DNA of 64,000 nucleotides from an uncultured Bacilli bacterium (GTDB lineage Bacteria > Bacillota_I > Bacilli_A > RF39 > UBA660). Below the pieces are notes generated by a model. It was given only the letters and a program-made list of their open reading frames with translations, had not been told where the DNA came from and searched no databases. This document shows positions 1 through 64,000 of this stretch, piece after piece (the stretch's first letter is position 1; each line of letters starts with the position of its first letter). The position numbers and the translations under genes are program-made. The DNA lies in assembly GCA_944358305.1 (NCBI GenBank), contig CALVQK010000005.1, positions 16,385 to 80,384 on the forward strand, in the 5' to 3' direction.

Positions 1-2016
1 TTTGTTTTAGAAATAAAACAAGTAAGCGATGTTAATAATTTAAAAGAGATATATGATGTTATAGATGATGAAGTAATACTAAATAAAGAATTATTAGAAT
101 TAGGACAGTATTTACATAAAACAACTCTTGCATCCTTAATTAGTTGTTATCAAGTTATGCTTCCTAAAGCTTTAAAAGCTAGTATTAAAAGTAATGTTAA
201 TAAAAAATATAGAAAAGTTTATTATTTGAATGATTTTTCTAATAAGAAAATAACGGAGAAACAACAAAAAGTTATAGATTTATTTAAAGATAAGGATAAA
301 TTGAATCGAGATGAGTTGAAAGATGTTTCTTTATCTATTCTTAATACTTTGGTAAAGAAAGATATTTTAAGAGTAGAGGAAGAGGAAGTTTATAGACTAG
401 ATTATGAGAAAAAAGATCAAAAAATAAAAAAACTTACATCTTTGCAAGAGTCATGTGTTAATAATATCTTAAGTACGGAAAAATTAGTCTCTTTACTTTT
501 TGGAGTTACTGGTAGTGGTAAGACGGAAGTATATATGGAGTTAATAGCTAGATATCTTGAGAAAGGTCTTAAGAGTATTGTTTTAGTACCGGAAATATCT
601 TTAACACCTCAACTAATTAAGAGGTTTCAAGAAAGATTTGGAGAAAGAATAGCTTTGTTACATAGTTCTTTATCTGATGGAGAAAAGTATGATGAATATA
701 GACGAATTGTAAGAGATGAAGTTGATATTGTAATAGGTGCTAGAAGTGCTGTTTTTGCACCTATTAAAAATCTGGGCCTTATTATTATAGATGAGTGTCA
801 TAGTGATGCTTATAAACAAGAAAATAATCCTAGGTATAATGCTAAAGAAGTAGCGATAAAACGAGCAGAAGTAAATAATGCTAAAGTTGTTTTAGGTAGT
901 GCTACACCAATGCTTGAAGAATATGCTAGAAGTTTAAAGAATGTTTATAATCTTGTAACTTTAAAAAGTAGGGTTAATGGCAGTTTGCCTAAAGTAGAGT
1001 TAATTGATATGAATAAAGAAATTAAACGGTCTAAAGGGCATTTTTCGCTACCTTTAATTAAAGAAATTAATAGTGTTATCGAAAAGGGCGAGCAAGTAAT
1101 ACTTTTGTTAAATAGAAGGGGATATTCATCTTTTGTTACTTGTTCTAATTGTGGAGAGAGTATTAAATGCCCTAACTGCGATATTACTTTAACATATCAT
1201 AAAAGCAGTAATATTTTAAGATGTCATTATTGTGGTTATGCTACTAAATATCAGGTTACTTGTCCTAGTTGTCATGAGAATTCTTTAAAGGATTTAGGAG
1301 TAGGCACTGAAAGAATCGAAGAAGAGCTTAATACTATTTTTCCTAATTATAAAGTAATTAGAATGGATGTTGATACTACTAGTAGAAAAGGGGCTCATAA
1401 GAAAATGATAGATGCTTTTAGTAGGAGGGAAGCAGATATTTTACTTGGAACGCAAATGGTTGCCAAAGGACTTGACTTTCCTAATGTTACTTTGGTGGGA
1501 GTTATTAATGCGGATACCTCTTTAATGTTACCTGACTTTAGAAGTAGTGAGAAAACTTTTGCTTTGCTTAATCAAGTAGCAGGAAGAGCGGGTAGAAGTT
1601 TAAAACCTGGTAAAGTTATATTTCAAACATATAATGAAGACCATTATGCCATTAAATATGCAAAAGAAAATGATTATGAATCTTTTTACAAAGAGGAAAT
1701 GAAAGCAAGAAAACTAATGAAATATCCACCATATTATTATTTGGTTTCTTTAAATATATCTAGTAAAGATAGTAAACAAGCTTTGATAGAAGCAAAAAAA
1801 TGTGAAAAGGTTTGTCTTAAATATTTAGATAAAACTATTATATTAGGACCTAGTCCTGCTACTGTATTTAAAAAACAAAATATTTATCATTATCAGTTAA
1901 TACTTAAATATCAGTATCAAGATAATATATATGAGGTATTAGAGAAATTAGTAGAATATTATGTATCTATTAGTAAAGTTAATTTAGAAGTTGATTTTAA
2001 TCCTATTCATTTGTAG
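1..2016 (+). CDS. priA: Primosomal protein N' (PriA helicase), 5'-partial. Reading frame is open from base 1 with no stop before the annotated M at 157.
   Basis: Walker A GVTGSGKTEVY, DExH-like IIDECH, Cys-rich zinc motifs CSNCGE..CPNCD..CHYCG..CPSC, helicase C-terminal motifs. The frame upstream of 157 is stop-free to the window edge. Confidence 0.9.
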   Translation, partial: FVLEIKQVSDVNNLKEIYDVIDDEVILNKELLELGQYLHKTTLASLISCYQVMLPKALKASIKSNVNKKYRKVYYLNDFSNKKITEKQQKVIDLFKDKDKLNRDELKDVSLSILNTLVKKDILRVEEEEVYRLDYEKKDQKIKKLTSLQESCVNNILSTEKLVSLLFGVTGSGKTEVYMELIARYLEKGLKSIVLVPEISLTPQLIKRFQERFGERIALLHSSLSDGEKYDEYRRIVRDEVDIVIGARSAVFAPIKNLGLIIIDECHSDAYKQENNPRYNAKEVAIKRAEVNNAKVVLGSATPMLEEYARSLKNVYNLVTLKSRVNGSLPKVELIDMNKEIKRSKGHFSLPLIKEINSVIEKGEQVILLLNRRGYSSFVTCSNCGESIKCPNCDITLTYHKSSNILRCHYCGYATKYQVTCPSCHENSLKDLGVGTERIEEELNTIFPNYKVIRMDVDTTSRKGAHKKMIDAFSRREADILLGTQMVAKGLDFPNVTLVGVINADTSLMLPDFRSSEKTFALLNQVAGRAGRSLKPGKVIFQTYNEDHYAIKYAKENDYESFYKEEMKARKLMKYPPYYYLVSLNISSKDSKQALIEAKKCEKVCLKYLDKTIILGPSPATVFKKQNIYHYQLILKYQYQDNIYEVLEKLVEYYVSISKVNLEVDFNPIHL

Positions 2017-2311
2017 AATAAAAATATCTTTTATGATATTGTAAATATGTAAGAGAAATTTCATAAATAAAAAAAGAGAGCATTCAATGTCTTAAGTGTT
2101 GAGTGCTTCTCTTGTAACGGGTTCGCACCTAATTAAACAGAGTGTGTTTGTTAGGTGCTTGATTTTTGTTTTATATGAATATTATTTAAATTAGATCTGA
2201 CTATTCAATAAAGTCGAATAAATTATTAATGACAATTTATGGTAAAACATTGCAATGATTCTTGACATTATTTCTTATAATAAGTAGAATATTAAAGCAT
2301 TTTAAGAAAGG

Positions 2312-2902
2312 ATGATTAGATTGAATATTAATGATTTTAGATATAAGGAATGGAGAGAATTATTAGAAAACGAATATGGTAGGGATTATATGATGGCTGT
2401 AGCTAAGTTAAGTGCTAAAGATGCTTATACTGCAGAAGGGTCTTTAAAGAAGGCTTATACTTTAACAGAAGCTGAACATATTGCTTTACTTAAACATCAT
2501 GAGGAGCCATATAGAAGGTTTCTTGACGATGTTTCTAAATATACTAAAGAAGTAGCAGAGCTATATAAATATAATCAAGGTAAAGATGTAACTTGGGAAA
2601 TAGTTGGTGTAGACTATAATGGAGTATTTTTAGTAGAAAAATATGGCGTTGCAGTGTATAAGCAAGCTAATGATGAAGTACCATATAAACCATATAGTAA
2701 TGAACGAGATTTTTTAAATGCTAATAGAAAGTTAGGCCATTTAGTGCATGAGGGTATATCTGCTTCTTCAGTAATTGATTTAGACTTATTACAAAAATCG
2801 CTTGCTAGTAAAGGGATTCCTTCTTATATTGATTATGAAGAAAAAGTTTTCCATTTTAATGCTATTAACCATGTTAAAAAGAAGACGCAAGATATAGGTT
2901 AG
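2312..2902 (+). CDS. Hypothetical protein (196 aa), flanked on both sides by similar ~150-nt two-hairpin intergenic modules.
   Basis: ORF with an RBS-like aagaaaggatg upstream. No recognisable motifs. Confidence 0.4.
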   Translation: MIRLNINDFRYKEWRELLENEYGRDYMMAVAKLSAKDAYTAEGSLKKAYTLTEAEHIALLKHHEEPYRRFLDDVSKYTKEVAELYKYNQGKDVTWEIVGVDYNGVFLVEKYGVAVYKQANDEVPYKPYSNERDFLNANRKLGHLVHEGISASSVIDLDLLQKSLASKGIPSYIDYEEKVFHFNAINHVKKKTQDIG

Positions 2903-3055
2903 ATACTTGCATAAACATAACATTTATGATATTATGAATATGTAAAGAAAATTTGCATAAACTAAAAAAGAGGAACATTTGATTTGCTAGCGAATGTCTC
3001 CTCCGTTTAATTAGGTTTGGACACTCTTCTCAAAAGTTGATTAGAGTGTCGTTAT

Positions 3056-3139
3056 TTATATTTTAATTGCAAGTATTAATAAAGCAAGACTAATTAGGAT
3101 AAGAGGAAGTTGTTTTAATATAAAAGTTTTTAACTTCAT
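3056..3139 (-). CDS. Possible 27-aa hydrophobic peptide (MKLKTFILKQLPLILISLALLILAIKI).
   Basis: Strong SD aaaggaggtagaagg then ATG on the minus strand. A single TM-like peptide. A bidirectional terminator hairpin lies immediately downstream. Confidence 0.25.
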   Translation of the reverse strand: MKLKTFILKQLPLILISLALLILAIKI

Positions 3140-3322
3140 TTCCTTCTACCTCCTTTCTGGAGGTACGACACTCATATCAAATGTTCCTTGTACATATAGT
3201 ATCATATTGTAATCTATATAACAATCGAACAAGAGTTAATTTTAATTGTTAATTTATGGTAATAAAGGGTTTAGATATTCTAACTTCTTTTTTTTGACAT
3301 AAAATTTATTAGGTGATATTTT

Positions 3323-4033
3323 ATGTTGTTTAATTTATTTGATAGTTTAAGAGGCTTTTTTACTTTTACAGCTAGTTATTCTAATCAAGTTTTTAAAGAG
3401 CCACTATCAAAAGAAGATGAAGAAGAATGTATTAAAAAGATGGGAGAAGGTGATCTTTTAAGCCGTAATAAATTAATTGAACATAATCTTAGATTAGTTG
3501 CGCATATTGTTAAAAAATTTGATTATAAAAATGTTGATCAAGATGATCTTATTAGTGTGGGAACAATTGGCCTTATTAAGGGAGTAGATACTTTTGTTCC
3601 TAATAAAGGAAATCGTTTAACTACATACTGTGCTAAATGTATTCAAAATGAGATATTAATGTATTTTCGCGCTAATAATAAGAATAATAAAAATATATCT
3701 TTAAATGAACCAGTAGGTTTTGATAAAGAAGGGAATGAAATATCAATACTTGATGTTATAAAAGCACCTAGACCTGACTTTATAGAAGAAATTAATTTGA
3801 AAGACAATGTTAAACTCTTAAATGATTATTTAAAAGTTTTAAGTAAAAGAGAAAGAGAGATAATAGTTAAACGTTATGGCTTAGAAGGAAATGATTTTTG
3901 GACTCAGAAAATGATTGCAGATAAGCTTAATATTTCTAGAAGTTATGTATCGCGGATTGAAAAGAGAGCTTTAACTAAGATACTGAGAGAGTTTATTAAA
4001 AATAACAAGTATAATGATGAAGATTTCAGTTAA
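3323..4033 (+). CDS. sigK: Sporulation sigma factor, SigK-like (pro-sigma with an N-terminal leader).
   Basis: LIEHNLRLVAHIVKKF, DLISVGTIGLIKG, DKEGNEISILDV, ISRSYVSRIEKRAL match region 2/4 motifs of SigK-type sigma-70 factors. It has a short N-terminal pro-sequence. The gene appears intact. Confidence 0.75.
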   Translation: MLFNLFDSLRGFFTFTASYSNQVFKEPLSKEDEEECIKKMGEGDLLSRNKLIEHNLRLVAHIVKKFDYKNVDQDDLISVGTIGLIKGVDTFVPNKGNRLTTYCAKCIQNEILMYFRANNKNNKNISLNEPVGFDKEGNEISILDVIKAPRPDFIEEINLKDNVKLLNDYLKVLSKREREIIVKRYGLEGNDFWTQKMIADKLNISRSYVSRIEKRALTKILREFIKNNKYNDEDFS

Positions 4034-4093
4034 AAATATTAGTGTGTTGTTAATTATCTTTTAACTTGATATACTAATATTAGGAGTGAAATT

Positions 4094-5482
4094 ATGCAAA
4101 GGAAAATAAAGAAAAGACGTATTTCTAAAGGTACTATTTTTTTAAATGTTATTTTTAGTTTTGTATTTGTCTTTTTGTTTTTCCTTTTTTTATTTGTACC
4201 TAAGGTATATTTAAAGGGTGATTATATTGTTAATATTAATGTAGGATCTGTCTATCATGATAAAGGGGTTAAAACTTTAAAAAAGATAAAAACTATTAAT
4301 GAGGTTGATACATCTAAGATAGGAAGTTATGAAGTTAAATATATTTATAGAGATAATTTGTTTAAGTATAATTTTAGTAGAATAGTTAATGTTAAAGATT
4401 TAGAAAAACCTAAAATAGTTTTAGAAGGCGAAGATGTAGAATATTATTGTCCTAACGGAAAGTATCAAGAAAAAGGTTTTAAAGCTTATGACAATGTTGA
4501 TTTGGATATTACTGATAAAGTTAAGATAAAACATGAAAAAGATAACATTACTTATGAAGTTGAAGATAGTAGTGGTAATAGAACTAAAATTATAAGAAAA
4601 CTTAGAGAAGAAGATGTAGAAGCTCCTAGTATTAGTTTAAATGGTGATGATAATGTGTTTATTTCTCTTAATGAATCTTATAATGATACAGGCGTTTTAG
4701 TAACTGATAATTGCGAAGGCGATTTATCTTCTAAAGTTAAAGTAACTAATGAGGTTGATACGACTAAAATAGGCGATTATAAAGTTATTTATGAAGTAGA
4801 AGATAGTAGTAATAATAAGAGTAAAATAGAAAGAAATATTAAGGTTAGAGAGCCTTTAAAAGCTAATACAATTTATCTTACTTTTGATGATGGACCAAGA
4901 GATGGTACTACGGATAAGATATTAGATATTTTGAAAGAAAAAGATGTTAAAGCAACATTCTTTGTTACTAATAATGGTAGTGATCTTTTAATTAAAAGGA
5001 TTGTTACAGAAGGACATTCTATTGGTATTCATACAGCTAGTCATAAATATGATATTATCTATGCTTCAGCAGAAAATTATTTTAATGATTTAGAATTAGT
5101 CCAAAAAAGAATTTATGATAATACAGGTGTTGCTACAAAATTAATTAGATTTCCAGGTGGATCTAGTAATACTATTTCTAAAAAGTATAGTGAAGGGATT
5201 ATGAGTACTTTAACTAGAGAAACTTTAGATAAAGGTTATCAGTACTATGATTGGAATATTGATAGTGGTGATTCATCTTTTGCTACTAATTCTCATAAAT
5301 TATATAATAGTGTTATAAATAGTTTATCTCACGATAAGTATAATGTAATTTTAATGCATGATACAAAAACTTATACAAGAGATGCTCTTTCAAAAATAAT
5401 AGATTATGCTAAAAGTGAAGGATATAGTTTTGATGTTTTAGATATAAATAAAATGCCTTTAAGACAAAAGGTAAATAACTAG
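4094..5482 (+). CDS. Membrane-anchored polysaccharide deacetylase (NodB/CE4 domain) with two Ig-like repeat modules.
   Basis: N-terminal TM. Duplicated NEVDTSKIGSYEVKY / NEVDTTKIGDYKVIY modules. CE4 motifs TFDDGP and H-containing HSIGIHTASH. Confidence 0.75.
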   Translation: MQRKIKKRRISKGTIFLNVIFSFVFVFLFFLFLFVPKVYLKGDYIVNINVGSVYHDKGVKTLKKIKTINEVDTSKIGSYEVKYIYRDNLFKYNFSRIVNVKDLEKPKIVLEGEDVEYYCPNGKYQEKGFKAYDNVDLDITDKVKIKHEKDNITYEVEDSSGNRTKIIRKLREEDVEAPSISLNGDDNVFISLNESYNDTGVLVTDNCEGDLSSKVKVTNEVDTTKIGDYKVIYEVEDSSNNKSKIERNIKVREPLKANTIYLTFDDGPRDGTTDKILDILKEKDVKATFFVTNNGSDLLIKRIVTEGHSIGIHTASHKYDIIYASAENYFNDLELVQKRIYDNTGVATKLIRFPGGSSNTISKKYSEGIMSTLTRETLDKGYQYYDWNIDSGDSSFATNSHKLYNSVINSLSHDKYNVILMHDTKTYTRDALSKIIDYAKSEGYSFDVLDINKMPLRQKVNN

Positions 5483-5548
5483 AAAAACTTAAAAAAATAT
5501 TATATACTAGTTATAAGGGGTATAAAGAGTTATAGAGAGGTGTAGTCT

Positions 5549-6067
5549 ATGAGTAAATATTTACCTGATATTTATAGGAAGAATATTTTTGATATTGACT
5601 ATAATAAATTAAAGAAAAAGGGAATTAAATGTTTAATTTTTGATTTAGATAATACCTTAGCTTTAATTGATTCTGTTAAAGTAGATGTTAAAGTTAAAGA
5701 ATTAATTACTAAACTAAAAAAAGATTTCTTAGTAGTTATAGTATCTAATAGTCCTAAAAAACGAGTTTTAAAGTTTAGTAGTGATTTAGAAGTTGATTCT
5801 TATCCATTTGCATTAAAGCCTACTATTAGAACACTAAAGAAAATAAAATCTAAATATAATTTAGAATCTAAATCTATTGCAATTATAGGGGATCAATTTA
5901 TTACTGATATGGGATATGGCTATAAAGGAAAAATTACAAAAATATTTGTAGATCCTCTTGCTACTAAAGATTTAAAGATTACTAATGTTAATAGGTATTT
6001 AGAAGAAAAGATTATGAATAAATATGATAAAAATAATCTTTTCAAGAAAGGAAATTATTATGAATGA
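5549..6067 (+). CDS. yqeG: YqeG-family HAD phosphatase.
   Basis: LIFDLDNTL HAD motif I, IIGDQ motif. Sits in the conserved yqeG-yqeH pairing. Confidence 0.7.
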   Translation: MSKYLPDIYRKNIFDIDYNKLKKKGIKCLIFDLDNTLALIDSVKVDVKVKELITKLKKDFLVVIVSNSPKKRVLKFSSDLEVDSYPFALKPTIRTLKKIKSKYNLESKSIAIIGDQFITDMGYGYKGKITKIFVDPLATKDLKITNVNRYLEEKIMNKYDKNNLFKKGNYYE

Positions 6068-7064
6068 TGAGAAGTATTGTCTTGGATGTGGGGTTAAACT
6101 TCAAGACGAAAATGTTTTATCTGAGGGGTATACGACTAGTTTAGATAAAGATTATTGTCAAAGATGTTTTAGAATAAAAAATTATGGAGAGTATCAAGTA
6201 GTTACTAAGAGTAATGATGAATATATAGAGATTCTTAAAAGTGTAGGAGAAACTAAAGATTTAGTTCTTTATATAACAGATTTACTTAACTTAGAAGAAG
6301 ATCTTAAAAGAATAAGAGATATTATTCCTAATAAGATGATATTAGTTTTAAATAAAAAAGATGTTTTACCTAAGTCAGTAAAAGATGAAAAGATAATAGA
6401 GTATTTTAATAAGTATGATAATGAATTTTCTAAAGTAGTAGTTATAAGCAGTGAGAAAAATTATAATATAGATTATTTGTTAAAACAAATAAAACTATAT
6501 CAAACTACTAATAATGTTTATGTAGTTGGTCATACTAATGCAGGTAAGAGTACTTTGATTAATAAACTTTTGAGAAATTATTCTACTAGTGATAGAGAAC
6601 TTACTATATCACCACTTCCTTCTACTACTTTAAATACAGTTAAAATAGAAATTAATGAATATTTAACACTTATAGATACTCCTGGACTTCTTGATAGTGG
6701 TAGTATAGTTAATTATATAAATGATGATGATTTTAAGAAAATAAATCCTAAGAAAGAAATAAAGCCTAAGACTTTTCAAGTTAAGAAAGGGCAAAGTATT
6801 ATTGTTGATAAGTTTTTTAGGATAGATTATGTAGAAGGTGAGAAAAATAGCTTTACTTTTTATGTTTCTAATAATTTAAAAGTAAGAAGAATCTCTAGTA
6901 AGCATGATGATTTAAAAGATTTACAGAAAAGAACTTATGAGATGGGATATAATGAAGATTTATGTGTTAATGGGTTAGGCTTTATTAAGATGGTTAATAA
7001 GGGTACTGTTAATATTTATTTAGATTCTAGAGTGAGTACTTATAAAAGAGATAACTTAATTTGA
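6060..7064 (+). CDS. yqeH: Ribosome biogenesis GTPase YqeH. The ORF track start at 6024 is probably too long; ATG at 6060 is more likely.
   Basis: N-terminal zinc ribbon CLGCG..CQRCF, circularly permuted GTPase with NKKD then GHTNAGKSTLIN. Confidence 0.8.
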   Translation: MNDEKYCLGCGVKLQDENVLSEGYTTSLDKDYCQRCFRIKNYGEYQVVTKSNDEYIEILKSVGETKDLVLYITDLLNLEEDLKRIRDIIPNKMILVLNKKDVLPKSVKDEKIIEYFNKYDNEFSKVVVISSEKNYNIDYLLKQIKLYQTTNNVYVVGHTNAGKSTLINKLLRNYSTSDRELTISPLPSTTLNTVKIEINEYLTLIDTPGLLDSGSIVNYINDDDFKKINPKKEIKPKTFQVKKGQSIIVDKFFRIDYVEGEKNSFTFYVSNNLKVRRISSKHDDLKDLQKRTYEMGYNEDLCVNGLGFIKMVNKGTVNIYLDSRVSTYKRDNLI

Positions 7065-7242
7065 CAAGGAATTTTCCTTGTTTTTAGTGCGGATTCTATG
7101 TGTTAAAGAAAAGTGTAAATATGTCGAATATTTTTATTGAAAGGGTCTGCTTATTATGGTAATATTGAGTTAACTATAATAGAAAGAGGAGATATAAATA
7201 TAGAAATGAATATATTTTATCTTTTATTTATAAGGGCTTTGG

Positions 7243-9006
7243 GTGTTAGTCTTTATTAATATTATAGAGGAAGAAGGAGAGGTAAAAGTGAAAAGACGTG
7301 AGAATGTAGTAATAATAGTAATATTAGTGTTAATGCTAGTAGCAATAATAGGTGTAAGTTATGCAGCTTTTAGCTTTAGTCAGCAAGGTAATACACCAAA
7401 TACAATAACAACAGGATCAATAACAATGACATATACAGAAAGTGATAATAAAATAAGTTTGAATGGGGCCTTACCAACAACAGATAAGACAGGAACAGTA
7501 AGATTAACAGCAGGAGAATATTTTGATTTTAATGTTTCAAGTCAAATAACAGGTGATGTAAATATCAATTATGAGATAAGCGCAAAAGAAGTAGGAGATG
7601 GGACGATAGACGGTTCTAATATCAAACTTTATCTAACCAAACTTAATGATGATGGAACTGAAGAAGCCCTAATGGTACCAGAAGTATATAATGTAGAGGC
7701 TAATGCTAATGATTATACAGGTCGTCCTTCAGGAGAGATGAGTTTATATACAAGTAGCATGAACTCTAGTGAATCTAATAATTATAGACTTAGAATGTAT
7801 GTAGATGAAGGATATAATCCTCAAGGAGATGGAGGTAACCTAACCTTTACAGTACAGATAAATGTGTATGGAAAAGCAGGGGACAAGTATGTACCTGAGA
7901 CAACACAAGATATACTTGAAGATAATGAAGTACAAGTAGAAAAAACGCAGATGTTTGATTATGCCAGTAATGGTAGTTATTTAGAGTCTTTTACACAGCA
8001 AGCACCTCAATATGGAACTGATCCTAGTCAGATTACTAGTGGTGTTTATAGTATAGAAGATGCAGATGGAACAAGTTATTATTATAGAGGAAATGTAACA
8101 AATAATAATGTTCAATTCGGCGAATATACAGAAGATTATTATGTATATGATGATGGATATGGTTCTTATTATCAAAGCTTAGAAAGTTGTTTAGAAGCTA
8201 ATGGTGGTAGTGCAGATTGTACTCGAGTTAAGTTAGCGTCAGCTGGTGATAAAATGTACTGGAAGATAGTAAGAGTAAATGGGGATGGAAGCTTAAGACT
8301 AATATATAATGGAACAAGTGCAACACCTGATTTTAGTGATTTAGCTCATTCGTATGCAGTAGGAATAGCACCATATAATTTAGAGTATAACGATCCAAAA
8401 TATGCAGGATATACTTATGACAATGGAACAGATAGTTTTGCAAAAAGAGAAGTAGATACCTGGTACGAAAATTCCTTAGGAGATACAATATATGATAGTA
8501 AGGTAATGGGTGGAAGATTCTGTAGTGATAGTAGTGGCTATAAACTAGCTAGTGAATATGACTTAAATCCAGTTCTATTTGGAGGAGATATAGAAGGTAT
8601 ATATTTGTATTCAAGTTGGGGTGAAAGATTAGGAGGAAGAGTAAAAAATAGTTTTACAGTTAATACTCCGACATTGAGTTGCCCAGATACAGATGAAACA
8701 TATGGAGGAAGTTATAGACTAAAAGCGGGTCTTATTACAGCAGATGAGTTAGCTTTAGCAGGAGAAAGTTTTGGAGTTGTAGGCAATAGTTATTTAAATC
8801 CTGGCGATTTTGAAATGTATTACTGGACTATGACGCCGGCTGCGTTCACGTATGGTGATGCTTATGTTTGGAATGAGTATGTTAGTCTGTTTAACGGCAA
8901 TGTCGTCAACAGTGGTGACGCCGTGCGTCCAGTTATCAATGTGACAACTGATAACGGGTTTGCTAGTGGAGATGGAACTGCTAGTAGTCCATATGTAATT
9001 TCTTAG
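7243..9006 (+). CDS. Secreted TasA/camelysin-like protein with a SipW-cognate-type signal peptide and a DUF1566-like C-type-lectin-fold C-terminus carrying the DGR variable repeat. Likely true start is GTG at 7288.
   Basis: N-terminus KRRENVVIIVILVLMLVAIIGVSYAAFSF matches the SipW-cognate signal class (basic-hydrophobic-GxxYAxF). RBS aggagaggtaaaaGTG. C-terminus YYWTMTPAAF...NGNVVNSGDAVRPVIN resembles DUF1566-type DGR targets. VR lies at 8834..8932. Confidence 0.7.
   Translation: MLVFINIIEEEGEVKVKRRENVVIIVILVLMLVAIIGVSYAAFSFSQQGNTPNTITTGSITMTYTESDNKISLNGALPTTDKTGTVRLTAGEYFDFNVSSQITGDVNINYEISAKEVGDGTIDGSNIKLYLTKLNDDGTEEALMVPEVYNVEANANDYTGRPSGEMSLYTSSMNSSESNNYRLRMYVDEGYNPQGDGGNLTFTVQINVYGKAGDKYVPETTQDILEDNEVQVEKTQMFDYASNGSYLESFTQQAPQYGTDPSQITSGVYSIEDADGTSYYYRGNVTNNNVQFGEYTEDYYVYDDGYGSYYQSLESCLEANGGSADCTRVKLASAGDKMYWKIVRVNGDGSLRLIYNGTSATPDFSDLAHSYAVGIAPYNLEYNDPKYAGYTYDNGTDSFAKREVDTWYENSLGDTIYDSKVMGGRFCSDSSGYKLASEYDLNPVLFGGDIEGIYLYSSWGERLGGRVKNSFTVNTPTLSCPDTDETYGGSYRLKAGLITADELALAGESFGVVGNSYLNPGDFEMYYWTMTPAAFTYGDAYVWNEYVSLFNGNVVNSGDAVRPVINVTTDNGFASGDGTASSPYVIS
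8834..8932 (+). repeat. DGR variable repeat (VR) within the 3' end of CDS 7243..9006, ending in a GC-rich IMH-like 16-mer gacgccgtgcgtccag.
   Basis: 99-nt alignment to 9119..9217 with 18 mismatches. 17 of them fall at positions where the other copy has adenine. Confidence 0.85.
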
Positions 9007-9118
9007 ATAGAATGAGGCAAATGACTCTTCATTTGCCTCGGGGGATTAAACTGTATGTGATGCAGCGTTCTGCTTTGGTATGCTCGTTCGTTGGATCGCG
9101 GAGTGTGGTGAGTGTTCT

Positions 9119-9217
9119 CGCCGGCTGCGTTCAATAATGGTAATGCTAATGTATGGAATGAGAATGATAATCTGAATAACAACAATGTCAACAACAATAA
9201 TGACGCCGTGCGTCCAG
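9119..9217 (+). repeat. DGR template repeat (TR). It is non-coding, adenine-rich (AAT/AAC at the variable positions) and shares the GC-rich 3' 16-mer with VR.
   Basis: In-frame reading gives SPAAFNNGNANVWNENDNLNNNNVNNNNDAVRPD. AAY codons correspond to ACG/TAT/GAT/GTT/AGT/TTT/GGC/GTC/GGT in VR. Confidence 0.85.
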
Positions 9218-9400
9218 ATTCCTACTAAGGTTAGATTAGATCTAATGCCACCGCATTTTGTCGGCTACGGCTTGCAAATAGAGGAAGTTTGAATGGAAAC
9301 AAGTTTAATTCCCGGGTTATTCCCAAATATATAATATAGATGTTCATTGACTTAGAATAAAGTTCTTGGACTATCCCTATATTTCTTTTGATTATAAAAG

Positions 9401-9430
9401 ATAGTGCTAGTGTACTATCTTTTTTATATG
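9401..9430 (+). terminator. Rho-independent terminator about 185 nt downstream of TR (agatagt..actatct plus T-run).
   Basis: 7-bp stem, short loop, then tttttta. Confidence 0.5.
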
Positions 9431-9711
9431 AGGAAGATATATTTTTGAAAGAAAAATTCTTGACCGATTCTATCTTGTATGATACATTAAAGCTAGATGG
9501 GAGACTTGTAAAAAGATGGAAAAGGAAGGAGGAAGAAAAAAGTTAAAAAAGTATGAATTTTGAAAATTGGATATGTATTAAAATAACAATATTTTAAATT
9601 GAACTAGTGAATTAAGAAAATTGATAGGTATTTTTAAGCCTAATTTTCAAAATTATCTTTTTGCAATAACTTTATGTATTTGATAACTTAATTGCAGAAA
9701 GGAGAAATCTT

Positions 9712-10530
9712 ATGAATAAAGTACCTAGATTTATATCATTAATGGCAGATACAACTGCAAAAGCTTTAATTAAAGATGATAACTATAGATGGTTTTACGA
9801 AGACTTAATAAAATTCAAAACAGGTATTATCTTAAATGGTTATAAAGCAATAGATAATGAGCTTAATACTGGTAATAAAGTTAAGGATTATAGAGCAGAT
9901 ACTATATTTCTAAAAAATAATAATTTAGTTAATATAGAATTTAATCAATTTGTTTATGTTCATACTATGATAAAAAACATTAAATATGCTTTAAGGATGG
10001 CTGGCAACGGTTTTTTACAAGGAAAGGATTATTTTCATAGATTTGTAGTTCAAATAAATCTAAATAATAAGGTAATGAGTAGTAATGTCAAGAAATGGAA
10101 TGAAAAAGATTATAAGTTAGAAGATTATAAATCTAAATTATTTTTAAAAGATATAAGAATAATTACTATAGATTTAAGAAAATATAAAGGTATTTGTTAT
10201 GACGGTACTAATAAATATGAAGCGTATCTATCAATGTTAACAGCGGAGTCGTATGAAGAAATGGAAAAAATAATTGGAGATTTAAAGGAGGGTAAAATAA
10301 TAATGGAAAAGTTAAAAGAATTAGGATTAGATGATGAGTTTGGTATGTATTATGATGCTGAGATAGTACATAGAAAAGAATTAAACTCTGTAAAAAAGGA
10401 GGGCAGAAAGGAAGGTAAAATAGAGACAACTACTTCTATTGCTAAAGTAATGCTAAAAGCTGGGGAGAGCGTTAATAAAATAAAGGAATATACTGGCCTT
10501 TCAGAAAAACAAATAAGTATGCTAATGTAA
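9712..10530 (+). CDS. Rpn-family recombination-promoting nuclease/putative transposase (PD-(D/E)XK, YhgA-like), copy 1.
   Basis: C-terminal EGRKEGKIETTTSIAKVMLKAGESVNKIKEYTGLSEKQISML tail (DUF4351-like TGLS..I..L motif) and N-terminal FKxLF-like region. Confidence 0.65.
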   Translation: MNKVPRFISLMADTTAKALIKDDNYRWFYEDLIKFKTGIILNGYKAIDNELNTGNKVKDYRADTIFLKNNNLVNIEFNQFVYVHTMIKNIKYALRMAGNGFLQGKDYFHRFVVQINLNNKVMSSNVKKWNEKDYKLEDYKSKLFLKDIRIITIDLRKYKGICYDGTNKYEAYLSMLTAESYEEMEKIIGDLKEGKIIMEKLKELGLDDEFGMYYDAEIVHRKELNSVKKEGRKEGKIETTTSIAKVMLKAGESVNKIKEYTGLSEKQISMLM

Positions 10531-10714
10531 GGATGATGCAAAAAGTTAAAAAACTTGTAATTTTTAAAATTGACTATACTTTTAAAGACCAATATCTTAA
10601 ATTGAACTAGCCAATTAAGAAAATTGATAGGTATTTTTAAGATCAATTTATAAAATTGTCTTTTTGCAATATCTTTATGTATTTGATAACTTAATTGCAG
10701 AAAGGAGAAATCTT

Positions 10715-11545
10715 ATGAATAAAGTACCTAGATTTATATCATTAATGGCAGATACAACTGCAAAAGCTTTAATTAAAGATGATAACTATAGATGGTTTTA
10801 TGAAGAGGTTATTAAGTTTAGAACGGGTGTTGACTTGAAAGGTTATCAGTTAATGGATCCTGAACTTAATACTGGTAATAGGGGTAAAGATTATAGGTTA
10901 GATTTAATATTTATCAATAAGACTAAGTTATTTAACTTAGAATTAAATAGGTTTGTTTATCCACATACCTTTATTAAAAGTCTTAAATATGCTTTAAGGT
11001 TAGCGGGCAATGGTTATATTAAAGGAGATCAATATTATCAAAGATTTGTAACACAACTTAATCTAAATTATAAAATAATGAGTGAGAAAGTAAAATGGCA
11101 AAACTCGAGAGATTATAAGTTAGAAGACTGTAAATACAAAGATAAATTAAAAGATATAAGAGTATTAACAACAAATTTATTAGATTATAAGGGAATAGTT
11201 TATGATGGTACTAATAAATATGAAACATATTTATCAATGTTAACAGCTGAATCATATGAAGAAATGGAGAAAATAATTGGAGATTTAAAGGAGGGTAAAA
11301 TAATTATGGAAAAGTTAAAAGAATTGGGACTTGATGATGAGTTTGGTGCAATATATGATGAAGAGATAGTACATAAGATGGAGATAAACTCTGCTCGAAG
11401 TGATGGCAGAAAAGAAGGAAGAAAGGAAGGCAAAATAGAGACAACTACTTCTATTGCTAAAGTAATGTTAAAAGCTGGAGAGAGTGTTAATAAAATAAAA
11501 GAGTATACAGGCCTTTCAGAAAAACAAATAAGTATGCTAATATAG
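10715..11545 (+). CDS. Rpn-family nuclease/putative transposase, copy 2. The true start is the second M; the ORF track start at 10664 lies in the duplicated leader.
   Basis: Same N-terminus MNKVPRFISLMADTTAKALIKDDNYRWFYE and the same C-terminal TGLSEKQISML tail. Confidence 0.65.
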   Translation: MNKVPRFISLMADTTAKALIKDDNYRWFYEEVIKFRTGVDLKGYQLMDPELNTGNRGKDYRLDLIFINKTKLFNLELNRFVYPHTFIKSLKYALRLAGNGYIKGDQYYQRFVTQLNLNYKIMSEKVKWQNSRDYKLEDCKYKDKLKDIRVLTTNLLDYKGIVYDGTNKYETYLSMLTAESYEEMEKIIGDLKEGKIIMEKLKELGLDDEFGAIYDEEIVHKMEINSARSDGRKEGRKEGKIETTTSIAKVMLKAGESVNKIKEYTGLSEKQISMLI

Positions 11546-11654
11546 GTTAATAGTGTTTCTATTCTTTAAAAGTTTTAAATATTTCTTTATAATTTGTAAG
11601 AATATAGAGGAGATAGCGAATATATATTTAAAATAGCTAAAGGAGATAATTATT

Positions 11655-11882
11655 ATGGAAAAGTTAAAAGAATTAGGACTTGATGATGAGTTTGGTATGT
11701 ATTATGATGCTGAGATAGTACATAGAAAAGAATTAAACTCTGTAAAAAAGGAGGGCAGAAAGGAAGGCAAAATAGAGACAACTACTTCTATTGCTAAGAA
11801 TCTTCTTAATATGGGTCTTTCTAAACAAGATGTAATGAAAGCGACAGGTTTATCTAAGAAACAACTAACTATGTTAATGTAG
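11655..11882 (+). pseudogene. Truncated third Rpn copy. Only the C-terminal ~75 aa (DUF4351-like tail) is retained.
   Basis: MEKLKELGLDDEFGMYYDAEIVHRKELNSVKKEGRKEGKIETTTSIAK is near-identical to the tail of copy 1. A terminator hairpin follows at 11908..11930. Confidence 0.6.
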
Positions 11883-12025
11883 ATTGGTGGTGTTTTTTAT
11901 ATATTAAGCAGTTTATGACTGCTTTTTTCATGTTAAAAAAATTACTACCAAAAATTGGTAATTTGTTGTACAATAGTATTTGATAAAAATAGAGTAAGGC
12001 TATAGCGATATTTTGGAGTAAAGGC

Positions 12026-12376
12026 TTGGTGGAATTTATGAAGAAGTATACACCTTTAAATATATATAATTTCTATAAAAGAGATTATGCTAAGTACTTG
12101 TTGCTGGTTAAGAAAAAAGATAAACTTATAACTTATAATACTGACGCTAAAATAGTATCTTATCTTTTTAAAATATATTATTTTGAAGAACTTAGTTTAG
12201 ATCAAAATTTGTTAACAGAGTTATTAGAACTTAAAGAAATACATCATTTTAATATTGCTGTAGTCGTCTCCTCTAAAATAAGAGAATATTATTGTTATAA
12301 AAATAGTGATTATTTGAAACTTAAAAATAATAGTAAAAGATATGTTAAAGAATTAGAGGTGATTTCTAATGGATAA
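12026..12376 (+). CDS. Hypothetical 116-aa protein, translationally coupled to avd (stop overlaps the avd start). Possible DGR accessory gene.
   Basis: Overlapping ORFs 12026..12376 / 12369..12728 / 12709..13824 suggest one operon. Confidence 0.35.
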   Translation: MVEFMKKYTPLNIYNFYKRDYAKYLLLVKKKDKLITYNTDAKIVSYLFKIYYFEELSLDQNLLTELLELKEIHHFNIAVVVSSKIREYYCYKNSDYLKLKNNSKRYVKELEVISNG

Positions 12377-12728
12377 GAATGACTCTTTTAAAATTATGAA
12401 GAATACAAAATTACTTGTTTTTGATGTAGTAGAATTTTCTAAGAATTTTCCTAAAGGAGAAGCGGTGTTAAAGAAAAATCTACAGGAAGAGTTATTTAAT
12501 CTTGTTAAATTATTAAATTCATATATTGTTAATAAAGGAAGTGCAAGAATTAAAGAAAAACATGTTAAAGACTTTATTGTTAGTCTTTCGATGGTAGATT
12601 TTTATTTTGAGTATTTATACTTAAATAAAATTATTAGTTTTAAAAAATATAAAGCTTTGGTTGATGATGTTATTACAATTAGAAAGCTTGCTTATGGAGT
12701 ATTAAAAAATGAAAAAGAGTTATCTTAA
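12369..12728 (+). CDS. avd: Accessory variability determinant (Avd)-like protein (four-helix bundle, 23S rRNA IVS protein family).
   Basis: 119 aa, basic. FSKNFPKGE resembles the KFPKxE(R/K) motif of Avd/IVS proteins. Immediately upstream of and overlapping the DGR RT gene. Confidence 0.6.
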   Translation: MDKNDSFKIMKNTKLLVFDVVEFSKNFPKGEAVLKKNLQEELFNLVKLLNSYIVNKGSARIKEKHVKDFIVSLSMVDFYFEYLYLNKIISFKKYKALVDDVITIRKLAYGVLKNEKELS

Positions 12729-13824
12729 ATATGATGTTTTAGTTGATTATGAAAAAGTATTATCTAGTTATAAAGATGTAGTTAGGAATACAGAACACAA
12801 AGAGAAATTGTTTAAATACAATTTGTTTTTGTCTAGTAATTTAATAGAAATATATAATGATTTAAAGAATAAAAAATATCATCATGGTAAATATAATATA
12901 TTCTTAATTAAAGATCCTAAATATCGGGTTATTATGAGTGAAAACTTAAATGATAAGATAGTTAATCAAATGGTTAGTGAACATATTTTAAAGCCAGTTT
13001 TAGAGCCTAGACTTATAGATAGTAATACTGCTACTAGAAAAGATATGGGAAGTAAACATGCCTTTAATTTATGCAAGAAGTATATTATGAAATTAAAAAG
13101 AGAAAATAAAGATATTTATGTTCTTAAGTTTGATATAAAAAAATATTTCTATAATATAGATCATGATATTTTGTTATCTAAGTTAGAGAAGATCTTTGTA
13201 GATAAGGATATTATGGCTTTATTAAAAGATATTATATATAGTTCTAATCTTGCTTATGTTAATAGGGAAATCGATACAATTATAAATAGAGAATTAAAGA
13301 AAGATTTATCTAGTTATCATAAAAGTGAACTTTTAAAAGTACCTAGATATCAATATCATAAAGGACTTGCTATTGGTAATGTTACAAGCCAAATACTTGC
13401 TATCTTTTATTTGAATAGAATAGATCATTTTATTAAAGAAAATTTAGGTTGTAAGTATTATATTCGTTATATGGATGATGGTATTATTTTTGATTATGAT
13501 AAAGAGAAATTAAAACGTATTAAGAGTGCTATTGAGAAGGAACTTTTAAAAGAAAAATTGGAACTTAATAAAAAAACAAATATTTATAAACTTAGTAATG
13601 GTTTTACTTTTATAGGATATAGATTTATTTTAAGAAATAATAAACTTGTTATTAGAATCAATAATAAAGTTAAGACTAGAATTAAGAGAAAGATTAAATA
13701 TTTGAGTGTTTATGATAAAGAGAAACTTATTAGAGTTAAAGCAAGTTACTATGGTTATATGAAAAGAGCATCTACTAAATTCTTACAGCATAAACTTGCT
13801 ATTAAAGATAAGCAAAGTTATTGA
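12709..13824 (+). CDS. DGR-type reverse transcriptase.
   Basis: RT motifs FDIKKYFYNIDHD, the DGR-specific GLAIGNVTSQ (I/LGxxxSQ in place of QGxxxSP), and YIRYMDDGIIF (YxDD). 371 aa with no maturase or endonuclease domains. Confidence 0.85.
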   Translation: MKKSYLKYDVLVDYEKVLSSYKDVVRNTEHKEKLFKYNLFLSSNLIEIYNDLKNKKYHHGKYNIFLIKDPKYRVIMSENLNDKIVNQMVSEHILKPVLEPRLIDSNTATRKDMGSKHAFNLCKKYIMKLKRENKDIYVLKFDIKKYFYNIDHDILLSKLEKIFVDKDIMALLKDIIYSSNLAYVNREIDTIINRELKKDLSSYHKSELLKVPRYQYHKGLAIGNVTSQILAIFYLNRIDHFIKENLGCKYYIRYMDDGIIFDYDKEKLKRIKSAIEKELLKEKLELNKKTNIYKLSNGFTFIGYRFILRNNKLVIRINNKVKTRIKRKIKYLSVYDKEKLIRVKASYYGYMKRASTKFLQHKLAIKDKQSY

Positions 13825-13869
13825 TATTTTTCTTTCTTTATAGTAAAATCTTGTTAAAGGAGAAATGAT

Positions 13870-14415
13870 ATGAATAGTGAATTTATAAATGAAGTAGAAA
13901 ATAAAATGAAAGGGGCTCTTAATAACCTAGAAAAACGTTTTACAACTGTTAGAGCAGGACGTGCTAATCCTTCTAGTTTAGATGGTGTATCTGTTGATTA
14001 TTATGGTTCTATGACGCCTTTAAAAAGTCTTGCTACTATATCTGTTCCAGAGGCAACTCAATTATTAATTAAACCTTTTGATAGAGGTTGTTTGAATGAT
14101 ATAGAGAAAGCAATTATAGCAGCTAATCTTGGTTATAATCCTTCTAATGATGGAGAAACTATTAGAATAGTTATACCAGCTTTAACTGAAGAAAGAAGAA
14201 AAGAACTTACTAAGCAAGTTAAAGCTATGGCTGAGGATGCTAAAGTAGTAATTAGAAATATTAGACATGAAGCTAATGAGAAAATAGAAAAGATGGAATT
14301 ATCTGAAGATGAAGAAAAAGGTATGATGAAGGATGTTCAAGATTTAGTTAATGAATATAATAAAGATATAGATAATCTTTATAAGGATAAAGAGAAGGAA
14401 TTAATGACAGTTTAG
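13870..14415 (+). CDS. frr: Ribosome recycling factor.
   Basis: RANPSSLDGVSVDYYGSMTPLKSLATISVPEA and RNIRHEAN motifs. Confidence 0.9.
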   Translation: MNSEFINEVENKMKGALNNLEKRFTTVRAGRANPSSLDGVSVDYYGSMTPLKSLATISVPEATQLLIKPFDRGCLNDIEKAIIAANLGYNPSNDGETIRIVIPALTEERRKELTKQVKAMAEDAKVVIRNIRHEANEKIEKMELSEDEEKGMMKDVQDLVNEYNKDIDNLYKDKEKELMTV

Positions 14416-14427
14416 AGGTATGTTAAT

Positions 14428-14456
14428 TTGACATTTTCTTTTTAACATGTTATATT
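14428..14456 (+). promoter_or_regulatory. Sigma-A-type promoter (TTGACA, 17 nt spacer, TATATT) driving the repeat RNA and toxN-like gene.
   Basis: ttgacattttctttttaacatgttatatt. Confidence 0.5.
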
Positions 14457-14480
14457 ATGGATACATAAGAGATTATGTTT

Positions 14481-14584
14481 AAAAAAGCTGGTGATTCCAA
14501 CCATAATAGGAACTTAAAAAAGCGGTGATTCCGACCATAACAGGAACTTAAAAAAGAAACTAGAGATGCAAAACTCTAGTTTTT
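14481..14584 (+). ncRNA. Type III antitoxin-like RNA. Two tandem direct repeats (35 nt and 34 nt, aaaaaagc(t)ggtgattccRaccataaYaggaactt) plus a partial third, followed by an intrinsic terminator.
   Basis: Units at 14481..14515 and 14516..14549. Terminator hairpin aactagag/ctctagtt with a T-run at 14558..14584, directly upstream of a ToxN-like ORF. Confidence 0.55.
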
Positions 14585-14646
14585 ATAAATTTCCTATTGC
14601 GAACATTTGTTCTTTTATGTATAATAATTAACTAAGTAAAGGAGGA

Positions 14647-15024
14647 ATGTTTGTGAAACAAGAATTACGTTTAGTTAAAATTGATTCTAATTATTGTGAT
14701 TATTTAAGAAAATATGATTCAAAAGTTCCATATAATTTTGATAGAAAAAGAAATAGACCTTTTGTAGGTGTATTGTTTGAAGTTAATGGGTGTAAATATT
14801 TTGCACCACTTGCTAGTCCTAAGACTAAATATTTAAAAATGCATAATAGTATTGATTTCTTTAAGTTGAAAAACGGAGAACTTGGAGCGATTAATTTTAA
14901 TAATATGATTCCTGTAACATTAAATAATGTTATTATGTTAGAACTTTTGGAAGATAATAAAACAAAAGAGGAAAGAATATATATAAAGATGTTAAAAGAG
15001 CAATTATATTTTGATTGTAAATAA
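14647..15024 (+). CDS. ToxN/AbiQ-family endoribonuclease toxin (type III TA / abortive infection). Likely start is GTG at 14653.
   Basis: KVPYNFDRKRNRPFVGVLFEVNGCKYFAPLASPK closely parallels the ToxN N-terminal core (KVP...F(I/V)G(I/V)..E..G.KY.APL.SPK). AGGAGG lies 9 nt before the GTG. Confidence 0.6.
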   Translation: MFVKQELRLVKIDSNYCDYLRKYDSKVPYNFDRKRNRPFVGVLFEVNGCKYFAPLASPKTKYLKMHNSIDFFKLKNGELGAINFNNMIPVTLNNVIMLELLEDNKTKEERIYIKMLKEQLYFDCK

Positions 15025-15183
15025 AAAACTTCCTATTAATATCTATAATAGATGTTGTAATTTTCTTTTGTTAGAGGAGAAATGTAAAGTTTATAATAAA
15101 TATTTTGAAAATCAAGTATTAAATTGATTTTATTACAGTTATATGTTATAATATAAAGCGTTTTATAAAGGGGTGATGGTACT

Positions 15184-15738
15184 TTGGAAAGAAATATGGA
15201 TGAAGATTTTGATTTGCCTTCAAAAATGCAAAAAATGAGAAAAGATATTGTTTCGGATAGAATAAGAAGTAAAATTAGTATATCTTCTACTGATCTTGAT
15301 CATTTATTAAGAGGGATTAATAAAGATGTATATGATACGATGGATGATTTAGAAGAATGGAATAGTTTAAGAACTAAAATATTATTAAATTTTAATTTAG
15401 GTTTAACTTATGTTTTGCCTAATCGTGAAAATTTTAGAGATATGATATTTGTTGGTAAGCGCAGTGTTGATTTATCTGTTGATAATTATAGAAGAGTATT
15501 AACTGCTGTTGACTTTGTTCATGAGTATAGTATGACAAAAAATATTTATACTTTAATTGATCAGTTATATTATGCCGAAACTCATGCTAGAAATTGCCTT
15601 TATTATATGGATGATTTAAAGGTGAAAATAAATACTAAATACTATGATGGTAAGTTTAATGAAAGATATGTTAAAGAAATGGAAAATAGTAGAGAAAAAG
15701 TTTTATCTTTAGAAAAAAACTATGTGAAGGGGGAATAA
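15184..15738 (+). CDS. Hypothetical protein (184 aa), first gene of a two-gene unit.
   Basis: ORF only. TTG/ATG start with aaagggg RBS. Confidence 0.35.
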   Translation: MERNMDEDFDLPSKMQKMRKDIVSDRIRSKISISSTDLDHLLRGINKDVYDTMDDLEEWNSLRTKILLNFNLGLTYVLPNRENFRDMIFVGKRSVDLSVDNYRRVLTAVDFVHEYSMTKNIYTLIDQLYYAETHARNCLYYMDDLKVKINTKYYDGKFNERYVKEMENSREKVLSLEKNYVKGE

Positions 15739-15740
15739 AA

Positions 15741-16280
15741 ATGCAAGATATGAATCAAGTTGCAGATTTGTATGTTGAAACTACAAAGGCATATTTAGAT
15801 ATTTTAATAGAAAGAGGAGATTTAAAAGCGTGCGAAAAACATTATTTAGAAATATTGGATAAAGTAAAAAAAGAAACTTTAGAAGTTTCTAAAGAGTTTT
15901 CTAAAACTAGAATTATGACTTTAAAAGCTCTTGCTTTTGTTAGTAGAAAACTAAATATTGGTGAAGATTTGAATATTGTAGGTAATGTGGCTCCAAGCCT
16001 TGCGGATACTTTATTAGATAATTATGATCGAGTTAGGAAAGGAATTGCTGTTACTAGTAAAAATATGAGTTATGATAATATTTGTACTTTGATAAGCCAA
16101 AAAGCAGAATCAGATAAATATCTTGTTAGTTTTTCATCATTTCTAGGTGATACAGTTCATGGTTCTGATGGCTTAGGGCCTAGTTACAATTATTATTTAG
16201 CTTGTCAAAATTCTAGAGATAAAATTTTAGAACTTGATTCTAAGTATTGTACAGAAAAGACTAAAGATTTACATTATTAG
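15741..16280 (+). CDS. Hypothetical protein (179 aa), separated from the upstream ORF by 3 nt.
   Basis: ORF only. Confidence 0.35.
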   Translation: MQDMNQVADLYVETTKAYLDILIERGDLKACEKHYLEILDKVKKETLEVSKEFSKTRIMTLKALAFVSRKLNIGEDLNIVGNVAPSLADTLLDNYDRVRKGIAVTSKNMSYDNICTLISQKAESDKYLVSFSSFLGDTVHGSDGLGPSYNYYLACQNSRDKILELDSKYCTEKTKDLHY

Positions 16281-16349
16281 TATTTACAATAAGCTTTTAA
16301 ATGTGGTATAGTAATTTTTGAAATGACTATGATTAAGAAGTAGTAGTAA

Positions 16350-16548
16350 ATGATTTTTTTAAAGAGAGTCTGTGGTTGGTGGAAACAGATAAAAATAGTT
16401 TATGAATTCGTCTTAGGAGTTCCTATAACAAAATTATAGGCGTTGTTTATCGCGTTAAGATTTTAGAGAAATAGTTAATAACTATAAATTAAGGTGGTAC
16501 CGTGTAGAAAACTACGCCCTTAAGTTATAGTTATTTTTTATTTTAGGA
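16350..16548 (+). promoter_or_regulatory. T-box riboswitch leader (tRNA-Phe specifier likely) with terminator/antiterminator, upstream of HAD-pheS-pheT.
   Basis: Conserved T-box sequence aattaaggtggtaccgtg at 16488..16505. Terminator aactataa..ttatagtt plus T-run ends around 16548. A TTC triplet is present in the upstream stem region (gaattcgtc). Confidence 0.7.
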
Positions 16549-16555
16549 GGATTTT

Positions 16556-17188
16556 ATGACTAAACGATTTATTTGGGATTTTGATGGTACTATTGTAGAT
16601 GGAGATTTTTCTCTTGAAGAGAAGTTATTTAAAGATAATTTAAGTGAAGAAGATTTTTTAAGGTTTAATGAGAAGTGGCCTATGTTACTTAGTGTTTATG
16701 AGAAAGAGTTTCCTAGATATGATAGAAGAATGCTTAGTGAATTTCTTAGTACTAGTACCGGTGTTAATATTAGTAAAGAATTAATTGATGAGTGGTCTAG
16801 ATATATGATTAATGTTAATGAGACTATTCATCCTGGTGCTTTTGAAGTGCTTGATTATTTACAGAGTAAAGGAATAGAAAATGTAATTTATTCTAATGCT
16901 TTTACTGATACGCAAATAGGAAGAGTTAAAAAAATAGGACTTGATTCTTATTTTAAAGAAATAATAGGGGCGGAGGTTGCTGTAAAACCAAATTCTTTAG
17001 GATTTATTGCAGCTTGTGGGTCATATAGCCCTAGAGAATGTGTTGTGATTGGAAATGATTATGAGAAAGATATTTTAGGCGCGAAGAAAGCAGGGTTAGA
17101 TGCTATTTATTATTGCCCTAAAGGTTTAGATAAGAAAGTAGATATTCCTAGTGTAAAAAGATTAATTAAGATAAAGGAGATGTATTAA
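16556..17188 (+). CDS. HAD-superfamily hydrolase.
   Basis: IWDFDGTIVDG motif I; GNDYEKD motif IV region. Confidence 0.7.
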   Translation: MTKRFIWDFDGTIVDGDFSLEEKLFKDNLSEEDFLRFNEKWPMLLSVYEKEFPRYDRRMLSEFLSTSTGVNISKELIDEWSRYMINVNETIHPGAFEVLDYLQSKGIENVIYSNAFTDTQIGRVKKIGLDSYFKEIIGAEVAVKPNSLGFIAACGSYSPRECVVIGNDYEKDILGAKKAGLDAIYYCPKGLDKKVDIPSVKRLIKIKEMY

Positions 17189-17189
17189 T

Positions 17190-18239
17190 ATGAATATAGA
17201 AGATATTAAAAAAGAGATAGAAAAAGAAATAGATGCTGTTAAAGATTTAAAAAAATTAAATGAATTACACGTTAAATACTTAAGTAAAAAGGGAATTATT
17301 ACAGAACTTAATAGTAAAATTAAAGATGTTCCTAATGATAAGAAAAAAGAATTTGGAATGGAAGTTAATTCACTAAGAACTTACTTTAATGAAAAGTATA
17401 ATGCCCTAAAAGATAAGTTTGAAGAAGATGAGTTAAATAAAAAACTTGAAAGTGAAGCGATTGATATTAGTTTACCTAGTACTAAGGTAGAAGTTGGGAC
17501 TCCTCATATATTAGAAAAATTAATAGAAGAAGTCGAAGAGATCTTTATGTCGATGGGTTATGATGTTGTTGATGGCCCTGAAGTAGAAGAAGATAAATAT
17601 AATTTTGAAATGTTAAATATACCTAAAGGTCATCCGGCAAGAGATGCTCAGGATACTTTCTATATTGAAGGAGAAGAGATCTTGCTTAGAAGTCAAACAT
17701 CGCCTGTACAAGTTCGTAGTATGTTAAAAGCAGAAGGTAAAAAACCAGTTAGAGTAATTTGCCCTGGTAAGACTTATAGAAGAGATGATGATGATGCAAC
17801 TCACTCTCATCAATTTATGCAAATAGAAGGATTATTAGTTGATAAGGATATTTCTTTAGCTGATTTAAAAGGGACTTTTGAAGTAGTATTTAAAAAACTA
17901 TTTGGAGATAGTGTTGAGGTAAGACTTAGACCTAGTTATTATCCATTTACAGAGCCTTCTGTTGAAGTAGATATTAGTTGTTTTAATTGTAAAGGTGAAG
18001 GATGTAATCTTTGCAAAAATACAGGATTTATTACCATTTGTGGAGCAGGTGTTGTTCATCCTGATGTTCTTCGTATGGGAGGATATGACCCTAAAGTGTG
18101 GAGTGGCTTTGCTTTTGGTTTTGGAGCAGAACGTGTAGCCATGCTTAAATATGGTATTAATGATATTAGAGTTTTCTATAATACAGACTTAAGAGAAGCT
18201 CGTGTATTTGATAGAAAGGAGATTAGTAGTAATGATTAA
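17190..18239 (+). CDS. pheS: Phenylalanine--tRNA ligase alpha subunit.
   Basis: Class II aaRS motifs: HPARD, FRPSYYPFTEPS, GAGVVHP, GFAFGFGAERVAM. Confidence 0.95.
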   Translation: MNIEDIKKEIEKEIDAVKDLKKLNELHVKYLSKKGIITELNSKIKDVPNDKKKEFGMEVNSLRTYFNEKYNALKDKFEEDELNKKLESEAIDISLPSTKVEVGTPHILEKLIEEVEEIFMSMGYDVVDGPEVEEDKYNFEMLNIPKGHPARDAQDTFYIEGEEILLRSQTSPVQVRSMLKAEGKKPVRVICPGKTYRRDDDDATHSHQFMQIEGLLVDKDISLADLKGTFEVVFKKLFGDSVEVRLRPSYYPFTEPSVEVDISCFNCKGEGCNLCKNTGFITICGAGVVHPDVLRMGGYDPKVWSGFAFGFGAERVAMLKYGINDIRVFYNTDLREARVFDRKEISSND

Positions 18240-20598
18240 TTTAGAATGGGTAAAAGATTATATTGATATAAGTGATCAAGATTTACATGAATTATCGGTT
18301 AAAATAACAGAAGCAGGTATTAATGTTGAGAAGGTTATTACTAATAAGATAGATAATCTAGTTATTGGTGAAGTTAAATCTTGTGTAGATCATCCTGATA
18401 GTGACCATTTACATTTATGTCAGGTTGATGTAGGTAATGATAAATTACAACAAATAGTTTGTGGAGCGCCTAATGTAAGGGAAGGTATAAAAGTAATAGT
18501 AGCTTTACCTGGGGCAGTTTTGCCAGGAGATTTTGCAATTAAAGCTAGTAAGATTCGTGGAGTAGAATCTAATGGTATGATTTGTGCTTTATATGAACTT
18601 GGCCTTGAAGAGAAAAATGATGAAACTTATGCTAAGGGAATTGAAGAGTTAGGAAGCAATGCTGTTGTAGGAAGTGATCCTTTAGTGTATTTGGGACTTG
18701 AAGATACTTTATATGAGTTAGATATTCATAAACATCGTAATAATGATTGTTATTATCATATTGGTTTTGCTTATGAAATTTCTGCAATACTAAATAGAAA
18801 AGTAAAATTACCTGATTTATCTTATAGCGAAGATAAAGACAATATTAATAATCATTTTAAATTAAAGGTAGAAACTTCTAAATGTCCTTATTATTTAGCG
18901 AAGATGGTTACTAATGTAGAAATAGGTGAATCACCTGACTTTATTAAAAGAAGATTATTATCAGTTGGAATGAGACCTATTAATAATGTTGTTGATATTT
19001 CTAATTATGTTATGTTAGAGTTCGGTCAACCACTTCATTTCTTTGATAAAGATTCTTTGGGTGATGAAATTTTAGTAAGAGATGCTAAAGAGGATGAAAA
19101 AATAGTTACTTTAGATGGTAAGGAAAGAACTCTTAAAGCTAGTGATATTGTAATTACAGATGGAAAGAAACCTGTATGTGTTGCTGGGGTTATGGGAGGA
19201 CTTACTACTGAAGTTGAGCCTACTACTAAAACTATTTTAATTGAGTCTGCTATTTTTGATCCTGTTAGTATTAGATATACAGCTAGTCACTTAGATCTTA
19301 GAAGTGAAGCTAGTATAAGATATGGTAAAGGTCTTAGTTATGAATATACTAACTATGCTATTAATAGAGCTTGCCATTTGCTTGAAAAATATGCTAATGC
19401 GACAGTTTTATCTGGAATGGTTAGTTATGAAAATATTGATAAGACTCCTAAAGTTGTAGAGTTTTATCCAATAGAAGTAGATAAAATGTTAGGTATTAAG
19501 ATAGATGAAAAAGATATGATTCATGAGTTAGAGAGACTTGATTTTCCTTATACTATTACTGATGGTAAGTTTAGGGTAACTATTCCTAGTAGGAGACTTG
19601 ATATTGAATCTAATGTTAATGATATTGCTGAAGAGATTGGAAGACTTTATGGCTATCAAAATATTAAAGGGACTCTTCCTAAAGTAGAAATGAGAGATGG
19701 AAATTATATAGGTGATGTTAAATATCGTAAAGAAATATCTAAAAGACTTAGAAGTTTAGGATTAAATGAAGTTAAAACTTATACTTTAGTATCACCTAGT
19801 ATGGCTAGTATGTTTGATTATGAAGACAAGGAAAGAATTGTTTTGCCTAATCCGATGAGTGTTGATAAAAGTGTTATTAGAACTAGTTTATTACCATCAC
19901 TATTAAATGTTTATAATTATAATAAAGCTCGTAAGGTTGATGATATTAATATTTATGAGATTGCTAAAACATATGATAAAGATTATAATGAAGAGTCAAA
20001 AATTGCTTTCTTAATGAAAGGTAATTATGTTGTTAATTCTTGGAAAGGCTCAATGAAAGTAGACTTTTATTTAATAAAAGGAATTGTCGAAAGTATTCTT
20101 GATTATTTAGGTTTTAAAAACCGTTATAGTTTTGTTAAGAGTACAGTTAAAGATTTACATCCAGGAGTATCTGCAGATATCCTTCTTGATCGTAAAAGAA
20201 TTGGTATTGTAGGTAGAGTTCATCCTAAAAAATGTAGCGATGAAGTATATGTGTGTGAGTTATCTTTAAATGCTTTAATGACTAAGGTTAAACCGCTAAA
20301 ATATAAAGAAGCTTCAAAATATCCAACTATTGTTAAAGATGTTGCATTTATTGTTCCTAAAGATATGGCTTCAAGTGAGGTAGAATCTGTTATTAAAAAA
20401 ACTGGTGGAAGACTACTTAATGATATAAAAGTATTTGATGTTTATGAAAAGCTTGATAATAATAAAAAATCTATTGCTTATAATCTTACATTTATGGATA
20501 GTAGTAGAACTCTAACTGATGATGAAGTTATGAGTGTATTTGATAATATTATTAAGAAAGTAACTACTACTTTAGAGGTGGAATTAAGAGATAAATAA
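18232..20598 (+). CDS. pheT: Phenylalanine--tRNA ligase beta subunit. The internal ATG at 18232 is likely; the track start at 18202 overlaps pheS.
   Basis: tRNA-binding domain GEVKSCVDHPDSDHLHLCQVDVG, B3/4 and B5 domains, C-terminal FDV anticodon-binding domain. Confidence 0.9.
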   Translation: MINLEWVKDYIDISDQDLHELSVKITEAGINVEKVITNKIDNLVIGEVKSCVDHPDSDHLHLCQVDVGNDKLQQIVCGAPNVREGIKVIVALPGAVLPGDFAIKASKIRGVESNGMICALYELGLEEKNDETYAKGIEELGSNAVVGSDPLVYLGLEDTLYELDIHKHRNNDCYYHIGFAYEISAILNRKVKLPDLSYSEDKDNINNHFKLKVETSKCPYYLAKMVTNVEIGESPDFIKRRLLSVGMRPINNVVDISNYVMLEFGQPLHFFDKDSLGDEILVRDAKEDEKIVTLDGKERTLKASDIVITDGKKPVCVAGVMGGLTTEVEPTTKTILIESAIFDPVSIRYTASHLDLRSEASIRYGKGLSYEYTNYAINRACHLLEKYANATVLSGMVSYENIDKTPKVVEFYPIEVDKMLGIKIDEKDMIHELERLDFPYTITDGKFRVTIPSRRLDIESNVNDIAEEIGRLYGYQNIKGTLPKVEMRDGNYIGDVKYRKEISKRLRSLGLNEVKTYTLVSPSMASMFDYEDKERIVLPNPMSVDKSVIRTSLLPSLLNVYNYNKARKVDDINIYEIAKTYDKDYNEESKIAFLMKGNYVVNSWKGSMKVDFYLIKGIVESILDYLGFKNRYSFVKSTVKDLHPGVSADILLDRKRIGIVGRVHPKKCSDEVYVCELSLNALMTKVKPLKYKEASKYPTIVKDVAFIVPKDMASSEVESVIKKTGGRLLNDIKVFDVYEKLDNNKKSIAYNLTFMDSSRTLTDDEVMSVFDNIIKKVTTTLEVELRDK

Positions 20599-20631
20599 AA
20601 TAATTACTAGAGATTTAGTTCTCTAGTTTTT

Positions 20632-21135
20632 TTGCGTAGAAAAAAGATCAAAAATAAAAATATCGTTAATAATATAGTAGACACAAGTATTTCTTATTGT
20701 GTGAATATTAAAGAAAGGAGGGTATCTATGTGTAGAGTTGGAGATATAATCGTTGTTAAAGAGTTTAAAGATAAGAATGGTATTGTTGTCCCTAGACATT
20801 CTTTTGTGGTAATTAGTGATGAAGCAGGTATAATTGAAAGTTATTCATATGATTTTATTTCTAATGTTATGTGTAGTTTTCATAGTGAAAGCCATAAGAA
20901 AAAGAAATTAAATATTAAAAGCAATCTAGAAATAGTACCTAATAAAATCAAAGGTAGAAATGTTAACAATAAAAGTGGCTATATTAGGGTAGGTGATTTA
21001 TTTTATTTTAAGAAAGATAAAATAGATTATGAAGTCATTGGTCGTTTAAGTGATGATATGTTAGACAAATTAATAAAGCTAATAATAAAATTAAACCTTG
21101 AAAATGAAACGAAAAATTTAATCAATAATTTATAA
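20632..21135 (+). CDS. Hypothetical protein, probably starting at ATG 20729. Weak resemblance to PemK/MazF-type SH3-barrel N-termini.
   Basis: VGDIIVVKEF...RHSFVVISDE loosely resembles the MazF/Kid GD(I/L)..V.F......RP.VV(I/L)S pattern. RBS aaggagggta. Confidence 0.3.
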   Translation: MRRKKIKNKNIVNNIVDTSISYCVNIKERRVSMCRVGDIIVVKEFKDKNGIVVPRHSFVVISDEAGIIESYSYDFISNVMCSFHSESHKKKKLNIKSNLEIVPNKIKGRNVNNKSGYIRVGDLFYFKKDKIDYEVIGRLSDDMLDKLIKLIIKLNLENETKNLINNL

Positions 21136-21230
21136 TTTGTTTTGTTAATAGCATTTAAAAATATTGACTGTTTGTTACATTAATGATAATATTTGATTGT
21201 ATTAAATTTTATATAAGGAGGAAATATTAT

Positions 21231-21407
21231 ATGGTAAAGAAAAGCATACCAAAGTTTCCTGAAGGGTTCTTTCAACAGAAAAGACCTATACTTAATGCAT
21301 CAGAAGTCCTTAAGGATTTAAAACCTTTTGAATGGGAAGATATTATTGATTTTGATAATGAAAAACCTAAAAAAACAAAAAATAAATTGAGGAGAAATAA
21401 AAAATGA
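21231..21407 (+). CDS. Small hypothetical protein (about 58 aa from the internal M). Its stop overlaps the racemase start.
   Basis: RBS aaggaggaaatattatATG. Confidence 0.3.
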   Translation: MVKKSIPKFPEGFFQQKRPILNASEVLKDLKPFEWEDIIDFDNEKPKKTKNKLRRNKK

Positions 21408-22120
21408 AAACAATTGGTATTATTGGTGGAATGAGTTATGAGTCATCAATTCATTATTATGAAAGAATTAATAATGGAGTTAATGCGATATGTGGTGGTT
21501 TAAACTGTGCTAAAATGATTATTTACAATGTTAATTTTGAAGAGATTAGAAAATTAATGTTAAATGATGAATGGGATAAAATTGGTGTAGAGCTAGCTTC
21601 TATTGCTAAAACTTTAGAAAATGCTGGTGCTGATTATATAGTTATTGCAACTAATACAATGCATAAATTAGCCGATTATATAGAAAGCCAAATAAATATT
21701 CCTATAATTCACATTGCTGACTGTGTTGCTGATAAATGTAAAGAGAATGAAGTATTAAACGTTGGACTTTTAGGTACTGGTTATACAATGAGAGAAGACT
21801 TTTTAAAAGACAGATTAAGAAAAAATGGCTTAACAGTTAGCATTCCAAATAGTGAAAATGAGATTAATGAAATAGATAGAATAATATTTGATGAGCTATG
21901 TAAAGGCAGAATTAATGATAATTCAAGGGATTATTATATTGATGTAATAAATAATATGAAAAAACAAAGTGATATTAAAGGTATAATATTAGGATGTACT
22001 GAAATAGAAATGTTAATTAGTCAAAATGATTTAGATATTCCTGTATTTGATACTACTCAATCACATATTGACTCTATTGTAGATTATTCTTTAGAAAAGA
22101 AATTATTATTAAAAAGATAG
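21404..22120 (+). CDS. Aspartate/glutamate racemase family protein (aspartate racemase-like).
   Basis: IGIIGGMSYESS at the N-terminus and ILGCTEI second catalytic Cys region. Confidence 0.75.
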   Translation: MKTIGIIGGMSYESSIHYYERINNGVNAICGGLNCAKMIIYNVNFEEIRKLMLNDEWDKIGVELASIAKTLENAGADYIVIATNTMHKLADYIESQINIPIIHIADCVADKCKENEVLNVGLLGTGYTMREDFLKDRLRKNGLTVSIPNSENEINEIDRIIFDELCKGRINDNSRDYYIDVINNMKKQSDIKGIILGCTEIEMLISQNDLDIPVFDTTQSHIDSIVDYSLEKKLLLKR

Positions 22121-22398
22121 TGTGTACTATGAAAAAAATCCAAGAAAAATTATAAAAATAGCTTTATATGTTAGTATCGTTTATGATATAGCCAAAATAT
22201 ATTAGATGAGAGGAACTTCATATAATATATGTAAGATGATTTTCTTTTTATGCAGATGTTCTCGCTTGTAGATGGCTGCGAGTAATAAATTATTCTACCA
22301 GAAAATCATATAAACTGTAAAAAAGTATCTAATTTTTCATAAATTATTTACTTTTTTCTTTAGCTTTTCTATACTTTAGTTAGAAAGGTAGGATTTGT

Positions 22399-23280
22399 AT
22401 GAAAGATTATTTTGGTTATAAGGATAAAGTTTGTATTGTAACAGGGGCTTCTAGTGGTATGGGAAAAGCAACAGTAGAAATGTTAGTGGATTTAGGAGCT
22501 ATTTGTTATGCTATTGATTTAAATTCTTGTGAAGTTAAAGGAATAAAAGAGTTTATTAAGTGTGATTTGTCTAAAAAAGAAGAGATAGATAATTTATTTA
22601 GTAAACTTCCAGAACATATTGACTGTTTCTTTGGAGTAGCAGGACTATCTGGATCTAAAACAGATTATATGACAACATTTAATTGTAATTATACGGCTAA
22701 TTTTTATATTACAGAAGAATATTTAACTAAGAGAATGAGTAAAGGTGGTTCTATTGTCTATGTTACTAGTACAGCAGGACTTAATTGGAAAGAGTTTAGA
22801 AAAGAACAGAGTAAGATTGTAAATGTTAATACTTGGGAAGAAGTAGAGAGGGTAGTAGAACCTCTTGCCAAGATTTCTCCTTCAACTTTCGCTTATATGT
22901 ATTCTAAGAGATGTTTATCAGAATATGCAGCTATGGCGGCAGTTAAATTAGGTAAAATGGGAATTAGAGTTAATAATGTAATGCCAGGATCAACTGATAC
23001 AGGTATGAAAGATGAATTTGAAAAAATGGCTGGTGGGGAAGAGGCTCTTTTAGCAGAAACTGGTGTTGCTCATCGTCTTGCAGAAAGTGAAGAAATGGCA
23101 GGGCCTATTGTTTTCTTAAATTCTGATATGGCTAGTTTTGTTTCTGGAGTTGATTTGTGTGTTGATTATGCTGATAATTCCTTGAAAACTTTAGGGTTAA
23201 AAAATGATAGAGAAAAAGTACCTGCTACTAATAAGTTTATTTTAAAGATGGCAAAGAAAATGATGGAGAAGAATAAATAA
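22399..23280 (+). CDS. SDR-family oxidoreductase.
   Basis: VTGASSGMGKA Rossmann motif; YSKRC (YxxxK-like) active-site region. Confidence 0.75.
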   Translation: MKDYFGYKDKVCIVTGASSGMGKATVEMLVDLGAICYAIDLNSCEVKGIKEFIKCDLSKKEEIDNLFSKLPEHIDCFFGVAGLSGSKTDYMTTFNCNYTANFYITEEYLTKRMSKGGSIVYVTSTAGLNWKEFRKEQSKIVNVNTWEEVERVVEPLAKISPSTFAYMYSKRCLSEYAAMAAVKLGKMGIRVNNVMPGSTDTGMKDEFEKMAGGEEALLAETGVAHRLAESEEMAGPIVFLNSDMASFVSGVDLCVDYADNSLKTLGLKNDREKVPATNKFILKMAKKMMEKNK

Positions 23281-23285
23281 TTGTT

Positions 23286-24377
23286 ATGTTTTTAGATCAA
23301 AATGAAACGATGCTTGGAGTAAGCGTTAATTATCAGTTAATAGAGTTATTTAATATAATGAATAAGGTTAAGTCTATTGATGAGTATAATATTTTGAAAG
23401 AAGAATTTTTAAAGTCTCAAGATTTTATTTTTCCTGGTATTAGTGAAAGTAGTTATGAAGAAGTTGTTAATATATATAATAATATAGTTAAATATTGTAA
23501 TATTATTACTCCAGAAGCTGAAGGAAAGATGGGAGCAACAGTAAAAAATAATGTTCCTTTGGTTAAAAATGGGAGTATTAATAAAGATGTGTTTGATTTT
23601 ACATATTTAGATAAAATTGTTCTTTTTGCTAAACAAAATAGGTTGAAAGTTAGATTACATACTTTAGTTTGGCATAAATATTTTCCAAAAATTCTTGATG
23701 ATTGTTCCAAAGAACAGGTTACCAGGTTTTTAGATTCTTATTTTTCTTGTATTGCTTCGAGATATGGAAATGATTTTTTTCCTTGTATTGATGTATTAAA
23801 TGAAATAGCTAGTGAAAATTTTGAAGCTGGAGCAATATTACGAGAGTCTAAGTGGAAAGAAAAACTAGGTAATGATTATTATTTAACAGTGTTAGGGTTG
23901 GCGAGAAAATATTTTCCTAAGGCTTTATTAGTTTATAATGAATATGATGAGTCAGTTAAAGGTAAAAGAGATTGTATAATTAAAATTGTTGAGAAAATTA
24001 AAGAAGAAGAAAAAAGGTCAGGTTTATTACTTTTAAATTGTTTAGGATTACAATCTCATTATCATGAATTTGTTCAAGCCTTTAAAATAGAAGAAGTATT
24101 TCAGTACTTATCTTTAATTAATAAAGATTTACAAATTACAGAGTTAGATATAGTTAAAGTTAACAATAATAATTCTGATAAGATTTTTAATACAATTTTA
24201 GAGTGTTCTTTAAAATATAAAGTTAAATATTTTAGTTTTTGGGGGCCAACTTCAAAGGTTTCTTGGAAATCTTTAAAAGTTAGAACTTTTTTAGATGATA
24301 AAGGTAATATTGATGCTGCTTGTAGAAAAATTGTAGAAGCATTTAGTTTTAAAAATAAAAATGTTAGGAGTTCCTAA
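23286..24377 (+). CDS. Putative glycoside hydrolase family 10-like protein (endo-xylanase-like).
   Basis: LQITELDI (GH10 nucleophile ITELD), LGLQSHY (GxQxH), VLNEIASEN. Weak. Confidence 0.35.
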   Translation: MFLDQNETMLGVSVNYQLIELFNIMNKVKSIDEYNILKEEFLKSQDFIFPGISESSYEEVVNIYNNIVKYCNIITPEAEGKMGATVKNNVPLVKNGSINKDVFDFTYLDKIVLFAKQNRLKVRLHTLVWHKYFPKILDDCSKEQVTRFLDSYFSCIASRYGNDFFPCIDVLNEIASENFEAGAILRESKWKEKLGNDYYLTVLGLARKYFPKALLVYNEYDESVKGKRDCIIKIVEKIKEEEKRSGLLLLNCLGLQSHYHEFVQAFKIEEVFQYLSLINKDLQITELDIVKVNNNNSDKIFNTILECSLKYKVKYFSFWGPTSKVSWKSLKVRTFLDDKGNIDAACRKIVEAFSFKNKNVRSS

Positions 24378-24382
24378 CATTT

Positions 24383-25294
24383 TTAAGTTGCAAGTTCTTT
24401 GTATACATTTTTATCATAATTATGTTGTTCTGCTTCTAAGGCATCTAACTCACTAGTTGTTATTAAGAAAAAGTTATATTCTAGGATGTCACTACCATCT
24501 GTTGTAATAGGATCATCCCAAGTTAAATCTAAATGATACCAAGCATTATTTAAATTAACAGCATTCCAAACATGATTTTCTGAAGATATTTTATAACTTT
24601 TAATATTCATATCTTCTAAGAATAATTCCATAGCATCAGTGTAACCGCCACATAGACTATAGCCTTCTAAAAGTGTTCCATAGGCAGTATCTGATTTGTA
24701 TTTAACAATATTATTATCGCTTCTATCACTATCATATTTGCTATTATTGATAATATAATTATGAGCTTCTTTAATTTTATCTTCATTAGTCATAGTATCT
24801 TGCCAAATTTCTTCTTCGATTTTCTTGACTTTGGCTTCAATTAATTTAATATCGCTGTTACTGTAAATATGATCAATTTTTAGTGTTACTTTGCCATAAT
24901 CATCATAGCTTGTTTCTAGATGTCTAAAACTATTAAATGGATGAACAAAATTATTTATAGTTGAAAGTACAGTTTGATTATTTGCAAGACTATTAACATC
25001 AGTTAAACAGTTAGTATACTCATCAGGACAATAGAAGGAAAATTCTGTTTCTCCAGAGTTTAGAACTGTATAATAGATATTTAATAAGTCTTGATAATTA
25101 TTTGGTGAAAAATCATCAGTTAATTGAACATAATTAAAATCATAATCTCTAGTATAATCATTTGAAGCGGTTAAAGTAACATCTTTATCTTCATTAATAA
25201 AATAAGTTCTATATAAATTATATAATGGCTTTCTAAAAGCAAAGGTAAAGCCAAATAAAATAATTAGAAATATTAAAACAATGTATTTTTTCAT
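24383..25294 (-). CDS. Transglutaminase-like cysteine protease domain protein, N-terminally anchored.
   Basis: N-terminal TM. Core LCGGYTDAMELF...HVWNAVNL..WYHLDLTWDD (Cys-His-Asp). Confidence 0.6.
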   Translation of the reverse strand: MKKYIVLIFLIILFGFTFAFRKPLYNLYRTYFINEDKDVTLTASNDYTRDYDFNYVQLTDDFSPNNYQDLLNIYYTVLNSGETEFSFYCPDEYTNCLTDVNSLANNQTVLSTINNFVHPFNSFRHLETSYDDYGKVTLKIDHIYSNSDIKLIEAKVKKIEEEIWQDTMTNEDKIKEAHNYIINNSKYDSDRSDNNIVKYKSDTAYGTLLEGYSLCGGYTDAMELFLEDMNIKSYKISSENHVWNAVNLNNAWYHLDLTWDDPITTDGSDILEYNFFLITTSELDALEAEQHNYDKNVYKELAT

Positions 25295-25406
25295 AGTAGC
25301 CTCCTATTTAATTCTAGCAAGGATGGTTTATTTTGTAAATGTAAAACCAATTAAATTATTTCAATCTATGTAAATAGTGTTATACTAATAGGAATGGAGG
25401 ATAAAG

Positions 25407-26168
25407 ATGAAAAATAATATATTAAAGCAATATTATTTGGATACAGAAAAATATTATTTAGACATGAATAAGGAAAAAGCTTCAGCTATTTTAGAAGAAT
25501 GTAAAAAGTTTAGAATTTACCATAAATATGATAAAGATAATCCACTTAATAATTTGCTTTTAAATTATATGAAAATGAAGGAAAAGAATAAAGAAGCTGT
25601 TTTAGATGATATTTTAGATAAGTATGGTATTAATTATAATTCATCTGTTCAAAGTGCTATTTCTTATCTTTTAAATGATAGTCCTTATACTTTGTTATGG
25701 CCAGGGATTATATCTAAAGATAAAGTAAATTCTAAATATATATTAGAGACAAAACATGGGAAGATTTGTGTTTATAAAGCTAGTGAATTTTTTAGCCATA
25801 GTAAAATTGGCTATGTTTTTAGAAGGCGTTTACGAGGACAATGTTTTGATAGAACTTTAGAGTTTATCGAAGAAAAAAGAGATTATAGAGCAGTTTTATC
25901 TTTTGAAGATAATTTGTTAGGGGGAGGACATTTCCATACTTATTTAGAAAAAGGTAATATTACCCTTGATATTTCTAGTAATGCTTTGTATATAGATGAA
26001 GAGGAAAAAAATAAAGTGCTTAATGGTCAAGTTTTGGAAAGAATTAATTATGATGAGATTCTATCTTCTTTTGATAAAGTAAGGGAAGAGATACCTAATA
26101 TATCTAGTAATGCTAATAAACTAGCAGTGTTAGCTTTATATCATGGTATGAAAAAAGGAATAAAATAA
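25407..26168 (+). CDS. Hypothetical protein (253 aa).
   Basis: ORF with an RBS ggaggataaagATG. Confidence 0.4.
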   Translation: MKNNILKQYYLDTEKYYLDMNKEKASAILEECKKFRIYHKYDKDNPLNNLLLNYMKMKEKNKEAVLDDILDKYGINYNSSVQSAISYLLNDSPYTLLWPGIISKDKVNSKYILETKHGKICVYKASEFFSHSKIGYVFRRRLRGQCFDRTLEFIEEKRDYRAVLSFEDNLLGGGHFHTYLEKGNITLDISSNALYIDEEEKNKVLNGQVLERINYDEILSSFDKVREEIPNISSNANKLAVLALYHGMKKGIK

Positions 26169-26187
26169 AAAACAGGTAAAACCTGTC

Positions 26188-26736
26188 TTAAATTGCTCTA
26201 TATTTATCACTATCTTTATAAGGATTTTTAGGATCAATATAATCTGTAAACATAACACCATTTAAGTGATCAATTTCATGTTGGAAGGCAATAGCTAGTT
26301 CTTCTCTTGCTCTTATTTTTATTTTGTTGCCTTTAGTATCATATCCTTCGACGGTAACTCTTGCATATCTTGGAACTATTCCATCAACTTCTCTATTAAC
26401 AGAAAGACAACCTTCTCCCATTTCGACATAGATTTTTTCAGCTGAATTACTAACAATTTTGGGATTACAAATAATATAAGTATCAAATTCTTCTTCGTCT
26501 ACTTCATGAACAATGGTTAAATATCTTTTAGGTATACCTAATTGAATAGCAGCCATACCCATACCAGGACGTAAGTTGTATTTTTCTGATAATCTTTCGA
26601 TTTGGCTATTAGTTAAATATTCTACCATTAAGTCAATAGTTTTTAAATCTTCTTTGTCTAGTGGGAAAGTAACATCTTTACTAACTGTTCTTAATCTTTT
26701 ATCTTTTTCATCTAATATATCTTTATTTCTTAACAT
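26188..26736 (-). CDS. def: Peptide deformylase.
   Basis: GxGxAAxQ (MGMAAIQLG), EGCLS, QHEIDHLNG motifs. Confidence 0.9.
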   Translation of the reverse strand: MLRNKDILDEKDKRLRTVSKDVTFPLDKEDLKTIDLMVEYLTNSQIERLSEKYNLRPGMGMAAIQLGIPKRYLTIVHEVDEEEFDTYIICNPKIVSNSAEKIYVEMGEGCLSVNREVDGIVPRYARVTVEGYDTKGNKIKIRAREELAIAFQHEIDHLNGVMFTDYIDPKNPYKDSDKYRAI

Positions 26737-26801
26737 CTAAAATACCCCATTTCTTGCTATATTTTAACATAAATCTAAAAAAAAAGAAAGGGAAACCTTT
26801 C

Positions 26802-26981
26802 TTAACGGGTAAATCTGGCACCAATTACAATAACTAGTAGTATAAATAAAACTAAGATTATGGCATAGTTATTGTTATTATTACCCCAGCCCCAACCACA
26901 ACTGCAACTAGGGAACCACCACTGGTTAGAGCATCCGCAGCTTGGGAATGAATTAAATGATCCACCACCATAATAATACAT
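26802..26981 (-). CDS. YjcZ-like small sporulation protein (Gly/Cys/Trp-rich N-terminus plus C-terminal TM). Likely start is the internal M.
   Basis: MYYYGGGSFNSFPSCGCSNQWWFPSCSCGWGWGNNNNNYAIILVLFILLVIVIGARF. Composition typical of the YjcZ family. Confidence 0.5.
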   Translation of the reverse strand: MYYYGGGSFNSFPSCGCSNQWWFPSCSCGWGWGNNNNNYAIILVLFILLVIVIGARFTR

Positions 26982-27127
26982 AGTTAAAAACCTCCTTTTT
27001 CTATTATAGAATATGAAAAAATATGTCAAATTGTTAATGAATTCGACTAGGTAACTTTAAACTATCTTAAATTTGTGTTATTCTTAAAGAAAAAGACTAA
27101 ATAATATACGAAAGGGGTAGTTTTAGA

Positions 27128-28267
27128 ATGACTAAATTTAAAGACATTATAAAGAATCTTGATAAGCCTTTATTTTTTCTAACTCTAGTTCTTTTTGTAT
27201 TAGGCCTTGTAATGGTTTTTTCTGCTAGTAGTGTTACTTCTTATATGAATGGAGGAAGTCCATATGCTTACTTTTTTAGACAAGGTTTATTTTTAATAGT
27301 AAGTTTTATTTTTTGTATATTTATGGTTAAATTTAATACAAAGCTTTATGGTATTATTTCTAATTTGTTATTAGTGGCCTTTGTAGCTGTTTTAATATTA
27401 CTACTTATTTATGGTAGTGCTACCAACTATGCAATTAGTTGGATTCCTATAGGGCCTTTTACTTTACAACCTAGTGAATTTATTAAAGTAATTATGATTG
27501 TTTTTATGGCAAGGTTTTATGAAGTGCATGAGAAAAGATTAGATAATTTCTTTATAGCTATTATTCCTTTAATTATAGGAGTAGTAATTACTTTTTTAAT
27601 TATGTTACAGCCTGACTTAGGAACAGCGATTATTTTTGCTGTTTTAACAGGTTTAATGTTTTTTTCTTCACCTGTTTCTAAAACAATAAAGCTTAAGGTT
27701 GTGGGACTATTTGCTGGAATGGTTGTTATTGTTGCTCTAGTACTCATTATGAGTGGTGGTAGTATTTTACAAGCTAGACAGTTAGAACGTTTTAATTTTA
27801 CAAGACCTTGTGATAGACTTCTTGATACAGGGAATCAAGTTTGTAATGGTTATATTGCTATTAATAATGGAGGATTAACAGGAATAGGGTTAGGTAATAG
27901 TACTCAGAAATATTTGTATTTGCCTTATCCTTATACAGACTTTATTTTTGCTGTTATTGTGGAAGAGTTAGGCCTTGTTGTTGGCATTTTAATAATAATT
28001 GCTTATTTATATTTACTTTATAGAATTTTAAAAATAGGTAGAGAAAGTTATACTAATAGAGGAGCTTTACTTTGTTATGGTGTTGCTGTTTATATTTTCT
28101 TACATATTTCTATTAATTTAATGGGCTTGTTTGGACTTATGCCAATGACAGGTGTTCCTTTACCATTTATGAGTTATGGTGGTAGTTTTACGTTGTGTTT
28201 AATGGTTTCTCTTGCCATGGTTCAACGAGTTAATATTGAAAATAAACTTCGAGATAAAAAAAGTTAA
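27128..28267 (+). CDS. SEDS-family peptidoglycan glycosyltransferase (FtsW/RodA/SpoVE).
   Basis: 10 TM segments. QPSEFIK, MLQPDLGTA, GLMPMTGVPLPFMSYGGS motifs. Confidence 0.85.
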   Translation: MTKFKDIIKNLDKPLFFLTLVLFVLGLVMVFSASSVTSYMNGGSPYAYFFRQGLFLIVSFIFCIFMVKFNTKLYGIISNLLLVAFVAVLILLLIYGSATNYAISWIPIGPFTLQPSEFIKVIMIVFMARFYEVHEKRLDNFFIAIIPLIIGVVITFLIMLQPDLGTAIIFAVLTGLMFFSSPVSKTIKLKVVGLFAGMVVIVALVLIMSGGSILQARQLERFNFTRPCDRLLDTGNQVCNGYIAINNGGLTGIGLGNSTQKYLYLPYPYTDFIFAVIVEELGLVVGILIIIAYLYLLYRILKIGRESYTNRGALLCYGVAVYIFLHISINLMGLFGLMPMTGVPLPFMSYGGSFTLCLMVSLAMVQRVNIENKLRDKKS

Positions 28268-28436
28268 AAAAGTATGGATTTTGTAAATTGGTCTTAAATT
28301 TGAGGACCAATTTTTTAATTTCGTGGGGTCAATTTGGTAAATTGAGGCTCTTTTTTGAGGTGAATTTTTAATTTTTGCTTTTTGCACTTCTTTTCTAGTT
28401 TTGTTAGTATCGTAACTGGAAAGGAGGTTATTAGAA

Positions 28437-29141
28437 ATGACTTTTACTTATCGTCATAAGAAAGAAATTATTCTTTGTGTTTTAGGACTTGTTTTGCTAT
28501 TAGTCATTGGAACTATTTTAATATATAGAAGTTTTAATTCTAATAATAGTTCTAAAGAAAATATTGTTTTAAATACAAAGAAAACTGAAGAGAAAGAGAA
28601 ATTAGATGAAGAAGAACAAGAAGAGGTATATTATCAAGTAGATATTAAAGGAGAAGTTAATGTTCCTGGTATTTATACGGTAAAAGAAGGCAGTAGAGTA
28701 GTTGATGTTATTAGATTAGCAGGAGATTTAACAGAAGTTGCAGATACTTCGGTGTTAAACTTATCTAAAAAAGTAACAGATGAAATGGTCATTATTGTTT
28801 ATAGTTACGATGAGGTAGAGTCTTTTACTGAGACTTTAGAAAAAGAGAAAATAGAACAAGAAGCTTGTGTAAATCAAAATGGTATTACAAATGATGCTTG
28901 TATTGAAGATAGTGATGAAGAAGCTAATTCAAGTAGTGTGGTTATTAGTGGTAAAGTTTCTCTAAATGAAGCAACTAAAGAAGAGCTTATGATGCTTCCT
29001 GGAATAGGCGAAGCGAAAGCAGAGTCTATAATTCAGTATCGGGAAGAAGTAGGAGCATTTCAAAGTATTGAAGAGTTAAAAGAAGTTAGTGGTATAGGAG
29101 ATGCTATCTTTGATCAAATTAAGGAAAATATTACTATTTAA
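28437..29141 (+). CDS. comEA: Competence protein ComEA (SLBB plus helix-hairpin-helix DNA-binding).
   Basis: N-terminal TM. GEVNVPGIYTV SLBB domain. LNEATKEELMMLPGIGEAKAESII..SIEELKEVSGIG tandem HhH. Confidence 0.85.
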   Translation: MTFTYRHKKEIILCVLGLVLLLVIGTILIYRSFNSNNSSKENIVLNTKKTEEKEKLDEEEQEEVYYQVDIKGEVNVPGIYTVKEGSRVVDVIRLAGDLTEVADTSVLNLSKKVTDEMVIIVYSYDEVESFTETLEKEKIEQEACVNQNGITNDACIEDSDEEANSSSVVISGKVSLNEATKEELMMLPGIGEAKAESIIQYREEVGAFQSIEELKEVSGIGDAIFDQIKENITI

Positions 29142-31179
29142 ATCTATTTATATTACGTTATTTATAATTAGTTTAATTTATCTTGTTATTTATATAAATA
29201 TAGATTTTACTTCTTCGTTAGAGGGGAGTGAAACTAAAGTAGAGGGAGTTGTAGAGTCTATTAAATACCAAGGTAATAAAATGACACTGACACTGAAAAC
29301 CAATGAAAAACTTATCGCCACTTATTATTTTGATACTAAAGAAGAATTAGAAAAAGTAAAAAAAGAACTTTCATTAGGTGATATGCTTGTTTTAGAAGGA
29401 GAGTTATCTAAACCTTCTTCTAGTAAGAATTTTTATAGTTTTTCCTACCCAACCTATTTAAAATACCAAAAAATTTTCTATATAATGAAAGTTACAGATT
29501 TTTCTATTAAACAAAAGAATAGTAATGTTTTAACGAGTATTAAGAATACTATTAGAAACAGTATTGCTAGTGATAAAGTAGGAAGTTATATTAGAGTTTT
29601 CTTTTTAGGAGATGATACTTCTTTTGATACTACTTTAGAAGATGATTTCAGAAAACTAGGAATTTCTCACCTTTTTGCACTATCAGGCACACAAATTAGT
29701 TTTATATTATCAATCATTTCTTTTCGAAAAAGTTCTCTAAGTATTAAACACTTGGTATTCTCCTTTTGTTTTCTAGTAAGTTATTATTTAATAATTGATA
29801 AAAACGCTGCCATTGATAGAGCTTTGATTTTTAGTTTAGTATTTTCTATAAATAAAACTTTTAATTTCAATATTAAACCTCTTTTCTTAATTCTATTATC
29901 TTTAAGTATTCTTTTCTTTATAAATCCTTATTATATTTATGATGTAGGTTTTGAGTATTCTACAGTTATAAGTTGTGTACTTATGCTTTATATGAATAAT
30001 AAGAAAAGTAAAGGCAAGATAATAGATTTATTAGAAGTATCATGGGTAAGCTTTTTAGCTAGTTTACCCATTTCTTTATATCATTTTTCTTATATCAATC
30101 CTCTTAGCATAATTTATAATCTTTTTTATGTACCTTTTATTAATATTATTATATTTCCTCTAGCGATGCTTTGCTTTTTTATACCATATTTATCTTTTAT
30201 CTTAGAGTTTTTTATAAATATTTTTGAAGGAAGTGTAGCATTTTTATCTAGTATTAATATAGGTTATATAACTTTGGCAAGATTTAATATATTTTATTAT
30301 TTCTTATATTATATTTTTATATTTAGTTATCTTTTTAAAAACAAAAAAATATTTTTATTTTTAATTTTATTAATGATATTAATTCATTACTCTTATCCTA
30401 AAATATTTCCTAAAGATGCTTTATATATGATAGATGTAGGACAAGGAGATTCTTTTTTAATAACTTCTAATAATAAAACTATGTTAATAGATACAGGAGG
30501 AGTTATGTCTTATTATCAAGAAGAGTGGATGAAGTACGAAAGGAATAGCGGGGGGAAATATTTAGTTACATTTTTAAATCAGTTAGGAATAACAAAATTA
30601 GATTATTTAGTCTTAACTCATGGAGATTATGATCATGCAGGAGAAGCATTAACGATAATGAAGGAGATAGATGTAGAAACTATTTTCTTTAATGGTAATG
30701 AACTAAATTCATTAGAAAAAGAGATTTGGAATAATTCTTCTTGTCATTATAAATTAATAGAAGGAGATAGATTTAGTCTTGGGGACTTTAATTTCTTAGT
30801 TATTTCTAATACATATAAGGACGAAAATGATGGTAGTTTAGTTTTATATGGTACTATTTTTGATAAGAGTCTATTATTTATGGGTGATGCTAGTATTAAA
30901 AGTGAAGAGTATATATTAGATAATTATGATATAAGCGACATTACAATACTAAAGATAGGACACCATGGCTCTAGAACTAGTAGCAGTGAAGAGTTTATTA
31001 AAAGTGTTAATCCTACTTATGCGTTAATATCAGCAGGGGTTAATAATAAATTTAATCATCCTCATCATGAAGTATTAAAAAGACTAGAGGATAGTGGTTC
31101 TATAATCTTTAATTCGCAAATTGATGGTATGGTTATGTTTGATTTTACTAATAATGAAATAAAAACTTATACACTATAG
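29101..31179 (+). CDS. comEC: DNA internalization competence protein ComEC/Rec2 (with metallo-beta-lactamase domain).
   Basis: Polytopic competence domain LFALSGTQISF. MBL motif LTHGDYDHAG. The tandem terminator hairpin module at 31184..31250 follows. Confidence 0.85.
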   Translation: MLSLIKLRKILLFKSIYITLFIISLIYLVIYINIDFTSSLEGSETKVEGVVESIKYQGNKMTLTLKTNEKLIATYYFDTKEELEKVKKELSLGDMLVLEGELSKPSSSKNFYSFSYPTYLKYQKIFYIMKVTDFSIKQKNSNVLTSIKNTIRNSIASDKVGSYIRVFFLGDDTSFDTTLEDDFRKLGISHLFALSGTQISFILSIISFRKSSLSIKHLVFSFCFLVSYYLIIDKNAAIDRALIFSLVFSINKTFNFNIKPLFLILLSLSILFFINPYYIYDVGFEYSTVISCVLMLYMNNKKSKGKIIDLLEVSWVSFLASLPISLYHFSYINPLSIIYNLFYVPFINIIIFPLAMLCFFIPYLSFILEFFINIFEGSVAFLSSINIGYITLARFNIFYYFLYYIFIFSYLFKNKKIFLFLILLMILIHYSYPKIFPKDALYMIDVGQGDSFLITSNNKTMLIDTGGVMSYYQEEWMKYERNSGGKYLVTFLNQLGITKLDYLVLTHGDYDHAGEALTIMKEIDVETIFFNGNELNSLEKEIWNNSSCHYKLIEGDRFSLGDFNFLVISNTYKDENDGSLVLYGTIFDKSLLFMGDASIKSEEYILDNYDISDITILKIGHHGSRTSSSEEFIKSVNPTYALISAGVNNKFNHPHHEVLKRLEDSGSIIFNSQIDGMVMFDFTNNEIKTYTL

Positions 31180-31261
31180 AAAGTCCCGACAATGTCGGGA
31201 AAATTAAATATTTAATAAGAAACGACAAATTATTCGTTTCTTTTTTTATATACTTGAAACG

Positions 31262-32056
31262 GTGGTAGGAATGAAAGTATATTTAGATCTAATATTCTTT
31301 ATTAATTTCATGTTTGATTTACTCCTTTTAATGACGGTTAGTATTGAATGTAAAGTTTTTTCTAAAAAAAGAAAACTATTTACTTCTGCTTTTTTAGGAA
31401 GCCTTAGTACATTTCTTTTATTCCTACCCTTAAATAATATTTCTTTGTTTCTTTTTAAATTAGTAATTAGTATTATTATGATTTTTGTAGGGTTTAAGGT
31501 GACATCTAAAGAATTGTTTTTTTCTTTAATAAAGAGTCTTTATGGGAATAGTATTATCTTAGGAGGTCTTATCTACTTTTTAAATAATCAATTTAGTTAT
31601 AAACAGAAAGGTTTTATCTTTATTCATGATGGTACTAGTATTAATTTAATTATTATTTTGATAAGTAGTCCTATTATCTTTTATTTATATCATAAAATGA
31701 TGGTAGATGAGAAAAAGAAAAGAGATCTTCTTTATAAGGTGACTATTAAATGTAAAAAGGGTATTATTAATACTTTAGGCTTTTTAGATACAGGTAATAA
31801 TATTAAAGATCCTTATCAAAAACGAAGTGTTATTCTTATTGATTCTAGTCAAATTAACCTAAATATAGAAGAGGCGATTTTGGTACCATTTAAAACTGTA
31901 GATTCCAATGGCTTGCTTAAATGTGTAGAAATAGAAGAACTTAGAATTGATGATAAGCTGATTACTAATAAATATTTGTTGGGGGTTAGTCCTAAAACTA
32001 TAGAAATAAAGGGAGCATCTTGTATACTTCCTAATAAATGTGAGGAGGAACTTTGA
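31262..32056 (+). CDS. spoIIGA: Sporulation sigma-E processing peptidase SpoIIGA.
   Basis: Multi-TM N-terminus. Aspartic protease motif GFLDTGNN. Position immediately upstream of sigE. Confidence 0.85.
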   Translation: MVGMKVYLDLIFFINFMFDLLLLMTVSIECKVFSKKRKLFTSAFLGSLSTFLLFLPLNNISLFLFKLVISIIMIFVGFKVTSKELFFSLIKSLYGNSIILGGLIYFLNNQFSYKQKGFIFIHDGTSINLIIILISSPIIFYLYHKMMVDEKKKRDLLYKVTIKCKKGIINTLGFLDTGNNIKDPYQKRSVILIDSSQINLNIEEAILVPFKTVDSNGLLKCVEIEELRIDDKLITNKYLLGVSPKTIEIKGASCILPNKCEEEL

Positions 32057-32749
32057 ATGATTAGTTTACTTTATTTAGTAGCATTTTTACTTGATAAATC
32101 TTGTGAGATTTTTTATGTAGGTAGTAGTGATATTTTACCAGAACCTTTATCCAGGGAAGATGAAGAGGCATATCTTGTAATGGCTTTGGACGGAGATATT
32201 CATGCTAGAGATGTTTTGATTGAACATAATTTGAGATTAGTAGTTTTTCTTGCTAAAAAGTACGAAAATACAAAAGTTGATTTAGAAGATTTGGTTAGTA
32301 TTGGTACAATTGGTCTTATTAAAGGCATAAATACTTTTAAACCTGATAAAAATATTAAACTTGCTACATATGCTTCACGTTGTATTGATAATGAAATACT
32401 TATGTATTTAAGAAAAATTAAAAAGTCGAAAACAGAAGTTAGTATAGATGCTTCTTTAAGTTTAGATGCTGAAGGTAATGAGTTACATCTTGAAGATATT
32501 TTAGGGACTGATTCTGATATTGTGACTAAGGGACTTGAAGAGGAGACGGATAAAAAGTTAATGTTAGATGAAGTTATGAAACTTAATCCAAGAGATAGAG
32601 ATATTATTATATTAAGATATGGACTTATGGGGCATAATGAATTAACCCAAAAAGAAGTAGCAGAACTTCTTGGTATTAGTCAGTCTTATATATCAAGGAT
32701 TGAGAAAAAAGTAATTAGAAGATTAAAAAATATAGTTAAGTATTCTTAG
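32057..32749 (+). CDS. sigE: Sporulation sigma factor SigE (pro-sigma E).
   Basis: ILPEPLSREDEE, LIEHNLRLVVFLAKKYEN, KLATYASRCIDNEILMYLRK, ISQSYISRIEKK. Near-identical motif set to B. subtilis SigE. Confidence 0.9.
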   Translation: MISLLYLVAFLLDKSCEIFYVGSSDILPEPLSREDEEAYLVMALDGDIHARDVLIEHNLRLVVFLAKKYENTKVDLEDLVSIGTIGLIKGINTFKPDKNIKLATYASRCIDNEILMYLRKIKKSKTEVSIDASLSLDAEGNELHLEDILGTDSDIVTKGLEEETDKKLMLDEVMKLNPRDRDIIILRYGLMGHNELTQKEVAELLGISQSYISRIEKKVIRRLKNIVKYS

Positions 32750-33000
32750 GGAGGACACTATGAGAAGTGATAGAGATTGTTTGATGAAGATTAGATATTT
32801 GTATAGATTGAAATTTGCTAAAGAAAGTTTGGGGTTAGTTAATAATGATATTGACTTTAAAAATAAGTACTATAAAGATATGGAAGAATTTAAAAGAAAA
32901 TTTATAGGTACTAAGTAGAAATATTTAGTTCTTTTTAGTTGACTTGTGATTATAATTTTACTATAATTTTATTGATAATAATTATCAATAAGGTGATAGT

Positions 33001-33372
33001 ATGGAGAGAAATACATTACAAAGACAAGAGATAATAGAAACATTAGAATCATGCTATGATCATCCTACTATTAAAGAATTATATGAACTTGTAAATAAGA
33101 AAAATAAGAATATAGGACAAGCGACTGTTTATAGAACAGTAAAAAGTTTAGTTAGTGATGATATAGTTAAAAGAATTGATTGCCCTGATGGTGTTCACTA
33201 TGATTATAGAAAAGATCATTATCATTTTTATTGTCTTAATTGTGGTAAAATTACTGATGTTTTTCTAGATACTAATTTGATTGATAATTTATTATCTGCT
33301 TCTAATTTAAATGATATTAAACATATTAACTTAGTGTTTGAAGGTATATGTGATAGTTGTAAAGGAAAGTGA
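33001..33372 (+). CDS. Fur-family metalloregulator (PerR-like).
   Basis: QATVYRTV HTH motif. HH..C..C...C..C zinc site (HYHFYCLNCGK, CDSCKG). Confidence 0.75.
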   Translation: MERNTLQRQEIIETLESCYDHPTIKELYELVNKKNKNIGQATVYRTVKSLVSDDIVKRIDCPDGVHYDYRKDHYHFYCLNCGKITDVFLDTNLIDNLLSASNLNDIKHINLVFEGICDSCKGK

Positions 33373-33376
33373 AGTT

Positions 33377-34681
33377 ATGGAGCTTAATAAAGCGGTTAGG
33401 ATTGATGATAGTAATCCTAGTATTGAAAGAATTAAAGAAAGATGCATTAACTGTGGCAGATGTAAAACAATATGTATGGATGTTGTAGGGATTAACTATA
33501 ATGAAAAGTGTAAGGAAGCAGTGTGTATAAACTGTGGTCAGTGTATTTTAAATTGTCCCGTTGGGGCATTAAGTCCAAAATATGAATATAAAAAAGTCTT
33601 GGATTATTTACATGATACTGATAAAATCGTTACTATTTCAGTTGCACCTGCGGTTAGAACTTCAATTGGCGAAGGATTTGGCTTAGAACCTGGTACTTTT
33701 TTAGAAAAAGAGTTAGTTGGAGCATTAAAAAAGGTAGGCTTTGATTATGTTTTTGATGTAACTTTTGGAGCTGATATGACCGTTATGGAAGAAGCGATGG
33801 AATTAGTTAATAGATTAAAAAATAAAGGTACTCTTCCAATGTTTACTTCATGCTGTCCATCATGGGTTAAATATCTAGAAATATATCATCCTGAAAAGAT
33901 AGGTCATCTATCTACTGTTAAAAGTCCTATAGGAATACAAAGTTCTATTATAAATACTTACTTTTTAAAGATGATGAATATACCGAAAGAAAAAATAGTT
34001 AATGTGGTAGTGGTACCTTGTACTGCTAAAAAGTTTGAAATTAGAAGGACAGAAATGGGTATGGATATTGCAATTACTACTAGTGAGTTAGTTATGCTTT
34101 TAAAAGAATCTCTTATCGATATTAAAAAGATAGAACCTCAAGAATTTGATTCGCTTTTATCAAAAGGAAGTGGAGCGGGTTTAATCTTTGGTAGAAGTGG
34201 AGGAGTAGCAGAGTCTGTTTTAAGATGTGTTAACTATATAATTACTGGTGAAGATAAGATTACAGACTTTTTATCCCTTGTAGAAAATGAAAAAAGTGGT
34301 ACAATAAAGAAGACTACTGTTAATATAGGTCCTTATAAATTAAGAGTAGCCGCTATACAAGGTATGAAAAGCGTAGAGGAAGTTCTTAAGGATTTGGATA
34401 ATTATGACTTTATTGAAGTTATGAACTGTAGTGATGGTTGTGTTTCTGGAGGTGGCCAAGTACTTGGTTCTATTAGTAAAATGAAAGAGACAAGTCTTGC
34501 AAGAGCGAGAGCTTTAGAAGAAGATGATAAAAAGAATAAAGTCAGATTTTGTTATAAGAATCCTGATGTTATAGATATTTATAAAACATATCTTGATTAT
34601 CCTAATAGTCCTAAAGCATTAAAGATTATTCATACTAATTTTAAAGATAGAAGTAGTATATTAAGAGAGAAATCTCTTTAA
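33377..34681 (+). CDS. [FeFe]-hydrogenase (short monomeric type) with two N-terminal 4Fe-4S ferredoxin motifs.
   Basis: CINCGRC..CINCGQCILNCP. H-cluster motifs TSCCPSWV, VVPCTAKKFE, MNCSDGCVSGGGQ. Likely start ATG 33377; the track start at 33338 overlaps the fur-family gene. Confidence 0.8.
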   Translation: MELNKAVRIDDSNPSIERIKERCINCGRCKTICMDVVGINYNEKCKEAVCINCGQCILNCPVGALSPKYEYKKVLDYLHDTDKIVTISVAPAVRTSIGEGFGLEPGTFLEKELVGALKKVGFDYVFDVTFGADMTVMEEAMELVNRLKNKGTLPMFTSCCPSWVKYLEIYHPEKIGHLSTVKSPIGIQSSIINTYFLKMMNIPKEKIVNVVVVPCTAKKFEIRRTEMGMDIAITTSELVMLLKESLIDIKKIEPQEFDSLLSKGSGAGLIFGRSGGVAESVLRCVNYIITGEDKITDFLSLVENEKSGTIKKTTVNIGPYKLRVAAIQGMKSVEEVLKDLDNYDFIEVMNCSDGCVSGGGQVLGSISKMKETSLARARALEEDDKKNKVRFCYKNPDVIDIYKTYLDYPNSPKALKIIHTNFKDRSSILREKSL

Positions 34682-34712
34682 TATAAATATTTAAAAGAAA
34701 GAAGGTATAAAT

Positions 34713-35255
34713 ATGGAATTAAAAGGTTCAAAGACTGAACAAAATTTAATGACTGCATTTGCAGGAGAGAGCCAAGCTCGTAATAAGTATACTTACTATG
34801 CTTCAAAAGCTAGAAAAGATGGTTATGAACAAATAGCAGCTATATTTGAAGAAACTGCTAATAACGAGAAGGAACATGCTAAACTTTGGTTTAAAGAACT
34901 TCATGGTGGGGATATTCCTGATACTATGACTAACTTAGAGGATGCAGCTGCTGGTGAAAACTATGAATGGACTGATATGTATAAAGGATTTGCTGAGACT
35001 GCTCGTGAAGAAGGATTTGATCGTTTAGCATTCTTATTTGAAAGTGTAGCAAAGATTGAGAAAGAACATGAAGAAAGATATTTAACACTTCTTAAGAATG
35101 TTAAAGATGATAGAGTATTCCATAAAGATGGAGATAAGATTTGGATTTGTCGCAATTGTGGACATGTATATGTTGGTAAAGATGCTCTTGATGTTTGTCC
35201 AGTATGTAATCATCCACAAAGCTTTATGGAAGTTAAAGCTAATAATTATGAATAA
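34713..35255 (+). CDS. rbr: Rubrerythrin.
   Basis: Di-iron ferritin-like E..H motifs ([16 protein letters not shown]) and C-terminal rubredoxin fold CRNCGH..CPVCNHP. Confidence 0.9.
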
Positions 35256-35381
35256 AAGGACTTGTTTAAGTTCTTTTTATTTATGTAATTAAATGGATAC
35301 TAGATAGAAATATCTAGTATTTTTTAAATTGAAATATTGGACTCTATGTGTTAATATTATTAATAGATAGAATATAAGTAT

Positions 35382-37214
35382 ATGAAAATGGGTAACCTAA
35401 GTAGTAAAGGAGTTACAGATATGACAAAGAAAAAATATATAGTAATATCAGTAGTAATAATATTAATAAGTATAATAGCATTAATAGGTGCAAGTTATGC
35501 CTTATTAACAATGACTATAGAGGGAGATAAAGAAATAACTCTAACAGCAGGAATACTAAAAGTTGATTTTAGTGAAGGTGATAATATAAGTATAGAAAAT
35601 AGCGCTCCTATGTCTGATAAAGAAGGTCTACAAACAACTCCTTATACTTTTACAGTAACAAATACAGGAAATATAAATGCTTATTACCATGTATCATTAG
35701 AAGAAGATAGTAATAATACATTAAGTAATTCAAATTTAAAGATGAAAATAACAGGAAATAATGGCTATGATAGTGGAGTAATAAGAGTAAGTGATTATGG
35801 GATAGGTTCTTTTGAAATAATAGGAGAAGATGTATTAGAGCCAAGCGATACAGTAACATATACTTTGTATATGTGGTTAGATGAGGATGCAGGGAATGAG
35901 GCACAAGGAACAATATATCAAAGTAAGATAGTAGTAACAAGTTATGATAGAGAACAGAATAGTCCAAATGCTCCAATGTTAGATGAAGGAATGATACCAG
36001 TAACATATGATGGAAGTAATTGGGTAAAAGCAGATAGAACAAATATAAATAATAGTTGGTATAACTATAATGATTTAATGTGGGCAAATGCTGTAACAGT
36101 ATCAGAATCAACAAGAAGCACATATAAGAGTGCAGCAGTAGGAACAGTAGTAAATATGGATGATATAGAGACAATGTGGGTATGGATACCAAGATATTCA
36201 TATACAATAGGAAGTGAAGATGGGACTAATTACTATGGAAAACAAGGGACATTTCTAGATACAACACCTACTCAGGCTTTACCAGGAGAAATAGATGTAA
36301 AGTTTGTTAGTGAGAATACAAAAGATAGAGGAAGTGCAAAATACATAGTAAGTGAAGGAATAAGTGATGATAGTTGGTATACGCCAGATGCTTTTACATT
36401 TGGAGATGAAGAGTTAAGAGGAATCTGGGTAGGAAAATTTGAGACAAGTAGCAGTAATCCAAATGAAGAAGATGGCGGAGGGAATACTACCGAGTTAGAT
36501 CCAATGATTAAACCAAATGTCACAAGTTGGAGAGGAATAAATGTAAGTAATGCCTTTAATGTGAGTTTAAAGATGAATAATAATGGAAATAGATATGGAA
36601 TAGAGAGTACAACCGATACCCATATGATGAAGAATAGTGAATGGGCACTAGTGGCATATCTTACACAATCAAAATATGGAAAATTAGGGAATAGTAATTT
36701 TACAGGTGCAAATAAAGAAATATATGTTAATAAGTCGAACGATTTGATAACAGGTTGTAGTTATGGAGCACCTAGTAATAGTAATACAGATTATGGATGT
36801 CAATATCAATATAATGTAGAGATAAATGGAACAGGAGCCTCAACCACAGGAAATATCTATGGAATATATGATATGAGCGGTGGTGATTGGGAATATGTTA
36901 TGGCAAATTATAATGATGTAGTAGGAGAAAGTGGATTTACTTCGATGCCTGATGCAAAATATTATGATAAATATACAAGTAATAATATAAATACAGCGTG
37001 TGATGGAAATATATGTTTATCACATAATTTGTTAGAAACAAAAAAATGGTATAATGATTTTCACACTTTAGTTTCTGAGGAGTATCCTTGGTTAGCAAAT
37101 GGGGGTAGTTGTATTCAGGATAATACAAATGCTGGAATATATGCTATTTCTAGAACTCTTAATAAAGGTGCTGCAAGAGATTCAACTTTCCGTTTAGTAG
37201 CAACAATAAGGTAG
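35382..37214 (+). CDS. Paralog of the DGR target family: SipW-cognate/TasA-like N-terminus with an FGE-sulfatase-like C-type-lectin-fold C-terminus. Likely start ATG 35421.
   Basis: LIGASYALLTMTIEGDKEITLTAGILKVDF matches the TasA-like N-region. C-terminus YGIYDMSGGDWEYV and NGGSC...RDSTFRLVATIR parallel the FGE-domain GNVWEW / RGGSW...GFR signatures. Confidence 0.6.
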   Translation: MKMGNLSSKGVTDMTKKKYIVISVVIILISIIALIGASYALLTMTIEGDKEITLTAGILKVDFSEGDNISIENSAPMSDKEGLQTTPYTFTVTNTGNINAYYHVSLEEDSNNTLSNSNLKMKITGNNGYDSGVIRVSDYGIGSFEIIGEDVLEPSDTVTYTLYMWLDEDAGNEAQGTIYQSKIVVTSYDREQNSPNAPMLDEGMIPVTYDGSNWVKADRTNINNSWYNYNDLMWANAVTVSESTRSTYKSAAVGTVVNMDDIETMWVWIPRYSYTIGSEDGTNYYGKQGTFLDTTPTQALPGEIDVKFVSENTKDRGSAKYIVSEGISDDSWYTPDAFTFGDEELRGIWVGKFETSSSNPNEEDGGGNTTELDPMIKPNVTSWRGINVSNAFNVSLKMNNNGNRYGIESTTDTHMMKNSEWALVAYLTQSKYGKLGNSNFTGANKEIYVNKSNDLITGCSYGAPSNSNTDYGCQYQYNVEINGTGASTTGNIYGIYDMSGGDWEYVMANYNDVVGESGFTSMPDAKYYDKYTSNNINTACDGNICLSHNLLETKKWYNDFHTLVSEEYPWLANGGSCIQDNTNAGIYAISRTLNKGAARDSTFRLVATIR

Positions 37215-39077
37215 GTGAATGTAATGAAAGAAGCAATAAAGAAAAATAAGAAATATATAATAATAGGGCTTGTAATAATAATTCTTCTTTTAATAGGAAT
37301 AGCATTCGCTTACCTAACAACAACACTACAAGGAGATAAAGAATATTTAGTAAGAGCAGGAACATTAGACCTAGTATTAGATGAAGGAAATGAACTTGCT
37401 TTAGAGAAACAAATACCACTTTCAGATAATGAAGGAATGAATCTTAATGGTTTTAGCTTTAGTATAGTAAATAATGGAAAGATAGATACAGATTATACAA
37501 TTTATTTAGATGATATGGAATTAAGTGAAGGAGAAAGTAGAATACCAGACTCTAGTATAAGATATAGTCTAACAAAAAATGATGAAACATTTATGACTAG
37601 GAATATGACAACCATGGGAAGTAATCCAAATAGAAGAGTAGACTTTGGAACAATCGCACCTGATGAAACTATTAACTACACCTTAAAGATCTGGATAGAC
37701 TATGATGCAACAACTGAAGAAGCAAGTGGTAAAGTATTTAAAGGGAAGTTAAGAGTAGTAGCAACTCAATCAGTAGGAGAAGCAGCAGGTACAGTATTAC
37801 TTGATAATATTCCAGAAGAAAACCAATATGATGATGGAACAGATACTTTTATTACAGGAGAAGATCCAGATAATTACATTTGGTATTCTGGTAAACTATG
37901 GAGAGCAGTATCAGTTAATAATGAAGCAAAGACAGTAAAATTAGTAACTCATGGGAATATAAGTTTTATGTCATATGATGACGATAGTACTGCTTTTGAA
38001 GGTAGTTATATGGAAGAGTGGTTAAATGATACAACAGTAGATGGTTTTCTTGGTAATTTAAGAAATTATGAAAACTTTATAGTAACCGATGCAAAGTGGG
38101 ATGCCACTGAGGATAATAGAGAATTAGGTAATATAACAAGACCTAATGGGACTACAATTGTGACAGATGCTGTAGGGTTACTTAACATATATGAATACCA
38201 GATGAGTTACAGAGGAGCTGATTATAGTAATGGATATTTAAATAATGGACTTGACTGGTGGATTATTACTCCTTATAGCTCAGTATATCCTAGATGCATT
38301 GCTAGTGGAGGAAATAGTAGTAATGTCTCTAATTTGAATTATAGATATGGAATTCGTCCAACAATAAATTTAAAAAGTGATGTAAAGATAGTATCAGGGA
38401 ATGGAACAGAAGACGATCCATATAGATTAATGAGCGATAGTGATGAAGACTTATCAGGTGTTAAGTTAAATACAAGATACAGTGGAGAATATATTCGTTT
38501 TGGAACAGGAGAAAATTATTTGTATAGAATAGTAAGTCATGAAACAAGAGGCTTAACAAAAATAACCAGTGCTGAACCATTAAAAGAAAATGGTGTATTT
38601 AAAACTATTTCTTTTGGCAATGATACCTATTATTCTAGTACTAATACTATTGGAACCTTTTTAAATGGTGAATATTTATCTTCTTATATCGATAGTAATC
38701 ATATTAATATGATAGAAGATAGTAGTACTTGGTATTTGGGAGAAGTGCGCAGTAGAGCGAGTTATAAACTAGCCAAATATGCTAATTATGATATGGCAAA
38801 CTATGCTAAGAGCACTAATGCAAAAATCGGTTTATTGAGATTTGGAGAATTAATGTCAGGACAATTCAATGTTTTTAGTAGTAATACTGATTATTGGTTA
38901 TTAACTCCATTTGAAAATGGACTCAATTATGTTAATGTGTATTCTGGGAATACAACAAATCCCAATCCGTATAATAATTATTTTGGTATTAAACCATCTC
39001 TAAACCTAAAATCAAATGTCATCATAATATCTGGCATAGGTACGAAAGAAGATCCATTTATTATTACTTTATCATAA
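37215..39077 (+). CDS. Paralog of the DGR target family: SipW-cognate/TasA-like N-terminus plus two DUF1566-like modules each ending in (I/V)RPxINLKSxV..SGxGTxxDP.
   Basis: LIGIAFAYLTTTLQGDKEYLVRAGTLDLVLDEGNELAL resembles the TasA signal/N-domain. WWIITPYSS..YGIRPTINLKSDVKIVSGNGTEDDPY and YWLLTPFENG..FGIKPSLNLKSNVIIISGIGTKEDPF repeats. Confidence 0.6.
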   Translation: MNVMKEAIKKNKKYIIIGLVIIILLLIGIAFAYLTTTLQGDKEYLVRAGTLDLVLDEGNELALEKQIPLSDNEGMNLNGFSFSIVNNGKIDTDYTIYLDDMELSEGESRIPDSSIRYSLTKNDETFMTRNMTTMGSNPNRRVDFGTIAPDETINYTLKIWIDYDATTEEASGKVFKGKLRVVATQSVGEAAGTVLLDNIPEENQYDDGTDTFITGEDPDNYIWYSGKLWRAVSVNNEAKTVKLVTHGNISFMSYDDDSTAFEGSYMEEWLNDTTVDGFLGNLRNYENFIVTDAKWDATEDNRELGNITRPNGTTIVTDAVGLLNIYEYQMSYRGADYSNGYLNNGLDWWIITPYSSVYPRCIASGGNSSNVSNLNYRYGIRPTINLKSDVKIVSGNGTEDDPYRLMSDSDEDLSGVKLNTRYSGEYIRFGTGENYLYRIVSHETRGLTKITSAEPLKENGVFKTISFGNDTYYSSTNTIGTFLNGEYLSSYIDSNHINMIEDSSTWYLGEVRSRASYKLAKYANYDMANYAKSTNAKIGLLRFGELMSGQFNVFSSNTDYWLLTPFENGLNYVNVYSGNTTNPNPYNNYFGIKPSLNLKSNVIIISGIGTKEDPFIITLS

Positions 39078-39092
39078 TAAAAAGAATTTCTG

Positions 39093-39794
39093 TTATTTAG
39101 AAATTCTTTTCTTATGAATTAATATAGGTAATTTGACTTTAGGTGTAACTTGGTTATTTATTATTTCTACTTCATCTTGATATTCTTCTTTGATAGCAGA
39201 ACAGAAGTCTACTGCCCAATAATCTCCAAACCAGTGGGGATACTTTTCTGTACTATGATCACAATTACAAAAAGCGATTAGTAGGTTTTTATTTTCTTCT
39301 ATACCTTTTAAAGTCATATCAATAGAAGCTTCACATGGATATAAGCCAAATATAGTGTCTATACTTTTAATATTGGTACTTTCTGTAAATTTATCTTTAA
39401 CTATTTTAATCTTTTTATCTATACTAAATACATCTCTTTTTTCGTATATTGTTAAATTATAATCATTAGTTTTATGATTATCTCTTATAATTTCTGCAAG
39501 CCTTGGATAAGGCCCACTTCCTACTTCTAAGATATTTCCTTTGATAAAACCTAGTTGTTCAAGTAATTGATAAAATTTAAAGTATATATCATTTCCTTGC
39601 TTTAAAATGCCAAATTTTGAAGCAAGAGCGGCCATTTCTGTGTGCATAATATTTTTAGCATTTAAAAGTTGATCAAAAAGAAAAGTAAAATAGAGCATTT
39701 CAAATTCTTGATCATGATATAACTTATCATTTTCTAATATAAATTTAATAATATTTTCTTTTTCTTTAAAATATTTTTCCTCATCAATAACCAT
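39093..39794 (-). CDS. Hypothetical protein, possibly a class I SAM-methyltransferase-like fold.
   Basis: ILEVGSGPYPRLAE resembles MTase motif I. Otherwise unassigned. Confidence 0.3.
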   Translation of the reverse strand: MVIDEEKYFKEKENIIKFILENDKLYHDQEFEMLYFTFLFDQLLNAKNIMHTEMAALASKFGILKQGNDIYFKFYQLLEQLGFIKGNILEVGSGPYPRLAEIIRDNHKTNDYNLTIYEKRDVFSIDKKIKIVKDKFTESTNIKSIDTIFGLYPCEASIDMTLKGIEENKNLLIAFCNCDHSTEKYPHWFGDYWAVDFCSAIKEEYQDEVEIINNQVTPKVKLPILIHKKRISK

Positions 39795-39924
39795 TTTTAT
39801 AGTCCCCCTTTTTGATGGGACATATTATATCATAATTTAAGTAAAATGGCAAATAAATAAGACATTAAGACTTGACGATTACTTTAATTTTTACTATTCT
39901 ATATTATGTAGATAGGAGATATTT

Positions 39925-40461
39925 ATGGAGATAAAAAAGATAGTAACAGGTGCATTAGAAGAGAATTGTTATGTTTTAAGTAAGGATGGTACATGTTTAA
40001 TTGTAGATCCTGGAAGTGATAGTAAAAATATTAAGGAATTAGTTGGTGAAGATAAGATTATAGGAGTTTTAGTTACTCATGCTCATTTTGATCATATCGG
40101 AGCATTAAGAGATTTTTTAAATTCTAATAGAAGATTAAAAATATTTAAAAAAAGTAATCTTACTGATATGAAGGAAGTTGAAGTAGGGGCATTTAAATTT
40201 ATTCCTATTTTTACACCAGGACATAGCAGTGATTCAGTTACATTTTATTTTAAAGATGATAATGCAATGTTTGTAGGGGATTTTGTTTTTAGAGATACAG
40301 TTGGTCGTTGTGATTTACCTACTGGAAGTAGCAGTGAGATGGATAAATCTATTGAAAAAATAAAGACTTATGATGATAATATAAATTTATATCCAGGACA
40401 TGGAGATGAAACTACTTTAGGTAGGGAAAAGCAATATAATTTATATTTTATGGAAAAATAA
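39925..40461 (+). CDS. MBL-fold metallo-hydrolase.
   Basis: VTHAHFDHIG, GHS, GHG motifs. Confidence 0.75.
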   Translation: MEIKKIVTGALEENCYVLSKDGTCLIVDPGSDSKNIKELVGEDKIIGVLVTHAHFDHIGALRDFLNSNRRLKIFKKSNLTDMKEVEVGAFKFIPIFTPGHSSDSVTFYFKDDNAMFVGDFVFRDTVGRCDLPTGSSSEMDKSIEKIKTYDDNINLYPGHGDETTLGREKQYNLYFMEK

Positions 40462-40476
40462 AAAGGGGTGTAATTT

Positions 40477-40791
40477 ATGTATATAGATTTAGTGGTATTA
40501 GTAGTTTTAATTTTAATAGTTATAATGTATTTTAGACGCTTTTCAAGCTTTGTTTACTTTGTAGCGATTGTTGATATATTTTTAAGAATATTAACATTTA
40601 TTAAAAATAATATTGGTCTTCCTGACCTTGCTGCTGTTATTGATAATTATATACCTGAAAGTATTCTTGCGATTGTAGGTAATTATACTGATGGTATTCT
40701 TTACACTATTATTGCCTGGGCTTATATTGTGATAATGGCTATATTCTTATTTTATAATACTAAGTTCTTTATTAAAAAGAAAAAGATATAG
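40477..40791 (+). CDS. Small membrane protein (3 TM).
   Basis: Hydrophobic segments. ORF only. Confidence 0.35.
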   Translation: MYIDLVVLVVLILIVIMYFRRFSSFVYFVAIVDIFLRILTFIKNNIGLPDLAAVIDNYIPESILAIVGNYTDGILYTIIAWAYIVIMAIFLFYNTKFFIKKKKI

Positions 40792-40799
40792 GAGGGTTT

Positions 40800-41447
40800 A
40801 TGAAGAAAAATAATACTTGGATAAAAGTTGTCATTGCAATTATCATTTTAGAGTTAGTTGTTGGAGGTATTATATTTGCATATAAAAAACTAAATGCAGA
40901 AAATGATAATAATATTTCTACTGATGATAAAGAAGTGGTAGAGTTATATGAAAAGATTGCATATTATGATATAGAATCACTTGATGTGATGAGTCCTAGA
41001 GTTATGCTTTATTATGCTTATAAAAATATTGATGTTACAGGGTCTATAAATTGTGAAGTTGTTAATACAACCGATGATACTTCTGGATATAGTTGTGATG
41101 GTATTGTTGATTTTGTTTCTTATGATGCTTTAGCAGATGAAGTTAAAGATATATATGGGCCTACTGTTAATGTTGAAGCTGTATCTTTTGAAATAGATCC
41201 TAATCATTATGCCTTTTATGATGAAGAAAGAGGAGGCTATGCAATATATACGAAAGATGAAGAGGTTAGTGTAGATCCAGTTAATTTGAAGTTAAGTGAT
41301 GCTAATTTAGATGATGATGGAAATATTATTTTAACTGTAGAAATATTAAATGGTGTTTATGGTACTGTTGAAGATACATATAATTTTAATTTTACAAAAG
41401 ATGGAGATAATTATTATTTAACAAGTAAGGAGCTTGTTACAAGTTAG
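40800..41447 (+). CDS. Hypothetical membrane-anchored/exported protein.
   Basis: N-terminal TM helix, acidic body. Confidence 0.35.
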   Translation: MKKNNTWIKVVIAIIILELVVGGIIFAYKKLNAENDNNISTDDKEVVELYEKIAYYDIESLDVMSPRVMLYYAYKNIDVTGSINCEVVNTTDDTSGYSCDGIVDFVSYDALADEVKDIYGPTVNVEAVSFEIDPNHYAFYDEERGGYAIYTKDEEVSVDPVNLKLSDANLDDDGNIILTVEILNGVYGTVEDTYNFNFTKDGDNYYLTSKELVTS

Positions 41448-41895
41448 GAGGAGTTTTATGTTTGATAGAATTAAAGATGATATGATTAAAGCGATGAAAG
41501 AGAAAGATAAGTTTAAACTTTCTGTTATTAGAATGATTAAGGCATCTATTGATATGATGCGAATTGATAAAAAAATTGAGATTACTGATGAAGTAGTTAT
41601 TGATGTTCTTGCAAAAGAGCTTAAGACTCGTGAAGAGTCTAGATTAGAGTTTAGTAAAGCAGGAAGAAATGATTTAGTAGAAAATTTAGATAAAGAAATT
41701 GCAATAATTAAAGAATATTTACCAGAACCTTTAAGTGAAGAAGAAATAGATAAAATAATAGATGAGGCTTTCGATTTAACAGAAGCATCTTCTATTAAAG
41801 ATATGGGTAAAGTAATGAAGGAAGTTACTCCTAAAGTTAAAGGTAGATGTGATATGAAAGTAGTATCTAATAAAATAAAAGCGAAATTAAGTTAA
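41434..41895 (+). CDS. GatB/YqeY domain protein.
   Basis: MIKAMKEKDKFKLSVIRMIKA...YLPEPLSEEE typical of YqeY. Confidence 0.7.
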   Translation: MLQVRRSFMFDRIKDDMIKAMKEKDKFKLSVIRMIKASIDMMRIDKKIEITDEVVIDVLAKELKTREESRLEFSKAGRNDLVENLDKEIAIIKEYLPEPLSEEEIDKIIDEAFDLTEASSIKDMGKVMKEVTPKVKGRCDMKVVSNKIKAKLS

Positions 41896-41932
41896 AAAAA
41901 CTATCCTTTCTACATATTCTATAGAAGAAAGG

Positions 41933-42649
41933 ATGGTTTTTATTATGAAGATTATCGCTTATAAAAGTAATTTGTATAATAATAAAACCTTTATAGAGTC
42001 TGTTAATAGCATAGAAGGCTTAACTGGTGTTATGTTAGATATAGTGATGACTAGGGATAAACAAGTATTGGTGTTTTCGCCTGTTACTACTAATAAGATA
42101 ACTATTAATACAATACAAAATAATAATTTAAGTGAGTTAACTTATTATGATATTTTAACTTTAGGTGATGCTCTTACTATGTTAAATAACTTTGATGGAA
42201 AGATTATTATTAATTTACTGCCTTTGAATGAAGCTTTACTCATAGAAGACTATGAAAAGGTAATTTCTAATAATTTAAGTTATACTGAAGAAGTTAAGAA
42301 GGTAACAGATAAATTTCCTAATTTAAATATTTATGTTTGTAGTAGTAGTTATAATCTTTTGTATCAAATTATTAGAGTATTTACTAATAGAAAAAATGGA
42401 GTAGTACTAAGTGAAGATAGTGGTAGTTATATAGATGTAGATTTTTATATCTTTATACCTAGTATGTTAAATGAAAAGATAATGGCTGAACAGTTAAGTA
42501 TAGGTAAAGAAGTAATGGTTATAATGGAAGATGCTGATGATATATCTATAGTAATAAATTTTTTAGAAAAGAATAGAAAAAATAAAGAAAATTATCAATA
42601 TATTACAAATCATGCAAAAATATTTTATTATTCAGTTAATAATATATAG
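41933..42649 (+). CDS. Hypothetical protein (238 aa).
   Basis: ORF only. Confidence 0.3.
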   Translation: MVFIMKIIAYKSNLYNNKTFIESVNSIEGLTGVMLDIVMTRDKQVLVFSPVTTNKITINTIQNNNLSELTYYDILTLGDALTMLNNFDGKIIINLLPLNEALLIEDYEKVISNNLSYTEEVKKVTDKFPNLNIYVCSSSYNLLYQIIRVFTNRKNGVVLSEDSGSYIDVDFYIFIPSMLNEKIMAEQLSIGKEVMVIMEDADDISIVINFLEKNRKNKENYQYITNHAKIFYYSVNNI

Positions 42650-42677
42650 CGAAAAGGAAAGATAGGTAGATGTAGTT

Positions 42678-43652
42678 ATGAATAAAATTGAGATTTTTCA
42701 AGCGTTAGAGAAATTAGCTTTGCCAAAAGATAAATATATAGTAATTAGTGGTGCTTCTTTAGTATGTCAAGATTTACTTGATGAGACTGATGATATAGAT
42801 CTTGCTTGTTCTAAAGAATTTTTTGATGAGTTAGATTGGAAAGTAAGAGTGGAATATAATTCTTTGATTAAATATAAAGATATTTTTGATATTGATTATG
42901 ATTTATATGATTTAGATAATACTGTAGAAATTAATGGTTATAAATTTATGAATATAGAATCTTGTTATGAATTAAAAAAAGCTATGAATAAACCTAAAGA
43001 TAAGAAATTAATAAAAGAATTAGAATTAAAAGTATGTCTTAGTGATAATTATTACTTTGAAAGAAAATTAAGGAATACTGGCATTAACTTTATTGCAGGA
43101 GTTGATGAAGTAGGAAGAGGGCCTTTAGTAGGGCCTGTTGTCGCTGCCTGTGTTGTTTTACCAGAACATTTTAATTTAGATGGTTTAACTGATTCTAAAA
43201 AACTTAGTGAAAAGAAGCGAGAGTATTTTTACGATGAGATTATGAGGCAAGCCTTAGGAGTTGGGGTTGGAATAATATCAGAAAAAGTAATAGATGAAGT
43301 AAATATTTATGAAGCGACAAAGATGGCAATGAAGGAAGCGATTAATAATTGTTCTTGTAAAATAGAACATGTCTTAATAGACGCTATGAAGCTTGATATA
43401 TGTATTCCTACTACTTCTATTATTAAGGGTGATTTAAAAAGTATTACAATAAGCGCTGCTTCTGTTATTGCTAAAGTAACAAGAGATAGAATGTTAGATC
43501 AGCTTGATTTAAAATATCCAATGTATGATTTTAAAAATAATAAAGGTTATCCTACTAAGAAGCATTTAGAAGCGATAAAAAAATATGGCATAATAGATGA
43601 ACACCGGAGAAGTTATGGACCTGTTAGTGAATATTTGGAGTTGACAAAGTAA
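42678..43652 (+). CDS. rnhB: Ribonuclease HII with an N-terminal extension, as in Firmicute RnhB.
   Basis: [56 protein letters not shown]. Confidence 0.9.
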
Positions 43653-43691
43653 AAATTGTAAGGTATAAGTTTGTATGAAAGAAGGGATTAG

Positions 43692-45716
43692 ATGTCTAAA
43701 AACTTGGTAATTGTCGAAAGCCCTAGTAAAAGTAAAACTATTGAAAAATACTTAGGTAAAGATTATAAAGTAGTAGCTAGTCAAGGCCATATAAGGGATT
43801 TAGCGACTAGTGGACCTTTAGGGCTTGGTGTTGATATAGAAGATGGATTTAAACCTAATTATGTTCCTTTAAAGGGAAAGAAAAAGATTATTAGTTCTTT
43901 AAAAAAAGACGTGAAAGATGCAACTCATGTAATACTTGCAACCGACCCTGATCGTGAGGGAGAAGCGATTTCTTGGCATTTAAAAGAGTCTTTAGGAATT
44001 AATGATAAAGATTATGATAGAGTACTTTTTCATGAAATAACTAAAGATAAAGTACTTGATGCGATTAAACATCCTACTAAAATAGATGATAATTTAGTTA
44101 AGAGTCAAGAGACTAGGAGAATACTTGATAGAATAATAGGGTTTAGATTATCTAAACTTTTACAAGCGAAAATAAAAGCGAAAAGTGCAGGACGTGTTCA
44201 AAGTGTAGCTTTAAAACTTATTGTAGATAGAGAAAGGGAAATAGAAGCTTTTGTACCAGAAGAATATTTTACGATTACAGCTATTATTGAAGATACAGAG
44301 AGTTTGCTTTTTAAATATAAAGATGAAGAGATAAAACTACATAATGAAGCTGATGCTAATAAAGTATTAGAGGCTTTGGGTGATGATTATAATTTAAGTA
44401 GTATAGAGAAAAAGAAAAGAAAGAAAGCGAGTCGTGCTCCTTTTATTACATCAACTCTACAACAAGAAGCTTCTACTAAACTAGGTTTTACTGCTAAAAA
44501 GACTATGTCTATCGCTCAAAGACTTTACGAAGGTATAGATTTAGGTGATGAGACTGTTGGTCTTATTACTTATATGAGAACTGATTCTATTAGACTTTCT
44601 GATGAATTTGTAGGAAGTGCTTTTCATTATATTGAAGAGAACTTTGGTAAAAAGTATATTGGCTATACTAAACATGCTAAGAAGACAGATAATGTTCAAG
44701 ATGCTCATGAAGGAATTAGGCCTACTAGCATTTTAAGGGAGCCATTAAAAGTAAAACAGTATTTATCAAATGATGAATTTAAACTTTATAGTCTAATTTA
44801 TAAAAGAGCATTGGCATCACTTATGGCAGATGCTATTATGGATAGTACAACTTTAATATTTGATAATAATGATTATAAGTTTAAAGCGACTGGAAGTATT
44901 TTAAACTTTGATGGTTACTTAAAAGTATATAGTGATTATGAGAAAAATGAAGATAAAATTATTCCTGAACTTATAGAAGGTAATAATTATAAAGCTAGTG
45001 ATATACTAAGTGAGCAACATTTTACTAAACCACCTGCTAGATATACAGAAGCTAAATTAATTAAAGAGATGGAAGACTTAGGAATAGGACGCCCTTCTAC
45101 ATATGCTAAAACTATTGATACTATTAAAGAGAGAGGATATGTAAAGGTAGAAGATAAAAAGTTTGTACCTACAGAAATAGGTGTTGAGACAACTGATAAA
45201 CTCCAAGAGTTCTTTAGTGATATAATAAATGTAGAATACACTAAAAATATGGAAGAAGAACTTGATAAGATAGCAGAAGGTAATCTTGTTTGGAATGAAG
45301 TCTTAAAAGAGTTTTATGATGTTTTTGAACCTCGTGTTAAAAAAGCATTTAGTGATATGGAGAAAAAGGAAGCAGAAGAAACTGGAGAATTATGTCCAGA
45401 TTGTGGTAGTCCTTTAGTTAAAAGACAGGGGCGATATGGAGAGTTTGTGGCATGTTCTAATTATCCAGAATGTAAATATGTAAAAAAGGAAGAAAAACAA
45501 GTAATAGAAGTGTGTGATTGTCTAAAATGTGATGGAAAAATCTTAGAAAGAAAGACAAGACGTGGTAAAATATTTTATGGTTGTAGTAACTTTCCTAAGT
45601 GTAAAGAAGCTTTTTGGGATAAGCCAATAGGAGAAAAATGTCCTAATTGTGGAGGAATGCTTGTAGAAAAAAATAATACAATTAAATGTAGTAAATGTGA
45701 TTATGAGAAAGCCTAA
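43692..45716 (+). CDS. topA: DNA topoisomerase I with three C-terminal zinc ribbons.
   Basis: Toprim LVIVESPSK, DPDREGE. Active-site region YITYMRTDS. CPDCGS..C..C / CLKCDG..C..C / CPNCGG..C..C. Confidence 0.95.
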   Translation: MSKNLVIVESPSKSKTIEKYLGKDYKVVASQGHIRDLATSGPLGLGVDIEDGFKPNYVPLKGKKKIISSLKKDVKDATHVILATDPDREGEAISWHLKESLGINDKDYDRVLFHEITKDKVLDAIKHPTKIDDNLVKSQETRRILDRIIGFRLSKLLQAKIKAKSAGRVQSVALKLIVDREREIEAFVPEEYFTITAIIEDTESLLFKYKDEEIKLHNEADANKVLEALGDDYNLSSIEKKKRKKASRAPFITSTLQQEASTKLGFTAKKTMSIAQRLYEGIDLGDETVGLITYMRTDSIRLSDEFVGSAFHYIEENFGKKYIGYTKHAKKTDNVQDAHEGIRPTSILREPLKVKQYLSNDEFKLYSLIYKRALASLMADAIMDSTTLIFDNNDYKFKATGSILNFDGYLKVYSDYEKNEDKIIPELIEGNNYKASDILSEQHFTKPPARYTEAKLIKEMEDLGIGRPSTYAKTIDTIKERGYVKVEDKKFVPTEIGVETTDKLQEFFSDIINVEYTKNMEEELDKIAEGNLVWNEVLKEFYDVFEPRVKKAFSDMEKKEAEETGELCPDCGSPLVKRQGRYGEFVACSNYPECKYVKKEEKQVIEVCDCLKCDGKILERKTRRGKIFYGCSNFPKCKEAFWDKPIGEKCPNCGGMLVEKNNTIKCSKCDYEKA

Positions 45717-45768
45717 TTAGGTCTTTTTTTCTATACCTTTTTGGTATATAATATAATAAGGTGATAAT

Positions 45769-46641
45769 ATGAAGAATAGAAAAACTCCTTCTAGATATAA
45801 ATATCAAAAAGTAATAAGAAAGAAGAAGAGAAAGTTACGTCTTAGAAAATGGGTTATAGTTTGCTTTTTTATTTTCTTTTTGGGAGTTTTTCTGTTTTCT
45901 TTGTATCAATTATATGCTTGGTTTGTTGATAATAAAGAAATAGAGACAATGCAAGATGAGATTAAAGAGGAAGTTAAAGTAACAGAAAAAGAGGATACGG
46001 AGAATACAGAAACTGTTAATCCACCTGTCGATGAGAAAGATGATTATTGGGATTATATTAAAATGAATCTTTTAGAAGTTGATTTTAATGAGTTGCTTAC
46101 TAAAAATAGTGATACAGTTGGGTGGGTTCAAGTTAAAGGAACAAATATAAATTATCCTATAGTTCAAACTACAGATAATAGTTATTATTTATCTCATGCT
46201 TTCGATAAAAGTGTTAATGATGCTGGTTGGGTTTTTATGGATTATAGAAATGATGCTATTAATTTTAATCAGAATACAATAATTTATGCTCATAGTCGTT
46301 ATAATGGTACGATGTTTGGAAGTTTAAAGAATATTCTTAATAGTTCTTGGTATACCAATAAAGAAAATCATATTATAAGATTATCTACACCAACAGAGAA
46401 CACCATGTGGCAAGTATTTAGCGTTTATACTGTACCTAAGGAAAGTTATTATATTACACCAAGTTTTAATACAGAGGAAGAGTACTCAGAATTTTTGGAT
46501 ACTGTTAAAAGCAGAAGTGAAGTGGATTTTTCTGGTACTGTCAATACAAGTGATAAAGTGTTAACTCTGTCAACTTGTAAGGATAATTATGGTAATAGAA
46601 TCGTTATGCATGCTAAGTTAATTAAGAAAGAGACAAGATAA
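45769..46641 (+). CDS. Sortase (class B-like).
   Basis: N-terminal TM. Catalytic His region IIYAHS. LTLSTC with catalytic Cys. Conserved Arg region. Confidence 0.75.
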   Translation: MKNRKTPSRYKYQKVIRKKKRKLRLRKWVIVCFFIFFLGVFLFSLYQLYAWFVDNKEIETMQDEIKEEVKVTEKEDTENTETVNPPVDEKDDYWDYIKMNLLEVDFNELLTKNSDTVGWVQVKGTNINYPIVQTTDNSYYLSHAFDKSVNDAGWVFMDYRNDAINFNQNTIIYAHSRYNGTMFGSLKNILNSSWYTNKENHIIRLSTPTENTMWQVFSVYTVPKESYYITPSFNTEEEYSEFLDTVKSRSEVDFSGTVNTSDKVLTLSTCKDNYGNRIVMHAKLIKKETR

Positions 46642-46746
46642 GTAAAAAAAATGTAGCTTTTTATAGATTGACTTACTTTTAAATATTTAGTATGCTTATT
46701 ATGAAGATAGGAAAACTATCTAATATATTCAAAAAGAGGAGGAAAT

Positions 46747-47718
46747 ATGAAAAAAATTAATTTTTTTGCTACATTATTTATTGCTGTTTTTGCATTAGGT
46801 GTAGTAAATGTTAGTGCAAAGGAAATACCTGTTACTGATGAGGCAACATTTAGGGATGCTTTAAATTCAGCAGTTACAGGTGATACTGTTGTTCTTAATA
46901 ATAGTATTACGTTATCTAAAAAAGATAATTCTCCAGGTGTTGCTGATAAAGAGATTACTATTGATGGTAATGACTTTACTATTACAGGTTGGAGAGATGA
47001 AGCTGGTTCATTATCATCAGATCAAAGTATTATTACTGCTGGTGCTAATGGTATTGTTCATCTTAAAAATGTTACTTTAACAAATGCTCAAAAATATGGT
47101 GTACAAGCTTTTAATGGTGGTTATGTTAGTTTAGAAAATGTAACTATTAATGATTGCCGTTATGGAGGTATATTACTTAATGCGGGTACTATCGAAGTTA
47201 TTAGTTTAAATTTAGGTTTCAATGGTCAAAATCCTGATGGCCAAGGTGGAATCCTAAATAATGGTATTGAAGTATCAACATCAGTTAAATTAAATGAACC
47301 AAATGCTATACCTAGTATAATTATGAATGGTACTATAAATTCTACAGAAAAGGATAATGTAATTTATTTTGCATCAGATGCTAATGATAATACAAAAGGT
47401 TTTATTGTAGAAAATACTGATACTACTACTGATAAAATATTAGTAAATGGTACTACTGCTGTAATTACTGATGCTAATAATGAAGTAAAATATGAAAGTA
47501 ACGAATTAAAAGAAGGTACTGTTTTTGAAGGAGAAGATTATACTCCAAATATTGAAGTAACTGATCCAGTTGAACCAACTACTCCAAGTGAAGAAGCAAA
47601 TAGTGATACTAATGGTGAAGAAAATCCAGAAACTAGTGATGGAATCTTATTATTCTTAGGTTTAACAGTTGTTGGTTTTGCTGGTGTTGCTTTAACTTAT
47701 AAAAAACTTCATAATTAA
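46747..47718 (+). CDS. Cell-wall-anchored surface protein (beta-helix-like repeats) with a C-terminal NPETS sorting signal, TM and KK tail. Likely substrate of the adjacent sortase.
   Basis: Signal peptide. NVTLTNA/NVTINDC repeats. C-terminus EENPETSDGILLFLGLTVVGFAGVALTYKKLHN. Terminator at 47728..47760. Confidence 0.65.
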   Translation: MKKINFFATLFIAVFALGVVNVSAKEIPVTDEATFRDALNSAVTGDTVVLNNSITLSKKDNSPGVADKEITIDGNDFTITGWRDEAGSLSSDQSIITAGANGIVHLKNVTLTNAQKYGVQAFNGGYVSLENVTINDCRYGGILLNAGTIEVISLNLGFNGQNPDGQGGILNNGIEVSTSVKLNEPNAIPSIIMNGTINSTEKDNVIYFASDANDNTKGFIVENTDTTTDKILVNGTTAVITDANNEVKYESNELKEGTVFEGEDYTPNIEVTDPVEPTTPSEEANSDTNGEENPETSDGILLFLGLTVVGFAGVALTYKKLHN

Positions 47719-47995
47719 TAATAATTTAAGCATTGCTTTAGGCAATGCTTTTTTTCTAACAAAATTGTAAGAAAATAAACTTTGAAGTTATGCTATTATT
47801 TATTTAGGTGATAAATAATGAGACAAAGAATTAGAGATATAATATTTTTAATATTTGGGGTTAGTTTAACAATTATTTTCTTTACAATAGTTATACCTTT
47901 TCTTGTGATTATAGGTTTGATTAGAGTAATTTCTACTATCAGACACTTTAAAATTAGACATAAATATGCTAAAGTAAATACATAAGGATTGTGAT

Positions 47996-48616
47996 TTGAT
48001 GGAATATTTGGATTATTATGATGAGAATGGTAATTATTTAGGTTATAAAAGCCGAGATGAAGTTCATAAAGAAGGTTTGTGGCACAATACTGTTCATTGT
48101 TGGTTATATGAGATGGATGGCAGTATCTACTTTCAAATACGAAGTAGTAGTCATAAATTTTATACGACTGCTTCGGGTCATGTTTTAAAAGATGAGGGTA
48201 TTAAAGAGGCTTTTAGAAGAGAGATAAAAGAAGAAATAGGGCTTGATATAAATAGTAATGATGCGACATTAGTAGATATTGTCCCTTGGCGAATGGATAA
48301 AATGAAAAATGGGATTCTTATTAAAGATAGAGCGAAAGCACATGTTTATGTGGATTTATTTGAAGGTGATATTAATAGTTTTAAATTTGATCCTAATGAA
48401 GTATTAGGCGTTGTTAAGGTAAAAGCTAAAGAGGCATTGGATTTATTTAAAAAAGGTAATGGAGAAATAAAAGCACTTATTATTACTGCTAAAGATAATA
48501 AGAATTTTAGTGAAAATAAATTAGTTAGTATTGGTGATTTTCTAGTTCAAGATCATGAAAATGCTTATGATAAATATAAAGATGTGTTAAGTAAGGTAAT
48601 AGAAATTACTAAATAA
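47996..48616 (+). CDS. NUDIX hydrolase.
   Basis: Nudix box GHVLKDEGIKEAFRREIKEEIGL. Confidence 0.75.
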   Translation: MMEYLDYYDENGNYLGYKSRDEVHKEGLWHNTVHCWLYEMDGSIYFQIRSSSHKFYTTASGHVLKDEGIKEAFRREIKEEIGLDINSNDATLVDIVPWRMDKMKNGILIKDRAKAHVYVDLFEGDINSFKFDPNEVLGVVKVKAKEALDLFKKGNGEIKALIITAKDNKNFSENKLVSIGDFLVQDHENAYDKYKDVLSKVIEITK

Positions 48617-48673
48617 GTAGTAATTTCTTTTCTTTTTGTGATAAAATAATTTTAAGATAGGAGATAGTGATTA

Positions 48674-51274
48674 ATGAAAGAGGCATATACGATTAGTAGT
48701 GATGAAGTAGTTAAGAATTTAAATAGTTCTATAGAAGGATTAGCGGATACTGAAGTAAAGATTCGACTAGAAAAGTATGGATATAATGTAATTGCTAGTC
48801 ATAAAAAGAAAACTGTTTTAGAAATGATTTTAGAACAATTAAAAGATAGGATGATCTTAATACTTTTACTTGCTTCTGTTCTTTCTTTTATTTTGGGGGA
48901 GATGGCTGAAGGAATTGTTATTTTAATTATTATTTTTATTAATGCGCTTATTAGTATTATTCAAGAGAAAAAAGCACTTTCTGCTATTGAAGCTTTGAGA
49001 GATATGAATGCACCTCATGCTACAGTTATAAGGAATGGTAAGAAAAAGACTATTTTGACTAAAGATTTAGTAGTTGGTGATATTGTTTATTTAGAAGATG
49101 GTAATATTGTTCCAGCAGATATTAGATTAATAGAAGAACATCAGTTAAAGGTTGATGAATCTTCTCTTACTGGTGAGAGTGTTCCTGTAGAAAAAGATGC
49201 TAATGTTATACTTGATGAGACTACTCCTTTAGCAGATAGAGTTAATATGGTTTTTTCATCTACTATTGTTTCTTATGGTACAGCGACTGGAATAGTAACT
49301 TCTATAGCAAGTGATACTGAAGTTGGTAATATTGCTAATATGTTAAATGATACTGATAGTTTAGATACACCCTTAAAAAGAAAGTTAAATAAAGTAGGTG
49401 AAGTTTTAAGTGTTATAGGTGTAGTTATTGCAATACTTATATTTATTATAGGCCTTTTATATGGTAGGGATTTTATATCAATTTTAATGATTGCTATTTC
49501 TCTTGCTATTTCTGTAATACCTGAAGGTTTACCTGCTACTGCTACTATAGTTATGGCTTTAGGGGTATCTCGTATGGCTAAGAAAAATGCTTTAGTAAAA
49601 AAACTTACAGCAGTTGAAGCACTTGGTAGTTCAACAGTTATTTGTACTGATAAAACAGGGACACTTACTTTAAATAAAATGACAGTTGTTAAAAGTACTT
49701 TATTTGATGATATTAAAAATAAAAATGATAAGAATAATTATAGTGAGGAATTAATAAAAGCGGCAGTTATTTGTAATAATGCTTATCTTGATAAAGAAAA
49801 AGTTTTAGGTGATCCTACAGAAGGGGCATTATTAAATTATGCTAAAGATAATGGTTATGATGTTAAGAAAATAAAAGATAATAGAGTATTGTTTGAACAA
49901 CCATTTGATTCAATTAGAAAAAGAATGAGTGTTGTAGTTAAAAATAAGAAAGGTTATTTAATTTATAGTAAAGGTGCTCCTGAAGAGTTGATTGACGTGT
50001 GTAGTTATGCTATATCTGGTGGTAAAATAATTAAACTTTCAAGCGATGATAAAAATTTAATAAAAAAATACTGTACGACTTTATCTAGTAAAGGTTTAAG
50101 GTTATTAGGCTTTGCTATGAAAAGTATAGATAATGTTCCTAAAGAGGAAGATGTAGTGGAAGAATCTCTAACTTTTATTGGTATTATGGGAATGATTGAT
50201 CCACCACGTGAAGAGGTTAAGCATGCAATTAATACTTGCCATGAAGCTGGAATTAGAGTAATTATGATTACAGGTGATCATAAATTAACAGCTACTTCTA
50301 TTGCTAAAGACTTAGGAATTTATAAAAAAGGTGATTTAGTTGTTGATGGCGAAGAATTAAGCAAAATGAGTGATCTAAAACTTCGTAATACTATTAAAAA
50401 TATTTCTGTTTTTGCTAGAGTTACTCCTAAAGATAAACTTAGAATTGTTAATGCTTTAAAGAAAAATAAAGAGGTAGTAGCTATGACTGGTGATGGAGTT
50501 AATGATGCTCCGGCCTTAAAGAAAGCTGATATAGGGGTTGCTATGGGAATAAATGGTACTGATGTGGCTAAAGATGCAGCGGCTATGATTCTTTTAGATG
50601 ATAATTTTACAACAATTGAAGCAGCAGTTAAAGAAGGAAGAAGAGTTTATCGTAATATTCAAAAAGTAATTCAATATCTTTTAGCAGGTAATATTGCGGA
50701 AGTTTTAACTATTTTTGTTACAATGCTTTTTAATTTACATACACCATTACTTGCAGTACATATTCTGTTTATTAATCTTGTAACGGATACTCTACCTTCA
50801 CTTGCTCTTGGAATAGATCCAGCTAGTCCTAATATTATGCGTCATAAACCAGTTAAAGAAGGTAGCCTATTTGAAAAGGGATTAGTATTTAGAATAGCTT
50901 TTTATGGAGTTTATCTTGCTATTATTACTTTAATCGCTTATTTAATAGGTAGTCGTGATAATTATACGTTGGCATTAACTATGGCTTTTACGGTTTTATG
51001 TTTATCACAAATTTTCCATTCTTTAAATCAAAGCTCAAGTAAAGTATCTTTATTTAGTAAAAATTATCCAAGAAATAAAATGCTATATCTTGCTATTATA
51101 GGTTCAATTTTCTTTCTTAGTTTAGTTTTATTTATAGATCCATTAAGAAAATTTTTCTCGCTTGGTGTATTAAGTATTAATGAGTGGATAATAGTTATGA
51201 TTTTATCGCTATCACCAATTTTAGTAGTTGAAGTATTTAAGGGTATTAAAAGAAAATTAGGGGTTGATAATTAG
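48674..51274 (+). CDS. P-type ATPase, Ca2+-transporting (type IIA-like).
   Basis: ICTDKTGTLT phosphorylation site, TGES, MTGDGVNDAPAL, 10 TM. Confidence 0.9.
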   Translation: MKEAYTISSDEVVKNLNSSIEGLADTEVKIRLEKYGYNVIASHKKKTVLEMILEQLKDRMILILLLASVLSFILGEMAEGIVILIIIFINALISIIQEKKALSAIEALRDMNAPHATVIRNGKKKTILTKDLVVGDIVYLEDGNIVPADIRLIEEHQLKVDESSLTGESVPVEKDANVILDETTPLADRVNMVFSSTIVSYGTATGIVTSIASDTEVGNIANMLNDTDSLDTPLKRKLNKVGEVLSVIGVVIAILIFIIGLLYGRDFISILMIAISLAISVIPEGLPATATIVMALGVSRMAKKNALVKKLTAVEALGSSTVICTDKTGTLTLNKMTVVKSTLFDDIKNKNDKNNYSEELIKAAVICNNAYLDKEKVLGDPTEGALLNYAKDNGYDVKKIKDNRVLFEQPFDSIRKRMSVVVKNKKGYLIYSKGAPEELIDVCSYAISGGKIIKLSSDDKNLIKKYCTTLSSKGLRLLGFAMKSIDNVPKEEDVVEESLTFIGIMGMIDPPREEVKHAINTCHEAGIRVIMITGDHKLTATSIAKDLGIYKKGDLVVDGEELSKMSDLKLRNTIKNISVFARVTPKDKLRIVNALKKNKEVVAMTGDGVNDAPALKKADIGVAMGINGTDVAKDAAAMILLDDNFTTIEAAVKEGRRVYRNIQKVIQYLLAGNIAEVLTIFVTMLFNLHTPLLAVHILFINLVTDTLPSLALGIDPASPNIMRHKPVKEGSLFEKGLVFRIAFYGVYLAIITLIAYLIGSRDNYTLALTMAFTVLCLSQIFHSLNQSSSKVSLFSKNYPRNKMLYLAIIGSIFFLSLVLFIDPLRKFFSLGVLSINEWIIVMILSLSPILVVEVFKGIKRKLGVDN

Positions 51275-51277
51275 ATT

Positions 51278-52492
51278 ATGGTAGTAAATAAGAAAAGGAT
51301 AGTTTTAAGTAATAAGATTTATCCTCTTTTTGCGGGTTTATCTGGAGATTTAATTTTCTATATTGCAATTAATACATTGTTTTTAACAGAAGTTAAGCAT
51401 TTAAGTGCTTTAGAAATTAGTTCTCTTACGACGATTAGTTTATTTGTTATGATTATTTTAAACCCTTTAGTCATGAAAATAATTAATAAAATAGGAGCTT
51501 TAAAATCGGTAAAAGTTGGAGTTCTTCTTCTTTTTTTAGGGGCTTTTCTAATTACTTTTTCTAGTAGTTATTTAGGTATTTTAATAGGTTCTATTCTTTA
51601 TGAATCTTACTCTTATTTTAAGAAAATGGATACAGTTATTCTTAGAAGAAACTTAGCTTTCTTAAAAGAAGAAGATAAGTATTTACAAATAGAAAGTAAG
51701 TATACTTTGATTTATGCAGTTGTTACTATGTTTACTGCTTTTATTTCAGGTTTTCTTTTTAATTTAAACCCTTATTTACCAATGATAGGATGTTTAACTT
51801 TTTGTCTTATAAGTATTTTTTTGTCTAATTTTCTTTATGAAGTTAAAACTTTTAATAAAGTAATAAAGAAAGACAAAAGAAAAGTTAAACTGGCACATCT
51901 TATTTACTTGATTTTACTTCTTTTTGCTCTATGCTATTCAATTATTGATTTAGGGCAAAATAATAGTAAACTTTTTATTCAGTATAAGTTAGATAGTTTC
52001 TTATCACTTGAAGCTGTTTCAATTTATTTAACTATTGTTGTCAGTATATCAAGAATTGTTAGAGTGATAGCAAATTATTTCTTTATTTCTATTTATGATA
52101 AATATAAAAGTAAAATTTTATCTATTATTGGGTATAGTCTTCTTTTTTCGTTTGTTTTAATTCTTATTGGTAATTTTATTCCTTTTAAAATTTTAGGCAT
52201 TGTTTTAATGAGTATTGGTTTTTGTGTATTTCTTGCTGTTAGAGATCCTTTTGATAATTATATTAAAGAATTATTACTAAATAATACTAATCCTAATGAT
52301 CATGAAATAATGATAAATAAACTTAATTTTACAAGAAAAATAGGTAAATTAATAATTAGTAGTTTAATTACTTTGATATTATTAAAAGATTCTCTTACTT
52401 ATGTAATGGTATTTTTATTAGGACTTTCTTTCTTCTCATTAGTTATAATATATGAGATATATAAGATATTAAAGAAAAAGAAATATGCTTAA
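51278..52492 (+). CDS. Polytopic membrane protein (transporter-like).
   Basis: About 11 hydrophobic segments. ORF only. Confidence 0.4.
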   Translation: MVVNKKRIVLSNKIYPLFAGLSGDLIFYIAINTLFLTEVKHLSALEISSLTTISLFVMIILNPLVMKIINKIGALKSVKVGVLLLFLGAFLITFSSSYLGILIGSILYESYSYFKKMDTVILRRNLAFLKEEDKYLQIESKYTLIYAVVTMFTAFISGFLFNLNPYLPMIGCLTFCLISIFLSNFLYEVKTFNKVIKKDKRKVKLAHLIYLILLLFALCYSIIDLGQNNSKLFIQYKLDSFLSLEAVSIYLTIVVSISRIVRVIANYFFISIYDKYKSKILSIIGYSLLFSFVLILIGNFIPFKILGIVLMSIGFCVFLAVRDPFDNYIKELLLNNTNPNDHEIMINKLNFTRKIGKLIISSLITLILLKDSLTYVMVFLLGLSFFSLVIIYEIYKILKKKKYA

Positions 52493-52517
52493 AATATCTT
52501 GAAATATAATTTTTTTG

Positions 52518-52565
52518 TTCGCGTTCATGCACAAAAAAATAGAAATATTATGCATGAACGCGAAA
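52518..52565. promoter_or_regulatory. Perfect 14-bp inverted repeat (ttcgcgttcatgca ... tgcatgaacgcgaa) with a 20-nt A-rich spacer, upstream of the abiE pair.
   Basis: Seen directly; GC-rich relative to surroundings. Candidate operator or terminator. Confidence 0.4.
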
Positions 52566-52620
52566 ATACTCTTTACCTTAATAAAATATGATGATACAAT
52601 AATGATGTGGGTGGGATATT

Positions 52621-53214
52621 ATGAAAAAGAAAGAAGAAATTTTAAATATTGCTAGTAAAAATGGTGGTTATATCACAACCAAAGAGTTGACTAAATATAA
52701 TATAAATAGTCGTTTTTTGACATCTTTAGTAAAAGAAAAAAAACTAAGTAGAGCATCAAGAGGTTACTATATTTTACCAAATGTTTTTCCTGATGATTTC
52801 TATATTATTCTTTCAAAATGCAAGAAAGCTGTTTTTTCAGATGCTACTGCACTTTATTTTCATAATCTTTCTGATAGAATACCTTTAGTATATGATATTA
52901 CGTTGCCTTATGGTTATGGTAATTGTTATAAAGATATGTCTAATGTTTCTCTTCATTATGTAAAAAATGCGAATATTGATTTAGGTATGATAGAAATAGA
53001 GTCTCCTTTTGAAATGAAAATTAAAACTTATGATATAGAAAGAACTGTTTGTGATATTATTAAAAATAAAAATAAAATGGATATTGAAGTTTTTACTAAA
53101 GCTTTAAAAGAATATTCAAGATTAAAAAATAAAGATCTTAATAAATTAATGAAATATGCTAAAAGATTAAATGTAGAGAAGAAAGTAAGAGAATATATGG
53201 AGGTGTTGTTGTAA
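52621..53214 (+). CDS. AbiEi-family antitoxin/transcriptional regulator (type IV TA).
   Basis: N-terminal wHTH ILNIASKNGGYITTKELTKYNINSRFLTSLVKEKKLSRASRGYYIL typical of the AbiEi N-domain. Confidence 0.6.
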   Translation: MKKKEEILNIASKNGGYITTKELTKYNINSRFLTSLVKEKKLSRASRGYYILPNVFPDDFYIILSKCKKAVFSDATALYFHNLSDRIPLVYDITLPYGYGNCYKDMSNVSLHYVKNANIDLGMIEIESPFEMKIKTYDIERTVCDIIKNKNKMDIEVFTKALKEYSRLKNKDLNKLMKYAKRLNVEKKVREYMEVLL

Positions 53215-53291
53215 TTAATCAAGACAAATTAAAAAGTTTAGTTTCTAAAAAGACGTTAGGAGGTACATATAAATCACAAATATACTTTCAA

Positions 53292-54065
53292 TTGTTTTAT
53301 TTTGAACGACTATTAGAAAGAATTTCTAAAAGTAAATATAAAAATTATATTATATTAAAAGGTGGATTAGTTTTAACTTCAATTATTGGTAGTGATGATA
53401 GAACTACTAAAGATATGGATGCAACGGTAAAAGGTATTCCTCTTTCTGAAAATATAATTAAAGAAATATTTAAGGAAATATTTAGCATTGATTTGGATGA
53501 TGGTGTTACTTTTGAACTTATTAGTATTAAAGATATTAGGCTAGAAGATAAGTATGGTGGTTTTAGATTAAATATTTTATCAAAATTAGGTAATAATAAA
53601 ACATATATTACAGTTGAACTAACAACTGGTGATGAAATAACTCCTAGAGAGATAAAATTTAGTTATAATTCGATTTTTGAAGATAAAAAAATAACTATTA
53701 TGGCATATAATATAGAAACTATACTAGCAGAAAAATTTCACTCTATTGTTTTTAGAGGTAGTTTGAATACAAAGTTGAAAGATTTTTATGATGTTTATAT
53801 GTTATTTAATTTTAAAGAAGATATTATAGATAAAAAATTATTGGTAAAAGCAATCGAGAACACTTTTAAAAAGAGAGATACTTTAATAGATATAGATGAA
53901 TTTGTTAATCTTATAGACGATTTATATAATAATGATTCTCTTAAAAAGTTATGGAGTGAATATCAAAATAAAAATACATATGCCAAAGGTATAAGTTTTG
54001 AAGATACAATAGATTCTGTTAAAATAATAGTTAATATACTAGAAGAAACATTAGTTACTGTTTAA
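53292..54065 (+). CDS. AbiEii/AbiGii-family nucleotidyltransferase toxin.
   Basis: ILKGGLVLTSIIGSDDRTTKDMDATV (KGG..L......R.S.D(I/M)D) NTase signature. Paired with the upstream abiEi. Start uncertain (TTG). Confidence 0.6.
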   Translation: MFYFERLLERISKSKYKNYIILKGGLVLTSIIGSDDRTTKDMDATVKGIPLSENIIKEIFKEIFSIDLDDGVTFELISIKDIRLEDKYGGFRLNILSKLGNNKTYITVELTTGDEITPREIKFSYNSIFEDKKITIMAYNIETILAEKFHSIVFRGSLNTKLKDFYDVYMLFNFKEDIIDKKLLVKAIENTFKKRDTLIDIDEFVNLIDDLYNNDSLKKLWSEYQNKNTYAKGISFEDTIDSVKIIVNILEETLVTV

Positions 54066-54101
54066 AAAGTTTTGATAAAATTAGAAAGGGTTTTGAACTA
54101 T

Positions 54102-54557
54102 GAAAAAAGTTAGGAATGCTGTAAGAGCATTTGTAGTTGATGGTAATAAAGTTTTATGCATACAATATAAAGAAGAAAACATAGGGTATATTGATATTCC
54201 AGGAGGAAAAATAGAAAGGGTGAAACAGGTGTAGAAGCAGCAATTAGGGAAGTTAAAGAAGAAACTGGAATAGAAGTTAGTAATTTTAAAGAAGTAGGTA
54301 ATGTCATTATTGAATATCCGGATAGAATTTATAATATGGAAGTGTTTGTTACAAATAACTATATGGGGAGTGTTAGAAATAATGAGGAAAATGATGCTTT
54401 CTTTATTGATATAGAAGATTTACTAAAAGAAAAGAAGAGGTATGCTATTACATACTTGTTAGATACTGAGTTTGAAGATTATTTTAATAATAGAAAAATT
54501 AATGTTAAATTTAATGTTGATAGTAATCATAAAGTTATTAATTATGATAAGATATGA
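54102..54557 (+). pseudogene. MutT-like NUDIX hydrolase disrupted by a -1 frameshift in an A-run near 54215..54222.
   Basis: Frame 1 gives MKKVRNAVRAFVVDGNKVLCIQ...IPGGKIE then a stop. Shifting by one base restores GETGVEAAIREVKEETGIEV (Nudix box) and continues into ORF 54336..54557. Confidence 0.6.
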
Positions 54558-54618
54558 AATCTAATCAGCTTCAATAATAAATAATGTTTTAAAACATAAA
54601 CTTACTACTGGAAAGGTA

Positions 54619-56535
54619 GTGAGGCATATGTTTACAAGAGGAATAGATAAGAGAATGAAAATTATTCTTTTAATATTTAGTAGTATTTTATTAGTAATAG
54701 TCTTAAGAGTATTTTATGTTCAAGTAGTAGATTATAAAAAACTATCAAATCTTGCTAGTGACCTTTGGAGTAGGAATTTACCTATTGAAGCTTCTCGTGG
54801 AAGAATACTTGATAGAAATGGAGTAATTTTGGCGGATAATATTACAACTACATCTTTAGTCTTAATTCCTAATCAGATAAAGAATAAAAAAAAGGTTACA
54901 GAAAAACTTGCAGAAATTTTAGGAGTTAGTTTTGATGAGATGAAAGAACATGTTTATAAAGAGACATCTATTGAAAGAGTTCATCCAGAGGGAAGAAGAT
55001 TATCTTATGAAGTAGCAGATAAAATAGAAGCCTTAAACTTTGATGGAGTTTATTTAGTTAAAGAGTCTAAAAGATATTATCCATATGAAGAGATGTTATC
55101 TCACGTTTTAGGTTATGTCGGAATAGATAATCAAGGCTTATCTGGAATAGAGTTACAGTATGATGATTATTTAACTGGTGAAAATGGAGCAATTAAGTAT
55201 TTTAGTGATGCAAAGGGTAATAAATTAGAGCTTACAGATTTATATATTGAACCTCAGGATGGCATGGATTTGCAACTTACTATTGATATAAATATTCAAA
55301 AGTCAATTGAAAGGGAACTTGATAATGTTGTAGACATGTTTAATCCGGATATGGCTCTTGCTGTTGTAATGGATCCTAATACAGGCGAGATATTAGCGAT
55401 GAGTTCTAGACCTAATTATGATCCTAATAACTATCAAGATTATACAACAGAAGAGCTATCACGTAATTTACCTATATGGGCAAGTTATGAGCCTGGTTCT
55501 ACCCAGAAGATTGTTACAACAGCGGCATCAGTAGAAGAAGGGGTAATTGATTTATTTAAAGATGAATTTACAGATACAGGATCTGTTCAGGTGGATACAG
55601 CAAGAATTAAATGTTGGAAAGCAGGAGGACATGGTCATCAGACATTCCTTCAAGTCTTACAAAACAGTTGTAACCCTGGTTTTGTGAGGATGGGACAATT
55701 ACTTGGAAAGACGCGATTATTTCATTATTTAGATTTATTTGGTTTTGGTTCTAAGACGGGGATAGATCTTAATGGTGAAGGGGAAGGTATAATATTTCCA
55801 CTGGACCAAGTTGGTAATATAGAACTTGCTACTACAGCTTTTGGGCAAGGTATTAGTGTTACACCTATTCAACAAGTAAGAGCTATTTCAGCAGTTATTA
55901 ATGGTGGTGTTTTATTAAAGCCTTATGTTTTGAAAAACATTTTAGAGCCAGAGACCGGTAATGTTATGGAGCATAATAGTAAAACGGAGATTAGAAGAGT
56001 AATAAGTGAAGAAACTAGTGAAATTATGAGATATGCTTTAGAGACTGTAGTAGCACTTGGTGGTGGTAAAGCTGCTTATATTGATGGTTATAGAATAGGT
56101 GGTAAGACAGGTACGGCGCAAAAGGCTGTTAATGGTAGTTACCTTGCTAATAATTATATAATGTCTTTTGTTGGTATTGTGCCATCTAATGATCCTGAAG
56201 CTGTTCTTTATATTGCTATAGATAATCCAAAAGATACAGCATTGTTATCAAGTTATACCACAACTCCTATTGCAAGAAGAATACTTCTAGATATAATTGA
56301 TGCTTTAGGAATAGAAAAGCAAGAAGGTGGAGTAGAAAAAGACTATGAATGGAGTGATAAAGTTTATTATGAGGTTGCTGATGTAGTAGGTAAAACTCCA
56401 GATGAAGCTAAAGAGTTGCTTGAACATTTTTCTATAGAATACTCTGGTAGTGGAGAGAAAATAATAAGTCAATCACCTGAAGCTGGGATGCGTCTTGAAG
56501 ATGGAAGTACTGTTAAATTAATGCTAGGTAATTAG
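54619..56535 (+). CDS. Class B penicillin-binding protein (FtsI/SpoVD-like) with a C-terminal PASTA domain.
   Basis: Dimerisation domain. Transpeptidase motifs STQK (SxxK), SCN, KTGTA. PASTA VADVVGKTPDEAKELL. Confidence 0.85.
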   Translation: MRHMFTRGIDKRMKIILLIFSSILLVIVLRVFYVQVVDYKKLSNLASDLWSRNLPIEASRGRILDRNGVILADNITTTSLVLIPNQIKNKKKVTEKLAEILGVSFDEMKEHVYKETSIERVHPEGRRLSYEVADKIEALNFDGVYLVKESKRYYPYEEMLSHVLGYVGIDNQGLSGIELQYDDYLTGENGAIKYFSDAKGNKLELTDLYIEPQDGMDLQLTIDINIQKSIERELDNVVDMFNPDMALAVVMDPNTGEILAMSSRPNYDPNNYQDYTTEELSRNLPIWASYEPGSTQKIVTTAASVEEGVIDLFKDEFTDTGSVQVDTARIKCWKAGGHGHQTFLQVLQNSCNPGFVRMGQLLGKTRLFHYLDLFGFGSKTGIDLNGEGEGIIFPLDQVGNIELATTAFGQGISVTPIQQVRAISAVINGGVLLKPYVLKNILEPETGNVMEHNSKTEIRRVISEETSEIMRYALETVVALGGGKAAYIDGYRIGGKTGTAQKAVNGSYLANNYIMSFVGIVPSNDPEAVLYIAIDNPKDTALLSSYTTTPIARRILLDIIDALGIEKQEGGVEKDYEWSDKVYYEVADVVGKTPDEAKELLEHFSIEYSGSGEKIISQSPEAGMRLEDGSTVKLMLGN

Positions 56536-56654
56536 TATAAATCTTGAATTTAGTCATAAAATTAAATGACAAGAGAAAGTCAAATAATAAAATACATATA
56601 GAATAACAAAAATACTTATGCTATAATACTTAGAGAAACGAGAGGCGATAAGTC

Positions 56655-57635
56655 ATGTTATTACTTACAAAAGCAGTATTTGCAATTATGATTGGATTTT
56701 TATTTAGTGTAGTTTTAGGCCTTGTTCTTTTACCTCTTTTAAGAAAATTGAAAGTAGGACAAAGGATAAGTAGTTATGTAGGATATTCGCATCGTAAAAA
56801 AGAAGGAACTCCTACGATGGGTGGCTTAATCTTTATTATTCCTACAGTTGTTATTACATTAGGATTATTGATTACGGGGAAAATATCTTATTCTGATAAT
56901 TTAGCAATAGTGTTATTAGTATTTTTAGGTTTTGCCATTATTGGATTTTTAGATGATTTCTTATCACTTAAAAAGCATAACAACGAAGGGCTTACTACTT
57001 ATCAAAAATTATTAGGGCAAGTTATAATATCGACAATATTTTTCTATATTTATATGAAAAATGGAGGTCAGACATCTTTTGTGGTTGGGACTCTTGGTAT
57101 TGATATTGAACTTACTTGGCTATATGGATTATTTATATTATTTATTTTGATTGGTGCTTCTAATGCTGTTAATTTGACAGATGGTTTAGATGGACTTGCA
57201 GGGAGTTTATCTGCTGTTGCTTTCATTGCTTTTGCTCTTATTTCCTTTGTAGTTGGTTTTGAAGATATTGGTATATTTTGTTTAGTGTTAGTTGGTTCTT
57301 TGATTGGTTTCTTAGTTTATAATACTCATCCTGCGAAAATATTTATGGGAGATACTGGTTCTCTTGCTCTTGGAGGTGTTATGGGTGCCGTTGCTATACT
57401 TACTCATAGAGAACTTACTTTACTTGTAGTAGCAGGAGTCTTTGTAATAGAAACATTATCAGTTATTTTACAAGTGTTTTGGTTAAGGTTTTTCCATAAA
57501 AAGTTATTCTTAATGACGCCTTTACATCATCATTTTGAAAAACTTGGTTGGCAAGAGACAGATATTGTTAAATTATTTGTAGTCTTTGGATTACTACTTG
57601 CGATGAGTGGCATTATTTTTGGAGTATGGTTATAG
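56655..57635 (+). CDS. mraY: Phospho-N-acetylmuramoyl-pentapeptide transferase.
   Basis: KEGTPTMGG, NAVNLTDGLDGLA, MGDTGSLALGG motifs. Confidence 0.9.
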   Translation: MLLLTKAVFAIMIGFLFSVVLGLVLLPLLRKLKVGQRISSYVGYSHRKKEGTPTMGGLIFIIPTVVITLGLLITGKISYSDNLAIVLLVFLGFAIIGFLDDFLSLKKHNNEGLTTYQKLLGQVIISTIFFYIYMKNGGQTSFVVGTLGIDIELTWLYGLFILFILIGASNAVNLTDGLDGLAGSLSAVAFIAFALISFVVGFEDIGIFCLVLVGSLIGFLVYNTHPAKIFMGDTGSLALGGVMGAVAILTHRELTLLVVAGVFVIETLSVILQVFWLRFFHKKLFLMTPLHHHFEKLGWQETDIVKLFVVFGLLLAMSGIIFGVWL

Positions 57636-57649
57636 AAAAGAGTGATTAG

Positions 57650-58744
57650 ATGAAGAAAAAAGGTTTATCTTTGCCTTTATTAATCACAGTAATACTTTTA
57701 GTAACATTTGGACTTATAATGATATATTCCGCTTCAAGTATTTGGGCCGAATATAAGTTTCATGATAGTTTTCACTATGTGAAACAACAAGCATTATTTA
57801 CAGTAATAGGATTTATAATAATGTATATAGTTAGTAAGATAGATTATAATATCTATTTTAAGAAGGCAAATATCATCTTAGGTATTTGCTTTTTATTATT
57901 AATTTTAGTTTTAATACCTGGTATAGGTAGTATTAGAAATGGTAGTAGGAGTTGGTTTGGAATAGGGCCATTTGGAGTACAGCCTAGCGAGTTTATAAAA
58001 CTGGCATTAATAATATTTACTAGTAAATACTTAGTTAATAGTAATAAGTTTTTAAAGAGTTATAAGAAAGGTGTAATTCCAATACTTGGAATTGCCTGCT
58101 TTGCTTTTGGTCTTATCATGTTACAACCTGATTTAGGAACAGGTTTAGTTTTAATGGTTTCAATTATTGCCTTACTTTTTATCGCTGGGGTTAATATGAA
58201 GTTTTTCTATATTTTGGGAGTAATAGGAATAGTTGGAGTTATAATACTTATCGCTATCGCTCCATATCGTATGGATAGAATAACATCGTTTTTAGATCCA
58301 TGGAGTGATCCTTTGGGAACAGGTTTTCAAATAATTCAGTCTTTATATGCCATAGGTCCAGGAGGACTGCTTGGTACAGGTTTTTTAAATTCAAGACAAA
58401 AACATTTTTATTTGCCAGAACCTCAAACTGACTTTATCTTTTCAATAATTTGTGAAGAGTTCGGTGTAGTAGGTGCGATATTTATTGCTTTACTTTTCTT
58501 CTTACTTTTATATTTTGGTGTTAAGATTGCTTTAAAATCAAACGATTTATTTGCCAAGTATTTAGCTTTTGGTCTTATTTTTCAAATGATTTTTCAAGCC
58601 TTAATGAACTTAGCTGTGGTGATTGGTCTAATACCTGTGACTGGAGTAACCCTACCATTTTTATCTTATGGAGGAAGCTCTTTATTAATAAGTTTATTAA
58701 GTATTGGAATTCTTCTTAATATAGCGAGAAAAAATAATCAGTAA
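57650..58744 (+). CDS. SEDS-family protein FtsW/SpoVE.
   Basis: QPSEFIKL, MLQPDLGT, GLIPVTGVTLPFLSYGGSS motifs. Lies downstream of PBP-mraY. Confidence 0.85.
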   Translation: MKKKGLSLPLLITVILLVTFGLIMIYSASSIWAEYKFHDSFHYVKQQALFTVIGFIIMYIVSKIDYNIYFKKANIILGICFLLLILVLIPGIGSIRNGSRSWFGIGPFGVQPSEFIKLALIIFTSKYLVNSNKFLKSYKKGVIPILGIACFAFGLIMLQPDLGTGLVLMVSIIALLFIAGVNMKFFYILGVIGIVGVIILIAIAPYRMDRITSFLDPWSDPLGTGFQIIQSLYAIGPGGLLGTGFLNSRQKHFYLPEPQTDFIFSIICEEFGVVGAIFIALLFFLLLYFGVKIALKSNDLFAKYLAFGLIFQMIFQALMNLAVVIGLIPVTGVTLPFLSYGGSSLLISLLSIGILLNIARKNNQ

Positions 58745-58883
58745 TGGTATATTATATTAATAGAGATACTTATAAATTTGAGGTTTCAGTCTGAAACCTC
58801 AAATTTAATAATAGTTATTATTAAAAAAGTCTCTAAGGTTTCAATTTGAAACCTTGAAAGAAAATATATAGTTGTAGGAGGTT

Positions 58884-59261
58884 ATGCTTATAAACGATTT
58901 AATAGAAAAAGAAGATATTAAAATTGAAAACATGATATATGAAATTAGAGGCAAGCAGGTAATGCTTGATAATGATTTGGCGAGACTTTATAAATGCAAA
59001 AATGGAACTAAGACTATTAATCAAGCGGTTAAAAGACATATTAATAGATTCCCAGAAAGATATATGTTTCAATTGAGTGAAAGAGAATATGATAATTTGC
59101 GGTCCCAAGTTGGGACCACAAAAGAAAATAATAAGTCTAGAACTCTACCTTATGTATTTACAGAACAGGGTGTCGTCATGCTTGCTACTATACTTAGAAC
59201 ACCTATTGCAGAAGAAGTGAGTATAAGAATAATGGATGCTTTTGTAGCTATGAGAAAATAA
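58884..59261 (+). pseudogene. ORF6N-domain (KilA-N-like DNA-binding) protein, N-terminal half of a split gene. An in-frame TAA at 59259..59261 replaces the Tyr codon present in the intact paralog.
   Basis: EIRGKQVMLDNDLARLYKCKNGT...FPERYMFQLSEREY...PYVFTEQGVVMLATIL is the ORF6N signature. The downstream frame continues in phase into 59307..59747. Confidence 0.55.
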
Positions 59262-59306
59262 ATATCAACTAATCTAATTGAGCAAAAGTATATAAATGAT
59301 TTAGTT

Positions 59307-59747
59307 TTGAAGGATTCAAAAAGAATAGATGTGTTAGAAAATGCATTTTCTAGTTTTAACGATAAAAATAATCATATTTTTTTTGAAGGACAGATTTATG
59401 ATGCTTATTCTTTAATGATAAAGATATTTGAAAAAGCTTTAAGCAGTATCATTATAATAGATAATTATATAGATAAGAATATATTAGATATATTATCTAA
59501 AACTAATAGAAAAGTTACTTTTATTACTAATAAGTATAACAACGTAGATTATGAAAAGTATAAAGAACAATATAATAATGTAACCTTAGTAGTTAATAAC
59601 TCATTTCATGATAGATTTATTATTTTAGATAAGAAAATTTTATACCACTTTGGAGCAAGTTTTAAAGACTTAGGAAAGAAATGTTTTGCTATCACTAAGA
59701 TAGAAAGCAAAGAACTTTTAGATAGTTTGTTAGATAAGTTAGAATAA
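59307..59747 (+). pseudogene. C-terminal half of the split ORF6N paralog. Possibly independently translated from a TTG start.
   Basis: About 85% identical to residues 147..288 of ORF 59815..60681. Confidence 0.5.
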
Positions 59748-59814
59748 CAACTTTTATTAGAAATATGTTAATGTTCAAGGTTTCAACTTGAAACCTTAAA
59801 AGAAAAATATGTAA

Positions 59815-60681
59815 TTGAAGGAGGTTATGCTTATAAACGATTTAATAAATAAAGAAGATATTAAAATTGAAAACATGATTTATGAAATTAGAGGAAAACA
59901 AGTGATGCTTGATAGTGATTTGGCTAAACTATATCATGTTGAAACAAAGAGGATTAATGAGGCTGTTAAGAATAATATGGAAAAATTTCCTGAAAGATTT
60001 TCTTGGAAGTTAACAGATGAAGAAAGTAAAATGTTTTTGGTCGAAATTTTCGACCAAAAACATATGGAAACTCGTGGAGGTAGATATAGATGCCCTAGAG
60101 TTTTTACTGAACAAGGTGTTGCGATGCTTGCCACAATACTGAAATCTAAAATCGCTATACAAGTAAGTATCAGAATAATGGATACTTTTGTAGCAATGAG
60201 AAAATATATTTCAAATGATTTAATGGACTATAGTAAGATGTTAATTAATCATGAAAATAGACTTTCTTTATTAGAGAATACCTTCGATAGCTTTAAAGAT
60301 AAAAATAATCATATCTTTTTTGAAGGACAGATTTATGATGCTTATTCTTTAATGATAAAGATATTTGATAAAGCTGAAAGTGGTATCATTATAATAGATA
60401 ATTATATAGATAAGAATATATTAGATATATTATCTAAAACTAATAGAAAAGTTATTCTTATTACTAATGAGTATAAAATACAAGATTATGAGAAATATAA
60501 AGAACAGTATGATAATGTTAACTTAGTAGTTAATAACTCATTTCATGATAGATTTATCATTTTAGATAAGAAAATTTTATATCACTCTGGAGCAAGTTTT
60601 AAAGATTTAGGTAAGAAGTGTTTTGCAATTACTAAAATAGAAAGTAAAGAGCTTTTAGACGGTTTGTTAAACAAATTATAG
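59815..60681 (+). CDS. Intact ORF6N-domain protein (288 aa) with an uncharacterised C-terminal domain.
   Basis: EIRGKQVMLDSDLAKLYHVETKRINEAVKNNMEKFPERFSWKL...VFTEQGVAMLATILKS. C-terminal half matches 59307..59747. Confidence 0.6.
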   Translation: MKEVMLINDLINKEDIKIENMIYEIRGKQVMLDSDLAKLYHVETKRINEAVKNNMEKFPERFSWKLTDEESKMFLVEIFDQKHMETRGGRYRCPRVFTEQGVAMLATILKSKIAIQVSIRIMDTFVAMRKYISNDLMDYSKMLINHENRLSLLENTFDSFKDKNNHIFFEGQIYDAYSLMIKIFDKAESGIIIIDNYIDKNILDILSKTNRKVILITNEYKIQDYEKYKEQYDNVNLVVNNSFHDRFIILDKKILYHSGASFKDLGKKCFAITKIESKELLDGLLNKL

Positions 60682-60857
60682 TTGTAATCGGTTTAATACC
60701 TATTATATAAGTTACATTACCTACTAAGTGCTCTAATCTTCCAAACACTTGGTTACATGAGTTTTATCTAATCTAAAGAAAGGTCTGGTATTATAAAATA
60801 CTATTTGTTTTTTGATAATTATTATGATAATCTATAGACTGTGAAAAGAGTGATTAT

Positions 60858-61316
60858 ATGATTAAATATTATTATGCAAGAATAACAGATAGTAATTTAT
60901 ATATGGATGATATTAATCTTTTAGAGTATCTTAGTAAGTATTTTCCTGCTGTTTATACATATTATCAAGATATGATTAAGAAAAGTGAAATAGTTAATTT
61001 TAATAGATACAAAGAATCTAGAATATCTTTTAATAGAAAAGTTATGGAAGAGGGCTTATCGCCTTATTTGTTATTAAAAAAGGAAAATGGAGAGGTAAGA
61101 GAAATTAATACTAATAGTCTTTTAGTTTTATCTAACCTTAAAAAACCTAAACTAAAAAGATTAACTATTGAAGAAGTAGAAACTTTATATACTGATGATT
61201 ATAGAACAAGAACTAATAAATATGTATACTTTCCTTCAGTTTTGGATGATAACCCTATTTTTGATTTGGATTGCGTAGAAGAGGAACAATTTAAAATAAT
61301 AAAGAAAACAAACTAA
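60858..61316 (+). CDS. Hypothetical protein (152 aa).
   Basis: ORF only. Confidence 0.3.
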   Translation: MIKYYYARITDSNLYMDDINLLEYLSKYFPAVYTYYQDMIKKSEIVNFNRYKESRISFNRKVMEEGLSPYLLLKKENGEVREINTNSLLVLSNLKKPKLKRLTIEEVETLYTDDYRTRTNKYVYFPSVLDDNPIFDLDCVEEEQFKIIKKTN

Positions 61317-61792
61317 GCTTTTTTACTTAGTCTGTTTTTAAATATAATTTTAAATATAAATCTAACAATTGGTCCAGCATAAAATAACTGAAAGCACATA
61401 GCCATAGGAAAACTTAAAACCATAGATTGTAACCAACTAGATATAAAAATATCAAGACTGGGTTTATTTATAAATATAGTTGCTATTAAACTCATAATAG
61501 GACACATAAAAGTAACTATTACAATAGAGATTCCATAACTTATAAGAATACTAGGTGTTTTCTTAGGATCAAACACTTTAAAAGCTAGTTTGTGGGCAAT
61601 TTTCCCTATTAAGAAAAATTCTAAAATAATAGCAACAATCCACATAAAAGGTAATTCTTTAAAAGCTTCTAAAAATATAAGGTTATTTAAGCCGCCAGTA
61701 TGAATAGAAATATTATAGCAAATCATAACATATACCATTAAAAAAGCCATTATTAAAGTATAGATAAAGTCTTGTAATTTAGTTTGTGGCAT
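61313..61792 (-). CDS. Hypothetical membrane protein (4 TM).
   Basis: Hydrophobic profile. RBS ggaggataattATG on the minus strand. Confidence 0.4.
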   Translation of the reverse strand: MPQTKLQDFIYTLIMAFLMVYVMICYNISIHTGGLNNLIFLEAFKELPFMWIVAIILEFFLIGKIAHKLAFKVFDPKKTPSILISYGISIVIVTFMCPIMSLIATIFINKPSLDIFISSWLQSMVLSFPMAMCFQLFYAGPIVRFIFKIIFKNRLSKKA

Positions 61793-62000
61793 AATTATCC
61801 TCCTTTCCTACAATATAAAAACAGCATCATTTTTCAATGTGTTGTTCGTTAGCATCTTAGAGATGTTTCGTTTCCAATTTAACCATTAAATCTGTTTCCT
61901 TAGTGATTTTAGCACAGTTTAGAAAAATATGTAAGAAAAAATTTATTTTTGTAGTAATTTTTATAAATTTATAGTATATTTTAGGTAAGGAGGAAGTATT

Positions 62001-62429
62001 ATGACACTTTTTTGGTTAGTATTATTTGTTATTTTATCATTATTTGAACTTGCTACTGTAAATTTGGTATCTATTTGGTTTGCAATAGGAGCAATTATCA
62101 CAACATTTGTATCTTTAGTAACTGATAATGTAATGATACATTTAGCAGTATTCACTATTGCGTCAATTCTTTTATTACTTTTAACAAAACCATTTGTTAA
62201 GAAAATAAAAAAAAGAGAAGTTGTTCCTACTAACTTAGATAGAGTTATTGGTAAAGTTGGAGTGGTTACAGAAAAGGTTCTACAGGATGGAATTGGTGAA
62301 GTTAAAGTTCTAGGTAAGAAGTGGAGTGCATATAGTGATAAAGAAATAAAAGAAAATAGTAAAGTAAAGGTATTATCTATTAATGGAGTAAAACTTAAAG
62401 TAGAAGAGATTAAGGAGAGTGATAAATAA
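62001..62429 (+). CDS. NfeD-family membrane protein (OB-fold C-terminus), partner of the SPFH protein.
   Basis: Two N-terminal TMs, then a beta-rich C-terminus GKVGVVTEKVLQDGIGEVKVLGKKWSA. Stop overlaps the downstream SPFH start. Confidence 0.65.
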   Translation: MTLFWLVLFVILSLFELATVNLVSIWFAIGAIITTFVSLVTDNVMIHLAVFTIASILLLLLTKPFVKKIKKREVVPTNLDRVIGKVGVVTEKVLQDGIGEVKVLGKKWSAYSDKEIKENSKVKVLSINGVKLKVEEIKESDK

Positions 62430-63313
62430 TGTTTTGGGTTATATTAATAGTAATTATTGTTATTGTAATATTAGGAGTAAAAGTAATTCCACAATCACAA
62501 GCGAAAGTAATAGAACGTCTTGGGACTTATTATAAGACGCTTGGAACAGGTCCTCATTATGTAGTACCATTTATTGATAGAGTGGCATCTACTGTTTCTT
62601 TAAAGGAAATAGTTAAAGATTTTGCACCACAACCTGTTATTACTAAAGATAATGTTACGATGCAAATTGATACAGTTGTTTATTTTCAAATAACTGATCC
62701 TAAACTTTATACTTATGGAGTAGAAAATCCTATTAATGCCATTGAAAATTTAACAGCAACAACACTACGTAATATTATTGGTGAGTTAGAACTTGATCAA
62801 ACCTTAACATCAAGAGATATTATTAATTCAAAGATGAGATCAATTTTAGATGAAGCGACTGATCCTTGGGGTATTAAAGTAAATAGAGTTGAAGTTAAAA
62901 ATATTATTCCACCACGTGATATTCAAGATGCTATGGAAAAACAAATGCGTGCTGAACGTGAAAGACGTGAGAAGATATTGCAAGCAGAAGGAGAGAAAAA
63001 AGCTGCTGTATTAATCGCTGAAGGTGAGAAAGAAAGTACAGTTTTAAGAGCAGAGGCTCAGAAGGAAGCAGCAATTAAGAAGGCAGAAGGAGAAGCTGAA
63101 GCAATTATTAAAATTAAAAATGCTGAAGCTGAAGGTATTAAATTACTTAAAGAGGCTAAAGCAGATGCTTCAGTTTTAAAACTAAAGAGTTATGATGCAA
63201 TGGTAAAAGTTGCTAATGGACAATCTACTAAGATAATAGTTCCTAGTGAATTACAAAGTTTAGTAACAGCAGGAACGGTATTAAGTGAAACATTTAAAGA
63301 AGGAAAGAAATAA
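62429..63313 (+). CDS. SPFH/band-7 (stomatin/flotillin-like) protein.
   Basis: N-terminal TM. SPFH core VIERLGTYYKTLGTGPHYVVPFID..TKDNVTMQIDTVVYFQITDP. C-terminal coiled-coil (Ala/Glu-rich). Confidence 0.8.
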   Translation: MFWVILIVIIVIVILGVKVIPQSQAKVIERLGTYYKTLGTGPHYVVPFIDRVASTVSLKEIVKDFAPQPVITKDNVTMQIDTVVYFQITDPKLYTYGVENPINAIENLTATTLRNIIGELELDQTLTSRDIINSKMRSILDEATDPWGIKVNRVEVKNIIPPRDIQDAMEKQMRAERERREKILQAEGEKKAAVLIAEGEKESTVLRAEAQKEAAIKKAEGEAEAIIKIKNAEAEGIKLLKEAKADASVLKLKSYDAMVKVANGQSTKIIVPSELQSLVTAGTVLSETFKEGKK

Positions 63314-63503
63314 TTTGCATTTCTTTCTTTTATTAATATGAATTCATAATGATACTAATTAGTAGATATTTGTAAAGTAATAGTGATTATAATAATAAGC
63401 ACTATTTTTTTATTTGAATAATTGGACTCCATGTGTTAGAATTGTAATAGATAAAGTATAAGAATAAAAGATAAAGGTAAGCTAAATAGTAAGGAGAATA
63501 TTT

Positions 63504-64000
63504 ATGAAGAAAAAAGAGAATATAGTAATAATAGTACTATTAGTGTTAATGTTAGTTGCTATAATAGGTGTAAGTTATGCAGCGTTTAACTTTAGTCAGC
63601 AAGGTAATACACCAAATAAAATAACAACAGGATCAATAACAATGACATATACAGAAAGTGATAATAAAATAAGTTTGAATGGGGCATTACCTACAACAGA
63701 TAAGACAGGAATGGTAAGATTAACAGCAGGAGAATATTTTGATTTTAATGTTTCTAGTCAAATAACAGGTGATGTAAATATCAACTATGAGATAAGTGCA
63801 AAAGAAGTAGGAGATGGGACGATAGATGGTTCTAATATCAAACTTTATTTAACAAAGTTAAATGATGATGGAACAGAGGAAGCCCTAATGGTACCAGAAG
63901 TGTATAATGTAGAGGCTAATGCTAATGATTATACAGGAAGACCATCAGGAGAGATGAGTTTATATACAAGTAGCATGAACTCAAGTGAATCTAATAATTA
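63504..64000 (+). CDS. 3'-truncated paralog of the DGR target gene (window edge). The N-terminal 165 aa are about 95% identical to the 7288..9006 protein.
   Basis: MKKKENIVIIVLLVLMLVAIIGVSYAAFNFSQQGNTPNKITTGSITMTYTESDNK... Nucleotide identity to 7288..7780 is high throughout. Confidence 0.7.
   Translation, partial: MKKKENIVIIVLLVLMLVAIIGVSYAAFNFSQQGNTPNKITTGSITMTYTESDNKISLNGALPTTDKTGMVRLTAGEYFDFNVSSQITGDVNINYEISAKEVGDGTIDGSNIKLYLTKLNDDGTEEALMVPEVYNVEANANDYTGRPSGEMSLYTSSMNSSESNN

Follow-up and report, generated by a model that had tools for sequence, protein, structure and literature searches.

The window (the whole 64,000-nt stretch of DNA that was analysed, from an uncultured Bacilli bacterium assigned to UBA660) carries a DGR, the parts of which all lie on the forward (+) strand. 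Target gene 1 (7288..9006; 572 aa), which is actively diversified, bears VR1 at its 3' end (8834..8932, including the IMH at 8917..8932), and is followed by the TR (9119..9217), with 35 adenines, mostly in AAT and AAC codons, and a 16-nt IMH-like end (9202..9217). The 16-nt IMH, GACGCCGTGCGTCCAG, occurs in exactly two copies in the window (at 8917 and 9202), against a chance expectation of 0. Further downstream, a gene at 12709..13824 encodes a DGR reverse transcriptase (RT) of 371 aa with IGNVTSQ and YMDD motifs and a match to RVT_1 (E = 7e-20); the RT protein was identical on 12 contigs. A DGR-type RT, a TR and an adenine-mutated VR nearby were thus all found, and the DGR to which the original prediction referred proved to be real.

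The RT gene is preceded by a probable Avd accessory gene (12369..12728, + strand, 119 aa), which weakly matches NF033474 DivGenRetAVD (E = 2.5e-4, 21 bits, below the cutoff of 80). Its position and synteny are kept on two contigs from related genomes (L016 and L029), and the ortholog on a third (L039) has a weak match to the Pfam family bAvd. A conserved accessory ORF (12026..12376, + strand, 116 aa) lies directly before it. Between the TR on one side and the accessory genes, avd and RT on the other sits a tandemly duplicated unit of ~1 kb (9516..11881, + strand; repeat families D3–D6), with copies 81–95% identical. It contains two Rpn-family-like genes (9712..10530 and 10664..11545, + strand; TIGR01784 E = 4e-10 and 2.5e-8, neither reaching the curated cutoff) and an HTH_Rpn_C mini-ORF; we take Rpn to be a family of recombination-promoting nucleases or putative transposases. 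This insert is absent from the target-TR-accessory ORF-avd-RT layout of L016, L029 and L039. A homolog of the insert, 86% identical, was seen 3' of a TR-less target on another contig (L027). No Rfam families were found in window positions 8800..12800.

Several features make the element comparable to the DGR of Bordetella phage BPP-1 (mtd VR/TR/avd/brt): the adjacent target carries its VR 3'-terminally, mutagenesis from the TR is adenine-specific, the VR closes with a GC-rich IMH, the RT shows YMDD and [I/L]GxxxSQ motifs, and there is a small, putatively Avd-like accessory gene. Unlike the phage-borne BPP-1 system, the element described here is chromosomal and lies among housekeeping genes (yqeH-like GTPase, frr, pheST), with priA and a sigma factor gene also in its flanks; its TR is separated from avd and RT by the 2.4-kb Rpn-like insertion, and its target domain is DUF6273-related, not demonstrably Mtd-like. 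Otherwise, the locus is a conventional chromosomal DGR of an uncultured gut Bacilli lineage, diversifying a putatively secreted DUF6273-type protein.

Other features of the window were recorded alongside. Just 3' of the DGR and frr, a region (14479..15024) that resembles a ToxIN-type (type III) toxin-antitoxin system comprises a ToxN_toxin-family gene (14647..15024) and, immediately before it, 2.3 copies of a tandemly repeated 34-nt unit (93% matches). An AbiEi/AbiEii toxin-antitoxin pair lies at 52621..54065, and ORF6N-domain genes are tandemly duplicated at 58832..60681 (~940-nt spacing, 77–88% identity).

A paralog of target gene 1 at the window end

The top-ranked direct repeat of the window (D1) pairs target gene 1 with a second gene that starts 56,216 nt further on, at 63504, and of which the window holds the first 497 nt (63504..64000, + strand), encoding an N-terminal membrane or signal segment and a conserved N-terminal domain. 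Gapless alignment of 63505..64000 with 7289..7784 gave 34 mismatches over 496 nt, i.e. 93.1% nucleotide identity, so that the close match on which the original prediction was built is real, while its figure of ~95% was somewhat too high. At the protein level, 157 of the 165 visible residues are identical (95%) and eight differ. Similarity begins at the start codon, and the sequences upstream of the two genes are unrelated.

The end of the paralog was obtained from metagenome contigs, found by using the neighbouring Band7 protein (window 62429..63313) as a query. One of these (L001) differs from window positions 54001..64000 by a single mismatch in 10,000 nt (99.99%) and runs past the window end; adding 52,428 to an L001 position gives the window position. 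The continuation past 64000 is therefore inferred from near-identical contigs, and its coordinates are given as window-equivalents. Read in this way, the full paralog gene encodes 560 aa (L001 11076..12758, window-equivalent 63504..65186, + strand) and is situated 56 kb from the DGR, between nfeD/Band7 genes on one side and genes for an ABC ATPase and a 1013-aa FtsX-type permease on the other. The protein cluster that is 100% identical to the window's target 1 (P0014) and the one representing the L001/L002 paralog protein (P0121) both list a longest contig of 86,366 nt, which is consistent with both genes lying on the source contig of the window. On L002 (sample BRZ_PD), a large serine recombinase element (1812..3473) sits inside a PBP (transpeptidase/PASTA) gene that is intact in the window (54619..56535).

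Over their full length, target 1 and the paralog share 79.7% nucleotide identity, which is distributed very unevenly: blocks of 100 nt are 87–97% identical in the first 600 nt and 47–83% identical after that (47–63% in the C-terminal third), before rising to 92% in the last block. The same identity profile is found in each pair of paralogs, with the 5' 600 nt as the conserved block in all of them and the last ~100 nt 88–95% identical among all paralogs. Because this block profile is common to every pair, the ~500 nt visible in the window represent the conserved N-terminal module of the family. This module has probably also been homogenised by gene conversion, a reading based on two variants (P0123 and P0124) with target-1-like N-terminal residues. 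The recent duplication that had been proposed is not borne out; by its block profile, the paralog is a mosaic, ~80% identical overall, rather than a recent duplicate of target 1. Two further, highly diverged paralogs (610 and 620 aa) with an N-terminal segment in common stand in tandem at 35382..39077, the second with a mid-protein match to DUF6273 (E = 6.9e-6); a VR or IMH was found in neither.

The target/paralog protein consists of an N-terminal hydrophobic segment, a conserved β-rich domain and a C-terminal module of ~115 aa that holds the VR. A match to the SipW-type signal peptide TIGR04088 (E = 0.085) is a hint only, and one distant homolog has a camelysin/TasA-type N-terminus; the 560-aa paralog is predicted to be a secreted or surface protein. 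Direct scans of target 1 and the paralog against Pfam and NCBIfam returned no significant family. For the C-terminal module, 1,064 representative homologs reach E ≤ 1e-3; they are often located C-terminally in varied proteins and sometimes repeated, and 22 of 48 homologous segments matched Pfam DUF6273, making the module, by transitivity, a putative homolog of that family. Its motifs GLITADE, YWTMSP and VRPVINL may resemble motifs known from C-type-lectin-like DGR targets of the DUF1566 type. Modelled alone with AlphaFold2, the C-terminal domain reached a pLDDT of 68, and its top PDB matches, which were weak, were C-type-lectin-like; Foldseek searches of PDB and BFVD with this model gave no match at E ≤ 0.001. 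Profile searches of PDB returned chance matches only (arginine kinase, Fab chains), and the full-length AlphaFold2 model of the 560-aa paralog (from a 65-sequence alignment) was unusable, with a pLDDT of 43.

The TR-like segment of the paralog

As had been predicted for the then unseen 3' end, the sequence past position 64000 contains both a TR-like segment and an exact IMH. The segment, VR2 (L001 12587..12684, window-equivalent 65015..65112), aligns to TR 9119..9217 and ends in the exact IMH gacgccgtgcgtccag, matching the TR end; the 16-nt GACGCCGTGCGTCCAG is placed at L001 12669..12684 and is followed by TTATCAATGTGA, the same sequence as after VR1. Beyond these shared ends, the two repeats relate to the TR in different ways. 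Compared codon by codon, VR2 shows 15 changes at TR adenines, 12 changes at non-adenine positions and the deletion of one AAT codon, against 17–21 adenine-site and 0–1 non-adenine changes in the VR1 alleles (window, L007 and L033). Differences between VR2 and the TR are thus not confined to TR adenines, and the expected compatibility of the paralog's VR with the TR does not hold. Five of the mismatches fall in the 14-nt non-adenine block CGCCGGCTGCGTTC at the 5' end of the VR.

The non-adenine changes are far from evenly placed, with 11 of the 12 at third codon positions. Among the third positions of the VR body that end in G or C in the TR, 10 of 11 are changed in VR2 (all four AAC codons of the TR having become NNT) and 0 of 11 in the VR1 alleles, while only 1 of 14 T-ending third positions is changed in VR2. 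At a genome composition of 27.8% GC, this is the pattern expected of a coding sequence under purifying selection that would be drifting towards an AT-rich composition. Since a fixed retrohoming event would have reset the non-adenine positions to the TR sequence, their divergence argues that VR2 has long been without one.

The same third-position changes could be attributed to another template, if VR2 stemmed from a TR allele since lost, or from a second DGR, whose template had one codon fewer and AAT in place of AAC; the four NNT codons and the missing AAT codon would fit such an origin, and one related MAG does have two VR+TR cassettes (L024, L029). However, VR2 has the GTC codon and the AAT-GAC junction that are specific to the TR of this species, and lacks the GTG and AAC-AAC seen in the TRs of other species; a search for a second TR or a further IMH in the window or the 9 kb beyond found neither, and third-position C>T changes are equally expected from AT-biased drift at this GC content. 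We therefore regard a lost template as very unlikely.

The IMH of VR2 departs from the remainder of the repeat, with none of its three G/C third positions changed against the 10 of 11 in the VR body (Fisher p = 0.011). Its integrity may reflect residual selection on the site, or a site that is still used or selected as DNA. It would equally be explained if other copies had converted the 3' tail, a possibility raised by the high identity of the last ~100 nt among all paralogs.

Variable repeats in strains and related species

The two loci were compared between strains using assembled consensus sequences (at least 10 contigs from a few studies), in which low-frequency variants within populations are invisible. 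The TR is identical on L007, L010 and L033, and so is the portion of it present on L008. The window and L007 differ at 23 of 15,092 nt, all within VR1 (8848..8914), and the window and L010 at 18 of 5,055 nt, again all within VR1 (8857..8915). TR adenines account for 25 of the 26 variable VR1 columns. Seven natural variants of target 1 had seven distinct VRs, with a mean of 0.6 aa differences outside the VR and 14.1 aa inside. Conversely, the 560-aa gene differed by 1–20 nt between four contigs and by 0 in VR2, and its five protein variants (at least 10 contigs, at least two studies) showed a mean of 10.4 aa differences elsewhere and none in the VR. No 560-like cluster with another VR was present among the best 120 database matches. 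VR2 was thus the same among otherwise near-identical genomes, and groups of proteins at least 95% identical outside the VR had either a different VR in every member or one VR common to all.

The contrast between the loci holds within one species, where VR1 is unique to each sample and the TR invariant, and in one case within a single sample: BRZ_PD yielded L033 with the DGR locus, at 99.4% identity to the window, along with L002, which has the 560-aa copy, and L034, which has a third, htpG-linked copy, at a coverage of ~10–11x each. This third paralog encodes 573 aa (L034 255..1976, BRZ_PD NODE_434), lies upstream of htpG, outside the window, and carries the IMH. Its repeat, VR3 (L034 ~1800..1902), differs from the TR at 21 adenine sites and at only two non-adenine sites, both synonymous, and is invariant among the variants of the gene. 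The 573-aa protein had been considered as an allele of the Band7 locus, a placement that was rejected given its position upstream of htpG on L034; a 571-aa allele that does occupy the Band7/ABC locus (L004) has seven non-adenine differences from the TR. On a 4.5-kb contig (L005), the sequence upstream of the gene at the Band7 locus runs into the 573-aa gene and then into what lies downstream of it on the htpG side. Either the assembly is a chimera that arose where the paralogs share their conserved 5' 600 nt, or the two loci have truly recombined.

With regard to the multi-target DGR that had been proposed, only VR1 qualifies: VR2 is decayed and invariant, and VR3, although nearly A-only, is also invariant. 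At least one remote paralog here holds a fossil or dormant VR, and in a closely related strain there are two such paralogs.

A sister lineage offers a natural point of reference. On its contigs L037/L038 (~7,900..11,310 of a 1.09-Mb contig), an insertion of ~3.4 kb that encodes three tyrosine recombinases interrupts the TR after ...GAATAACAA, and avd is truncated, making this a naturally inactivated DGR. The primary target protein of this split-TR lineage is identical on seven contigs; invariance across contigs therefore tracks DGR inactivity.

The same IMH was found in related uncultured Bacilli, in 'Tenericutes' MAGs and in Candidatus Onthousia, several MAGs having two IMH-bearing genes. Where the genomic context was checked, all four hypervariable groups (window, L016, L039, L040) adjoin a TR or a DGR cassette, and all three invariant groups are remote. 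The MAG BRZ_BV bin67 was considered as a case of an active remote target and dropped, its TR looking degenerate. The IMH together with its downstream 21-mer had no match when JGI metagenome_contigs were scanned.

These comparisons bear on whether the remote paralog is, by way of its IMH, a trans target of the DGR, which would make the DGR a genuine multi-target element. The exact IMH with its conserved downstream sequence, the 15 adenine-site differences from the TR and the related MAGs with two IMH-bearing genes could all be expected of an active second target, and other DGRs have targets tens to hundreds of kb away (PMC5758913). Nevertheless, VR2 is invariant in all its variants and contigs, while VR1 differs each time, and fixed homing would erase the mostly third-position, non-adenine differences and the codon deletion that VR2 has accumulated. 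Ongoing diversification of the paralog is on this evidence highly improbable. We consider it likely that the active DGR visibly diversifies in nature only the adjacent target 1, and that VR2 of the 560-aa paralog is a relic that is no longer rewritten.

Candidate cis-elements and comparison with known systems

If VR2 is such a fossil, the C-terminal domain of the paralog would once have received, or been copied from, a TR-templated variable repeat; rewriting by the retroelement would since have ceased, even though the exact 16-nt IMH and the conserved 3' tail are kept, and VR2 would now evolve as an ordinary coding sequence under purifying selection, its G/C third positions drifting towards AT. 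The homology, the IMH, the mismatch pattern, the invariance of VR2 and the hypervariability of VR1 are direct observations, while the reason for the inactivity is what we infer, and candidate causes include the eroded 5' homology block (the five mismatches in CGCCGGCTGCGTTC), the loss of a conserved hairpin or of proximity to the TR, and selection against new variants, to which consensus assemblies would be blind.

The hairpin in question follows the stop codon of target 1 (9014..9039, + strand) and has the form GAGGCAAATGA-CTCT-TCATTTGCCTC, in which a stem of 11 bp carries a loop of 4 nt; GGGGGATTAAACTGTA comes next. A hairpin GAGGCAAATGA-CTCY-TCATTTGCCTC together with GGGGATTAAACTGTA(W)GTGA is strongly conserved across species in the interval from the target stop codon to the TR, in the region corresponding to window 9014..9055, with equivalents on L016, L019, L021-L024, L026, L030, L039 and L040. 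In related species, each target next to a TR has it behind its stop codon, whereas it is absent from remote paralogs. At the same relative place, VR2 and VR3 have a hairpin that is AT-rich, with a stem of 12 bp, a 4-nt loop and a T-run behind it, and a scan for a GC-rich terminator 3' of the paralog detected none. The conserved post-stop hairpin had no Rfam match; it could form a cruciform at the target site, act as a terminator, or make up the 5' portion of the TR/DGR RNA. Its presence is confounded with TR adjacency, and it may simply be part of the TR transcript or a terminator.

In BPP-1, homing requires a GC-rich hairpin 3' of the VR, and exchanging GC for AT pairs greatly reduces it (Guo et al. 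2011, PMC3240598); this hairpin/cruciform has a 7–10 bp stem and a 4-nt GRNA loop and lies shortly downstream of the VR. The VR1 hairpin described here differs in starting 82 nt from the VR end and in its CTCT loop, compared with a distance of 4–34 bp and a GRNA loop in BPP-1 (PMC3240598), and neither it nor the hairpins after VR2 and VR3 fit the BPP-1 consensus.

An alternative to the fossil is a dormant or conditional target, into which homing is rare or occurs under certain conditions, new variants being purged through strong selection for the fixed VR2 sequence. The conserved synonymous sites of the IMH, the intact ORF with its signature of purifying selection, and the consensus nature of the sequences compared are all compatible with such a state. 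On the other hand, the accumulated non-adenine changes show a long period without any fixed homing product, the hairpin downstream of VR2 is AT-rich with the conserved hairpin of adjacent targets missing, and the 5' homology block is eroded; we consider dormancy unlikely.

Remote and multiple DGR targets are already well documented. Wu et al. 2018 (PMC5758913) reported non-adjacent targets in 45 of 372 DGRs, assigned only where the differences were A-to-N with minor exceptions. The present case is like DGRs with remote targets, e.g. that of Treponema denticola, in that the chromosome is not a phage's and the RT is separated from IMH-bearing target paralogs by tens of kb. It is unlike them in its remote VR, which does not vary between strains and departs from the TR by 12 non-adenine differences and a deleted codon. 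The same survey includes targets with up to 11 non-A differences and indels, for which noncanonical mutagenesis was suggested as a possibility, and a target pair in ANKO01000117.1_3531_4562 of which one member shows A-to-N differences only and the second ~seven non-A differences plus an indel. The pair described here likewise has unequal mutation patterns. In contrast to the noncanonical-mutagenesis reading, the strain comparison and the third-position bias point to drift in a frozen VR, and on these two lines of evidence drift is the better explanation of the non-adenine differences in VR2.

Schillinger et al. 2012 (PMC3521204) recognise continuing diversification by a hallmark, adenine exchanges without accumulated non-A mutations, that VR2 lacks. 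As in that study, we see a paralog family with diversified and stable members; the 'stable counterpart' paralogs reported there have no VR, whereas those described here retain a VR homolog and an exact IMH. For annotation, this means that a TR-like segment with a perfect IMH is insufficient to call a DGR target, and that counting remote IMH-bearing paralogs would overestimate multi-target DGRs. Non-adenine TR-VR mismatches in surveys can arise by ordinary drift once rewriting of a VR has stopped, and third-codon-position bias together with invariance between strains tells such drift from noncanonical mutagenesis. Where one genome holds an active and a frozen VR whose IMHs are identical, the two also provide a natural comparison for cis-elements beyond the IMH that permit homing.

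Whether the pattern extends to the whole of this small-genome gut Bacilli clade, with remote IMH-bearing target copies systematically exempt from diversification, is a tentative proposal that we would rate as rather doubtful. If it were true, an exact IMH would be insufficient for retrohoming in trans in this clade, and a TR-adjacent cis feature would also be needed, e.g. the conserved hairpin with the GGGGATTAAACTGTA element, or physical or transcriptional linkage to the TR. A diversified VR duplicated or converted to a remote locus would then act as an 'archive', fixing a binding specificity that had been selected earlier, as exploration continues in the primary copy.

A further observation concerns the TR cassette itself. 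On four contigs from related genomes (L015, L020, L025 and L028), the target stop codon is directly followed by TGAGTAACGGACAG, and on L040 (6726..7150) the same sequence comes after the hairpin, the TR and a spacer, an arrangement that indicates the apparently precise loss or gain of a ~400-nt TR cassette at one locus.
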